UHGV virus genome: UHGV-2140017
Length of the DNA stretch: 24,660 nt
Reading direction: 5' to 3' (one strand)
From: a virus
Within the stretch, counting starts at the first letter, position 1. Each line of letters opens with the position of its first letter. The notes beneath the pieces were generated by a model. That model did no database searches. It worked only from the letters and a program-made list of their open reading frames with translations, and was not told the origin of the DNA. A program made the translations under genes and the position numbers. Below are positions 1 through 24,660 of the stretch, piece after piece.

Positions 1-333
1 TGCCTCCCGGTAAGTCGCCGCCAGTCCACAGACGACTCGCAATGCGCAAAAAAACATATCAGACTGGCAATGCCCCTCCGCATAGGGGGATTCACCACAC
101 GGATAATTTAGGATGTAGTCATAGGCGGCGTCAATAACTGACACTCTGTCAAAGGCATCATTACGATGCCTTTTGCACAGTGCTAATCACTGGATCTAAT
201 AAGGGGCCAGAGCAAAGCGATTACCCCGGCTACCAGCACGCCATCAGCCAGGATTGACATCATTTGCTGGTGAAGTCGATAGCAACCACCAGAAACAAAA
301 GCACCCCGGCTGCGGCCCAGCGAAGTTTACCGA

Positions 334-759
334 TCACAGGTACTGGTCCAGAGGAAGTTGCAGAGCCTGGGCAATTTTCTTCAGCTGTTTCTCTTCTTCT
401 TCCCCGATGCCGTCGTTATCAGCTACATCAAGACACAGGCAAAGAACATCGACAGCGTCATCCGTCCCGGCAACGTCAGCCAGTTCGCGCAACGCCTGAG
501 CGTTGGCTGAACGTGGTGATGCTTCATAGCGAGCGCGAATATTCGAACTCATCTGGGCAATTTCACCAGCAAATGGCGCAAATGCAGGGAGGGCCGAAAT
601 AGTCTTCTCAAGCACTGCAATCTCTTTTGCATCGCAGGTGCCATCGGCGTATGCAATCGAGTACGCTCCCCAGACCGTGGCTTCTACGGCATCGCGGTTT
701 TCCATTTTTTTCACTTCAACAACGGCTTTACGGGCTTTCTTTTTAAAAATACCGAACAT
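334..759 (-). CDS. TerB-like (tellurite-resistance TerB family) small protein; start taken at internal ATG (MFGIFKKK...)
   Basis: All-helical ~141 aa protein with two D-G-x-x-D/E acidic repeats (YADGTCDAKE, ADNDGIGEEEE) and an MFGIFKKK N-terminus resembling TerB (MSFFDKVK...). GAGA-type RBS before the ATG at 759. Family call is from memory. Confidence 0.5.
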   Translation of the reverse strand: MFGIFKKKARKAVVEVKKMENRDAVEATVWGAYSIAYADGTCDAKEIAVLEKTISALPAFAPFAGEIAQMSSNIRARYEASPRSANAQALRELADVAGTDDAVDVLCLCLDVADNDGIGEEEEKQLKKIAQALQLPLDQYL

Positions 760-890
760 AATTACGTCTCTCTTTAGTGGTGAGCCAACGCTCAGGGATG
801 GTAACCACAAGGCGACGTAATACCGTCCCTCCTGGCTCACCCTGAAAAGTTGTGGTTTTGATTTTTCCGCCGAGCGAGGCGGCTATGAGC

Positions 891-1391
891 TTAAATAGAT
901 GAAAAATCACCATGGTACTGCCTGGAAGCAGCTACATACGCCCTGTGCGCTTCTTCTTTAGTGTGGAAGCGACCAAGTCGAATTTTTTTCTTTGCAATAC
1001 TTATTTGCGCAATCCATTTTTTTCTATTGCGGGGGGAATCGTTGAAATAGACCCCTTTAAGTCCAGCTGCGTTATTGCTGTGTATCCGTCGATTGCGAGT
1101 GTTCTGGTTTTGTGTGCAGAGCCTGAGATTTGTAATACGGTTATTCAACTTGTCGCCATCAATATGATCAACAACAAGGGTTGACGGAATTTCACCGTAT
1201 TTCAAGACACAAATTATTCGGTGCACACGTATATTCTTTCCATTGAAGAATACCCTTAAATACCCAGTATCAGTCTTGACGCCAAGAGTGTCGCCAGGAC
1301 TTTTACTCCCAAAAGGTGACTTGCAATAAAGGATGCCCGTAGTTTCATCGTATGAAAAAAAGGTCCTAACCGTTTCAAGAGATAGATTCAT
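891..1391 (-). CDS. HNH homing endonuclease with C-terminal AP2-type DNA-binding domain
   Basis: HNH_3-type motif VDHIDGDKLNNRITNLRLCTQNQN followed by an AP2-like segment GVYFNDSPRNRKKWIAQI...GRFHTKEEAHRAY. AGGAG RBS 5-6 nt before the ATG. Gene is visibly AT-richer than its neighbours. Confidence 0.8.
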   Translation of the reverse strand: MNLSLETVRTFFSYDETTGILYCKSPFGSKSPGDTLGVKTDTGYLRVFFNGKNIRVHRIICVLKYGEIPSTLVVDHIDGDKLNNRITNLRLCTQNQNTRNRRIHSNNAAGLKGVYFNDSPRNRKKWIAQISIAKKKIRLGRFHTKEEAHRAYVAASRQYHGDFSSI

Positions 1392-1447
1392 GCCTACTCC
1401 TGGTAAGGGTCCTGTGGTTAAATAACGCCGAGCGTGGCGCAGATACG

Positions 1448-1470
1448 AAAAAGGCCCGCGAATGCGAGCC
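1448..1470 (-). terminator. Intrinsic terminator (minus strand) between the methyltransferase and the HNH gene
   Basis: Minus-strand hairpin GGCTCGC-ATTC-GCGGGCC (one G-U wobble) followed by TTTTTCGT. Coordinates approximate. Confidence 0.45.
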
Positions 1471-1667
1471 TGATGGATCCGCTTACTGATACGGAGCTAC
1501 CAACCTAAGTTGTCGCAGATTCAAATTGTGGCCCTGCCTTTAAGTCACTTTGCGCACAGCTGGGACATGTAGTTTTCGCATCGTGATCGGGATTCGCTTC
1601 AGACGCTGGCCCCGCAGCCATTTAAGTGCCGGTTACGTTTATCCGGCGGCTTACGCCCGGTTAAGCC

Positions 1668-2747
1668 CTAAGGTAAGGGATTTGGCTGTGGTGGCTGGTG
1701 CTCCAGCAAATTACGCATTTCACTGACCGTCTGTTCAAATCTCCCGGTTTCCAGTTCGACACCTAGTCCCCTTCGCCCGAGAAGAGCAGCCTGTTTGAGC
1801 GTTGAACCTGATCCAAAAAAGAAATCAGCTACAACATCACCCGGGCGGCTACTCGCTGTGATTATCTGCTCCAGCATATCCGCAGGCTTTTCACATGGGT
1901 GTTTACCTGGATAAAACTGAACAGGCTTATGAGTCCAGACGTCGGTATATGGCACTGTGACCGATACGCTGAATGGTCGCCGTAAACGGTAATACTCCTG
2001 CTGGAGTTCAGAATATTTTCTGCTCAACGATTGCCAGGTAGCGACAAGCTGGTGGTGAGGTTTTCCCAGTTCGTTGCGTGAGTGCTTATCCATGGCGATT
2101 TTTTGAAACAGAGCCTGCAACTTCAAATAATCGGCTTCATTCGGCAGTTGCCACTGGCTAAGGCCAAACCAGTGGGAAACCATATTTTTCTTACCTGTGG
2201 CTTCTGCAATCTGGGCCGACGTCACGCCAAGAGATTCCCGTGCATCACGGAAGTAAGAAATTAAAGGCGTCATGACGTGTTGCTTTAACTCATTACACTT
2301 TGCGGCATATCCATCGTCTTTGGGCCTGTATGGCCCCTGATAATGGTCGGCAAAAATGATACGCTCAGTGGCCGGGAAATAAGCGCGTAAGCTCTCCTTA
2401 TTGCAGCCGTTCCATCGCCCTGATGGCTTAGCCCAGATGATATGGTTGAGCAGGTTAAACCGCTCTCTCACCAACAGCTCAATATCCGCTGCCAGGCGGT
2501 GCCCACAGAACAGATACATGCTGCCGGCAGGTTTTAACACTCGCCAGAACTGTGCCAGACAGCTATCCAGCCAACGTAAATAGTCCTCGTCCCCCTTCCA
2601 TTGGTTATCCCAGCCGTTTGGCTTCACCTTAAAATAAGGCGGATCGGTAACAATAAGATCAATGGAGTTATCGGGTAGCGATGGGAGGTATTGCAGGCAA
2701 TCAGCATTGATTAATTCAATACTGGATATTTTTACAGTATTTTTCAT
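1668..2747 (-). CDS. Beta-class DNA methyltransferase (PF01555-like), predicted N6-adenine specific
   Basis: Motif IV DLIVTDPPY near the N-terminus and motif I DFFFGSGSTLKQAALLGRRGLGVELE near the C-terminus; IV-before-I order is the beta class and DPPY favours N6-adenine. ATG start. Confidence 0.85.
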   Translation of the reverse strand: MKNTVKISSIELINADCLQYLPSLPDNSIDLIVTDPPYFKVKPNGWDNQWKGDEDYLRWLDSCLAQFWRVLKPAGSMYLFCGHRLAADIELLVRERFNLLNHIIWAKPSGRWNGCNKESLRAYFPATERIIFADHYQGPYRPKDDGYAAKCNELKQHVMTPLISYFRDARESLGVTSAQIAEATGKKNMVSHWFGLSQWQLPNEADYLKLQALFQKIAMDKHSRNELGKPHHQLVATWQSLSRKYSELQQEYYRLRRPFSVSVTVPYTDVWTHKPVQFYPGKHPCEKPADMLEQIITASSRPGDVVADFFFGSGSTLKQAALLGRRGLGVELETGRFEQTVSEMRNLLEHQPPQPNPLP

Positions 2748-2889
2748 AGATCAGTAAGCGTAACTCTGATAGGCTCACTTTGCTTTTGCGCTAAAGCAGT
2801 GGGCCGTGGTTAGCTTGTGACCTGAAAGCATGAGCTGATGGCTGGTCGGGTGCTACAACACCCACCAGCCGCCCATTTTCACAGCAAAA

Positions 2890-2911
2890 GCCCCCATTAC
2901 TGGGGGCGCTT
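2890..2911 (-). terminator. Possible weak intrinsic terminator (minus strand) overlapping the stop of the small HTH gene
   Basis: GCCCCC-AGTAAT-GGGGGC hairpin on the minus strand followed by CTTTTGCTG (short U-tract). Confidence 0.3.
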
Positions 2912-3088
2912 ATAACATCCGAACTGATAATCAGATAACCCCGCCATTACCAGCTGCGTAAGTATGAGCTGGCAGCGTTCGCGGCTCAGGTGAGTATTCT
3001 GAGCAATCTCCCCAGCCGTAGCCGGTTTGTCACTTAACTCATCAAAAACAGCCTTGGCTGTTTCCGTCATATCTTGCTGATTTAGCAT
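2897..3088 (-). CDS. Small winged-helix/HTH-like protein (~63 aa), first gene downstream of the Q1 leader
   Basis: Start chosen at internal ATG (MLNQQDMTETAK...) because GAGGT lies ~7 nt upstream; the longer 83-aa ORF has no RBS. Segment AGEIAQNTHLSRERCQLILTQLVMAGL looks like a recognition helix. Confidence 0.4.
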   Translation of the reverse strand: MLNQQDMTETAKAVFDELSDKPATAGEIAQNTHLSRERCQLILTQLVMAGLSDYQFGCYKRPQ

Positions 3089-3190
3089 GTCTTTTACCTC
3101 AAATAAGTGGTGTGACATACAGATAACTCTGGTGACGGTATCCAGCAAGAACTAATTGAAAGAGAAGAAGATTTTATCGATTTTAGCCCA

Positions 3191-3216
3191 TAAAAAAACC
3201 CGCTCGCTGGCGGGTT
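3191..3216 (-). terminator. tR'-like intrinsic terminator ending a short 6S-like leader transcript downstream of Q1
   Basis: Minus-strand CCCGC-CAGCGA-GCGGG hairpin followed by TTTTTTTAT, about 30-40 nt after the predicted start site. Confidence 0.6.
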
Positions 3217-3238
3217 AATCAACGTTGAACATACAAAG

Positions 3239-3283
3239 CCCATCGTTATAGATAAAATTACACAAAAGCGGCAACTTTGCAAG
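3239..3283 (-). promoter_or_regulatory. PR'-like late promoter with putative qut region
   Basis: Minus strand reads TTGCAA-N16-TAATTT followed by ...AACGATGGG, close to my recollection of lambda PR' (TTGACT-N17-TAAATT...AACGATGGG). Lies between Q1 stop and the terminator above. Confidence 0.5.
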
Positions 3284-3298
3284 TAACGTGTCGCTAAA

Positions 3299-4129
3299 TT
3301 ATGCGATATTTATCAAATCAGACACATTTGTCACACGTTTAAGCTGTGAGTCGGTATAACTCTCTTCCTCAAAGCATTTTGTAACAAGACTTTCATAGAA
3401 AGGTTTCCAGCTGTATCGCCAGGTTCGTTCTGGCAGACCAGGCAGCTCAGAGAGCATACCCCTGTAAGCATTTGAAGACTTAGGACGACTATAACCGCGG
3501 CCTTCACAACGTTTACACACTTTGTAGACAGGCACTCCCTGCAGCTCTGACTCTTTACGGTCCAGGGTTTTTCCCGTACCGCCACACTGGCATCGCTTGC
3601 TGATTTTCCCGGTGCCGCCACATTTGAAGCAAAGAACATGGTCAACCTCTTCCACCTGACGTTTTACTTCAAAATCCGAAGGTGACTGCCTGAGGTCTTT
3701 TGCCCATTGCGGTAATCTCATTGTGTAGTGGCTTTTTTCCACCATTGAGGTTTTTTTTATGAAGCCTGAACCAGAACACTTCCTGCAATCTACGCTGTCA
3801 GCTGCAGACGAGGCATAGTCGTTATAAGCGAACCGAGCTATTATCAGCATACACAGAGGGAACTTCTTCCCTGCTGCTTTTCTTATTGATCTAGGCGCTT
3901 TTGATTTTGCATATTCAGCCAACCAACTGACGGATGCCTTTCTGTCGTGTTCGCTGATTCCAGCTTTACCCAAAAACATTGACAGGCCTATTCCTGCCTC
4001 TGCCTGGGTCATCCCCAGTGCGGCCATTACATCTGTCACAGTGAGTTGCTCGCTGGCGGTTGCACGACCGCTATCGGAAATATGCATTCCTTTGGGCGCG
4101 AAAAATTTGGGAATTGATTCAATATTCAT
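3299..4129 (-). CDS. Q: Lambda-type antitermination protein Q (late gene regulator)
   Basis: Colinear with lambda Q from memory: N-terminal SDSGRATASEQLTVTDVMAALGM, central FAYNDYASSAADSVDCRKCSGSG, C-terminal CKRCEGRGYSRPKSSNAYR and PERTWRYSWKPFYESLVTKCFEEES. Start at ATG 4129 (MNIES) has GGAG upstream; the ORF-track start at 4147 is GTG. Confidence 0.85.
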   Translation of the reverse strand: MNIESIPKFFAPKGMHISDSGRATASEQLTVTDVMAALGMTQAEAGIGLSMFLGKAGISEHDRKASVSWLAEYAKSKAPRSIRKAAGKKFPLCMLIIARFAYNDYASSAADSVDCRKCSGSGFIKKTSMVEKSHYTMRLPQWAKDLRQSPSDFEVKRQVEEVDHVLCFKCGGTGKISKRCQCGGTGKTLDRKESELQGVPVYKVCKRCEGRGYSRPKSSNAYRGMLSELPGLPERTWRYSWKPFYESLVTKCFEEESYTDSQLKRVTNVSDLINIA

Positions 4130-4147
4130 GCTCAGTACTCCATACAC

Positions 4148-5203
4148 TCAAGCTTTTACAATGACGCCGATACCCATTACCCGATCCAGAAAACGAGCCC
4201 ACAGCTCTAACTGAGTGCCATATTTCTTTTCGAACTCTGATGTATTGGCGTGTAATTCATCGTGATGCACTCTGCACAGTGGTATCACGAAGAGATCATG
4301 GGCCTTGGTGCCAGTTCCCCCCAGACCATTCCCTATTATATGGTGTGGATCGTCTGATGGTTGCCTGCAGCATTCACATGGCTGAGTTTTAACCCAACGA
4401 GTGTAAACTTCGCAGGTCCAGCGCCGGCGCTTTGGGCGGCGCATAAATGATTCGGGGCTGTTCGGATCGACACTAAGCCTCAGAATGGGTTCACTTTCAA
4501 TCTGAGGTTGCTCAATGAGTACGCTGGCGTCCGCCAGGTCTATGCCCTCAACAAGATCCTGAAGGATTTCACCTGCAGCAAATGACGGGACAATATCGCT
4601 ATCCTTATAAACGGACAGGAAAGGTTCATCAGGCAGTCTTAAGGCCTGTTGCGCCATCGTCTCGGTTATTGCGTCAGCAATGCCGGATTTCACAGCCCAC
4701 CAGCAGAGCTCCGCCATCGATAATTCGCGCTCCTTATTGTATCCAAGGCTGATCAGCACCCTTTCAATCACCCACTGAACCAGATTCTGATAAGCCAGCT
4801 CTGACAACATTTCGGTGGTCTGCTCACGTAATTCATTATCACAATGCCAGCAGACAACCATGGCGCCAGGCGGATGCCGCATAGTCACTAATTCATGGTG
4901 GTGATAGTGGGAATGCGGGTACTGGCACTCTCTGACATGTCGTAGAAGCCAGGCCTCAAGAGCGTTAATTCCACCAGCTGCGTTAATAACCCTCTCATCC
5001 CTCATGAAAAAACGCAGAATGTCCATTTCTGCAAGGGGCTGACGTGCATCGGCGATCCGCCCAGTGGGCAGTGTTTTCATCTTCTCTGGCTGACGCTCTA
5101 TCAGGACACGGCCGCCGGTAAAGAGAGACATCAATTCGCGGCCTGGTTTGAAAAGAACAACGCCCAGGCGCGGCACAATTTCCGGAGTAAGCAATGCTCG
5201 CAC
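4148..5203 (-). CDS. DUF968-family prophage protein (HNH-like zinc-binding C-terminus)
   Basis: C-terminal WVKTQPCECCRQPSDDPHHIIGNGLGGTGTKAHDLFVIPLCRVHHDELH matches my recollection of DUF968 proteins (YdfU-like). GTG start with a G-rich RBS. Confidence 0.55.
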   Translation of the reverse strand: MRALLTPEIVPRLGVVLFKPGRELMSLFTGGRVLIERQPEKMKTLPTGRIADARQPLAEMDILRFFMRDERVINAAGGINALEAWLLRHVRECQYPHSHYHHHELVTMRHPPGAMVVCWHCDNELREQTTEMLSELAYQNLVQWVIERVLISLGYNKERELSMAELCWWAVKSGIADAITETMAQQALRLPDEPFLSVYKDSDIVPSFAAGEILQDLVEGIDLADASVLIEQPQIESEPILRLSVDPNSPESFMRRPKRRRWTCEVYTRWVKTQPCECCRQPSDDPHHIIGNGLGGTGTKAHDLFVIPLCRVHHDELHANTSEFEKKYGTQLELWARFLDRVMGIGVIVKA

Positions 5204-5211
5204 AATCCCCC

Positions 5212-5736
5212 CTAAACAGTCAGATCTTTAAGCTTCTGCACGGCTTTCCCAACTTCAGCCATAGCATCTACGAACTCGTCAAACTTCCTGCTGGCCATTC
5301 CATATGCCTGGAGAATCTCCAACTTCAAGGGATCGAGCTGTTTCTTAATTTCTGCACGATCCCCGGCTTTTTTCTCCGCTTCCTCTGCCGCTTTGATCAA
5401 GGCGTCAGCCTGTTTACGTAATGCTTCCGGAGTTACTTCGAGTTGTTTATTCATTTTGCATTCCATCGTCGGCTGAGGAGGTGTCATTACAGGCGCCACA
5501 GATTTGTGACCATATTTCGGGTGGTGCAAGGTAGTAGACCTTCCATCATCTATCACGCAGAGCATCCCGCTTTCCCGGATTATTTCGATCAGGGTCTCTT
5601 TGTCTTTGCGATTGAGCCCACTGTATGCCGCCACTTTGTGCGTCAGGTGGGTTAGCGTTGCGCCTTCTGGTTGCCTCTCTACAAAACGCTTTACCCTGGA
5701 AAGCACTGGTTGCAGGTGTGGGGGAGTTATTCTCAT
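5212..5736 (-). CDS. Hypothetical protein: N-terminal winged-helix-like region, C-terminal coiled coil
   Basis: Compact spacing to both neighbours; AAGGTG RBS before ATG 5736 (MRITPP...). C-terminal 70 aa is K/E/A-rich heptad-like. No family recognised. Confidence 0.45.
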   Translation of the reverse strand: MRITPPHLQPVLSRVKRFVERQPEGATLTHLTHKVAAYSGLNRKDKETLIEIIRESGMLCVIDDGRSTTLHHPKYGHKSVAPVMTPPQPTMECKMNKQLEVTPEALRKQADALIKAAEEAEKKAGDRAEIKKQLDPLKLEILQAYGMASRKFDEFVDAMAEVGKAVQKLKDLTV

Positions 5737-5745
5737 GTTCACACC

Positions 5746-6576
5746 TTACTGCGTGACAACGCCAATGAGCTTTAAAAGCTCAGGAAATTTCGATTCGAAG
5801 AAGTGCGGTTGCGTCTCACGTGGATTTGCCGGGCTGGTGATGTTTTTACCGTACAGACAACCTTTTGCCGTAACAGACCAGAATCTTTTCACGCCATTGA
5901 TACCCGTTCGGCTGCGGCGCTCCTTCTGCTCGACTATGCCGTGACCAGCCATAAGGTGATAAGCCTGGTTCGCGGTCATTCTGATGTTGTTAGCTTTAAG
6001 CAAAGCGCTAAGAGACAGCGTTGGTCTGCTGGAACCATCCTGCGCGCCAGCTGGTGCATCAATGGAATATGAAGGCATTAAATCAGGCAGCCCTGCTACC
6101 TGCTGAAGCTTCTGATATGCCCCGAGCTTTGACGAATTAGAGAGATTGAGCATTTTGGCTGCAGATTCCAGGAGGATTATGCCAGCTTGAATACGATCGG
6201 TATTGACGGTTGCAGCCCCAGCAGTGTGGAGCGCGTCAAACGTTCTGATGACCTTCAGATTAAAAACAGCGCTGATCCACATCGCGTAGGCATACACCAA
6301 CTCACGGCAAACATAGGTACCTTGCTCATTTCCGCCGCGGATGACACTTACAGGTTCTGAAATATCCGAGTTGCTATTTTGCAACTCGCCTATCAATTGC
6401 GCAGTTTGTTCGTTGCGGAGCCAGAATGCAGGCTTATGGCGGTCAAGGGAGCCGGAAGCACGATGGAGATCGTTTAGGCAATAACGACCAAGGACATCAC
6501 GACGAACAGAAATACCATCAATAACAAAAAAAGTGTGATTATTGGATGCAGCAGCACCCATGACGTGGTTAGTCAT
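5746..6576 (-). CDS. KilA-N domain protein with ~170 aa C-terminal extension
   Basis: N-terminal FFVIDGISVRRDVLGRYCLNDLHRASG...VIRGGNEQGTYVCRELVYAYAMWIS fits KilA-N. Start at ATG 6576 (MTNHV) preceded by GGAG. Confidence 0.65.
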   Translation of the reverse strand: MTNHVMGAAASNNHTFFVIDGISVRRDVLGRYCLNDLHRASGSLDRHKPAFWLRNEQTAQLIGELQNSNSDISEPVSVIRGGNEQGTYVCRELVYAYAMWISAVFNLKVIRTFDALHTAGAATVNTDRIQAGIILLESAAKMLNLSNSSKLGAYQKLQQVAGLPDLMPSYSIDAPAGAQDGSSRPTLSLSALLKANNIRMTANQAYHLMAGHGIVEQKERRSRTGINGVKRFWSVTAKGCLYGKNITSPANPRETQPHFFESKFPELLKLIGVVTQ

Positions 6577-6664
6577 AGCTTTCTCCATACATTTTTATGT
6601 GACGAAGGGCCTGCACGCCCGTTTCGTTTGCACTCTTTGACATTACTGCCATATCGGCGAACTT

Positions 6665-7063
6665 TCAACCCACAGCTGTACATGTATCCACCACTTTTTG
6701 ATAGCAGACTATGGTGATTTCTACCCTACCTCCTTCGACGATTTCACCCCATTCAATAGCCATACGCTTAACCTGGTTGTCGTCCTCCCAGATACCGGCA
6801 TAAGTCAAAGCATCAAGAAGTGCCTTGTTGAAATTATCCAGGTCACGCCGGCGATAGTCTGGCGGATAGAGAATAATTTCTACCGCTGCTGGCGCGGTAG
6901 ATGGTTTTGGTATTGCACGCAGTTGCTCAATGATCGCTGACCGTACTGCATGTTTGAATTTACGGCCGGCTGCGCTGACAAGGTGTTTACCTTTTGCGGG
7001 CCCCTTATTTGGGGACCGCCAGTAGGTGTTCACGCTGGGTGGGAATGGAAGAATAAATTTCAT
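6665..7063 (-). CDS. rusA: Crossover junction endodeoxyribonuclease RusA (Holliday junction resolvase)
   Basis: PFPPSVNTYW and RRRDLDNFNKALLDALT motifs align with E. coli RusA (PWPPSNNRYY, RRRDLDNLQKAAFDALT). ATG start overlaps the upstream stop (ATGA). Confidence 0.9.
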   Translation of the reverse strand: MKFILPFPPSVNTYWRSPNKGPAKGKHLVSAAGRKFKHAVRSAIIEQLRAIPKPSTAPAAVEIILYPPDYRRRDLDNFNKALLDALTYAGIWEDDNQVKRMAIEWGEIVEGGRVEITIVCYQKVVDTCTAVG

Positions 7064-7536
7064 TCTGCCTCCAGCACTATTTTCAACTCAAACGGAACAT
7101 CTCCTCCGCAATAGCAGAGCGGGCCAAGGTCAGACATGAGGCTCCACAGGGTCACTGACGTATAGCCATTTTCGTCTGTTATCGGGGGCGAAAAGTCCCC
7201 GAAGATCCTCGGGTGCTGGATTCGATTCTGCTCGTGTTGTTTTTCCAAATGTCTGAGGGAAACTTCATTAAGTTTCACTTTTACGATGCTGTTGAGATTG
7301 ACCGATATTTCTCTGGCCAACAGCGAAGGGGTGATACTGATACCGCGAGAAACCCCGCGGGTGATTGTGATAACACCCTTTTTCTCCAACGCCTTGAGGT
7401 GCGTTGCTGCTGCATTGGGGGACCGGCACCCCAGCATGCCGGTCAGTTCGTAAGTTGTAGGCGGAAAACCATGTTTACGCTGATATTCGATCAGGAGGTC
7501 CAGGACCTCCTGCTGCCTTAAGGTCAAGGAAGTCAT
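7060..7536 (-). CDS. LexA-N-terminal-type DNA-binding domain protein without an S24 peptidase domain
   Basis: LTLRQQEVLDLLIEYQRKHGFPPTTYELTGMLGCRSPNAAATHLKALEKKGVITITRGVSRGISI matches the LexA winged-helix domain; C-terminal ~80 aa unrecognised, no Ser/Lys dyad motifs. ATG 7536 overlaps the methyltransferase stop (ATGA). Confidence 0.6.
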   Translation of the reverse strand: MTSLTLRQQEVLDLLIEYQRKHGFPPTTYELTGMLGCRSPNAAATHLKALEKKGVITITRGVSRGISITPSLLAREISVNLNSIVKVKLNEVSLRHLEKQHEQNRIQHPRIFGDFSPPITDENGYTSVTLWSLMSDLGPLCYCGGDVPFELKIVLEAE

Positions 7537-9503
7537 GCTGCCTGCTCCTCTCTGTTCACGCACATTTCGGGTAAATTGGCGCGAACCAGCGCTTCGGCGA
7601 ACGGCGGCGGGACGGCATTTCCACAGCGCGCAACCTGCTTATCTTTCGCGTATTTCACGCCGCGGTAATCCTGGTCAATGATGTACCACTCGGGGAAGCC
7701 CTGCGCCCGGTAAAGTTCGTGTGGCTGCAGCATGCGCATGCCGATATCAACGATGCGGTAAGTCACTCCGCCGATTTCCACCAGCCCGGTGCATTCCTCT
7801 CCGCAGTATTCCTGCAGGAACGACAGCACCTGCTGCGCTCGCTCTTCGTCATAGTCCTCGACTGCCAGAGTCGTTTTAACCTCGCCTACGTGCTGGCCAC
7901 CAGCAGTGATAGTCGGCATCGGCTCGTCAGTGCGCTGGCCATCGCGGCATGTACCACGGAGCTTGATCAGATGAGACGTAACCATTGCGGCATCAGCCTT
8001 TGTCGTCATGGTTTGCAATGGCTCGCTAACGTCACGTGGCCTGCTCTGCCCAGCGCGACCGCCAACACCAACAATCTGAGCAGTAACCAGCGCATGATGA
8101 TCGACGGTAGTAACTGAATGAGCTGGTTCATCCAAGTCAATACCGGCGCCCTGATAATTCCCGCCATAGTGTTTCGCCAGGAATGCGGATACCAGTTGCG
8201 ATTTACCGCCGCCGCCCGCGGTGATTGTTGCGCTAGGTTCGTCGGCACGGTGTCCGATGCTGGCGCCGAACTGCCGGGCGATAACCGGAGCGACGACACA
8301 GGCGCGCGATTCTTTCATGATGGTGTGAGCGGGTTTATCGAGCGGGCGTGGTTTAGCCTGGTACTCGCTGCCGCCATTGCCAGCCAGGAACGGAGCCAGC
8401 TCTGCTTCAACAATACCCATAGCGTGACCATTCCCGTCCGGGCGCCTGGACGTGCCGGCGGTCACTGTCGGCAACGGATCGGTGACTTCCTGCCCGGTAG
8501 CTCCGGTTCGGAATTTTGTCAGATGAGGTACCGCAATTGCGTAGCCGTGGGTTTTCGTAATCGTCTGTAGCGGATCGTCCAGCGCCTGTCCCCGGAAACA
8601 GTCGTATTTGCCACGTGTCGTTGTGTGATTGCACTTCACAATGAATGGCGAAGCACTTTCGATAACAAAGCGCTGAATGCCGCGGGCAATCCGTTTTAGC
8701 GTATTCTCTGCCAGTGACTTTTTGCGACCGAAGATGCTCGGCGCGGGGATTGACCAGTCTATGCATTCCGCAGCTGTACGCCATGGCTCCAGCTGGCCCG
8801 CCAGCACGGCGGCAGACTTCGGATCCCCGTGCGTGGCTTCCGGCCAGACTATCGGTTTCCCGTCCCGGCGCATCACCATGAAGAACCGCTTACGGATGGT
8901 CGGCGCGCCATAATCGCAGGCGCGCAGCTCGCGAAAATCGACGACATAACCCAGCCCGGCAATTAAGCGCTTGGCCTGCTCGCTATCCGGTGAAAACTCC
9001 AGAAACTCGCAACACTCCACCAGTGCAGGATGATCTGCTGGAATACCGGTGGTAAGCATCCCGACAAATGCATTGAAAGTTTCACCGATGCGTGCCGGAT
9101 CCGGTCGCATTTCTGCCGCGAGTAACGGACCCCATGTTTTGAACTCTTCGACGTTTTCCAGCATCATGACTCGCGGGCCAACATCCAGCGCCCAACGAAT
9201 GACGATCCATGCCAGCCCTCGAATAGCTTTCTCTACTGGTTTAGCACCTTTCGCTTTAGAAAAGTGACGACAGTCAGGCGAGAACCATGCCAGGCCGACA
9301 GGCTTGCCACTGGTAGCGGCTAATGGAGATACATCAAACACACTTTCGCAATAGTGAAGCGTGTCGGGATGGTTAGTGCGGTGCATAGCAACGGCGTTAA
9401 CATCGTGGTTAATCGCGATATCAACGCTACGCCCTATCGCCAGCTCAATACCTGTACTGGCGCCACCGCCACCAGCAAAATTATCGACAATAATCTCACG
9501 CAT
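7533..9503 (-). CDS. DNA (cytosine-5)-methyltransferase, 656 aa, with an expanded repeat-containing variable region
   Basis: C5-MTase motifs in canonical order: I DNFAGGGG, IV-like FSPDCRHFS, VI MMLENV, IX RMLQPHELYRAQGFPEWY, X ARCGNAVPP. Residues ~300-545 hold seven tandem D/E-x-P-x-x-T-[IVM]-T modules. Confidence 0.85.
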   Translation of the reverse strand: MREIIVDNFAGGGGASTGIELAIGRSVDIAINHDVNAVAMHRTNHPDTLHYCESVFDVSPLAATSGKPVGLAWFSPDCRHFSKAKGAKPVEKAIRGLAWIVIRWALDVGPRVMMLENVEEFKTWGPLLAAEMRPDPARIGETFNAFVGMLTTGIPADHPALVECCEFLEFSPDSEQAKRLIAGLGYVVDFRELRACDYGAPTIRKRFFMVMRRDGKPIVWPEATHGDPKSAAVLAGQLEPWRTAAECIDWSIPAPSIFGRKKSLAENTLKRIARGIQRFVIESASPFIVKCNHTTTRGKYDCFRGQALDDPLQTITKTHGYAIAVPHLTKFRTGATGQEVTDPLPTVTAGTSRRPDGNGHAMGIVEAELAPFLAGNGGSEYQAKPRPLDKPAHTIMKESRACVVAPVIARQFGASIGHRADEPSATITAGGGGKSQLVSAFLAKHYGGNYQGAGIDLDEPAHSVTTVDHHALVTAQIVGVGGRAGQSRPRDVSEPLQTMTTKADAAMVTSHLIKLRGTCRDGQRTDEPMPTITAGGQHVGEVKTTLAVEDYDEERAQQVLSFLQEYCGEECTGLVEIGGVTYRIVDIGMRMLQPHELYRAQGFPEWYIIDQDYRGVKYAKDKQVARCGNAVPPPFAEALVRANLPEMCVNREEQAA

Positions 9504-10449
9504 GAGCGGTCCCCCTCATGCTGCCGACCAGCCCACCAGCAACGGTGATGATTTCGCTGGTGGGCACGCGCTCCAGCCACAACTGGTTAATGTGGGCCTT
9601 CAGCTTGTTCTGCTGGGAGAACTCCAGATCCTCTGCGCCTTGTACCTGTCCAAAGACGAGTCCAACTTCCAGTGGCCAGATCCGGGATTCAGGCTCAGCC
9701 AATGATGCAACAGCATCGGGGATGATCACTTCAGGAGACTGAACTGGCGAAACTGGTGACAGGAATTTTCCTGCAGCAAACTCAGCCAGCGCCATACTTG
9801 CGCGCCCTTTTGCTTCCAGCTCAACGCGATCGATATAGCTAAAATGTTCACCGCGCCAGGTCTTATCAAATACCGCAATGGCCCCGGCAAAGAATGCGCT
9901 GGTGGGCTTCTGCTTTTCGTCGGCCGGCACAAACCACGTTGGGAGATCGAATCCAATACGACCACGAATAAACATGATGTGATCGGCATATTCCGGCCAC
10001 CATGTTTCACTTGTTGCTGACTTCACGAGGTAAATGTAACGACCACCCTTTTCACGCTGTTCGGCGGTATAGTTCATAATATGAGTCATGCCAGTGATGG
10101 CTTGTTTTTCATGGTACTGCGAACGGCTGTACGGCGGATTAGCAAAGGCCGCTCCTCCGAGTTCTACCAAACGACCAGACCAGTCCTGCGTCAGCGCATT
10201 ATCTTCAGCGGTATACCATGCCGGACATTTTGTATTGCTGTCGTCTGCAAACAGGTCCAGTACGAGCGGGCCAAACATAGCGTTAATGCCCCAGAACAGC
10301 AGATCTGGTGTCCGCCATTGATCGCCAACCTCTTTCAAATAATGCGCATTACGCTGGCGCTGTTCCTCAAGTGCCAGACAATAAGCGCTGATGGTTTTTG
10401 TTAAAGTTTGCTCTGCTGCGGTCATAGCTTCTTGTACTTCCTGACTCAT
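9496..10449 (-). CDS. Phage Dam-type DNA N6-adenine methyltransferase (PF05869-like) with C-terminal extension
   Basis: W-x-TP...FANPPYS catalytic motif with the flanking pattern of the phage Dam family; ~110 aa unrecognised C-terminal tail. ATG start overlaps the upstream stop (ATGA). Confidence 0.8.
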   Translation of the reverse strand: MSQEVQEAMTAAEQTLTKTISAYCLALEEQRQRNAHYLKEVGDQWRTPDLLFWGINAMFGPLVLDLFADDSNTKCPAWYTAEDNALTQDWSGRLVELGGAAFANPPYSRSQYHEKQAITGMTHIMNYTAEQREKGGRYIYLVKSATSETWWPEYADHIMFIRGRIGFDLPTWFVPADEKQKPTSAFFAGAIAVFDKTWRGEHFSYIDRVELEAKGRASMALAEFAAGKFLSPVSPVQSPEVIIPDAVASLAEPESRIWPLEVGLVFGQVQGAEDLEFSQQNKLKAHINQLWLERVPTSEIITVAGGLVGSMRGTAHA

Positions 10450-10640
10450 AGTTTTCCCCTGCGCTGATCAGCATGAACAAGTGCTCTCAGTAACCAGTAA
10501 CGGCGATCAAAGCTGAAAAGGTCATCTCTGAGGAGTGCATATTTTCTGCGAAAAATAACGTCGTGCTGCCACCAGTAACGCCAGTGATGCAAACACACAA
10601 GGCGCCGGAGACTTATCAAAATCTTCTTCAATCGGAGCAC
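10446..10640 (-). CDS. Hypothetical small protein (64 aa), uncertain
   Basis: Fills the gap between the PerC-like and Dam-type genes and its stop overlaps the Dam ATG, but GTG start, W/R-rich composition and no clear RBS. Confidence 0.25.
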   Translation of the reverse strand: MLRLKKILISLRRLVCLHHWRYWWQHDVIFRRKYALLRDDLFSFDRRYWLLRALVHADQRRGKL

Positions 10641-11086
10641 AAGTCACCTCCGCAGTAATTTCCGGCCAGATAGCATGACCCGGCAGAATCATTCATGTTT
10701 CTGGCGTTTCGAACAGAAGCATTCTTAAGACGCAGGTATCGCTCTCTTGCTTTAACCGTACAGTTGCTGTCACAAAGTTGCTGCCATACCGTCGCCGCAC
10801 GGCGGTAATAGCGTTTCTCTTCCAGCTTTTTGGCTGTCGCTTCAAGGGCAAGAATCTCCCCCGAAAGCCCACCAGGCAGGTACTCTTCAATATCGATGGA
10901 TCCCGCAACGAAGTAGATAAACCCACCAGTAACTTCAACGCTGGCAAGTTCCCCGTCGTAGTACAGGCGATGAACAGCGCTCTTCACTGTTACCGGTTTG
11001 GTTTCAGGAAATGCCGCAGTTATATCGCGCAGCATTTTGCCTGGATTCTTCTCAATAAATTCAAAGATCGACTTGGCTATGTTCAT
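10628..11086 (-). CDS. Putative ANR/PerC-family regulator-like protein
   Basis: C-terminal KLEEKRYYRRAATVWQQLCD resembles the RRAA-x-x-W core I recall for PerC/ANR proteins; N-terminal half looks like a winged helix. ATG overlaps the upstream stop. Confidence 0.4.
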   Translation of the reverse strand: MNIAKSIFEFIEKNPGKMLRDITAAFPETKPVTVKSAVHRLYYDGELASVEVTGGFIYFVAGSIDIEEYLPGGLSGEILALEATAKKLEEKRYYRRAATVWQQLCDSNCTVKARERYLRLKNASVRNARNMNDSAGSCYLAGNYCGGDLCSD

Positions 11087-11994
11087 CCCCGGAACCCCCG
11101 TGGAATCGTGGTTTGTACTGGACTAATTGAATTAACATCCCGCGGTCTGGTTTTGTCCCACGACTCCCTTGGCGGGCGGCCTTTAGCATCCCAACGGATA
11201 GCGCTTTGCAGATATCCCTCGAATTTTTTAGGGCCAAAAAGTGTCTCGGGGCGCATGTACTGGTATTGCTCGTCGTTGCCATGCCAGTGCTCATGCTTGA
11301 CGTCAATTACCAGTTTCAAGTCGCTAACGGTATGGCCTTCGCGGAGGCGGGCGCGAATGTTCTCCAGCGAGGTCTTAGATTTCTGGTAACGGGAACCGCT
11401 GACCAGATTCAGGTGTGCCAGAACTTCGATCGCGTTATCGGTAATAACAACTTCAGGATCCGGCTTATCTTCGGGTTCCGCAGGAGCCCGACAAGAAGGT
11501 TTTTTAGATGACGGATCTAATGACGGATCTAATGACGGATCGCCTTCAACCATTGAGGGGTCCTCCCGCAATATTTGAGGGGGTACAGACCCATTATTTG
11601 AGGCATCAGAATTTGACCCCTCAAATTTTGAACCCTCAAATTCTGAGGCATCAAATTTTGATTGTTCACGTGGCGTTGCGTAGAAGATTTTTGCTTCAGC
11701 TGCTGCACGTTCAAGCATGTCCACATTGAGTTTATAAACGTTCGAATTATTCTTTCCGCCCACGCGCCGTTCCTGCTTCTTCAGCCAGCCTTTAGCCTGA
11801 AGCTTTTTGATAGCGCTGCGGACAGTATTCTCGCTCTTGGCGCCGATCTGTCGCTGAATAGTGGTTACCGCTGGCCATGACACACCTTCGTCATTACTGA
11901 AATCTGCCAGGCGAGCCATGACCGCTATTTCTGAGATTATCAGCCCTTTGAAAGCGCATGCTTCCCATACGAGGCCGTGTAATTTACTGCTCAT
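11083..11994 (-). CDS. Phage replication initiator (O-like: N-terminal HTH, low-complexity linker, conserved phage C-terminal domain)
   Basis: N-terminal winged-helix region (ISEIAVMARLADFSNDEGVSWPAVTTIQRQIGAKSENTVRSAIKKLQAKGWL), linker encoded by the iteron DNA (DPSLDPSLDPSS), C-terminal domain typical of phage replication proteins. Position matches lambda O. Confidence 0.65.
   Translation of the reverse strand: MSSKLHGLVWEACAFKGLIISEIAVMARLADFSNDEGVSWPAVTTIQRQIGAKSENTVRSAIKKLQAKGWLKKQERRVGGKNNSNVYKLNVDMLERAAAEAKIFYATPREQSKFDASEFEGSKFEGSNSDASNNGSVPPQILREDPSMVEGDPSLDPSLDPSSKKPSCRAPAEPEDKPDPEVVITDNAIEVLAHLNLVSGSRYQKSKTSLENIRARLREGHTVSDLKLVIDVKHEHWHGNDEQYQYMRPETLFGPKKFEGYLQSAIRWDAKGRPPRESWDKTRPRDVNSISPVQTTIPRGFRG
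11508..11661. repeat. Iteron-like repeat array inside the replication initiator gene (candidate phage origin)
   Basis: Three tandem 12-bp units ATGACGGATCTA/ATGACGGATCTA/ATGACGGATCGC, then several direct and inverted copies of TTTGAGG/CCTCAAATT and two copies of GAGGCATCA(G)AATTTTGA in an AT-rich stretch. Confidence 0.55.
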
Positions 11995-12163
11995 GGCTAC
12001 CCTCTACTTCCCTGAACTTGCGTTGAAACTGATCGAGTGGGCTAAAGCACTCGTGGGAATAGCCTTCCCGCAGGTAGATGACGCGACGTGTCTCAGGCTC
12101 CCAGCGGATAACTCTGACTGGATTGCCATAGTGGTCTTTGAACTTCCGGTTAACTTCTCGCAT
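11984..12163 (-). CDS. DUF4222-like small protein (59 aa), absent from the ORF track
   Basis: Reads MREVNRKFKDHYGNPVRVIRWEPETRRVIYLREGYSHECFSPLDQFQRKFREVEGSHEQ in a different frame from the listed 115-aa ORF. GGAGGG RBS ~10 nt upstream; stop overlaps the replication gene start by 11 nt. Confidence 0.55.
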   Translation of the reverse strand: MREVNRKFKDHYGNPVRVIRWEPETRRVIYLREGYSHECFSPLDQFQRKFREVEGSHEQ

Positions 12164-12335
12164 AACGCTTTAGCCCTCCGGTTAAAGACCCCCACAACTC
12201 CGCGTGCCCGACTGTGGTTACACTCGACCCATTTACCGCATACCATGCGCTCATACCGAAACGACGAAACGCCCGGGATCGGGTACATCCGTAGTTGCGG
12301 TAATTGAAGATTTACGATTAAATTGCTCATGCGGA

Positions 12336-12887
12336 TTATTTCTCCATACACAAAGATTTATTCGCCACGACGCCCGGAGCTGCACACTCGCGGGCGTCAC
12401 TCTTTTCTGGCTGGCAAAAGACACGGAAAAGCAATGTCAAATGTTCCTGCCATTTCGCCATCACCTGATAACTGTTCTCCTCGATCTGCTCGCGTTCTGC
12501 CTGGTCAATAACACCGTCAGCTGTAGCTTTACGGAGATACTGTGAGTGCTTTCCGATCCACTCGATAGACTCCATCAGGCGCTGGTTAATATCGGCGTTG
12601 TCCACATCCTCAATGTCTGCCAGCGGCACAAAGACCCCGTTCGAGTGGCGCGCTATCGCATTGGCGATATGATTCGTCCCACCAGCACGCTGTAGAACCA
12701 TTGCCCAGCCGAGAGGGAAAATTTGATCACCATCGGCACGTAAGCGGTTAAACAATGCGTTTTCAGTAACGCCAAGCCATTCAGCTGCTTCTGCATACCC
12801 CCCGTCCAAATCAGTGATCGTTTTTTTAATCGCAGCTACCAGCCAAGCCGGCTGCTTATCAACTTTCCATTCTGGTTCTATACCCAC
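12336..12887 (-). CDS. CII-like / CP76-YdaT-type phage regulatory protein (putative)
   Basis: 183-aa ORF 28 nt downstream of cro, the cII position. GTG start preceded by AGGGGT. Family call rests on position and size only. Confidence 0.45.
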   Translation of the reverse strand: MGIEPEWKVDKQPAWLVAAIKKTITDLDGGYAEAAEWLGVTENALFNRLRADGDQIFPLGWAMVLQRAGGTNHIANAIARHSNGVFVPLADIEDVDNADINQRLMESIEWIGKHSQYLRKATADGVIDQAEREQIEENSYQVMAKWQEHLTLLFRVFCQPEKSDARECAAPGVVANKSLCMEK

Positions 12888-12915
12888 GGCTTACCCCCTA
12901 CCTCTGTGGTTTCTG

Positions 12916-13146
12916 TTACACCCCTGAAGCGCTATCGTTCTCATTAGCACCCTCGCCATAGAGCAACCAATGAGGATCGCAATGCAGGGCTGAAGACAAT
13001 TCAATGATGTAACGGGGCCTCTTTGTTAAACCCGCCTCGATCGCTTGTAATGACTGCTGGGTCATTCCGACCAATTCAGCCAATTGCGCTTGTGAGAGAT
13101 TCATCTCTTCACGTTTATTCTTTAATCTTTGAGAAATTGATCCCAT
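12916..13146 (-). CDS. cro: Cro-like HTH (XRE-family) repressor
   Basis: 76 aa with LSQAQLAELVGMTQQSLQAIEAG helix-turn-helix; divergent from cI across the operator region; GGAGG RBS. Confidence 0.8.
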   Translation of the reverse strand: MGSISQRLKNKREEMNLSQAQLAELVGMTQQSLQAIEAGLTKRPRYIIELSSALHCDPHWLLYGEGANENDSASGV

Positions 13147-13155
13147 AACACCTCC

Positions 13156-13214
13156 ACAGTTTTATCTGTATTTTTGAACAGATACTACTGTTTGTCAATC
13201 ACAGTTTAAACTGT
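13156..13214. promoter_or_regulatory. OR-type operator region: three ACAG-N6-CTGT operators with divergent PR (cro) and PRM (cI) promoters
   Basis: ACAGTTTTATCTGT (13156-13169), ACAGATACTACTGT (13178-13191), ACAGTTTAAACTGT (13201-13214), spaced ~22-23 bp. Minus-strand TTGACA -35 lies between sites 2 and 3. Confidence 0.7.
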
Positions 13215-13243
13215 GACCATGAGGCCATGGGAATGGAGGAGCT

Positions 13244-13876
13244 ATGAGCCTTGCAGAACGCGTAAAACAAAAAAGAATCGAACTTGGTCTTACTCAAGAG
13301 CAAGCAGCTGAAAAGGCAGGAATAAGGCAACAATCATGGGCCAGCATTGAGGATGGAAAAACTAAAAAGCCTCGCAACATAGTAGGAATAAGCAAAGCAC
13401 TTAAGTGCGACCCAACATGGTTGATGAACGGTGGGCCTTTCATGGCTCTGGCCGATGTGAATTCAAGGAAAGTACCTTTGATCAGTTACGTCCAGGCTGG
13501 GGCGTTAGCAGAAAAACACCCTATTGATGCATTTGATGGTAGCTTCGAATACATCATGACTGACCTTGATATTTCTGAGTTTACTTTTGCACTAAGGATA
13601 GAAGGTGATTCAATGGAGCCTGACTTTAAAGAAGGCGACATTATCATTGTTGATCCCGAGTTAGAGCCCGTTCCGGGCGAGTTTGTTGTTGCTAAAAATG
13701 GTGAAAATGAGGCTACTTTTAAAAAGTACCGTCCTACATTTACCGATATTTCAGGCCGCCAGCAATATGAACTGGTCCCCCTTAATGACGACTACCCCAC
13801 CATTAATAGCTCTGAACGCCCGTTGAAAATTATCGGCGTAATGGTCGAACATAGAATTTACAGGCGAAAAAGGTAA
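13244..13876 (+). CDS. cI: CI-type phage repressor (HTH plus LexA-like S24 peptidase autocleavage domain)
   Basis: N-terminal HTH LTQEQAAEKAGIRQQSWASIEDGKTKKP; C-terminal S24 features (GDSMEP with catalytic Ser, downstream Lys in ATFKKY). GGAGG RBS. Confidence 0.9.
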   Translation: MSLAERVKQKRIELGLTQEQAAEKAGIRQQSWASIEDGKTKKPRNIVGISKALKCDPTWLMNGGPFMALADVNSRKVPLISYVQAGALAEKHPIDAFDGSFEYIMTDLDISEFTFALRIEGDSMEPDFKEGDIIIVDPELEPVPGEFVVAKNGENEATFKKYRPTFTDISGRQQYELVPLNDDYPTINSSERPLKIIGVMVEHRIYRRKR

Positions 13877-13891
13877 ATCCTTCCTCACATG

Positions 13892-13914
13892 AACCGGCCG
13901 GCGCCGGTTTTTTT
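13892..13914 (+). terminator. Intrinsic terminator immediately downstream of cI
   Basis: AACCGGC-CGGC-GCCGGTT hairpin (7 bp) followed by a 7-T run. Confidence 0.7.
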
Positions 13915-13976
13915 ACGTCTTTAGTTTCATAAAAAACAATAAATTACAGTTTTTTTAGTATAGTTCATCACTCAAT

Positions 13977-14019
13977 ACAGTTTTGACTGTTGACTCATTA
14001 ACAGTTTTATCTGTATTAT
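13977..14019 (+). promoter_or_regulatory. OL-type operators overlapping a PL-like promoter directed into the 14123 gene
   Basis: ACAGTTTTGACTGT (13977-13990) and ACAGTTTTATCTGT (14001-14014, identical to the first OR site), overlapping duplicated TTGACT -35 hexamers and a TATTAT -10 candidate (~14014-14019). Confidence 0.65.
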
Positions 14020-14122
14020 TAATCCATCAACAGCGAATAGGCAGGACGCCCACGAAGTAGCCGCCCGGGGCATATGAAGACCGGGATGATTCGCTAACAG
14101 ATAAACCAAATAGGAACAGATC

Positions 14123-14356
14123 ATGGCGAGCAAAGGCATTGAAAACCTTATCAAGGACGCACTAGCAAACGGCTGTCATGTAGTCCGTAAAGCGCATCGC
14201 TTCGAGGTAAGCAAGAAAGGCCAAAAATCAATCACTCTTATTATTTGTGAAGATGGCACAGCTTACCGCGGGGATATTGATCTGACGATAGCCATAGCTA
14301 TTCGCACTCAGAAAGAAATGCGCAGCATCCTCGGCCTGCCGGCCAAGGCAAGTTAA
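14123..14356 (+). CDS. Hypothetical 77-aa protein, first gene of the PL-side transcript (lambda N position, not N-like)
   Basis: ATG with AGGAA RBS ~6 nt upstream. Mildly basic, no arginine-rich motif; no family recognised. Confidence 0.5.
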   Translation: MASKGIENLIKDALANGCHVVRKAHRFEVSKKGQKSITLIICEDGTAYRGDIDLTIAIAIRTQKEMRSILGLPAKAS

Positions 14357-14532
14357 TGACCACAGGTATCTTCGGGAGGGGTTGCGGGGCTGGATTGACC
14401 ACCAGCAACAGAAACTCACCCGACACACAGCAGCCGTTTAGCCCACGGCGTCGGGGGTCCAGTATTCCTGGATTAATACTGTAGGGGTTGAGCCGGTTGG
14501 TCGCCGGCGCCCCGCCCGAAGATACTTGATGC

Positions 14533-14558
14533 AACAAAAAAGCGCCCCATAGGACGCT
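14533..14558 (-). terminator. Intrinsic terminator (minus strand) downstream of the 156-aa gene
   Basis: Minus-strand hairpin AAGCGTCC-TATG-GGGCGCTT (8 bp with one G-U) followed by TTTTTTGTTG, ~30 nt after the stop at 14590. Confidence 0.55.
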
Positions 14559-14589
14559 TCGCTCTTTAACAATCTGGATATCTTTAACA

Positions 14590-15060
14590 TCAGTAACTGG
14601 CTGGAGGTGCAGAGTCTGTATCAAACACATTCTGACAGGAGGGACATCTGCTTTGATTGAAACTCGCATACATACTCACCTGTTGAGGTTGCAGTATGGA
14701 TACTTTATTTGCAGCAAAACAATGTGGACAAAGATGCACGGTTATTTCCGTATCACCCACAATCTGCTTCTTGGAATACACCAGAGAACCAGAATCAAAC
14801 TTATTCAGAACATAGCCTTCGGTTTGGCTTTTGAAGTCTTCAAACTCTGCAATTTTTGCTTTGAGAAGCATTACCTTCTCGTCACGAGAACGGATGGCAT
14901 CACCAAGAGAGAAACATTCAGCTTGGAGGGTGATTAGTTTGTTCTGAAGCTCAATAGTTGCAGCTTTAACTTCAGCATCAGTTTTCGCGTCATTAATGAC
15001 TTTTGCAAGACCCGCAGTCTCCTTTATCGCGGTCATAGCCGCGGATAGTTCAGCTATCAC
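14590..15060 (-). CDS. Hypothetical coiled-coil protein with C-terminal zinc-ribbon, convergent with the PL transcript
   Basis: N-terminal ~90 aa amphipathic coiled coil (KLITLQAECFSLGDAIRSRDEKVMLLKAKIAEFEDFK); C-terminal CPHC-x28-CPSC pairs. Own terminator. Start ambiguous (GTG at 15060 or ATG at 15036). Confidence 0.55.
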   Translation of the reverse strand: MIAELSAAMTAIKETAGLAKVINDAKTDAEVKAATIELQNKLITLQAECFSLGDAIRSRDEKVMLLKAKIAEFEDFKSQTEGYVLNKFDSGSLVYSKKQIVGDTEITVHLCPHCFAANKVSILQPQQVSMYASFNQSRCPSCQNVFDTDSAPPASY

Positions 15061-15893
15061 TATGAATACTCATCATGTTGTTGGGGATATCCAGATTAAC
15101 CGAATCCTTGTTGTTGGGGAATAACCAGGATCCACCTCGCCTGATGTGGGTAAAAGCAGGCACACAACATGAAAGCGCATTCCATCTTCCATCGGTCGTG
15201 GGGACTGGTTTGTAACTGAAGGAGTGCGCTTCCAGTTGTGAACGGCAATATTCGCAACCGTTGTATGGCACATGCAGCGTTAGCGGCCTGAGAGTTCCCT
15301 TGATCCATGCGCTCTCAGAACAACCGGAAATGTGCAAGCTAAGTGTTTCAGGCACGACGTGCGCCCCACCAGCGCGGCGAAAAGGTGTGACGCCCGGGAA
15401 GAGTCCGGGACACAACGATGAGGGCATTGACGAGCAAGGCACAGAGTCTGGTTCGATTCCAGACGCCAGGATAGTTCTATATCTGGTGATGGGCAGGGAA
15501 AAGGTCCGTTCGATTCGGGCACCGGCAGTGCTCTCTTCGTTGTGGTAATTGCGGCTATGCGCACGTGGCGAGCCAACCCGTTCATGGAATGCGTTTCCGG
15601 GCAGTGTACGTCGCCGGTTATGGCTTAACCCGGCAGGTGGAGGCACCACCGCCACAACCTAGTTAACTGTGCTGTGTGTAGTCTTGGCGGTTATCCGTTT
15701 TCCACTATCCAAAGGAGGAAGAGGATAACGTTCTGATGGATAACCGCCCTTTTTACACAATACACAAGAGCATCACCGGGCGACGGGCTCATTACCCAAT
15801 CCACCCGGGCGGCGTCCTAACCGCAGGTGCTCTTCTGTGTTGTGTACGGAGAAATTCCCGGCGGTGGCAGCCGCCTTTCGAGAGGGTAAAACC
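15061..15893. other. ORF-poor, GC-rich, hairpin- and repeat-dense segment (candidate structured ncRNA or long regulatory leader)
   Basis: Only overlapping R/P/S-rich ORFs in all six frames. Contains a tRNA T-arm-like element with a GGTTCGATTCC loop (~15447-15463), an 11-bp perfect inverted repeat followed by T5, several GC hairpins and imperfect direct repeats. Coordinates +/-2 nt. Confidence 0.3.
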
Positions 15894-16265
15894 ATGAGTA
15901 ATGATCGCATGACAGTCGTGCCTGATTTCCTGGGCGAACTGGACGCCGGCGTATTCATGAACAAGATTGCGGCGGCTCTTAATACCACCGCACTCGGCGT
16001 TCTGAATAACGGCAACAAAGGCAAGGTAGTCCTCACCTTTGATTTTGAGCGTATGGGCAACTCTGTTGAAGAGAAGCGCGTCAAGATTAAGCACAAGCTG
16101 AACTACAGCACCCCTACTCCCCGCGGCAAAGCGTCGGAAGAGGACACCACCGAAACACCAATGTGGGTTAACAAAGGCGGCAAGCTCACTATCCTGCAGG
16201 AGGATCAGGGGCAACTCTTCGGTATCACCGGCACGGTGGACGGAAAGCTTAAAGCGGCTCAGTGA
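15894..16265 (+). CDS. Hypothetical protein (123 aa), first gene of the plus-strand operon
   Basis: ATG (MSNDRMTVVPD...) with GAGAGGG RBS; the ORF-track start at 15837 is GTG. Sits immediately upstream of YfdQ/YfdR-like genes. Confidence 0.55.
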   Translation: MSNDRMTVVPDFLGELDAGVFMNKIAAALNTTALGVLNNGNKGKVVLTFDFERMGNSVEEKRVKIKHKLNYSTPTPRGKASEEDTTETPMWVNKGGKLTILQEDQGQLFGITGTVDGKLKAAQ

Positions 16266-16321
16266 TCCGCCCGCACAAATTCACTGATACCACTTCGCTA
16301 ATCAGTTAATAAGGAATTTTT

Positions 16322-17149
16322 ATGTCTCAGTTAGACAGCGGTACTTTTCAGCAAGTCAAAGACCTGGTGCTTTCCGGTTATCACCTGAACGATATCCCCG
16401 GCCTGGCCTGCCCAACCGCCCTGTTACCTCAAAATACAAGCGTTGAAAGCCTGGAGCGTTTTGCTTTTGAGCGCTTTCGTTTCCGTGGCGCCATGGACAC
16501 AACCAGCATTGATGATTTCGTTCGCTATTCTGTCGCCTATGCCCAGGAAGAAGAAAAAGCACGTTGCTTTATTGATGCCGATAACATGCTGGCTCGTTCT
16601 ATCTTCAATATCGGCACGTTGGACAACCCAGGCCACGCTGATAACGTCGCCTCGATCAAGCTTAAGAAGACAGCGCCCTTCCGCGCGTTACTGTCGATCA
16701 ACGGCGATCACCTTAATCAGAAGAAAATCGCCGAATGGCTCGAAGACTGGAGCGACTATCTCACTGCGTTCGATGCTGACGGACAGACAATGAAAATTGC
16801 ACAGGCAGCGCAGGCGGTTCGCCGTGTCACTATCCAGCAAACTAATGCCGCCGATCATGAAGACGGTGATTTCAGCGGCAAAAAATCGCTGATGCAAAGT
16901 ATCGAAGCCAGCAGTAAAGATGTTATGCCGGTCGCGTTTGAGTTTAAGTGTGTACCCTATGAAGGCCTGGGCGAACGTCGTTTCAGTCTGCGCAACAGTC
17001 TGCTGAAAAGTAGCGACCCGGTTTTCGTTCTGCGTATTGTCCAACTGGAGGCCCAGGAAGAAGCGATCGCCAATGAGTTCCGTGATCTGCTGGTTGGCAA
17101 GTTCGACGGCAAGCCGGTAGAAACCTTTATCGGCAACTTCAAAGCCTGA
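16322..17149 (+). CDS. YfdQ-like prophage protein (DUF2303 family, tentative)
   Basis: 275-aa ORF directly upstream of a YfdR-like HD-domain gene, matching the CPS-53 yfdQ-yfdR order and size as I recall them. Call is by synteny and length only. Confidence 0.45.
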   Translation: MSQLDSGTFQQVKDLVLSGYHLNDIPGLACPTALLPQNTSVESLERFAFERFRFRGAMDTTSIDDFVRYSVAYAQEEEKARCFIDADNMLARSIFNIGTLDNPGHADNVASIKLKKTAPFRALLSINGDHLNQKKIAEWLEDWSDYLTAFDADGQTMKIAQAAQAVRRVTIQQTNAADHEDGDFSGKKSLMQSIEASSKDVMPVAFEFKCVPYEGLGERRFSLRNSLLKSSDPVFVLRIVQLEAQEEAIANEFRDLLVGKFDGKPVETFIGNFKA

Positions 17150-17281
17150 TTGCTCTCCATTAAATCCCCGTCGTTGCGGGGATTTATTAAAGCGTAATCC
17201 TGCAATTAATCGCCACCTGGCGAGGGATTCCTACACCCAAAAATCAGCGCTGTGCAGAGCGCAATTAAATGGAGAAATACG

Positions 17282-17809
17282 ATGAGCTTTATACAAACGT
17301 TCACAGGCAAGCACTTTAACTATCTCGCTATCCAGCTGGATGCCATTGAGATCGAAGATATCGCTAACGCGCTCTCGAATATTTGCCGCTTTGCTGGCCA
17401 TCTTCCGGAGTTCTACAGCGTCGGTCAGCACAGCGTGTTAACCAGCCACCTGGTACCACAGGAGTTTGCACTTCAAGCACTGCTGCACGATGCCGCAGAG
17501 GCTTATTTGCAGGATATTCCAGCACCGCTTAAACGCCTGCTCCCGGACTACCGCGCCATTGAGGATCGGGTTGATGCTGCTATCCGTCAAAAATTTGGCC
17601 TTCCATCTGAGCAGCACCCGACCGTGAAGTATGCCGACCTTGTGATGCTGGCCAGCGAACGTCGCGACTTTGAAATCGACGACGGCACCCACTGGCCGAT
17701 GCTCGAAGGCATTATTCCCACCGACCAATTTGTGATTAATCCCGTCCGCCCTGGTCAATCTTACGGCATGTTCATGAACCGCTTTAACCAACTGATGGAG
17801 CGGCGCTAA
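17282..17809 (+). CDS. HD-domain phosphohydrolase, YfdR-like (putative 5'-deoxynucleotidase)
   Basis: HD-domain residues in SNICRFAGH and ALLHDAAEAY; overall colinear with E. coli YfdR from memory. ATG 17282 (MSFIQTF) preceded by GGAG. Confidence 0.7.
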   Translation: MSFIQTFTGKHFNYLAIQLDAIEIEDIANALSNICRFAGHLPEFYSVGQHSVLTSHLVPQEFALQALLHDAAEAYLQDIPAPLKRLLPDYRAIEDRVDAAIRQKFGLPSEQHPTVKYADLVMLASERRDFEIDDGTHWPMLEGIIPTDQFVINPVRPGQSYGMFMNRFNQLMERR

Positions 17810-18009
17810 TGCCACACGTGAAAGTGAAAGAATTGGTTGCTGCAGCGTACGCTACGGCACCTGACCTACCACCAGCAGCAGCCCAATTAATGCAAGACAT
17901 AGCGTCAAGGCTGGATGTGACCTTTGTCGCCCTTACAGAGGCAATGGACCAGAACACCGCTATGGCCGCGATGATAGCGAACCTGAGCGAGGAAAACAGA
18001 AATGGCTAA
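17809..18009 (+). CDS. Hypothetical small protein (66 aa)
   Basis: ATG overlaps the upstream stop (TAATG); its stop overlaps the ParB-like start. No family recognised. Confidence 0.4.
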   Translation: MPHVKVKELVAAAYATAPDLPPAAAQLMQDIASRLDVTFVALTEAMDQNTAMAAMIANLSEENRNG

Positions 18010-18787
18010 AAACTCGATCGATGCTTATGGCGCCAGCGGCAAGACAAACGTTCTGATGTTCGAGCCGGAAAATCTGCATATTGTCACTGACAGGGCTCAC
18101 CCGCTTTACGATGAACGTATTCACTTACCTCTCAGTGAAGCCATGGTGCTGAACATCATAGACCAGGGTGTTCCGGAGCCGATTATTGTCTGGAAAGACC
18201 CGGAAACTGGATACTCCTGCGTGGTTGATGGCCGTCAGCGTGTCCGTCATACCCTGGAGGCTAACAGACGCCTGGCCAAAGAGGGTAAAACTCCGCTGCT
18301 GGTTCCGGCTGTCACTAAACGCGGTTCTGCTGTTCGCATGGCACAGGCAATGGTCAGCGCAAACGAAATCCGCCAGGCCGACACACCGCTGGGCAGGGCC
18401 AAAAAGATGGCTGATGCGCTGGAGCGCGGGCATGACGAGGAAGACCTCGCGCTGATGTTCGGCGTCAGTGTCCCCACTGTACGCGCTACGCTATCCCTTC
18501 TGGATGCCACTCAGGCAGTCAAAGACGCGGTAGAGTCCGGCGCAGTGACCGTTACCCAGGCACGGCAACTGGCATCACTGAAACCCGAAGAACAGCGGGA
18601 AAAGGTAGCCGAAGTCGAAGCGGCGACCGCTGGCACTACCGGTCATGAAAAAGCGCGTCGTCAGCGCCAGGTCCTCGGCGATAAGAAACCGCGCCTTAAA
18701 ACTCGCAAAGAAATCACAAAAGCCCTCGAAGCTGCCAACGGTGAATACGCTGATGCTCTGCGCTGGGTACTCGGGGAGGCTGTATGA
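18002..18787 (+). CDS. ParB-like N-terminal (ParB/Srx) domain protein with HTH
   Basis: PIIVWKDPETGYSCVVDGRQRVRHTLEA fits the ParB N-terminal motif; LALMFGVSVPTVRATLSLL looks like an HTH. GAGGAAAA RBS. Confidence 0.6.
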   Translation: MAKNSIDAYGASGKTNVLMFEPENLHIVTDRAHPLYDERIHLPLSEAMVLNIIDQGVPEPIIVWKDPETGYSCVVDGRQRVRHTLEANRRLAKEGKTPLLVPAVTKRGSAVRMAQAMVSANEIRQADTPLGRAKKMADALERGHDEEDLALMFGVSVPTVRATLSLLDATQAVKDAVESGAVTVTQARQLASLKPEEQREKVAEVEAATAGTTGHEKARRQRQVLGDKKPRLKTRKEITKALEAANGEYADALRWVLGEAV

Positions 18788-19191
18788 GCAACGACGGATT
18801 AACACTTAACCAACTGGCAGAGCGTAACGCAGTATTGGTCGCTGAGGTCGAGAAATTACGTGCTGAGCGTGATCAGCTGGCTGCGGAGAATGCGGGGCTG
18901 AAGCAGTTAATCGCCGAGAACTGGAATATGCGTGACCTGCTTCGTCAGTTAATGGCTGGACGCCCGGGCGGGGTATATTTCAACAAATGGGAGAAGCTAA
19001 TCATTGGGGTGCTGAACGAAACCCACGCAACCGATCGCATCGTAGCCGGGATTAAGGCTGATGGGGTGGAGGAGTTCGTATCCAACACCGTGCATAAGAT
19101 TTTTGATGAAAGCGAAGTAGTGTCAGCTTTGGCTTACCTTTCCCTGGCTAATTCACACGTGAAGCAGCTGCGCGAGGGGAACGACAAATGA
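18784..19191 (+). CDS. Hypothetical protein (135 aa) with N-terminal coiled coil
   Basis: ATGA overlap with the upstream stop; N-terminal LNQLAERNAVLVAEVEKLRAERDQLAAENAGLKQLIAE heptad pattern. Confidence 0.45.
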   Translation: MSNDGLTLNQLAERNAVLVAEVEKLRAERDQLAAENAGLKQLIAENWNMRDLLRQLMAGRPGGVYFNKWEKLIIGVLNETHATDRIVAGIKADGVEEFVSNTVHKIFDESEVVSALAYLSLANSHVKQLREGNDK

Positions 19192-19379
19192 GCAAACTAA
19201 ACACGAAGCAACTCGAGATTCTTTCAGTAATAGCTTCCGGTGAGCGTCCCTACGCAACCTGGCGGCAATCACTCAAAGCGCTACAGAGAAGGGGGCTGAT
19301 TACCCTCACTAGCTGCGGATACTCAATTACGACAGCAGGTTTGTCAGCGCTAAAGCAGGAGGTGCCGCATGACAACTGA
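19188..19379 (+). CDS. Hypothetical small protein (63 aa)
   Basis: ATGA overlap with the upstream stop; part of a translationally coupled chain. No family recognised. Confidence 0.4.
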   Translation: MSKLNTKQLEILSVIASGERPYATWRQSLKALQRRGLITLTSCGYSITTAGLSALKQEVPHDN

Positions 19380-19878
19380 TATCACCGAACTTGCGCAGCG
19401 CAACGAACTGCTGATTGCAAACGGGCAGCAGACAGCCGACCTGCTACGCCACCTGGCAGATAACGAAATTGATTCTGACTATTTTGCCGTTGTGTCGGAG
19501 TGCGAAAGCTACGGGAAAGAAACTGACGCTGAGTTATCGATCACGGAGTTTGCCCTCCGTGCCGCTGGCTATGTTGATGCGCTGGTAGAGGCACTGGAGA
19601 AGGCGCAGGCAGGCGAGAAGCAATGGCGCGAAGTTGTCGATGCGTTCTGCACTGATGACGCCGACTGGCACAATCTGACTAACTCAAACAATGAGCTGAT
19701 TGCTCTTTTGTCTCAGGCCTTGTGCAAGCAAGCAGACCGCATCGCCGAGCTGAAGTCCCGCACTGTGAAGTTGCCGCGCCCTGGGTTCATCACCATCTCA
19801 GGTGAGCGCATGGCCGTTTATTTGAAAGGTGATGTTGATGCAGCAATGTTGGCTGCAGGCATTGAGGAGGCTGAGTAG
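19369..19878 (+). CDS. Hypothetical protein (169 aa)
   Basis: ATG start overlapping the upstream gene by 11 nt; acidic, helical. No family recognised. Confidence 0.45.
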   Translation: MTTDITELAQRNELLIANGQQTADLLRHLADNEIDSDYFAVVSECESYGKETDAELSITEFALRAAGYVDALVEALEKAQAGEKQWREVVDAFCTDDADWHNLTNSNNELIALLSQALCKQADRIAELKSRTVKLPRPGFITISGERMAVYLKGDVDAAMLAAGIEEAE

Positions 19879-20211
19879 ATGGATAAGCCACTTAACAAGC
19901 GCGAACGCGAATATATCAAACCGGCTGTCATTTATGACTGGGAAATTCATCTTTGGCCAGGCCGCAAAGATGGTGTCTGGGATGGCGATAAGATACTGCC
20001 AGTAAAGGTTGGTGCTATGGCTGAATCACTGATTAAAAGGGGATATCTGGAGAGGCTTGGGAGTGTAATTCGTGCCACCGAAAAGACGAAGGCGCTGAAG
20101 TGCCGCGCAGGTAACTGTTTATATGGTCGCCTTTATGACGATAACGATGTTGATTCGGGGAAGTGCCCTGATTGCGATGGCGGCATGATGTTTGAAGGAG
20201 CCAACCAATGA
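19879..20211 (+). CDS. Hypothetical protein (110 aa) with C-terminal zinc-ribbon
   Basis: Starts right after the upstream stop; C-terminal CRAGNC-x16-CPDC cysteine pairs. Confidence 0.45.
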   Translation: MDKPLNKREREYIKPAVIYDWEIHLWPGRKDGVWDGDKILPVKVGAMAESLIKRGYLERLGSVIRATEKTKALKCRAGNCLYGRLYDDNDVDSGKCPDCDGGMMFEGANQ

Positions 20212-20777
20212 CAAATAATCAGTTAACCAGAGAACGGCTGGAAAAAATTAAATCATGGCGTGAAACCTACGGTGCTGGAAGCAACGTAATGCTGCCAGCG
20301 GAAGAGGCTGAGGAACTGGCCCGCATGGCGCCGGCCGCAATGGACAGCGAGCCAGTTGAGATGCCTCTCGACTACCTGCAGGGGCACAAAGACGGTCTGG
20401 AGTGGGCCGCCCAACTGGCAGAGTCCAATCACCCTCAGACCGGAGACTGGCTTTACGATGACCCTATCGAGCTGGCAAAAGCTATTCGCAAAGGTCCAGA
20501 TATGCCGCCAGCGCAGCCGGTAGCGGACAGCGAGCCGGTGGCGTGGCTTCTGTCAGGCGGTGGCGCTAAAAACGTGGTGTGCTTTGATAGTGGCAATGCA
20601 TATGCAGACCCATTGCGTGAGGTGACGCCGCTCTATCGCCACGCACAGCCAGCGCCGGTAGTGCCAGATGAAATAAAGCACCGCATCGGTGGATTGGATT
20701 GGGGATGGGAAGGCGAGTTTAATCGCGGCTGGAACGCCTGCCGCGCCGCCATGCTCAACGGAGGTAACGATGAGTAA
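20208..20777 (+). CDS. Hypothetical protein (189 aa), possibly Ead/Ea22-like
   Basis: ATGA overlap with the upstream stop. Repeated EPV-x-W segments recall Ea22-like early-region proteins; weak memory-based call. Confidence 0.35.
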   Translation: MTNNQLTRERLEKIKSWRETYGAGSNVMLPAEEAEELARMAPAAMDSEPVEMPLDYLQGHKDGLEWAAQLAESNHPQTGDWLYDDPIELAKAIRKGPDMPPAQPVADSEPVAWLLSGGGAKNVVCFDSGNAYADPLREVTPLYRHAQPAPVVPDEIKHRIGGLDWGWEGEFNRGWNACRAAMLNGGNDE

Positions 20778-21285
20778 TTTTAACGGATTTACTGGCAACA
20801 ATGACCCTGTTTACTACTCACGCAAAACCGAAAAAGCAGATGGTGCCCTCACTGGTGAGGATACCAAGCAGGCCGGCAACTCTCCGGTAATTCCAGAGGG
20901 TTACGTGATGGTGCCGAAGGAGCCCACAAAAGAGATGATTGATGCCGGGTGGCTGCACTTCATGGGCACCAAGAACCCTTCATCAAAAGTCACATACAAA
21001 GCCATGCTCGCAGCCGCCCCGCATGACACCCCCGCTCTCAACTCGCTACAGAGCGTCGATAGCGTTGCTGGTAAATGGATTCCGGTAAGCGAGCGGATGC
21101 CGGAGGATGAGCAGGAGGTGCTCACCATAAACAGAATGGGGCATTGCTTTGTATCATTCTTCGATAAGCACTCAGGGCTGTTTTTCGACAGGATTGATGC
21201 GCCAGCAGCATGCTGCATAGAGCACGTGCTGGTAACCCACTGGATGCCGCTGCCAGCCGCACCGCAGGAGGTGCAAGGTGATTAG
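20770..21285 (+). CDS. DUF551-domain phage protein
   Basis: C-terminal KWIPVSERMPEDEQEVLTI...VTHWMPLPAAP fits the DUF551 signature; N-terminal VMVPKEPTKEMIDAG is common in this class. ATG 20770 preceded by GGAGGT. Confidence 0.6.
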   Translation: MSNFNGFTGNNDPVYYSRKTEKADGALTGEDTKQAGNSPVIPEGYVMVPKEPTKEMIDAGWLHFMGTKNPSSKVTYKAMLAAAPHDTPALNSLQSVDSVAGKWIPVSERMPEDEQEVLTINRMGHCFVSFFDKHSGLFFDRIDAPAACCIEHVLVTHWMPLPAAPQEVQGD

Positions 21286-21420
21286 TATATTGTTCTTCCT
21301 TGATGACGAATTGTTTTACTGGATATTCATCAGTGGGGTGGGTTCATCTGGCTTATTCATCGGTGAGGTTGGCGATGCCTAAATCCCCCGCAGAACGTAA
21401 AGCCTCCAGTTGAAATCAAA

Positions 21421-21444
21421 CCCCTCTCCTGAGGGGTTTTCTCG
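21421..21444 (+). terminator. Intrinsic terminator upstream of ninB (tR2-like position)
   Basis: CCCCTC-TCCT-GAGGGG hairpin followed by TTTTCTCG; the reverse complement also ends in a T-rich tract, so possibly bidirectional. Confidence 0.55.
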
Positions 21445-21631
21445 TATATGCTCATTTTGCTTTTATCCCCGGGAAGGGCGATAATTACCTGGTCAGTCTG
21501 GGCAACTGACGACTTTACCCCGGCGCCAAGTGGGGACACATGGCGCACAAAACCTTAAAGCAATACCTGTCACCGATGGCGAAAGTCACCGGCGATTTTC
21601 TGCATTCTGCGGTTTCCGTTAAGGAGGCCGT

Positions 21632-22087
21632 ATGACTCTTCCAGTAGACGGCATCAAACTCCATCGCGGCAACTTCGCGGCCATCGGCCAGCAGATTCAA
21701 CCATTGCTGGATGCCGGGCAATGTTTCCGCTTGCAGATTAAGCCATGGCGCGAGAAGCGCAGCCTGTCGCAGAACGCCCTCAGCCACATGTGGTACACGG
21801 AAATCAGCGAATACCTGATTAACTCCGGGCGTACCGACGCAACCCCTGAGTGGGTTAAGCGCAACCTCAAAAAGACCTATCTCGGCTGCGAAGAGGTGAC
21901 CTACACCGACTTCATTACCGGTGAGAAGACCACCACCTGGGAGCCTCGCCACACTGCCGACCTTGATACCGGGGAAATGCACATTTTTCTGGTGAAGGTT
22001 GAAATGTGGTGCGCCCAGTTTGGCCTGGCCCTGACTATCCCAAGCGGTTGCGAGTACCAGCAACTGCGCGATAAGCAGGAGGCGTGA
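21632..22087 (+). CDS. ninB: NinB recombination protein (Orf family)
   Basis: KRSLSQNALSHMWYTEIS aligns with lambda NinB (NRSLDQNRKLWACLGDVS); AAGGAGG RBS; followed by ninE/ninG homologues. Confidence 0.8.
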   Translation: MTLPVDGIKLHRGNFAAIGQQIQPLLDAGQCFRLQIKPWREKRSLSQNALSHMWYTEISEYLINSGRTDATPEWVKRNLKKTYLGCEEVTYTDFITGEKTTTWEPRHTADLDTGEMHIFLVKVEMWCAQFGLALTIPSGCEYQQLRDKQEA

Positions 22088-22257
22088 TGAGCTGCCTTCT
22101 CGCAAAAGTCGTTGAGCGCGGCATCTTCCGCATTCCTGCTCGCCGCAAGCGCAAAGCCGAAGTTAAACCTTCCGACATCCCGACCCTGAAAGGCTATACG
22201 GCCCGTCTGGTCGACAAGAAGTGGCTTTGCCTGAGAGCAAGGAGGCAACATGCTTAA
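22087..22257 (+). CDS. ninE: NinE-like small protein (56 aa), absent from the ORF track
   Basis: MSCLLAKVVERGIFRIPARRKRKAEVKPSDIPTLKGYTARLVDKKWLCLRARRQHA; C-terminal half resembles lambda NinE (...[20 protein letters not shown]). TGATG overlap with ninB stop; 8-nt overlap with ninG. Confidence 0.5.
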   Translation: MSCLLAKVVERGIFRIPARRKRKAEVKPSDIPTLKGYTARLVDKKWLCLRARRQHA

Positions 22258-22831
22258 TCGTACTCAGCGCCGCTGCAAAATCTGTCGGGCGAAGTTTACC
22301 GCGACATTTGAGAATCAACGCTGGTGCTGCCCTGAGCATGGCGCTGAATTCGCCATGCAGGAACTGGAGAAGAAGCGCGAAAAGCAGGCCCAGGCAAAAG
22401 CGAAGAAAGAGCGCGCAACCTGGCGCAAGCGCAAAGCCGCGGTGAAACCTCTCAGGCACTGGGAAGATATGACCCAGCGTGTTGTTAACGACTATATCCG
22501 CGAACGAGACCATGATCTGCCGTGCATCAGCTGCGGCACGTTCGACACGGTTCAGTGGGAGGCCGGACACTACCGCTCCCGCGGGAAAGCATCTCACCTG
22601 CGCTACAACGAGGACAACATTCACAAGCAGTGCCATCACTGCAACGTGCAGATGTCAGGTAACCAGCAGCAGTACCGCATCGGCCTGGTAGAGAAAATCG
22701 GCGCTGAGCGCGTCGAGGTCCTCGAAAACAACAACACCCCTCACCGATACACCATCGAAGAACTGGAAGGCATCAGGCGCCATTACAGCGCGCTACGCCG
22801 TGCGCTCATAAAACAACGGGAGGCCGCATGA
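22250..22831 (+). CDS. ninG: NinG (Rap) recombination endonuclease
   Basis: RRCKICRAKFTATFENQRWCCPEHG and ERDHDLPCISCGT...QWEAGHYRSRG...LRYNEDNIHKQCHHCN are colinear with lambda NinG from memory. Confidence 0.85.
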   Translation: MLNRTQRRCKICRAKFTATFENQRWCCPEHGAEFAMQELEKKREKQAQAKAKKERATWRKRKAAVKPLRHWEDMTQRVVNDYIRERDHDLPCISCGTFDTVQWEAGHYRSRGKASHLRYNEDNIHKQCHHCNVQMSGNQQQYRIGLVEKIGAERVEVLENNNTPHRYTIEELEGIRRHYSALRRALIKQREAA

Positions 22832-23052
22832 GCAAAATCCAATACCCAATGTCCACTGCTGCTGTTTTTGATGACGTGGTCTATCCCATCCGCCTGAGCG
22901 GACAGCATCAGATAGAGAGCGAAGTTATGGGCGCGATCAGTTGGTTCTGCCGGTGGAACAATGAGGAAATAGCCGTCGTTAAGGCGCATGTGCTGTTTAG
23001 CTGCTGGGGTCTTTACCTGACGTATGACCAGCTTATGGCGGAGGCCGCATGA
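22828..23052 (+). CDS. Hypothetical nin-region protein (74 aa)
   Basis: ATGA overlap with ninG stop; coupled to downstream ORFs. No family recognised. Confidence 0.4.
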   Translation: MSKIQYPMSTAAVFDDVVYPIRLSGQHQIESEVMGAISWFCRWNNEEIAVVKAHVLFSCWGLYLTYDQLMAEAA

Positions 23053-23267
23053 AGATCACCTATAGCGACGAAGGGGCTTACGCTCGCATCTGGCTGACCG
23101 GTCCATTTTGGCAACTGGCTAAGGCAAGGCGTATTGCGGATGCGGGTCTGGACGAGTCCCCGGTCAATACCTGGGAGTCTCGCGGCATCACCTTCCAGAT
23201 CACCCTGTACGGGAAAAGCGCATATGTGCTCAGGGCGTATAAGGCCATGGCGAGGGCATCCAAATGA
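23049..23267 (+). CDS. Hypothetical nin-region protein (72 aa)
   Basis: ATGA overlap with the upstream stop. No family recognised. Confidence 0.4.
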   Translation: MKITYSDEGAYARIWLTGPFWQLAKARRIADAGLDESPVNTWESRGITFQITLYGKSAYVLRAYKAMARASK

Positions 23268-23404
23268 GCCGTGACGTTATCGAACGCATCCGCGACCGCT
23301 GGATAAAGCTTCGCCTTTTACGCAGCAGCGGCACCGTACTGGTTGACTACCGCATCCTCAAGAATTTCGTTCGCATCTATCAGACCCTGGGAGAGAAAGC
23401 ATGA
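23264..23404 (+). CDS. Hypothetical 46-aa protein, absent from the ORF track
   Basis: MSRDVIERIRDRWIKLRLLRSSGTVLVDYRILKNFVRIYQTLGEKA; ATGA overlaps at both ends link it into the ninG-to-Q2 chain. Confidence 0.35.
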   Translation: MSRDVIERIRDRWIKLRLLRSSGTVLVDYRILKNFVRIYQTLGEKA

Positions 23405-24093
23405 TTAACACTCAATACCTCCAGTATGTTCGCCAGCAGCTGATAGTGGCCACCGCCGATCTGAGCGGCGCGACGAAAGGGCAACTGGTAGCCTTTGCTG
23501 AGAATGCTCAATTCGCGGCGACGGCGCGCAGCCGGGGAAGGAAGAAAGTAGCCGATCCGGTCACCGGGCGCATGGTAAACCCATCAAACCCGCCAATCCC
23601 CGGACAGCAGTCCCGCGCGAAAGGTTCCGCAATCGCCCTCGTTATGCCCGTTGAGTACTCGACAGCCAGCTGGCGCCGCGCGCTGCTGTCGCTGGAAGAG
23701 CATCAGAAAGCGTGGCTGCTCTGGAACTACAGCGACAATATCCGCTGGGAGAACCAGGAGACGATCACCCGGTGGGCATGGGAGCAATTCAAAGAAAAGC
23801 TGGCCGGTGTGCGCATTGCAAAGAAAACAGTCGATCGCCTGCGTCAGCTTATCTGGCTGGCGGCGCAGGATGTGAAAGCCGAGCTGGCAGGCCGGGAGAC
23901 TTATGAATACCAAAAGCTTGCTTCTGTGGTCGGCGTGACCCCGAAGAACTGGTCAGAAACGTTTACGGAGCGGTGGGAGGAGATGAAAAGGACCTTGCTG
24001 AGCCTTGATAGCGATTCTCTTTTGCAGGTTACGCGATCACGTTCACAACAAAAGGCGACAAATTTAGACTCAAGTCTTGCAAAACTGGATTAA
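23401..24093 (+). CDS. Putative Q-like late antiterminator (QuuQ-type by position and size), cysteine-free
   Basis: 230-aa W-rich protein in the Q position: after ninB-ninE-ninG, directly upstream of a promoter-like element and a hairpin+T6 terminator. No cysteines, so not a lambda/82/21-type zinc-finger Q. Possible C-terminal HTH (QKLASVVGVTPKNWSETF). Confidence 0.4.
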   Translation: MINTQYLQYVRQQLIVATADLSGATKGQLVAFAENAQFAATARSRGRKKVADPVTGRMVNPSNPPIPGQQSRAKGSAIALVMPVEYSTASWRRALLSLEEHQKAWLLWNYSDNIRWENQETITRWAWEQFKEKLAGVRIAKKTVDRLRQLIWLAAQDVKAELAGRETYEYQKLASVVGVTPKNWSETFTERWEEMKRTLLSLDSDSLLQVTRSRSQQKATNLDSSLAKLD

Positions 24094-24106
24094 ATGAGTC
24101 ATATTT
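24077..24106 (+). promoter_or_regulatory. Candidate late promoter downstream of the Q-like gene
   Basis: TTGCAA-N17-CATATT followed by TTTGAGTCACC, overlapping the end of the Q-like gene. Weak -10. Confidence 0.35.
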
Positions 24107-24182
24107 GAGTCACCTTTGATATGCTGCCTTAACTTTAAGTGGCGGCATGAAGATGATAGTCGCACACCAGTTTGCAAAGTTA

Positions 24183-24208
24183 GCCTCGGCATCCGCCGGG
24201 GCTTTTTT
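24183..24208 (+). terminator. Intrinsic terminator closing a ~100 nt leader RNA (tR'-like)
   Basis: GCCTCGGC-ATCC-GCCGGGGC hairpin (8 bp, one G-U) followed by TTTTTTAT. Confidence 0.6.
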
Positions 24209-24454
24209 ATGTCCGCAATCCGGTCAGGGCTCTTGAGTGAATGCGTGCCGCACTACACGTTGAAGCTCATACGCGAGAGTCCTGAGCCAAATTGCTGATT
24301 TTGCTCAGCAGCGCCAGATAATGGCCTGACCTGATGACGGGCTCATAATCCAATCCATCAGGGGCGTTGTTAGCGCAACGCCAAAGGCCGCCATATCCCC
24401 TGCCTTGGGACCCTTACGGCTACCGCGCCGTCATTTTTACCCTTGGTATTCCTT

Positions 24455-24476
24455 CCCGCCTTGAGCGGGTTTTTTA
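24455..24476 (+). terminator. Second intrinsic terminator in the late leader
   Basis: CCCGC-CTTGA-GCGGG hairpin followed by TTTTTTATTAT. Confidence 0.5.
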
Positions 24477-24590
24477 TTATCAGGTCCCGCAGGAATCATC
24501 ATCGACATGCTTCGTTGTTAAATCCAGCCTGACGGGCCTGACCCCTTTTAAAACACACAGCTTCCCGATCTTTCATCGGAGGCGGTAACT

Positions 24591-24660
24591 ATGGCTAAAC
24601 GTATGCAAGACAAAGAGAGCATTGCCGGGATGTCCTGGCTGGTTCTGCTGATCATTGCTT
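24591..24660 (+). CDS. 5' end of first gene after the Q2 leader (truncated by window end); possibly a holin-like membrane protein
   Basis: ATG preceded by GGAGG at ~8 nt; MAKRMQDKESIAGMSWLVLLIIA is a charged N-terminus followed by a hydrophobic segment. Only 23 codons visible. Confidence 0.4.
   Translation, partial: MAKRMQDKESIAGMSWLVLLIIA

Follow-up and report, generated by a model that had tools for sequence, protein, structure and literature searches.

What kind of element occupies a 0.8-kb stretch of a prophage in which there is no gene? We addressed this question for positions 15061-15893 of UHGV-2140017 (24,660 nt; the whole of this stretch of DNA is hereinafter the window). This gene-free segment is a chain of folded RNA modules, and it is neither a decayed gene nor a decayed tRNA. 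It is made up of six sequence modules, and covariation supports four of them as RNA modules, all on the plus strand; each module turns up again, in rearranged order, in the non-coding gaps of enterobacterial phages of widely differing kinds. A preliminary description of this DNA had singled out four sequence features, each of which lies within 1 nt of where it had been placed, and had offered several readings of the segment. The first of these, a structured ncRNA, is borne out by the plus-strand RNA modules with compensatory base changes; the alignment of homologues that it recommended reveals such changes in the core motif and in modules A1, B, C and E, which are described below.

The characterization of the segment as ORF-poor is right in substance: mechanically called ORFs exist (for example, 15050-15655 on the minus strand, of 201 aa), but they have no conserved frame among 35 homologs of the core. 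Comparison of these ORFs with PHROG yielded a single weak match, to a family without a function. No frame that could belong to a protein gene or pseudogene is open throughout the 35 cores: an open frame is absent from 6 of them, the remaining cores disagree on the frame, and the length of the core varies among homologs from 162 to 194 nt without respect for multiples of three. A 53-aa ORF with an Arg-rich tail (15736-15897) was rejected because it starts inside a terminator hairpin and is frameshifted in relatives. Hypothetical ORFs are annotated across the region in some relatives.

The Rfam covariance search that had also been recommended returned no family above threshold; both at the gathering threshold and at E <= 10, the sole match in the region is a sub-threshold one to DicF. 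Elsewhere in the window, STnc100 is matched. ARAGORN predicted no tRNA genes in the window, and the Rfam tRNA model (RF00005) gave no match over 14900-16100 even at E <= 10. The models of ROOL, GOLLD and other large ornate RNAs likewise gave none, at the gathering threshold or at E <= 10, nor did they in 10 related loci. ROOL and GOLLD are large (>500 nt), multi-domain, phage-borne RNAs that are often located beside tRNA genes or interleaved with them. The array in the window differs from these RNAs in its host range, Enterobacteriaceae, in the lack of a match to their Rfam models and in being a string of exchangeable modules rather than one fixed architecture.

The best characterized of the modules is a core RNA motif of 170 nt (15253-15423, plus strand), which comprises helices P1, P2, P3/P3b and P4, the pseudoknot PK2 and a candidate pseudoknot PK1. 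P1 (15259-15264 with 15274-15279) closes the loop UAUGGCACAUG, the P3/P3b loop is CCCACCA, and P4 (15393-15397 with 15405-15409) closes the loop GAAGAGU; in PK2, the loop CACC pairs with GGUG, and the candidate PK1 would join GCACAU to AUGUGC. P4 is the CCCGG-N7-CCGGG hairpin previously noticed one base away from its actual position (15393-15409), although its place in a conserved core had escaped attention. The covariance model R1 recovers the core of the window as a single copy, with full-length model coverage, at 137.6 bits (E 3.7e-45), a score that is partly circular given that the 35 sequences from which the model was built include the window core. Independent members score 138.1 (phage P1), 132.8 (Stx2a_1447), 118.5 (SopranoGao) and 132.7 bits (mEp460).

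Comparative evidence supports four covarying helices and one pseudoknot with compensatory change. Between 95.6 and 97.2% of the cells are paired and 13 pairs show double changes, counts that overstate the number of independent events because the sequences were gathered by patterns inside the core and many of them are closely related. In 500 shuffles, the observed paired fraction, covariation score and number of double-change pairs were never reached, and slid controls had 27-45% of cells paired. For PK2, a compensatory change from C-G to A-U is found in 23 of 137 unique cores and is never mixed. PK1 shows three single-sided variants only and, with no compensatory change, stays a proposal. G-U pairs are plentiful (in P1, for example, a U-G pair is present in 33 of 33 sequences); these would be A-C mismatches on the opposite strand, so that the structure is strand-specific. 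The support is comparative only, the single-sequence fold of A1 together with the core being non-significant (z -0.88). Loops are 80-95% identical across unrelated phage types.

The core is unannotated in phage P1 (where it lies between trnI and ban), P7, D6, Stx2a and Stx2c phages, phiV10 and SPN1S. Searching the literature with core sequences and by subject yielded no description of it, and neither the Pas sRNA preprint nor the P1 delta-hfq transcriptome paper mentions the region; the 170-nt core is thus apparently undescribed. Resemblances to RNase P CR-I, T-box/tRNA 3'-end pairing and integron attC cores, seen by eye, were dropped as untested or inconsistent; so was a likeness to RfaH ops, since the window core lacks the GGTAGC of that element.

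The compact fold, in which the helices covary, the nucleotides of junctions and loops hardly vary and a pseudoknot is supported, is what could be expected of a riboswitch that senses a ligand, or of a ribozyme that cleaves itself, and that thereby controls or processes the RNA behind it; the core indeed stands directly before an ORF in some phages (ban in P1 and small ORFs in the loci L028 and L081). Nevertheless, we consider such a function very doubtful: no Rfam riboswitch or ribozyme is matched even at E <= 10, what follows the core has no function in common (tRNA-like modules, ban, yfdP or nothing), and neither a terminator nor a Shine-Dalgarno sequence was seen to take part in a conserved alternative pairing. 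A further reading denies the segment any RNA function. It would then be in decay, as a pseudogene with frameshifts, a cluster of dead tRNAs or what is left of an attachment site, or it would act at the DNA level, for instance as a single-strand origin or as boundary sequences for recombination. Mosaic breakpoints that coincide with short inverted repeats and the hypothetical ORFs annotated across the region in some relatives fit this reading. It is nonetheless highly improbable because compensatory changes keep the helices, G-U pairs are strand-specific, the loops are 80-95% identical across unrelated phages, no frame is conserved, the orientation always follows that of the flanking tRNAs and genes, and homologs in the Qin prophage are transcribed and processed.

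The recurring ACACAAC/GTTGTGT motifs of the preliminary description are real: CACAAC or GTTGTG occurs 6 times within 15163-15844. The whole window holds 14 matches compared with 12.8 expected by chance; by our own calculation, about 0.4 would be expected in the 2.8% of the window that contains these 6. Their meaning, which had been overlooked, is that they form the bases of closing stems of approximately 20 bp, which delimit three modules with the pattern CACAAC...GUUGUG (15162-15241, 15411-15544 and 15754-15846). Module A1 (15162-15241, plus strand) is a 19-bp stem (15163-15183 with 15221-15240) with a variable tip. In an alignment of 20 sequences (A5), window positions 15158-15245 align with Qin (L238:2669-2762), and 3 of the 19 predicted pairs show compensatory changes; the tips vary.

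Module B (15411-15544, plus strand; stem 15411-15432 with 15523-15544) encloses two T-arm mimics and a covarying hairpin, and has a predicted folding energy of -58.2 kcal/mol (z -3.62). In alignment A2 (10 sequences), its closing stem is conserved with G-U/A-U transitions, and the middle hairpin has 4 compensatory pairs. The T-arm-like TCTGG-TTCGATT-CCAGA reported earlier is present at 15447-15463, within mimic 1 (15446-15464, plus strand), and a second, overlooked mimic lies at 15504-15520 on the same strand, so that two copies (15447-15463 and 15504-15520) combine a 5-bp stem with a UUCRANY loop, which is UUCGAUU in both. Across A2, the loops vary only between G and A at the equivalent of tRNA position 57 (UUCGAUU vs UUCAAUU). 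The string GTTCGATTC occurs twice on the plus strand (15451 and 15508) and once elsewhere on the minus strand of the window; 0.17 occurrences are expected by chance in the whole window, and none of 100 shuffles reached 3.

Module E (15754-15893, plus strand) has a closing stem of more than 20 bp (approximately 15754-15846, ACACAAGAGCA.../...UGCUCUUCUGUGUUGUGU) that encloses two hairpins. Its 3' part contains a small hairpin (15859-15876) and a Shine-Dalgarno-like GAGAGGG ahead of the start codon, at 15894, of a yfdP-like ORF (15894-16265) that matches phrog_204. The predicted folding energy of the module is -60.6 kcal/mol (z -3.55), and in alignment A6 (12 sequences), 6 of its 42 predicted pairs show compensatory changes.

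Between modules B and E lies module C (15539-15659, plus strand), a tRNA-like cloverleaf. Besides an 8-bp acceptor-like stem (GUUGUGGU/GCCACAAC), it has a D-like hairpin, then a long arm whose tip varies and a variable-arm hairpin; the T-like hairpin, GGUGG-AGGCA-CCACC, abuts the 3' acceptor strand. There is neither an anticodon loop nor a CCA. Module C with the GGAGGCACC T-like hairpin, as in Qin/P1-type regions, is found in the window: in alignment A7 (14 sequences), positions 15537-15666 align with Qin (L238:2953-3087) and 12 others, and 10 of the 24 predicted pairs show compensatory changes. The single-sequence fold is not significant (z -0.08), and the support is again comparative only. 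The GUUGUG at 15539-15544 is required twice, by the stem that closes module B and by the acceptor-like one of module C, and the two stems therefore cannot fully form simultaneously.

The slot of module C is open to exchange. In SPC32H, a real tRNA-Arg(tct) occupies it, in LASTA a tRNA-Arg directly follows a copy of module C, and in four loci (L031, L034, L049 and L112) the slot holds tRNA-like genes that score 29-40 bits against the Rfam tRNA model and carry a 60-68-nt insertion. Same-strand tRNAs are found inside the arrays of 35 of 123 loci, and the orientation of the array always matches that of flanking tRNAs and genes. The suggestion of a degraded attachment or tRNA remnant is not supported, in that the T-arm hairpins are conserved within a stem-enclosed module, module C covaries, and no att-like or integrase context was found at the region. 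The tRNA flavour is real nonetheless, given the genuine tRNA-Arg or tRNA-like genes in this slot of other phages. The likeness to tRNA genes extends to the heptamer T-arm loops of module B and to the cloverleaf of module C with its acceptor-like and T-like helices end to end; module C differs from tRNAs in lacking an anticodon arm and CCA, and its D and T loops are not tRNA-like. In rrn operons, RNase III stems are combined with spacer tRNAs, and the long flanking stems in the window resemble the rRNA processing stems; the tRNA cluster of T4, which carries the stable RNAs C and D, is comparable as a tRNA-punctuated precursor.

Phage tRNAs are known to counter tRNA-targeting defences, and the T-arm mimics, the cloverleaf and possibly the core might analogously be decoys that titrate or divert factors recognizing the tRNA elbow or the acceptor/T helix, such as tRNA-cleaving or tRNA-modifying defence toxins, RNase P or TruB/TrmA, thereby protecting early phage translation. 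The two exact T-loop heptamers in 5-bp stems, the coaxial acceptor-like and T-like helices of the cloverleaf, the position of the array in an early repressor-controlled operon, and the interchange of modules with tRNA-Arg(UCU) or anticodon-less tRNA-like genes, or their occurrence after tRNA-Ile2, are all in line with such a role. We consider it quite unlikely: large RNAs commonly use T-loops for purely structural purposes too, some phages carry the core but no tRNA-like module, and no defence or anti-defence gene consistently adjoins the array.

Module C is followed by a DicF-like terminal module (15668-15755, plus strand), which consists of the single-stranded lead GCUGUGUGUAGUCUUGG, a hairpin and a U-run. 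The GC-rich, 14-bp stem (15686-15699 with 15735-15748) and the U-run (15750-15754) make a strong terminator, missed in the preliminary description, with a predicted folding energy of -35.6 kcal/mol (z -5.01). We interpret the module as an intrinsic terminator and possibly a small RNA. The position in the repressor-controlled early operon, the hairpin and the U-run are present, and a homologous stem of the RNase III type lies upstream; RNase III/E processing might release such an RNA. The match to Rfam DicF (RF00039; 15673-15749) is at 16.9 bits (E 1.1), below the gathering threshold of 48, and the terminal modules of relatives score 28-30 bits. Identity with DicF itself was rejected given this score and the different single-stranded lead. 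By a regular-expression search within 1 kb, a DicF-like terminator is found in 38 of 98 distinct downstream contexts, with the conserved lead in 29 of the 38.

[quoted passage not shown] As in the window, it is an early operon under an immunity repressor (DicA in Qin, cI here), contains a closing stem, dicF and a module-C cloverleaf, the stem and cloverleaf being homologous to those of the window, and includes a terminator-ended small RNA with the hairpin UUGGCGG...CCGCCCUUUUU. It differs in the absence of the core motif and in the placement of the cloverleaf after the terminator, unlike the order in the window. This modular view of the Qin region (stem and cloverleaf) is our own and does not come from published accounts. 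The Qin homologs of the array are transcribed and processed: the 5' end of a 190-nt DicF species depends on RNase III and that of the 53-nt species on RNase E (PMC10448788). Counting 190 nt back from the 3' end of Qin DicF leads to the 3' strand of the stem homologous to A1, and on this basis the RNase III cut is placed in the closing stem, by arithmetic from the size of the species rather than from a cut at nucleotide level.

A dicF-like region is annotated in phage P1. Faubladier and Bouche reportedly discussed "dicF-like regions" of prophages in 1994. The leader of the P1 ban operon has the order Pban, dicF-like region, trnA, trnT, tciABC, trnI, ban, and the core, unannotated in the P1 record, scores 138.1 bits at NC_005856 71018-71211, between trnI and ban. 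P1 thus shares with the window the core, closing-stem modules, a dicF-like terminator, repressor control and interleaved tRNAs; the difference is that in P1 the core leads straight into a short leader and ban, and that stem and cloverleaf modules are missing downstream of it. None of the modules is present in the gap upstream of yfdP in the CPS-53 element of E. coli K-12.

How might the array be expressed? Genes for cI, cro and cII were identified via PHROG and Pfam, and of the predicted promoters from which the array might be transcribed, the closest is a PL-like sigma-70 promoter, TTGACT-18-TATTAT (13990-14019, plus strand; promoter scan score 10 of 12), which is accompanied by OL-type operators ACAG-N6-CTGT at 13976 and 14000 (plus strand; operator family D2, with a sequence common to the OR sites at 13155 and 13200). 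It is separated from the array by 1.2 kb, including a convergent gene (14590-15060, minus strand). A sigma-70 promoter scan of 15061-15250 predicted none on either strand, and the -35/-10 candidates spotted by eye in the leftmost block, A0, were all poor. Block A0 (15077-15161, strand unassigned) carries a pair of direct repeats of 17 nt, TTGTTGGGGATATCCAG and TTGTTGGGGAATAACCAG, at a distance of 33 nt, which extend the previously noted repeat TGTTGTTGGGGA (15076-15087 and 15109-15120) and are kept in 7 loci; the block as a whole is conserved, with sharp borders, in these 7 loci with differing left and right flanks. It might bind a protein, serve divergent control or belong to the RNA as its 5' part.

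In relatives such as Stx2a_1447, the core begins approximately 40 nt past an OL/PL-type promoter and a strong terminator separates it from the first early gene, an arrangement that supports the long regulatory leader considered earlier. In LASTA and SPC32H, a promoter-like sequence precedes the array and a terminator follows it. The segment also proved to be a module junction, in an unexpected sense: the BLAST breakpoints between phages (15162, approximately 15405-15411, approximately 15537-15545, and 15658) coincide with the conserved closing stems.

Taken together, these observations lead us to the reading that we hold to be somewhat probable, namely that the segment is an untranslated RNA array, processed by RNases III and E, in a repressor-controlled early operon for which no N gene was found. 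The modules exist, are conserved and covary as RNA. They would be co-transcribed as separately folding units on the plus strand of the PL-side early operon, in the order stem, 170-nt pseudoknotted core, two-T-arm stem module, cloverleaf, DicF-like terminator, stem and yfdP-like gene. By extrapolation from the one homologous stem of the Qin dicBF operon, RNase III would cleave the closing stems of approximately 20 bp with CACAAC/GUUGUG bases and RNase E an AU-rich spacer, which would free stable pieces, namely the core RNA, the tips, a tRNA-like piece and a terminator-ended, DicF-like small RNA, and the terminator would keep most transcription from running on into the early genes. The closing stems, being conserved, would also be the patches of homology at which modules are swapped among phages. 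This reading offers nothing specific on the near-invariance of the core loops.

That near-invariance suggests a specific macromolecular partner, and it bears on the possibility that the core is a cis-acting RNA for processive antitermination, an analog of HK022 put but a different RNA, which replaces the missing N: transcribed just after the early promoter, the core would make the polymerase resist both the DicF-like terminator and, along the extended leader that is not translated, Rho. Among the PL-side ORFs of the window, PHROG and Pfam gave no N-like match, nor was an N-like gene found on the PL side of mEp460/SfV-type and Stx2a_1447 relatives, so that the combination of an N-family protein with boxA-boxB typical of lambda is not seen here. 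By eye, the P4 loop GAAGAG may resemble the boxB loop of lambda, and UGCUCUUU may resemble rrn boxA. The put RNA, which has approximately 70 nt, two stem-loops and a short triplex, is a precedent for protein-free processive antitermination from the same map position (PMC9378689). Like put, the core is a cis-encoded structured RNA with terminators downstream, and in Stx2a_1447 it lies just past the early promoter of an N-less lambdoid phage; the order of core, terminator and yfdP in the window matches that in Stx2a_1447. Such a layout in the window (promoter, core, terminator, genes, no N found) is suggestive only. The core has no sequence similarity to put; with its 170 nt, four helices and pseudoknots, it is not the RNA of approximately 70 nt and two stem-loops found after both PL and PR, and each phage has one copy, the PR side of the window lacking a second core. 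The P1 core is distant from Pban, past the dicF-like terminator and tRNAs and immediately before ban; a recognisable terminator is present within 1 kb in only 38 of 98 contexts, and the SPC32H and LASTA arrays look stand-alone, ending at their own terminator. We therefore regard antitermination by the core as unlikely, if still appreciable.

In a broader and equally tentative version, the core would represent a new functional class of phage RNA, an RNA-only antiterminator or anti-Rho device or, in a weaker form, a stable regulatory RNA with a host protein partner. Under this unlikely scenario, it might substitute for N in lambdoid phages of the SfV, ST64B and Stx2a_1447 types and serve the ban operon in P1. 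The tRNA-mimic and small RNA modules might then be exchangeable accessories, and the RNase III stems that they have in common might serve for processing and, as joints, for recombination, a proposal that we advance with equal reserve.

Compared with these possibilities, the processed array remains our preferred reading, and its implications reach beyond this prophage. A strongly conserved RNA has stood unannotated in well-studied phages, including P1, P7, Stx2 phages, phiV10 and SPN1S, and is absent from Rfam 15. The dicF-like prophage sequences of 30 years ago gain a structural grammar of closing stems, a tRNA slot, a terminator-ended small RNA and an optional core, and the one mapped RNase III site of Qin is tied to a repeated, conserved type of stem. 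Control of elongation by the core, or its binding to a host factor, would, if real, account for early-left expression in a large group of N-less lambdoid phages, including the Shiga-toxin phages; if the tRNA mimics are decoys, they would have a bearing on phage counter-defence. Whichever reading holds, P1 and E. coli K-12 now allow direct tests of this RNA family.

The segment at 15061-15893 is a non-coding, plus-strand, modular structured RNA, the homologues of which run co-linearly with promoters, tRNAs and terminators. PHROG and Pfam scans recognized a lambdoid immunity region comprising cII (12336-12887, -), cro (12916-13146, -) and cI (13244-13876, +). ACAG-N6-CTGT operators of common sequence are located at OR (13155 and 13200) and downstream of cI (13976 and 14000), the latter pair adjoining a predicted PL-like promoter (13990-14019). 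To the right of this promoter lie a 77-aa ORF, a convergent moron with its own terminator, the 0.8-kb gap and an early operon (yfdP/yfdQ(DUF2303)/yfdR/ParB-like). No protein resembling the lambda antiterminator N was found on either side of the immunity region; Q-like genes are present in the window. The nearest record is Klebsiella phage Kp4866-6 (95.5% identity, 94% of the query covered).

Two different Q-like antiterminator genes (3299-4147, -, and 23401-24093, +) each end one divergent operon, and NinB and NinG homologues (21632-22831, +) are located on the PL side, behind the yfdPQR/ParB-like genes, suggesting that early regions from two prophages have been combined or that the genome layout is unusual. 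The PR-side operon encompasses three DNA methyltransferase-like genes (1668-2747, 7533-9503 and 9496-10449, all -) and two further genes for HNH endonucleases (891-1391 and 4148-5203). An Rfam match to the STnc100 sRNA (1-129, -; 53.6 bits against a gathering threshold of 47), cut by the window edge, lies downstream of a Q-like antiterminator gene and adjoins a TerB-like gene for tellurite resistance (334-840, -). The moron (14590-15060, -) belongs to phrog_1244 and contains a CxxC motif near the C terminus; just past its terminator (14539-14560, -) lies a 19-nt inverted repeat (89% complementary, 14363-14381/14510-14528). In relatives, the moron position holds different minus-strand genes, with the neighboring block A0 (15077-15161) unchanged. 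This block contains two 17-nt direct repeats 33 nt apart, shows sharp-bordered conservation in 7 loci and yielded no promoter prediction; it may serve to bind a regulator of the divergent units, or may form the RNA 5' end.

The preliminary description had flagged the segment as ORF-poor and structure-dense, and the features it listed are present, with coordinates right to within one base: the T-arm-like element TCTGG-TTCGATT-CCAGA (15447-15463), the CCCGG-N7-CCGGG hairpin (15393-15409) and the direct repeat TGTTGTTGGGGA (starting at 15076 and 15109). The recurrence of CACAAC/GTTGTG amounts to 6 hexamers inside 15163-15844, the whole-window total of 14 being at chance level; GTTCGATTC occurs twice on the plus strand of the segment (expectation, 0.17 per window). 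Mechanical ORFs overlap the segment, none with a family match except for one weak, function-less PHROG match, and no reading frame is conserved among 35 homologues, the lengths of which do not respect codons. The Rfam search proposed at the time, run with Rfam 15, detected no family in the segment at gathering thresholds; at E <= 10, the sole match is DicF-like (16.9 bits, 15673-15749), and ARAGORN found no tRNA or tmRNA. The suggestion of a structured non-coding RNA is upheld, with compensatory changes in the homologue alignments; junk or a DNA element is a weaker explanation.

BLAST located recurring pieces of the segment, 75-96% identical, in unannotated 0.6-1 kb gaps of very different phages: directly after cI in Stx2a/Stx2c, mEp460/SfV-like, phiNP and Klebsiella prophages, after the lysis genes in LASTA and SopranoGao, among head genes in SPN1S and SPC32H, between tail genes in ZX4, and also in the P1-like phage D6. 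The breakpoints between the recurring pieces (15162, about 15405, about 15540 and 15658) therefore indicate that the segment is a string of modules.

The conserved core (15253-15423) was detected by pattern scans in at least 119 and at least 120 IMG/VR contigs in the first and second scan, respectively. In GTDB, scanned with one genome per species, 11 of the 12 matches are from Enterobacteriaceae; the twelfth, an exact core pattern on a 1753-bp MAG contig labelled Bacillota, probably stems from mis-binning of a fragment of an enterobacterial phage, not from a wider host range. The structure was derived from alignments of 35 and 33 diverse cores, which are phylogenetically related sequences gathered by pattern match. 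Inclusion of AATGTGCAAGC and GGCGA...GGTGTGAC in the search pattern built some of the 'invariance' into the first alignment; these positions were left out of the second scan. The core comprises four helices, namely P1 (loop UAUGGCACAUG), P2 (variable tip), P3/P3b (loop YUCACCA) and P4 (loop GAAGAGN), in which 95.6-97.2% of the cells are paired, compared with 27-45% in slid controls. Both-sided changes occur at 13 pairs, and none of 500 shuffles reached the observed paired cells or covariation score. The abundance of G-U pairs assigns the core to the plus strand. A pseudoknot joining the P3b loop (CACC) to GGUG is backed by a C-G to A-U double change, found in 23 of 137 unique cores and never mixed; the change may have arisen once and been inherited. 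Another candidate pseudoknot, GCACAU/AUGUGC, is invariant. A search with R1, the covariance model of the core, identified one copy in the window (137.6 bits) and comparable copies in phage P1 (138.1 bits), Stx2a_1447, LV-2017, SPC32H, D6, SopranoGao, mEp460 and an Stx2c phage.

The most interesting alternative is that the core is an antiterminator similar to put, the protein-free antiterminator RNA of HK022, given that it directly follows PL in phages lacking N and that a terminator precedes the first gene; its position in phage P1 and the stand-alone array units argue against this being a general role. A riboswitch or ribozyme is a weaker alternative. The richly annotated P1 record has no feature over the core, between trnI and ban (NC_005856; 2517-2710 of the extracted locus), and in RefSeq E. 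coli genomes the annotation under core matches is 'none'. In the P1 locus, CACAAC-type stems start at 560-640, after the dicF-like region, and at about 1003, immediately after trnT; just after the core is UUUCUGGUGA, an exact match to DicF nucleotides 1-10. On the PR side of Stx2a_1447, which has a core after cI, C4 antisense RNA (582-669 of the extracted locus, -, 83.6 bits) and isrK (694-770, -, 67 bits) fall within an annotated antirepressor ORF.

Three further modules are built around closing stems, A1 (15163-15183 with 15221-15240), B (15411-15432 with 15523-15544) and E (about 15754-15846), which are conserved, with tips varying from phage to phage. Among the matches listed, 76 of 98 distinct contexts contain at least one such stem, its 3' strand being GCUCU...GUUGUG, downstream of the core. 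Module B (fold z -3.62) contains two hairpins with exact T-loop heptamers, varying solely by G/A at the position equivalent to tRNA 57, and an additional hairpin with four compensatory pairs. The closing stem of B competes with the acceptor-like stem of module C, since both helices use GUUGUG (15539-15544).

Module C (15539-15659) forms a cloverleaf composed of an acceptor-like stem of 8 bp, a D-like hairpin, a long arm, the hairpin of a variable arm and a T-like hairpin that abuts the 3' strand of the acceptor-like stem; 10 of its 24 pairs show compensatory changes (14 sequences). In SPC32H, a genuine tRNA-Arg(UCU) occupies the same slot, beginning at the end of the closing stem, and in LASTA a tRNA is directly behind a module C copy. 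Elsewhere the slot is filled by anticodon-less tRNA-like genes (L031:1800-1925, L034:4364-4488(-), L049:3220-3344 and L112:1309-1433(-), numbered by extracted locus) that reach 29-40 bits with the Rfam tRNA model and escape detection by ARAGORN; their acceptor, D and T arms are normal, but in place of the anticodon and variable region there is a conserved insertion of 60-68 nt. A same-strand tRNA lies inside the array in 35 of 123 loci, among the matches listed. That these modules are tRNA-mimic decoys is a weaker explanation. In D6, two module C copies (320-451 and 1500-1622 of the extracted locus) flank the tciA/B genes, in a region that also has tRNA-Ser and tRNA-Met/Ile2.

The terminator module (15668-15755; z -5.01) combines a conserved lead of single-stranded sequence with a hairpin of 14 bp and a U-run; its relatives score 28-30 bits against the DicF model, below threshold. 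Taken as a whole, the 606-nt RNA has a more stable predicted fold than its shuffled versions (z -3.25). In the dicBF operon of the E. coli K-12 prophage Qin (locus L238), the first element is a homologous closing stem (L238:2669-2762), dicF lies 137 nt beyond it, and a module C-type cloverleaf (L238:2953-3087; NC_000913 1649452-1649586), with compensatory changes in the acceptor-like stem relative to the window, is located just before dicB. A 'dicF-like region' is annotated in the P1 ban leader, which also has closing stems and tRNAs. The 190-nt and 53-nt DicF species both come from the dicBp transcript, the former requiring RNase III for its 5' end and the latter RNase E (PMC10448788). Counting 190 nt upstream of the DicF 3' end, an arithmetic estimate from the published size, places the RNase III cut in the 3' strand of the closing stem.

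DicF processing is established, and it has long been known that prophage regions of this type are dicF-like in character. As judged from Rfam 15 and the literature that could be searched, the core motif appears to be new, together with its occurrence in P1 and Stx phages, as do the covarying cloverleaf and T-arm-mimic modules and the recognition that the Qin stem to which the RNase III cut maps by this count is one case of a repeated junction. What we say on function draws on a single homologue that has been studied by experiment. We propose that the array would be transcribed from the repressor-controlled early promoter; by analogy, RNase III would cut the closing stems and RNase E would cut ahead of the terminator hairpin, leaving stable products, and read-through to yfdP and beyond would be attenuated. 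Recombination within the conserved stems would swap modules.

What the first reader, a model, noticed from the sequence alone, without database searches (positions are those of the whole stretch)
15686..15897. Large hairpin enclosing a ribosome-binding site and the start of a 53-aa upstream ORF coupled to the first operon gene
An 11-bp perfect inverted repeat GGCGGTTATCC...GGATAACCGCC (~15686-15696 and ~15739-15749) is followed by CTTTTT. It encloses AAAGGAGGAAGAGG and an ATG (~15736) opening a basic 53-aa ORF (MDNRPFYTIHKSITGRR...) whose TGA overlaps the ATG of the 123-aa gene (ATGA). A second small hairpin GGCGG-TGGCAG-CCGCC sits ~30 nt before that ATG. This looks like an attenuator or translational-coupling control at the entrance to the plus-strand operon.
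Basis: seen in the sequence. Interest (0 to 1): 0.45.

Follow-up and report, generated by a model that had tools for sequence, protein, structure and literature searches.

The report
Prophage small-RNA terminator before yfdP operon
The hairpin is the transcription terminator that ends a prophage small RNA of an already described kind (STnc100 / sRNA-17 / DicF-like), which sits in the long untranslated leader in front of the phage's early-left operon; the 53-codon reading frame drawn through it is most likely not a gene.

Summary
The window is an ST64B/SfV-type lambdoid prophage. The hairpin (15686-15748) and its T-run (15750-15754) lie about 1.85 kb downstream of the OL operators and 139 nt upstream of yfdP.

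Among 107 distinct related leaders, 99 have a hairpin followed by T4-7 at this position, with 27 different basal stem sequences. Selection therefore acts on the structure. By alignment, window ~15539-15754 is homologous to RNAs in SfV and ST64B that match Rfam STnc100 below its threshold. It is also homologous to the RACE-mapped 193-nt sRNA-17 of E. coli K1. The terminator module resembles that of DicF.

The 53-aa ORF is not supported. Its start codon is not conserved, and the ATGA overlap follows trivially from yfdP beginning ATG-AGT. Frames open across the whole span occur in 61 of 69 leaders, in any frame.

The terminator is followed by a conserved 20-bp stem with five covarying pairs. This stem is probably an RNase III site, by analogy with the Qin dicF locus. 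After it comes the small hairpin, which is conserved with many different stems.

Verdict: a divergent member of a known kind of prophage sRNA and terminator. The attenuator idea is partly right; the coupled uORF is not supported.

The parts
15411..15544 (+). Upstream long stem 'B2' (CACAACGATGAGGGCATTGACG ... CGGCAGTGCTCTCTTCGTTGTG) enclosing several hairpins. It is the proposed RNase III processing stem that would create the 5' end of the sRNA.
   Evidence: Inverted repeat I3 and fold. The same kind of stem precedes the homologous RNAs in mEp460 and Qin, where the mapped 5' ends fall in its 3' arm. Processing in this window is inferred, not shown.
15539..15754 (+). STnc100 / sRNA-17-like prophage small RNA. 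It has a body closed by GUUGUGGU (15539-15546) pairing with GCCACAAC (15651-15658). The body contains GCGGCUAUGCGCACGUGG and the hairpin GGUGGAGGCACCACC (15636-15650). A GU-rich linker and the terminator follow.
   Evidence: Alignment A1 with SfV, ST64B, mEp460 and IMG/VR relatives. blastn against the ST64B region: 238 nt, 63% identity, E 7e-15 in a small search space. The SfV and ST64B counterparts match Rfam STnc100 at 39.5 and 35.1 bits. The mEp460 counterpart equals the RACE-mapped sRNA-17. The fold shows the outer helix. The 5' end is set by analogy only.
15668..15685 (+). GU-rich stretch TGTGCTGTGTGTAGTCTT just 5' of the terminator. It is conserved in most variants and is a candidate single-stranded seed.
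   Evidence: GCTGTGTGTAGTCTT is conserved across different terminator types. No complementary site exists elsewhere in the window. The target is unknown.
15686..15748 (+). Terminator hairpin, the object of the finding. It has an 11-bp perfect basal stem, extended to 14 bp in the fold. The 41-nt interior folds on itself, with GUUUUCC..UAUCC pairing with GGAGGAAGAGG.
   Evidence: Structural conservation with 27 different basal stems in 99 of 107 related leaders. Weak DicF-model match at 15673-15749, 16.9 bits.
15750..15754 (+). U-tract (TTTTT) of the terminator, one nucleotide (C15749) after the stem.
   Evidence: A T4-T7 run is present at this place in 99 of 107 related leaders.
15755..15845 (+). 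Long stem 'B3': 20-bp outer helix ACACAATACACAAGAGCATC / GGTGCTCTTCTGTGTTGTGT. It closes a three-way junction that contains a nearly invariant hairpin (CACCGGGCGACGGGCTCATTACCCAATCCACCCGGGC) and a variable hairpin. Proposed RNase III site and regulatory element of read-through transcripts.
   Evidence: In 28 distinct sequences 95.5% of cells are paired, 5 of 20 pairs carry compensatory double changes, 0 of 500 shuffles reach the observed covariation, and slid controls pair at 56% or less. The invariant hairpin motif occurs in more than 120 IMG/VR contigs. No Rfam family matches it.
15848..15854 (+). Conserved GGAGAAA motif after B3. It can pair, mostly through G-U pairs, with the U-tract and so extend B3.
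   Evidence: Conserved in alignment A2 and in 63 distinct downstream segments. The pairing with the T-run appeared in the arm search. Function unknown.
15860..15875 (+). Small hairpin 'C': GGCGG-TGGCAG-CCGCC, 4 nt upstream of the Shine-Dalgarno sequence of yfdP.
   Evidence: Present in nearly all related leaders with different stems (CGACC/GGUCG, GCCCC/GGGGC, AACGCC/GGCGUU, GGCGGCC/GGCCGCC, GGCUG/CAGCC). The loop usually contains UGCAG. It is also present where the first gene is not yfdP.
15880..15897 (+). Shine-Dalgarno GAGAGGG (15880-15886), a 7-nt spacer, and the ATG (15894) of yfdP, the first gene of the early-left operon (yfdP 15894-16265, yfdQ 16322-17149, yfdR-like 17252-17809).
   Evidence: DUF2303, YfbR-like. 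BLAST annotation 'YfdP family phage-associated protein'.
15736..15897 (+). Mechanical 53-codon ORF. Judged not to be a gene.
   Evidence: No Pfam match.

Best explanation
The large hairpin plus T-run is the Rho-independent terminator that forms the 3' end of a ~215-nt prophage-encoded small RNA (about 15539-15754, plus strand). The RNA belongs to the STnc100 / sRNA-17 / PasD kind, and its terminator module resembles that of DicF. It lies in the ~1.85-kb, largely non-coding and highly structured leader between the OL/PL region (operators at 13976 and 14000) and yfdP, the first gene of the early-left operon.

Proposed mechanism:
- Transcription enters from upstream, most likely from PL; no promoter-like site was found nearby.
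- RNase III cuts the long stem B2 (15411-15544) and so makes the 5' end of the sRNA.
- RNA polymerase stops at the hairpin and U-tract, releasing the sRNA. This keeps transcription of yfdP and the genes after it low.
- Transcripts that read through fold into the 20-bp stem B3 (15755-15845), which also draws in the U-tract. RNase III cleavage there would separate the sRNA part from the yfdP mRNA, leaving hairpin C (15860-15875) near the new 5' end, just before an unpaired Shine-Dalgarno sequence.

Shown here: the anatomy; the conservation and covariation of the terminator, B3 and C; homology of the region to STnc100-like RNAs and to sRNA-17; and the portability of the terminator-B3-C cassette in front of different first genes.

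Inferred: that termination happens, that RNase III cleaves, the source of transcription, and any trans-acting role of the sRNA.

The SD-like purine run in the loop is best read as the 3' strand of an inner helix. The 53-aa ORF is best read as a by-product of a stop-poor structured sequence.
For: Context:
- cI-like S24 repressor at 13244-13876, cro-like gene at 12916-13146(-).
- Operators ACAGTTTnnnnCTGT at 13155, 13200, 13976 and 14000.
- The gene order matches ST64B, SfV and mEp460.

Terminator:
- GC-rich stem, then one C, then T5.
- Eight or more stem types in 70 leaders; 27 basal stems in 99 of 107 leaders of a wider sample. All abut a T4-7 run directly before B3.

sRNA identity:
- SfV L002 2800-3015 matches STnc100 over the full model (39.5 bits, E 3e-7 in the narrow search), and the model's terminal hairpin coincides with this terminator.
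- ST64B scores 35.1 bits. L005, whose body is almost identical to the window's, scores 29.9 bits for DicF on its terminator.
- Alignment A1 and blastn against ST64B (E 7e-15) tie the window to these RNAs.
- sRNA-17 of E. coli K1 (193 nt by RACE, seen on a Northern blot) has the sequence of mEp460 L003 2819-3011 and ends ...CUGGUACCGCUCUUUU.
- STnc100 is a recognised prophage sRNA related to PasD.

Processing:
- The 190-nt DicF 5' end is made by RNase III. It maps to L085 2246, inside the 3' arm of a B-type stem.
- The sRNA-17 5' end maps to the base of the equivalent stem.

Barrier function:
- Replacing sRNA-17 with a cassette raised yfdP about 95-fold and also raised yfdR.
- In Qin, no transcript extending past dicF into dicB was detected.

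B3 covariation. Conservation of C. Cassette in front of yfdP-like, RdgC-like and yfdR-like genes.
Against: - The window sequence itself does not reach any Rfam threshold. There is no STnc100 hit even at E<=10 in a 271-nt search, and DicF scores 16.9 bits against a threshold of 48. The SfV and ST64B matches are also below the STnc100 gathering score of 47. Family membership therefore rests on alignment through intermediates.
- The fold of 15533-15756 is not more stable than shuffles (z -0.94).
- The hairpin 'loop' is 41 nt, which is atypical for an intrinsic terminator, and the U-tract has only five U.
- No expression data exist for this phage.
- The sRNA-17 deletion used a CmR cassette, so the rise in yfdP could be read-through from the cassette rather than loss of the terminator.
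- The orientation of sRNA-17 relative to yfdP was deduced from the paper's 'negative strand' statement and the supplementary alignment. It was not checked on the RS218 genome, which is absent from the collection.
- How the phage expresses the operon past this terminator after induction is unknown.
- No target of the sRNA was found. In particular there is no DicF-like complementarity to ftsZ.
Confidence: 0.72

Rival explanations
1. Leader-peptide attenuator or translational coupling. Ribosomes start at the ATG inside the hairpin, translate the 53-codon uORF through the downstream structures and terminate on the yfdP start (ATGA), so opening or coupling yfdP translation. Initiation inside the hairpin might also prevent the terminator from forming.
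For: - A purine-rich SD-like run and an ATG lie in the loop and 3' arm, and the frame is open as far as the yfdP ATG.
- Two other large-loop hairpin variants (IMG/VR 'type 2' and ST64B/118970_sal3/F1055) have a good SD, 8-9 nt, then ATG or GTG, then TTCT. Their ORFs run 45-63 codons and mostly end within 16 nt of the first gene or run in frame into it.
- In the 241-nt fold the MFE pairs the 5' arm with a proximal GGATAAC copy instead of forming the terminator.
Against: - In the window the conserved start position reads ACG-TTC-TGA.
- The window's ATG is 18 nt from GGAGG (11 nt from GAGG) and is paired in the stem.
- The window frame differs from the frame used in ST64B and type 2.
- uORF end points vary widely: in frame with yfdP, or 7, 13, 16, 34 or 79 nt upstream.
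- Short-loop terminators in SfV, mEp460 and many others have no SD or start codon.
- Fully open frames occur in any frame in 61 of 69 leaders, and 25 leaders have two.
- The ATGA overlap is a consequence of Met-Ser at the start of yfdP.
- Variation in the conserved hairpin inside B3 is compensatory for pairing, not synonymous.
- The cassette precedes unrelated genes.
Confidence: 0.07
2. A plain insulating terminator with no RNA product of its own function. The hairpin only stops transcription coming from cI/PRM, from PL leakage or from the inserted genes, so that the early-left operon stays silent in the lysogen. The upstream 'sRNA' would then be merely the stable 3' remnant of that transcript.
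For: - Position between the immunity region and the operon.
- yfdP and yfdR are essentially silent in the wild-type K1 lysogen and rise when the region is replaced.
- No target was found for the GU-rich stretch in the window, and there is no ftsZ complementarity.
- A few related leaders lack the terminator altogether (L046, L052, L055, L159, L080).
Against: - The sequence just 5' of the stem (GCUGUGUGUAGUCUU) and the body motifs are conserved across phages whose terminator stems differ.
- Relatives accumulate as discrete RNAs: sRNA-17 by Northern blot and RACE.
- The family is catalogued as a prophage sRNA, and the literature read here treats it as a base-pairing sRNA with a described seed region.
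- The two readings are not exclusive. The best explanation already includes the barrier role.
Confidence: 0.17
3. A DNA-level palindrome, that is a binding or recombination site acting on double-stranded DNA rather than an RNA structure.
For: - Break points of phage mosaicism fall at the neighbouring CACAAC/GTTGTG motifs.
- The interior of B3 occurs in both orientations in different phages. Recombination therefore does act on the inverted repeats of this region.
Against: - For the terminator hairpin the arm sequences differ freely between phages while complementarity, G-U pairs (GGCGGUGCC/GGUACCGCC) and the strand-specific T-run are kept. This is the signature of an RNA helix.
- The operator palindromes of this phage are a different sequence, located elsewhere.
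Confidence: 0.03

Closest known systems
STnc100 (Rfam RF02076), prophage-encoded sRNA of Salmonella and E. coli; related to PasD
   Same: - Architecture of ~200 nt: an outer helix GUUGUGGUG...CACCACAAC encloses hairpins, including CCGGGAGGCACCCGG (window: GGUGGAGGCACCACC). A linker and a 3' intrinsic terminator follow.
- Prophage location.
- The counterparts in SfV and ST64B match the model at 39.5 and 35.1 bits. A canonical copy (53.6 bits) sits at the left edge of this same window.
   Different: - The window copy gives no hit to the model even at E<=10.
- Its interior is longer and different, and its terminator has a 41-nt structured loop.
- It lies in the early-left leader next to the immunity region. 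[quoted passage not shown]
sRNA-17 of E. coli K1 RS218 (mEp460-like prophage; Front Microbiol 2020, PMC7719688)
   Same: - Same genomic position, directly upstream of the B3 element and yfdP.
- Same 5' motif GUUGUGGUGAAUGCG, the same ...CACCACAAC, and a terminator of the GGCGGUACCAG type.
- Replacing it changes yfdP and yfdR expression.
   Different: - The interior of the body and the terminator stem and loop differ.
- mEp460 lacks the GCUGUGUGUAGUCUU stretch.
- The ArcA regulation and virulence phenotypes reported for sRNA-17 cannot be transferred to this copy.
DicF (Rfam RF00039) and the dicBF operon of the Qin prophage
   Same: - An sRNA embedded in a PL-type operon downstream of a cI-like repressor.
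- Similar terminator: UUUGGCGGUAUCAGUUUU...CCGCCCUUUUUA against CUUGGCGGUUAUCCGUUUU...CCGCCCUUUUUA.
- A B-type long stem lies upstream, where RNase III makes the 190-nt species.
- An STnc100-like core forms the dicB leader.
- The terminator limits expression of the downstream genes.
   Different: - Only 16.9 bits on the DicF model (threshold 48).
- The 5' seed is different.
- There is no complementarity to the ftsZ translation initiation region beyond shuffles (z +1.9 and -0.5, against -2.6 for DicF).
- The order of the modules differs: in Qin DicF precedes the STnc100-like core, whereas here the core precedes the terminator.
RNase III site in the lambda N leader and the RNase III sites of T7 early mRNA (from general knowledge, not tested here)
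   Same: A long (about 20 bp or more) double-stranded stem in an early-operon leader between a regulatory RNA element and the first cistron. Cleavage would remodel the 5' end of the mRNA.
   Different: - No sequence similarity was looked for or found.
- Cleavage of B3 has not been shown.
- B3 also carries an invariant internal hairpin that a mere RNase III site would not need.
Leader-peptide attenuators (trp, pyrBI type)
   Same: A terminator hairpin in an operon leader with an overlapping short open reading frame.
   Different: There is no conserved start codon, frame or peptide, no conserved alternative antiterminator pairing, and most relatives have no initiation signals at all.
HK022 putL antiterminator RNA
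   Same: A cis-acting structured RNA at the head of the early-left operon of a lambdoid phage with an HK022-like repressor.
   Different: - No significant similarity: best blastn-short match 11 nt, E 0.06.
- The architecture differs: one long closing stem with a three-way junction, against two adjacent stem-loops.
- Here the element lies after a terminator and far from PL.

Membership tests
STnc100 (RF02076) | Score at or above the Rfam gathering threshold (47 bits) on the covariance model | tested here: not met
   Window 15500-15770: no STnc100 match at E<=10. None in 14900-16000 at E<=5. The homologues score 39.5 bits (SfV) and 35.1 bits (ST64B), also below threshold.
STnc100 (RF02076) | Architecture: outer helix GUUGUGGUG/CACCACAAC, internal hairpins including ..GGAGGCACC.., then a linker and a terminal hairpin with a U-run | tested here: met
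   Alignment A1, fold, model alignment on SfV, blastn against ST64B with E 7e-15.
STnc100 (RF02076) | Accumulates as a discrete ~200-nt RNA in vivo | not testable with these tools
   Only indirect evidence: sRNA-17, the mEp460 counterpart, is 193 nt by RACE and Northern blot.
DicF (RF00039) | Score at or above the Rfam gathering threshold (48 bits) | tested here: not met
   16.9 bits at 15673-15749. The relative L005, with a short loop, scores 29.9 bits.
DicF (RF00039) | Complementarity to the ftsZ translation initiation region | tested here: not met
   RNAduplex against E. coli ftsZ -40..+25: DicF z -2.6 (1% of shuffles as good). Window sRNA z -0.5, and its seed plus terminator z +1.9. SfV, L005 and ST64B score no better than shuffles.
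DicF (RF00039) | Embedded in a PL-type operon downstream of the repressor gene, with an RNase III stem upstream | tested here: met
   Operators and gene order. Stem B2. Comparison with Qin. Cleavage itself was not tested.
Intrinsic (Rho-independent) terminator | GC-rich stem immediately followed by a U-tract | tested here: met
   The 11-bp perfect stem (14 bp in the fold, -27 kcal/mol) is followed by one C and then T5. The simple scanner missed it because its loop limit is 8 nt.
Intrinsic (Rho-independent) terminator | Structure kept through sequence change in relatives | tested here: met
   27 distinct basal stems in 99 of 107 leaders, each with a T4-7 run.
Intrinsic (Rho-independent) terminator | Terminates transcription | not testable with these tools
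   Indirect only: the 3' end of sRNA-17 lies at the U-run, and no transcript past dicF was detected in Qin.
Leader-peptide attenuator / coupled uORF | Conserved start codon with a functional Shine-Dalgarno spacing | tested here: not met
   GGAGG lies 18 nt before the ATG, and the ATG is paired in the stem. The position that carries ATG or GTG in other variants is ACG here. It is absent from short-loop variants.
Leader-peptide attenuator / coupled uORF | Reading frame conserved, and open more often than expected | tested here: not met
   The 53-aa frame occurs only in window-type leaders. Open frames occur in any frame in 61 of 69 leaders.
Leader-peptide attenuator / coupled uORF | Conserved alternative (antiterminator) pairing | tested here: inconclusive
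   A proximal GGATAAC copy can pair with the 5' arm in the window type (MFE). It has no clear counterpart in other hairpin types.
RNase III processing stem | About two helical turns of double-stranded RNA kept by covariation | tested here: met
   B3 has 20 pairs with 95.5% of cells paired and 5 pairs with double changes. The arms were chosen by best complementarity, which biases the paired fraction slightly.
RNase III processing stem | Cleaved by RNase III | not testable with these tools
   By analogy only: the RNase III-dependent 5' end of the 190-nt DicF maps inside the equivalent stem of Qin.
HK022 put antiterminator RNA | Sequence and two-stem architecture of putL/putR | tested here: not met
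   No significant similarity. Different predicted architecture.

The most novel reading that the evidence does not exclude
The terminator may be only the first part of a portable, three-part 'operon-entrance cassette' that has not been described as a unit. The parts are:
- a variable sRNA terminator;
- B3, a 20-bp covarying stem closing a three-way junction with a ~37-nt nearly invariant hairpin (GCGACGGGCUCAUWACCCAAUCCACCCGG), which no Rfam family matches;
- hairpin C, whose stem sequences differ between relatives and whose loop usually contains UGCAG.

The cassette is found in more than 120 viral contigs. It precedes different first genes of early-left operons (yfdP-like, RdgC-like, yfdR-like) in SfV, ST64B, mEp460 and Stx-phage relatives.

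The invariant hairpin and the conserved loop of C suggest recognition by a specific factor. The cassette could therefore be a new cis-regulatory RNA. One possibility is an RNase III-gated switch that links sRNA release to expression of the operon. Another is a nut/put-like site that makes RNA polymerase resistant to termination after read-through. In addition, the B-type stems behave like recombination linkers: mosaic break points fall at them, the B3 interior is inverted in some phages, and the cassette is deleted in L080.
Probability: 0.25. Interest if true: 0.6.

Novelty: new member of a known kind. Interest (0 to 1): 0.3.

Why it matters
- For annotation: a 53-aa 'gene' should not be called here. 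N-terminally extended YfdP calls, such as the one in Salmonella phage 118970_sal3, are probably start-site errors.
- For phage biology: the result places a divergent STnc100/sRNA-17-type sRNA, invisible to the current Rfam models, at the entrance of the early-left operon of a Klebsiella-type ST64B/SfV-like prophage.
- It also offers a simple cis explanation, loss of a terminator or read-through, for the strongest effect reported for the sRNA-17 deletion in E. coli K1 (yfdP up about 95-fold).
- The comparison with Qin suggests that lambdoid early-left leaders are built from shuffled RNA modules: long RNase III-type stems, STnc100-like cores and DicF-like terminators.
- The downstream B3 and C elements are widespread, strongly conserved and not catalogued, so they deserve an experimental look.

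Tried and rejected
- tRNA or tmRNA: two T-arm-like hairpins lie at 15446-15464 and 15504-15520, but ARAGORN finds nothing.
- HK022 put-type antiterminator: no similarity and a different architecture.
- DicF-like targeting of ftsZ: no signal above shuffles, while the DicF control works.
- A target for the GU-rich stretch within the window: none.
- A sigma-70 promoter close to the sRNA or between the terminator and yfdP: the scanner finds none in 14400-16400 except one inside yfdP. Inspection of the loop gives only poor hexamers.
- Conserved small protein: rejected by the frame and start-codon analyses. No Pfam match.
- boxA/nut reading of UGCUCUU in the 3' arms of the long stems: rejected, because the bases vary and covary with the opposite arm.
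- Anti-SD pairing between the terminator tail (CCCUUUU) and the yfdP SD: it is seen in the MFE, and the SfV and mEp460 tails also fit their own SD. However, pyrimidine tails and purine-rich SDs are complementary by nature, so it is left as an idea only.
- Fetching the RS218 genome to check the orientation of sRNA-17: the genome is not in the collection.
- Not used, because the comparative DNA evidence was decisive: the large protein homology search, structure prediction and custom covariance models.
Full report
**1. Observation**

- GGCGGTTATCC is at 15686-15696 and GGATAACCGCC at 15738-15748, one base left of the stated position.
- C15749 and TTTTT 15750-15754 follow.
- The loop holds AAAGGAGGAAGAGG (15711-15724) and an ATG at 15736.
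- The mechanical ORF 15736-15897 encodes 53 aa, and its TGA overlaps the ATG of the next gene.
- GGCGG-TGGCAG-CCGCC is at 15860-15875.

The inverted repeat is one of only seven in the 24.6-kb window with an exact seed of 10 nt or more and arms no more than 60 nt apart. A 241-nt stretch around it folds more stably than shuffles (z -4.3).

**2. Context**

The window is a lambdoid prophage of the ST64B/SfV type. It is 96% identical over 86% of a 1.4-kb query to Klebsiella phage Kp4866-6.
- A cro-like HTH gene (12916-13146, minus strand) faces a cI-like HTH plus S24 peptidase repressor gene (13244-13876, plus strand).
- The palindrome ACAGTTTnnnnCTGT occurs twice between these genes (13155, 13200) and twice just after cI (13976, 14000). 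This places OL/PL near 14000.
- The plus-strand operon begins at 15894 with yfdP, followed by yfdQ (DUF2303), a YfdR-like HD phosphohydrolase and a ParB-like protein.
- ST64B, SfV and mEp460 have the same order. In SfV the operon runs on to xis and int, so it is the early-left operon.
- Between OL and yfdP the window has a 77-aa ORF, a reverse-oriented 156-aa insert with its own terminator, and about 830 nt (15060-15893) with no credible ORF.

**3. The hairpin in related leaders**

I collected the DNA upstream of 80 yfdP loci from IMG/VR, from ST64B, SfV and mEp460, and later from more than 120 viral contigs that share a motif from the downstream element.

Seventy distinct 300-nt leaders showed a modular pattern: a GU-rich stretch (GCTGTGTGTAGTCTT), a hairpin with a T-run, a long stem (here called B3), the motif GGAGAAA, a small hairpin (C), the Shine-Dalgarno sequence and the ATG.

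The hairpin stems differ widely. Examples are GGCGGTTATCC, GGCGGTACCAGGG, GGCGGTGCCAG paired with CTGGTACCGCC through a G-U pair, GTCGGCGTCCGGC, CTGGCGGCCCGG, TGCCCATC and GCGGCATC. All of them are followed within three nucleotides by T4-T7. In the wider sample, 99 of 107 distinct leaders have such a hairpin, with 27 distinct basal stems. Only a handful lack it. Free change of sequence with preserved pairing, G-U pairs and a strand-specific T-run identify an RNA helix of the intrinsic-terminator type.

**4. What the terminator ends**

Rfam gives no significant match in the window itself. The only hit is a 16.9-bit DicF match at 15673-15749 against a threshold of 48.

The homologous loci do give matches.
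- SfV 2800-3015 matches the whole STnc100 model (39.5 bits, E 3e-7 in the narrow search; threshold 47). The model's terminal hairpin coincides with this terminator.
- ST64B scores 35.1 bits.
- L005, whose RNA body is almost identical to the window's but has a short-loop terminator, scores 29.9 bits for DicF.

Alignment A1 shows blocks shared between window 15533-15756 and these RNAs: CGTTGTGGTRAWTGCGGCT..GCGCACG.GG..GGAGGCACC..CCACAAC, TGCTGTGTGTAGTCTTGGCGG and CCGCCCTTTTTACACAA. blastn against the ST64B region gives a 238-nt alignment at 63% identity with E 7e-15 in a small search space. The predicted fold has the STnc100-type outer helix GUUGUGGU/GCCACAAC enclosing hairpins.

The literature supports an RNA product.
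- In E. coli K1 RS218, 'sRNA-17' was mapped by 5'/3' RACE as a 193-nt RNA in an mEp460-like prophage and was seen on Northern blots.
- Its sequence in the supplementary alignment is the reverse complement of the mEp460 segment ending ...CTGGTACCGCTCTTTT. This corresponds to L003 2819-3011: it starts at GTTGTGGTGAATGCG and ends in the U-run of this terminator.
- STnc100 is described as a prophage sRNA related to PasD.

By homology, the window therefore encodes a ~215-nt RNA from about 15539 to 15754. It is a divergent relative and does not pass the formal Rfam tests.

**5. Processing and the long stems**

Three long stems share the pattern CACAAC..AAGNGCA / UGCNCUU..GUUGUG: B1 (15162-15240), B2 (15411-15544) and B3 (15755-15845).

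The Qin prophage has one at L085 2174-2258, upstream of dicF. An STnc100-like core forms the dicB leader there. In Qin the 190-nt DicF species depends on RNase III, and primer extension places its 5' end at an RNase III cut. Counting 190 nt back from the DicF 3' end gives L085 2246, which lies inside the 3' arm of that stem. The RACE 5' end of sRNA-17 falls at the base of the equivalent stem in mEp460.

I therefore infer that B2 is where RNase III makes the 5' end of the window's sRNA. I also infer that B3, directly after the U-run, is cut in read-through transcripts.

Evidence on B3:
- In 28 distinct sequences its 20-pair outer helix is paired in 95.5% of cells.
- Five pairs show compensatory double changes.
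- No shuffle out of 500 reaches the observed covariation, and slid controls pair at 56% or less.
- The arms were picked by best complementarity, which biases the paired fraction a little, but the 5' arm always begins right after the T-run.
- Its interior is a three-way junction with a nearly invariant ~37-nt hairpin and a variable one. Changes in the invariant hairpin in SfV, L035 and L048 are compensatory for pairing.
- No Rfam family matches B3.

**6. Barrier function**

Replacing sRNA-17 in RS218 raised yfdP by 2^6.6 and also raised yfdR. These were by far the largest increases among the seven up-regulated genes. This is what loss of a terminator in front of the operon would produce. However, the deletion used a CmR cassette, so read-through from the cassette is an equally simple cause.

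In Qin no transcript extending beyond dicF into dicB was detected.

How the induced phage passes this terminator is unknown. The U-tract has only five U, so partial read-through is plausible. I found no put-like element and no obvious N-like gene.

**7. The 53-aa ORF**

Several tests speak against a gene.
- The overlapping TGA is present in 68 of 70 leaders simply because yfdP starts ATG-AGT. The 53-aa frame is found only in leaders nearly identical to the window. ST64B, SfV and most others have 0-24 codons in that frame.
- Three large-loop hairpin types share the loop sequence SD-like run, 8-9 nt, NNN, TTCT. NNN is ATG in 'type 2' and GTG in ST64B, but ACG in the window, followed by TTC-TGA.
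- The window's own ATG lies 6 nt further on, in another frame, 18 nt from GGAGG, and is paired in the stem.
- In the variants that do have a start codon, the ORF ends at various places: in frame with yfdP, or 7, 13, 16, 34 or 79 nt upstream.
- The decisive control: over the 57-67 codons from the hairpin to the ATG, at least one frame stays open to within 20 nt of the start (or runs on into it) in 61 of 69 leaders, and two frames do so in 25. This includes SfV and mEp460, which have no initiation signals. The sequence is simply poor in stop codons.
- The purine run pairs with GUUUUCC..UAUCC inside the loop.
- The cassette also precedes RdgC-like and YfdR-like genes.

Translation of a short frame in some variants cannot be excluded, but it is not a conserved feature of the element.

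**8. The small hairpin C**

Hairpin C is conserved 4-12 nt upstream of the SD in nearly all leaders, with stems as different as GGCGG/CCGCC, CGACC/GGUCG, GCCCC/GGGGC, AACGCC/GGCGUU, GGCGGCC/GGCCGCC and GGCUG/CAGCC. Its loop usually contains UGCAG.

It does not sequester the SD. Its role is unknown. It could be a protective 5' hairpin after cleavage at B3, or a protein-binding site.

**9. Comparison and novelty**

The element works like the DicF and STnc100 loci: an sRNA cut out of an early prophage transcript and ended by an intrinsic terminator that also limits downstream expression.

It fails the formal Rfam membership tests for both families. It also lacks the DicF complementarity to ftsZ: z -0.5 or worse for the window RNA, against -2.6 for DicF.

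I file it as a new, divergent member of a known kind. The more novel possibility is that terminator, B3 and C form a portable regulatory cassette with an uncharacterised, sequence-specific component. That is not excluded, and I give it about one chance in four.

**10. Scores**

- Interest 0.3: the finding is real and its interpretation was partly right, but it resolves mainly into known biology.
- Confidence in the main explanation 0.72.

Noticed in passing
window 1-129 (minus strand): A canonical STnc100 sRNA gene (Rfam RF02076, 53.6 bits, above the gathering score of 47), cut off by the left edge of the window. The prophage therefore carries at least two members of this RNA kind.
   Followed up: partly
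window 15162-15240 and 15411-15544: Two further long stems (B1, B2) of the same CACAAC..AAGNGCA / UGCNCUU..GUUGUG pattern as B3. BLAST matches of other phages and of about 1000 E. coli genomes start and stop at these motifs, so they look like linkers of mosaic recombination. The segment 15162-15432 is widespread and unannotated ('none').
   Followed up: partly
window 15446-15464 and 15504-15520: Two T-arm-like hairpins (GTCTGGTTCGATTCCAGAC and GTCCGTTCGATTCGGGC) lie inside B2. ARAGORN finds no tRNA or tmRNA. Their function is unknown.
   Followed up: partly
L014/L015 versus L006/L008/L011/L022/L074, about 110 nt upstream of yfdP: The ~73-nt interior of the B3 element is the exact reverse complement in the two groups of phages. 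This indicates an inversion between the 21-bp inverted arms, or insertion in both orientations, as seen with small palindromic mobile elements.
   Followed up: partly
L080, upstream of yfdP: This leader lacks both the terminator and B3. CACCACAAC is joined almost directly to GTGTATGGAGAAA, which looks like a deletion between the repeated motifs. L046, L052, L055 and L159 lack the terminator but keep B3.
   Followed up: no
window 13155-13169, 13200-13214, 13976-13990, 14000-14014: Four copies of the palindrome ACAGTTTnnnnCTGT, two between the cro-like and cI-like genes and two just downstream of cI. They are probably the OR and OL operators.
   Followed up: partly
window 14539-15097: A reverse-oriented 156-aa gene (14590-15060, minus strand; weak TerY_C metal-binding match) with its own minus-strand terminator (14560-14539). 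It is flanked by 22-nt inverted repeats (14571-14592 and 15076-15097). It looks like a moron-type insert sitting in the path of the PL transcript.
   Followed up: no
L086 (Salmonella phage 118970_sal3) 911-1444: The deposited CDS AOP04186.1 (177 aa) starts at the GTG inside the terminator loop and runs in frame into yfdP. This is probably a mis-called start codon.
   Followed up: partly
L088 (Salmonella phage F1055) and IMG/VR loci L093, L110, L119, L121, L090: The same terminator-B3-hairpin C cassette precedes other first genes instead of yfdP: RdgC-like (MNNPFFKN.., MKLPKFRN..) and YfdR-like.
   Followed up: partly
Terminator loops, e.g. window 15697-15703; DicF at L085 2405-2415: Many terminator variants, and DicF itself, carry a pyrimidine-rich GUUUUCC(C)/CUCUUCC/UUUUACUCC motif in the 5' half of the loop. 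It is complementary, with one bulge, to the conserved GGAGAAAC after B3. In large-loop variants it is paired with the SD-like purine run. Unexplained.
   Followed up: no
window 11596-11656: A near-perfect palindrome with 30-nt arms separated by 1 nt, plus a nearby 14-nt inverted repeat (11569-11582 / 11617-11630). Both lie inside the 303-aa minus-strand ORF 11083-11994. This may be an origin-like structure within a replication gene.
   Followed up: no
L014 2204-2340: A sub-threshold RprA match (46.9 bits against 70, E 0.008) covers the STnc100-like RNA and terminator of this variant. It probably reflects the shared terminator-type architecture.
   Followed up: no

What the first reader, a model, noticed from the sequence alone, without database searches (positions are those of the whole stretch)
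21286..21631. Strong terminator and 345-bp non-coding gap separating DUF551-type genes from ninB: candidate module junction
An operon of tightly coupled early-type genes ends at 21285, then a CCCCTC/GAGGGG hairpin with U-tract precedes ninB. The position resembles lambda tR2, but here it also marks where PL-type gene content switches to PR-type content, so it may be the recombination seam of the mosaic. A 31-codon ORF whose stop overlaps the ninB ATG lies in the gap.
Basis: partly seen in the sequence, partly recalled or inferred. Interest (0 to 1): 0.35.

Follow-up and report, generated by a model that had tools for sequence, protein, structure and literature searches.

The report
Terminator and conserved nin leader cassette
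The gap before ninB is not empty: it holds a lambda-tR2-like terminator, then a widely shared promoter-like element, a folded leader RNA and a 31-codon coupling ORF (the counterpart of E. coli ylcH / phage 82 orf33); phages swap neighbouring genes around this unit, but this prophage's real PL-to-PR fusion point lies about 1 kb upstream.

Summary
The DUF551 gene ends at 21285. A 9-bp hairpin with a U-tract sits at 21418-21442 (-15 kcal/mol, z -3.8). A 31-codon ORF (21540-21635) overlaps the ninB ATG.

The gap is not inert. Positions 21365-21614 are about 95% identical in Klebsiella phages whose ninB is about 81% identical. I recovered the core in 236 loci: Klebsiella, Raoultella, Enterobacter, E. 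coli K-12 DLP12, phages 82, HK225 and phi80. The core has four parts:
- TTGNNN-17 nt-NATAAT, kept across 19 unrelated spacer families.
- A stem-loop with covarying stems and a constant loop, YCUGRRCAA.
- A hairpin with the Shine-Dalgarno sequence in its loop and the AUG in its stem.
- The ylcH-like ORF. Its frame and stop/start overlap are conserved, but its peptide evolves neutrally.

Four alternative downstream modules use the same ATG, and dozens of different genes lie upstream. The site is therefore a generic mosaic junction.

The window's own PL-to-PR crossover is elsewhere, at 20312-20356. The window is 100% identical to icd-integrated prophages up to that point, and in those prophages the operon ends in xis-int.

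GenBank X92588 (phage 82, 1996) already marks the same hexamers, inverted repeat and orf33 as putative. Promoter activity is unproven. Verdict: an ordinary, poorly characterised regulatory unit of modest interest.

The parts
20312..20356 (+). Actual PL-type to lambdoid (PR-type) crossover zone. It lies inside ORF 20208..20777, in a conserved motif coding for ...LARMA.AAMDSEP.
   Evidence: The window is 100.0% identical to L266/L269 over 11809-20356 and unrelated after that. Lambdoid loci match from about 20300-20317 onward. In L266/L269 the operon continues to Exc, integrase and host icd.
20689..21285 (+). DUF551-domain gene, the last large gene before the gap.
   Evidence: Pfam PF04448, 7e-13. 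L122 carries the same gene at 99.8% identity, joined directly to window position 21365.
21273..21364 (.). 92-nt filler that is absent from L122. Function unexplained. It contains the doubtful 34-codon ORF starting at 21278.
   Evidence: Alignment A2. Partial homologues (21303 onward) occur in L097, L084 and L051 behind other genes, and in L097 the + frame is broken. There is no fold signal (z = 0.09 on + and -0.04 on -).
21375..21413 (+). 12-codon remnant ORF, MPKSPAERKASS*. Its ATG overlaps the conserved upstream stop (GATGCCTAA).
   Evidence: It equals the 5' end of a full-length Eaa1-type gene (L005:1006-1035). It is found in 51 loci as 31 distinct sequences. Variable columns by codon position are 9:7:6, so there is no sign of selection on the peptide.
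21418..21442 (+). Intrinsic terminator in the tR2 position. It is symmetrical enough that it could also act on leftward transcripts.
   Evidence: -15.0 kcal/mol, z -3.8; minus strand -16.3 kcal/mol, z -4.4. A strict hairpin-plus-T-tail terminator precedes the cassette in only 57 of 187 distinct upstream regions (48 of them this CCCCTC/GAGGGG type) and is absent when holE abuts the cassette.
21457..21485 (+). Sigma-70 promoter-like element: -35 TTGCTT (21457-21462), a 17-nt spacer containing the near-palindrome TATCCCCGGGAAGGGCGATA, and -10 GATAAT (21480-21485).
   Evidence: Of 200 sequences selected only by downstream features, 183 carry TTGNNN-N17-NATAAT, and 182 of those have exactly 17 nt. 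There are 19 unrelated spacer families. The same hexamers are annotated as putative -35/-10 in phage 82, X92588. Activity was not shown.
21492..21510 (+). HP1: stem GUCAG/CUGAC with the conserved 9-nt loop UCUGGGCAA (family consensus YCUGRRCAA). It begins 6 nt after the -10 element.
   Evidence: There are at least 5 stem types with a constant loop. The inner helix is 94% paired, with 6 of 7 pairs changed on both sides. Among non-Watson-Crick cells G.U outnumbers A.C by about 20:5, which favours + strand RNA. X92588 annotates it as 'possible regulator-binding site'.
21523..21546 (+). HP2: hairpin with GGGA of the Shine-Dalgarno sequence (GGGGA, 21532-21536) in the loop, and the start codon (21540-21542) plus the next 4 nt in the 3' arm.
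   Evidence: There are at least 6 inner-stem types with a constant loop (88% paired, 6 pairs with double changes). It explains why unrelated genes share ATG GCG CA. phi80 annotates it only as IR4.
21540..21635 (+). 31-codon leader ORF, homologous to E. coli K-12 ylcH (b4588), phage 82 orf33 and HK225_060. Its stop overlaps the ninB start (ATGA).
   Evidence: There are 127 distinct sequences and 107 distinct peptides. Lengths are 31-34 codons in all but one sequence (40 codons). 126 of 127 end in ATGA or GTGA. There is no codon-position bias, and nonsynonymous to synonymous changes run at about 4:1.
21569..21596 (+). HP-Y: internal hairpin of the leader ORF (GUC.CCG.UGGC-GAAA-GUCA.CGG.GAU).
   Evidence: RNAalifold consensus with 3 covarying pairs, for example CCG/CGG changing to CAG/CUG. 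That change alters two amino acids at once but keeps the pairing. The fold of 21560-21640 has z -3.45.
21606..21635 (+). HP3: hairpin that sequesters the ninB Shine-Dalgarno sequence (GGAGG, 21623-21627) and part of its start region.
   Evidence: Two independent solutions exist in the family, UUCC-GUUAA-GGAG and CCUC-N4-GAGG, with variable loops.
21632..22087 (+). ninB (YbcN/Orf-family recombination mediator), the first large gene of the nin-Q segment.
   Evidence: NCBIfam PRK09741, 4.9e-72. PHROG 72, 1.4e-46.

Best explanation
The gap is a stack of three small functional modules that heads the nin-Q segment of lambdoid phages.

(a) Terminator module. A remnant 12-codon ORF is followed by an intrinsic terminator. 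It closes the upstream accessory-gene block at the position of lambda tR2.

(b) Promoter-like element. A sigma-70-type element (TTGCTT-17-GATAAT) is followed at once by a structured leader. HP1 is a stem-loop with an invariant 9-nt loop. HP2 displays the Shine-Dalgarno sequence in its loop but locks the AUG and the first codons in its stem.

(c) Coupling ORF. In ninB-type cassettes a 31-34-codon ORF (ylcH/orf33) starts at that AUG. It runs through a further hairpin and stops on the ninB start codon. The ninB Shine-Dalgarno sequence is itself buried in a hairpin.

Inferred working. Ribosomes can start only when HP2 opens. By translating the leader ORF they unfold HP3 and hand over to ninB by termination-reinitiation. 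nin expression, and through translation-dependent protection from Rho possibly Q expression, is therefore gated at HP2. The promoter-like element would let the unit start transcription by itself.

Because the roughly 110-nt core (21437-21547) is shared at over 90% identity by phages that differ on both sides, it also serves as a landing pad for homologous recombination. That makes the site a mosaic junction.

Shown: the anatomy, conservation, covariation, frame conservation, neutral peptide evolution and breakpoint clustering. Inferred: promoter activity, translational gating and coupling, and any link to Rho.
For: Conservation exceeds the flanks.
- 21365-21614 is 94.8% identical in phages where 21365-22257 overall is 84.7%. 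That puts ninB-ninE at about 81%.

Promoter-like element.
- 183 of 200 sequences picked only by loop, Shine-Dalgarno sequence and ATG carry TTGNNN-N17-NATAAT, and 182 of the 183 have exactly 17 nt.
- There are 88 distinct spacers in 19 unrelated families.
- The phage 82 depositors marked the same hexamers independently as putative -35/-10.
- In L166/L217/L242/L252 and L176 the cassette lies directly behind divergently oriented genes. For L166 and L176 the upstream ORFs give strong PHROG matches (near full-length for L166), so rightward transcription plausibly starts at the cassette there.

Structure.
- On 33 diverse leaders, 83.8% of cells are paired against 26-39% when partners are slid.
- The covariation score is 0.421 against 0.03-0.08, and 15 of 21 pairs change on both sides.
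- G.U outnumbers A.C by about 20:5.
- HP-Y covaries.
- The K-12 leader folds with z -6.6.

Leader ORF.
- 126 of 127 distinct sequences keep the frame and the ATGA/GTGA overlap despite 107 different peptides and length changes in whole codons.
- Variable columns by codon position are 23:26:26, 15:17:15 and 16:14:13. Nonsynonymous to synonymous changes are 156:39, 203:56 and 85:18.
- The ninB Shine-Dalgarno sequence is sequestered in two different ways.

Shared ATG.
- The same ATG serves DUF1367 (about 50 loci), ylcH plus YbcN-type NinB (103), ylcH plus Pfam-NinB (51) and a 75-aa membrane protein (19).

Mosaic junction.
Against: No experiment supports promoter activity.
- In E. coli K-12 Cappable-seq data (PMC4782308, additional file 1) no + strand start is called at the predicted +1 (U00096.2 571541-571543).
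- Only a weak start (score 2.86) is called at 571565, at the 3' foot of HP1.
- rusA, four genes downstream in DLP12, is reported to need a promoter supplied by an insertion for adequate expression (PMC4118853).
- The window's -35 hexamer matches the consensus at only 3 of 6 positions, and the simple promoter scan did not list the site.
- A constitutive promoter upstream of Q with no intervening terminator would be dangerous for a lysogen, so it must be weak, repressed or gated.

Other weaknesses.
- The covariation rests on a limited number of lineages: about 5-6 stem types per helix.
- The role of the invariant HP1 loop is unknown.
- The terminator is not an obligate partner. It is present in 57 of 187 distinct upstream regions.
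Confidence: 0.6

Rival explanations
1. The cassette has no promoter of its own. It is only an internal leader of the long early transcript, a translational-control or processing element between the accessory genes and nin. The conserved hexamers serve another purpose.
For: K-12 Cappable-seq shows no start at the predicted +1. rusA in DLP12 is reported to need a promoter supplied from outside. In most loci the upstream genes are co-oriented, and holE often ends only 12-23 nt before the -35 with no terminator, so read-through transcripts must cross the cassette.
Against: Exact 17-nt spacing of TTGNNN and NATAAT is kept across 19 unrelated spacer families. This is hard to explain otherwise. Cassettes also sit directly behind divergent genes. 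Variation in the outer 5' arm of HP1 is often uncompensated, as expected if transcription starts inside that arm.
Confidence: 0.25
2. HP1, and perhaps HP2, are DNA operators: palindromes bound by a dimeric regulator that represses the adjacent promoter. This is what the phage 82 record suggests ('possible regulator-binding site').
For: HP1 lies at about +1 to +20, a classic operator position. Both elements are inverted repeats. Further palindromes overlap the -35 (TTGATW-N6-WATCAA in E. coli-type spacers) or the -10 (TATCCCCG..CGGGCGATA in Klebsiella types).
Against: The arms vary while the non-palindromic centre (YCTGRRCAA) is invariant, the opposite of what a dimer's operator shows. G.T-type mismatches outnumber A.C-type by about 20:5, which is strand-specific as for RNA. 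None of the palindromes recurs elsewhere in the 24.6-kb window, including its immunity region. phi80 CI operators differ.
Confidence: 0.15
3. The 31-codon ORF encodes a functional micro-protein (YlcH family), and its conservation reflects the peptide.
For: The ORF is open in all but one of 127 distinct sequences. It is annotated in K-12 (b4588), HK225 and phage 82. A core ...LSPMAK.TGDFLHSAF... is recognisable.
Against: Variable sites are spread evenly over codon positions, and nonsynonymous to synonymous changes run at about 4:1. Paired double amino-acid changes (Q..C to P..G) preserve RNA base pairs. A variant replaces QKC by LNG yet keeps the stem. No Pfam, NCBIfam or PHROG family matches. 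DUF1367-type cassettes lack the ORF altogether.
Confidence: 0.1
4. One reading: the gap is essentially a terminator plus non-functional spacer, left by the recombination event that joined PL-type and PR-type modules.
For: A terminator is present, gene remnants occur at 21273-21413, and many homology breakpoints fall in the gap.
Against: The PL/PR crossover is at 20312-20356. The gap core is better conserved than the neighbouring genes, has covarying helices, and is found in canonical lambdoid phages with no PL/PR rearrangement.
Confidence: 0.05
5. The functional product is a leftward small RNA, antisense to the leader, that ends at the symmetrical terminator.
For: The terminator also folds well on the minus strand and is followed by UUUGAUUU. 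An RNA-seq compendium lists a rare minus-strand transcript in K-12 at 572186-572350, covering the cassette (TCONS_00004761).
Against: No conserved minus-strand promoter exists, because sequences to the right of the shared ATG differ between cassette types. G.U pairs fit only the + strand. 130 of 187 distinct upstream regions have no strict terminator.
Confidence: 0.05

Closest known systems
Phage 82 / E. coli K-12 DLP12 region upstream of orf33(ylcH)-orf151(ybcN)-...-rusA-Q (GenBank X92588, deposited with the 1996 rusA work)
   Same: Same element. It has TTGATT-17-CATAAT annotated as putative -35/-10, the 29-nt inverted repeat (= HP1) annotated as 'possible regulator-binding site', the ribosome-binding site GGGG(A), a 33-codon ORF overlapping the Orf-family gene, and a GGAGG for that gene inside a hairpin. 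The YlcH C-terminus ...LH.[9 protein letters not shown] is shared with the 32-codon Klebsiella variants.
   Different: In the window version the HP1 stem has 5 bp rather than 10. The HP2 arms differ. The hexamers are TTGCTT/GATAAT and the spacer is an unrelated palindrome. The leader ORF has the ...AVSVKEAV ending, as in HK225. A terminator and a remnant ORF lie just upstream. In the 1996 record the features are only 'putative'; no RNA-level reading or family-wide comparison is annotated there.
Lambda tR2 (ren-ninB intergenic terminator)
   Same: An intrinsic terminator placed immediately before ninB, at the entry to the nin region.
   Different: Lambda has only a 73-bp gap: tR2, then the Shine-Dalgarno sequence, then ninB. 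It has no promoter-like element, no HP1/HP2 and no leader ORF. The hairpin sequences are unrelated.
Gifsy-1 isrK-orf45-anrP leader (PMC4825925)
   Same: Works alike in principle. It is a prophage leader RNA with alternative structure in which translation of a short upstream ORF is needed to express the downstream gene, tuning an antiterminator pathway.
   Different: No sequence or structure homology, and Rfam isrK was not hit. IsrK also acts in trans as a terminated short isoform, whereas no terminator follows HP1/HP2 here. The resemblance is an analogy, not membership.
Conserved boundary ('linker') sequences and relaxed homologous recombination in lambdoid mosaicism (e.g. PMC3945230)
   Same: A short sequence shared by otherwise different phages, at which exchanges cluster. 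Both the cassette core and the 45-bp motif at 20312-20356 behave this way.
   Different: Here the shared sequence is itself a constrained regulatory element, not merely residual homology.
nut (boxA/boxB) and HK022 put antitermination RNAs
   Same: Promoter-proximal stem-loops with a sequence-specific loop. The HP1 loop core GRRCA could mimic a GNRA-like pentaloop (my reading of the sequence).
   Different: There is no boxA. The loop is 9 nt unless a 2-nt bulge is assumed. phi80, which carries this cassette, has a different annotated nutL core, CACGUAAACGUG. HK022 lacks the cassette after its helicase gene. put could not be compared directly.

Membership tests
Intrinsic (Rho-independent) terminator | G+C-rich hairpin more stable than chance | tested here: met
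   9-bp stem with 6 G-C pairs and a tetraloop; -15.0 kcal/mol against -6.4 +/- 2.3; z -3.8.
Intrinsic (Rho-independent) terminator | U-tract immediately 3' of the stem | tested here: met
   UUUUCUCGU: four consecutive U, three of them also able to extend the stem. Relatives have UUUUAUCG or UUUUUAUCG. The tract is rather short, so efficiency is uncertain.
Intrinsic (Rho-independent) terminator | Termination of transcription in vivo or in vitro | not testable with these tools
   Needs read-through assays.
Sigma-70 promoter | -35 and -10 hexamers 17 +/- 1 bp apart | tested here: met
   TTGCTT (3 of 6), 17 nt, GATAAT (5 of 6) at 21457-21485. The family consensus is TTG(A/C)(T/A)(T/A)-17-(C/G)ATAAT.
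Sigma-70 promoter | Hexamers and spacing conserved while the spacer diverges | tested here: met
   182 of 183 have a 17-nt spacing; 19 unrelated spacer families.
Sigma-70 promoter | Mapped primary transcription start 5-9 nt after the -10 | tested here: inconclusive
   K-12 Cappable-seq shows none at the predicted site and a weak start 23 nt further downstream. No data exist for Klebsiella or for induced phage.
Phage 82 orf33 / DLP12 ylcH leader cassette | Short ORF (31-34 codons) homologous to YlcH whose stop overlaps the start of an Orf-family (NinB/YbcN) gene | tested here: met
   The window peptide MAHKTLKQYLSPMAKVTGDFLHSAVSVKEAV compares with HK225_060 ...[22 protein letters not shown] and K-12 ...[22 protein letters not shown]. 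ATGA overlap is present.
Phage 82 orf33 / DLP12 ylcH leader cassette | Inverted repeat with loop YCTGRRCAA just after the -10, then a GGGGA ribosome-binding site in a second inverted repeat | tested here: met
Functional small protein (YlcH as a protein family) | Purifying selection on the amino-acid sequence (excess of synonymous, third-position change) | tested here: not met
   Even codon-position spread; nonsynonymous to synonymous changes about 4:1 in three subgroups.
nut site (boxA + boxB) | boxA upstream of a 5-bp stem with a GNRA-like pentaloop, matching the phage's own nut sites | tested here: not met
   No boxA. The loop is 9 nt. The annotated phi80 nutL core differs.
Any curated RNA family (Rfam 15) | Covariance-model match at or near the gathering score | tested here: not met
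   Only the terminator resembles the 3' hairpin of STnc100 (17.9-19.8 bits against a gathering score of 47). Nothing else turned up for the window gap or the K-12 cassette.

The most novel reading that the evidence does not exclude
The nin leader is an unrecognised, widespread structured cis-regulatory RNA of enterobacterial lambdoid phages. It comprises HP1 with its invariant YCUGRRCAA loop, HP2 with the Shine-Dalgarno sequence in the loop and the AUG in the stem, HP-Y and HP3. The invariant loop would be read by a host or phage factor to gate translation, and through Rho transcription, of nin-Q. On this reading E. coli K-12 'YlcH' is not a protein with a function but a coupling ORF.
Probability: 0.4. 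Interest if true: 0.55.

Novelty: new member of a known kind. Interest (0 to 1): 0.35.

Why it matters
The gap shows that a piece of 'intergenic spacer' at a classic lambdoid module boundary is a constrained control unit. The unit is present in over two hundred (pro)phage loci and in E. coli K-12.

If the mechanism holds, three things follow:
- It explains how nin and Q expression can be gated independently of the upstream operon.
- It reclassifies the K-12 gene ylcH as a leader ORF.
- It gives a concrete example of a regulatory element that doubles as a recombination landing pad, shaping which gene modules can be exchanged.

For this particular genome, the analysis relocates the PL/PR fusion point. 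It also reveals a composite prophage with two outward-facing Q genes, which matters for predicting whether the prophage is inducible.

Tried and rejected
- Immunity-operator idea. I searched the window for further copies of the HP2 arms, the spacer palindrome and the HP1 arms. Each is unique, with none at the cI/cro region.
- nut/boxB idea. The phi80 nutL core is unlike HP1.
- HK022 put comparison. HK022 lacks the cassette, and its RefSeq record does not annotate put, so no comparison was possible.
- Rfam, at gathering and at E <= 10, on the window gap and on the K-12 cassette. Only the terminator hairpin resembles the STnc100 3' end.
- Protein-family searches for all small ORFs in the gap (NCBIfam, PHROGs, Pfam) found nothing.
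- The 63-aa minus-strand ORF 21357..21548 crosses the terminator and the promoter-like element and has no family match. I rejected it as a gene.
- My first placement of the PL/PR seam, at 17990-18002, came from comparison with phage Kp4866-6 and lambdoid loci. It was overturned by exact relatives that stay 100% identical up to 20356. The ParB-like block is simply shared by both phage types.
- Literature on ylcH contains nothing functional.
- Start-site tables. The ROSE paper and the Romero et al. 2014 (PMC4681348) supplements hold nothing on this locus. Thomason et al. 2015 is not held.
- The filler 21283-21380 has no significant fold on either strand.
- The HP1 loop as an extended -10 for the weak K-12 start gives a poor hexamer (ACAACT). 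Rejected.
Full report
**Observation.** The window has a chain of overlapping + strand ORFs from 18002 to 21285, ending with a DUF551-domain ORF (20689..21285; Pfam PF04448, 7e-13). ninB (21632..22087) belongs to the YbcN/Orf family (NCBIfam PRK09741, 4.9e-72; PHROG 72). Between them lies the described hairpin, AAACCCCUC-UCCU-GAGGGGUUU (21418-21439), followed by UUUUCUCG. It folds at -15.0 kcal/mol, against -6.4 +/- 2.3 for shuffles (z -3.8). The 31-codon ORF 21540..21635 ends in ATGA on the ninB start.

**The gap is conserved, not spacer.** Window 21365-21614 is 94.8% identical in several Klebsiella phages in which 21365-22257 as a whole is 84.7% identical. That puts ninB-ninE at about 81%. 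Alignment A1 shows the block 21437-21551 upstream of different first genes. The window, ST11-VIM1phi8.1 and ST13-OXA48phi12.5 have the 31-codon ORF plus ninB. Mulock, ST15-VIM1phi2.1, ST101-KPC2phi6.1 and RothC have DUF1367. ST846-OXA48phi9.2 has another gene. All of them start at the same ATG (window 21540), with the same GGGGA and the same ATG GCG CA. Pattern scans of public collections gave 236 loci with the cassette, 165 of them distinct. They come from Klebsiella, Raoultella, Enterobacter and E. coli. Parts of the element match in 2393 of 5426 complete E. coli genomes.

**Promoter-like element.** The window reads TTGCTT (21457-62), a 17-nt spacer, then GATAAT (21480-85). Of 200 distinct sequences chosen only by the downstream loop, Shine-Dalgarno sequence and ATG pattern, 183 carry TTGNNN-N17-NATAAT, and 182 of those have exactly 17 nt. 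Most of the other 17 are chance hits of the loose pattern. The 88 distinct spacers fall into 19 unrelated families. That is the signature of a sigma-70 promoter. In L166/L217/L242/L252 and L176 the cassette follows divergently oriented upstream ORFs. For L166 and L176 those ORFs give strong PHROG matches, near full-length for L166.

**Evidence against a strong constitutive promoter.**
- The -35 hexamer is weak in the window, and the simple scan did not list the site.
- K-12 Cappable-seq calls no start at the predicted +1. It calls only a weak one 23 nt downstream.
- rusA in DLP12 is reported to need an inserted promoter (PMC4118853).

**Leader structure.**
- HP1 (21492-21510) has at least five stem types: GUCAG/CUGAC, GUCAYCGGAG/CUCCGGUGAC, CAUCGGAG/CUUCGAUG, CACCAGAG/CUCUGGUG, CACCGG/CCGGUG and the phi80 type. 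They surround an invariant loop, YCUGRRCAA.
- HP2 (21523-21546) has at least six inner-stem types around an invariant GGGA loop. The Shine-Dalgarno sequence is exposed, and the AUG plus the next four bases are paired. This explains why unrelated genes share their first codons.
- On 33 diverse leaders, 83.8% of cells pair, against 26-39% for slid partners. The covariation score is 0.421 against 0.03-0.08. Fifteen of 21 pairs show changes on both sides.
- Non-Watson-Crick cells are G.U rather than A.C by about 20:5, which favours an RNA on the + strand.
- No Rfam family matches.

**The 31-codon ORF.** It is the homologue of E. coli K-12 ylcH (b4588, 33 aa), phage 82 orf33 and HK225_060.
- Among 127 distinct sequences coding for 107 peptides, 126 keep the ATGA/GTGA overlap with the downstream Orf-family gene. 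Length varies by whole codons: 31-34 in all but one 40-codon outlier.
- Variable columns are spread evenly over codon positions: 23:26:26, 15:17:15 and 16:14:13. Nonsynonymous to synonymous changes run at about 4:1.
- An internal hairpin, HP-Y (21569-21596), covaries. CCG/CGG changes to CAG/CUG, which alters two residues at once. One variant swaps QKC for LNG but keeps the stem.
- The ninB Shine-Dalgarno sequence is buried in a hairpin in two independent ways.
- I conclude that translation of the ORF is selected, but its product is not.

**Terminator module and remnants.**
- The terminator is preceded by a 12-codon ORF, 21375..21413 (MPKSPAERKASS*). This is the 5' end of an Eaa1-type gene found at full length elsewhere (L005:1006). 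It shows no coding signature.
- A strict terminator-like hairpin precedes the cassette in only 57 of 187 distinct upstream regions. When a holE (theta) gene is the neighbour, that gene ends 12-23 nt before the -35 with no terminator. The terminator is therefore a separate, optional module.
- Positions 21273-21364 are a 92-nt filler. It is absent from L122, which carries the same DUF551 gene at 99.8% identity joined straight to 21365. The filler has no fold signal and remains unexplained.

**Mosaic junction.**
- Homology breakpoints of 136 loci against the window cluster at element borders. Left ends fall at 21365, 21374-6, 21437, 21481 and 21492. Right ends fall at 21547-51, 21614, 22210-57 and 22831.
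- No locus is collinear across the whole gap.
- Upstream there are 69 ORF clusters. These are mechanical ORFs, and the commonest is holE.
- Downstream there are four classes. Two follow the ylcH ORF: YbcN-type NinB and Pfam-NinB. The other two are DUF1367 and a 75-aa membrane protein.
- Together they form 95 combinations in 191 loci. The gap is a generic exchange point.

**Where the PL-to-PR switch really is.**
- The window is a composite. Its minus-strand operon runs from cro-like 12916..13146 through a cII-like gene, an O-like gene (11083..11994), methyltransferases and an HNH gene to a Q-family antiterminator at 3299..4147 (Pfam Antiterm, 3e-45). This operon is of the ST64B/Kp4866-6 type.
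- The + strand starts with a cI-like gene followed by YfdP/DUF2303-type genes. In ST64B that operon ends in xis-int.
- Exact relatives in Klebsiella chromosomes (L266, L269 and 19 similar places) are 100.0% identical to the window over 11809-20356. They then continue to excisionase, integrase and host icd.
- The window instead switches to lambdoid sequence. The switch lies inside ORF 20208..20777, within a motif shared by both parents at about 20312-20356.
- In canonical lambdoid relatives, ParB-like, Ea and DUF551 genes follow the replication genes in the PR operon and precede this cassette.
The DUF551 gene and the gap belong to the lambdoid partner.
- My earlier placement at 17990-18002 was wrong.

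**Comparison with known elements.**
- Lambda has only tR2 followed by the ninB Shine-Dalgarno sequence, in a 73-bp gap.
- Phage 82 record X92588 annotates the same TTGATT and CATAAT as putative -35/-10. It also marks HP1 as 'possible regulator-binding site', and lists orf33 and orf151. K-12 DLP12 is 95.6% identical to that record over the cassette. The element is therefore known in outline.
- phi80 marks HP2 only as IR4.
- The Gifsy-1 isrK-orf45-anrP leader is a functional analogy, not a relative.

**Mechanism and verdict.** The best-supported reading has three parts:
- an optional tR2-like terminator;
- a promoter-like element;
- a structured leader that gates initiation at a shared AUG and, in ninB-type cassettes, couples ninB to a leader ORF.

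The same conserved core serves as a recombination landing pad. The anatomy and the evolutionary constraints are shown. Promoter activity, gating and coupling are inferred. This is a Klebsiella member of a known but poorly characterised element, of modest interest. The most novel surviving reading is that the leader is an unrecognised cis-regulatory RNA family and that ylcH is a coupling ORF.

Noticed in passing
window 3299-4147 (-) and 23401-24093 (+): The window encodes two Q-type antiterminators facing outward. One is a Pfam Antiterm protein at the end of the cro/cII/O operon on the minus strand. The other is a PHROG 304 Q-like protein after ninB-ninE-ninG on the plus strand. This suggests a composite of two prophages.
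   Followed up: partly
window 20312-20356; loci L266, L269 (8500-11200): The window is 100.0% identical to icd-integrated Klebsiella prophages up to 20356. Their operon goes on to Exc, integrase and host icd, whereas the window continues with lambdoid DUF551-cassette-nin-Q. The crossover lies in a 45-bp motif shared by both gene families.
   Followed up: yes
L268 (GCA_902161885.1), 8226-12201: Another genome carries the same prophage (100% identical over window 11809-20034) joined at a different point to DinI, Rem, NinG and Dam. Hybrids between this icd prophage and lambdoid nin regions have therefore arisen more than once.
   Followed up: no
window 1-129 (-): Rfam STnc100 (53.6 bits, gathering score 47) lies at the window edge, cut at its 3' end. 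It sits downstream of the minus-strand late-regulatory region. The consensus of its 3' terminator hairpin resembles the gap terminator, which explains a weak second hit at 21408-21449.
   Followed up: partly
window 21273-21364: A 92-nt insert is flanked by GAGGT repeats. It is absent from L122 but about 85% conserved (from 21303) behind other genes in L097, L084 and L051. By my own reading of the sequence it contains a 14-codon minus-strand ORF (MNKPDEPTPLMNIQ*) that also stays open in L097. It has no fold signal.
   Followed up: partly
promoter spacers: window 21464-21483; L136 1005-1027; L140 about 885-905: Spacers carry palindromes that overlap the hexamers. Klebsiella types have TATCCCCG..CGGGCGATA or CGGGATTTAGCCCG. 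E. coli types have TTGATW-N6-WATCAA, which includes the -35. These are possible operator sites; no binding partner was identified.
   Followed up: partly
E. coli K-12 U00096.3 572186-572350 (-), equal to L136 about 907-1071: An RNA-seq compendium lists a rare minus-strand transcript (TCONS_00004761) covering the cassette and the 3' end of ybcM.
   Followed up: no
HP2 of HK225/phi80/CobraSix-type cassettes (e.g. L140 954-977): The arms ATTTAAG-GGGA-CTTAAAT resemble, from my memory, the half-sites of P22 c2 repressor operators. I did not test this and it may be coincidence.
   Followed up: no
loci such as L068; class DN3: A 75-76-aa hydrophobic protein (MAHKVKNIRIKDLYAITLLIVMIV...) is a fourth alternative first gene at the shared ATG, in 19 loci. 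It has no Pfam family.
   Followed up: no
HK225-type leaders, e.g. L008 about 1505-1540: In E. coli-type leaders, AUGCAGAAA can pair with UUUCUGCAU downstream (9 bp). That pairing would be an alternative to the local hairpin HP-Y and hints at a switch. It is weak in the Klebsiella versions (my own reading of the sequences).
   Followed up: no
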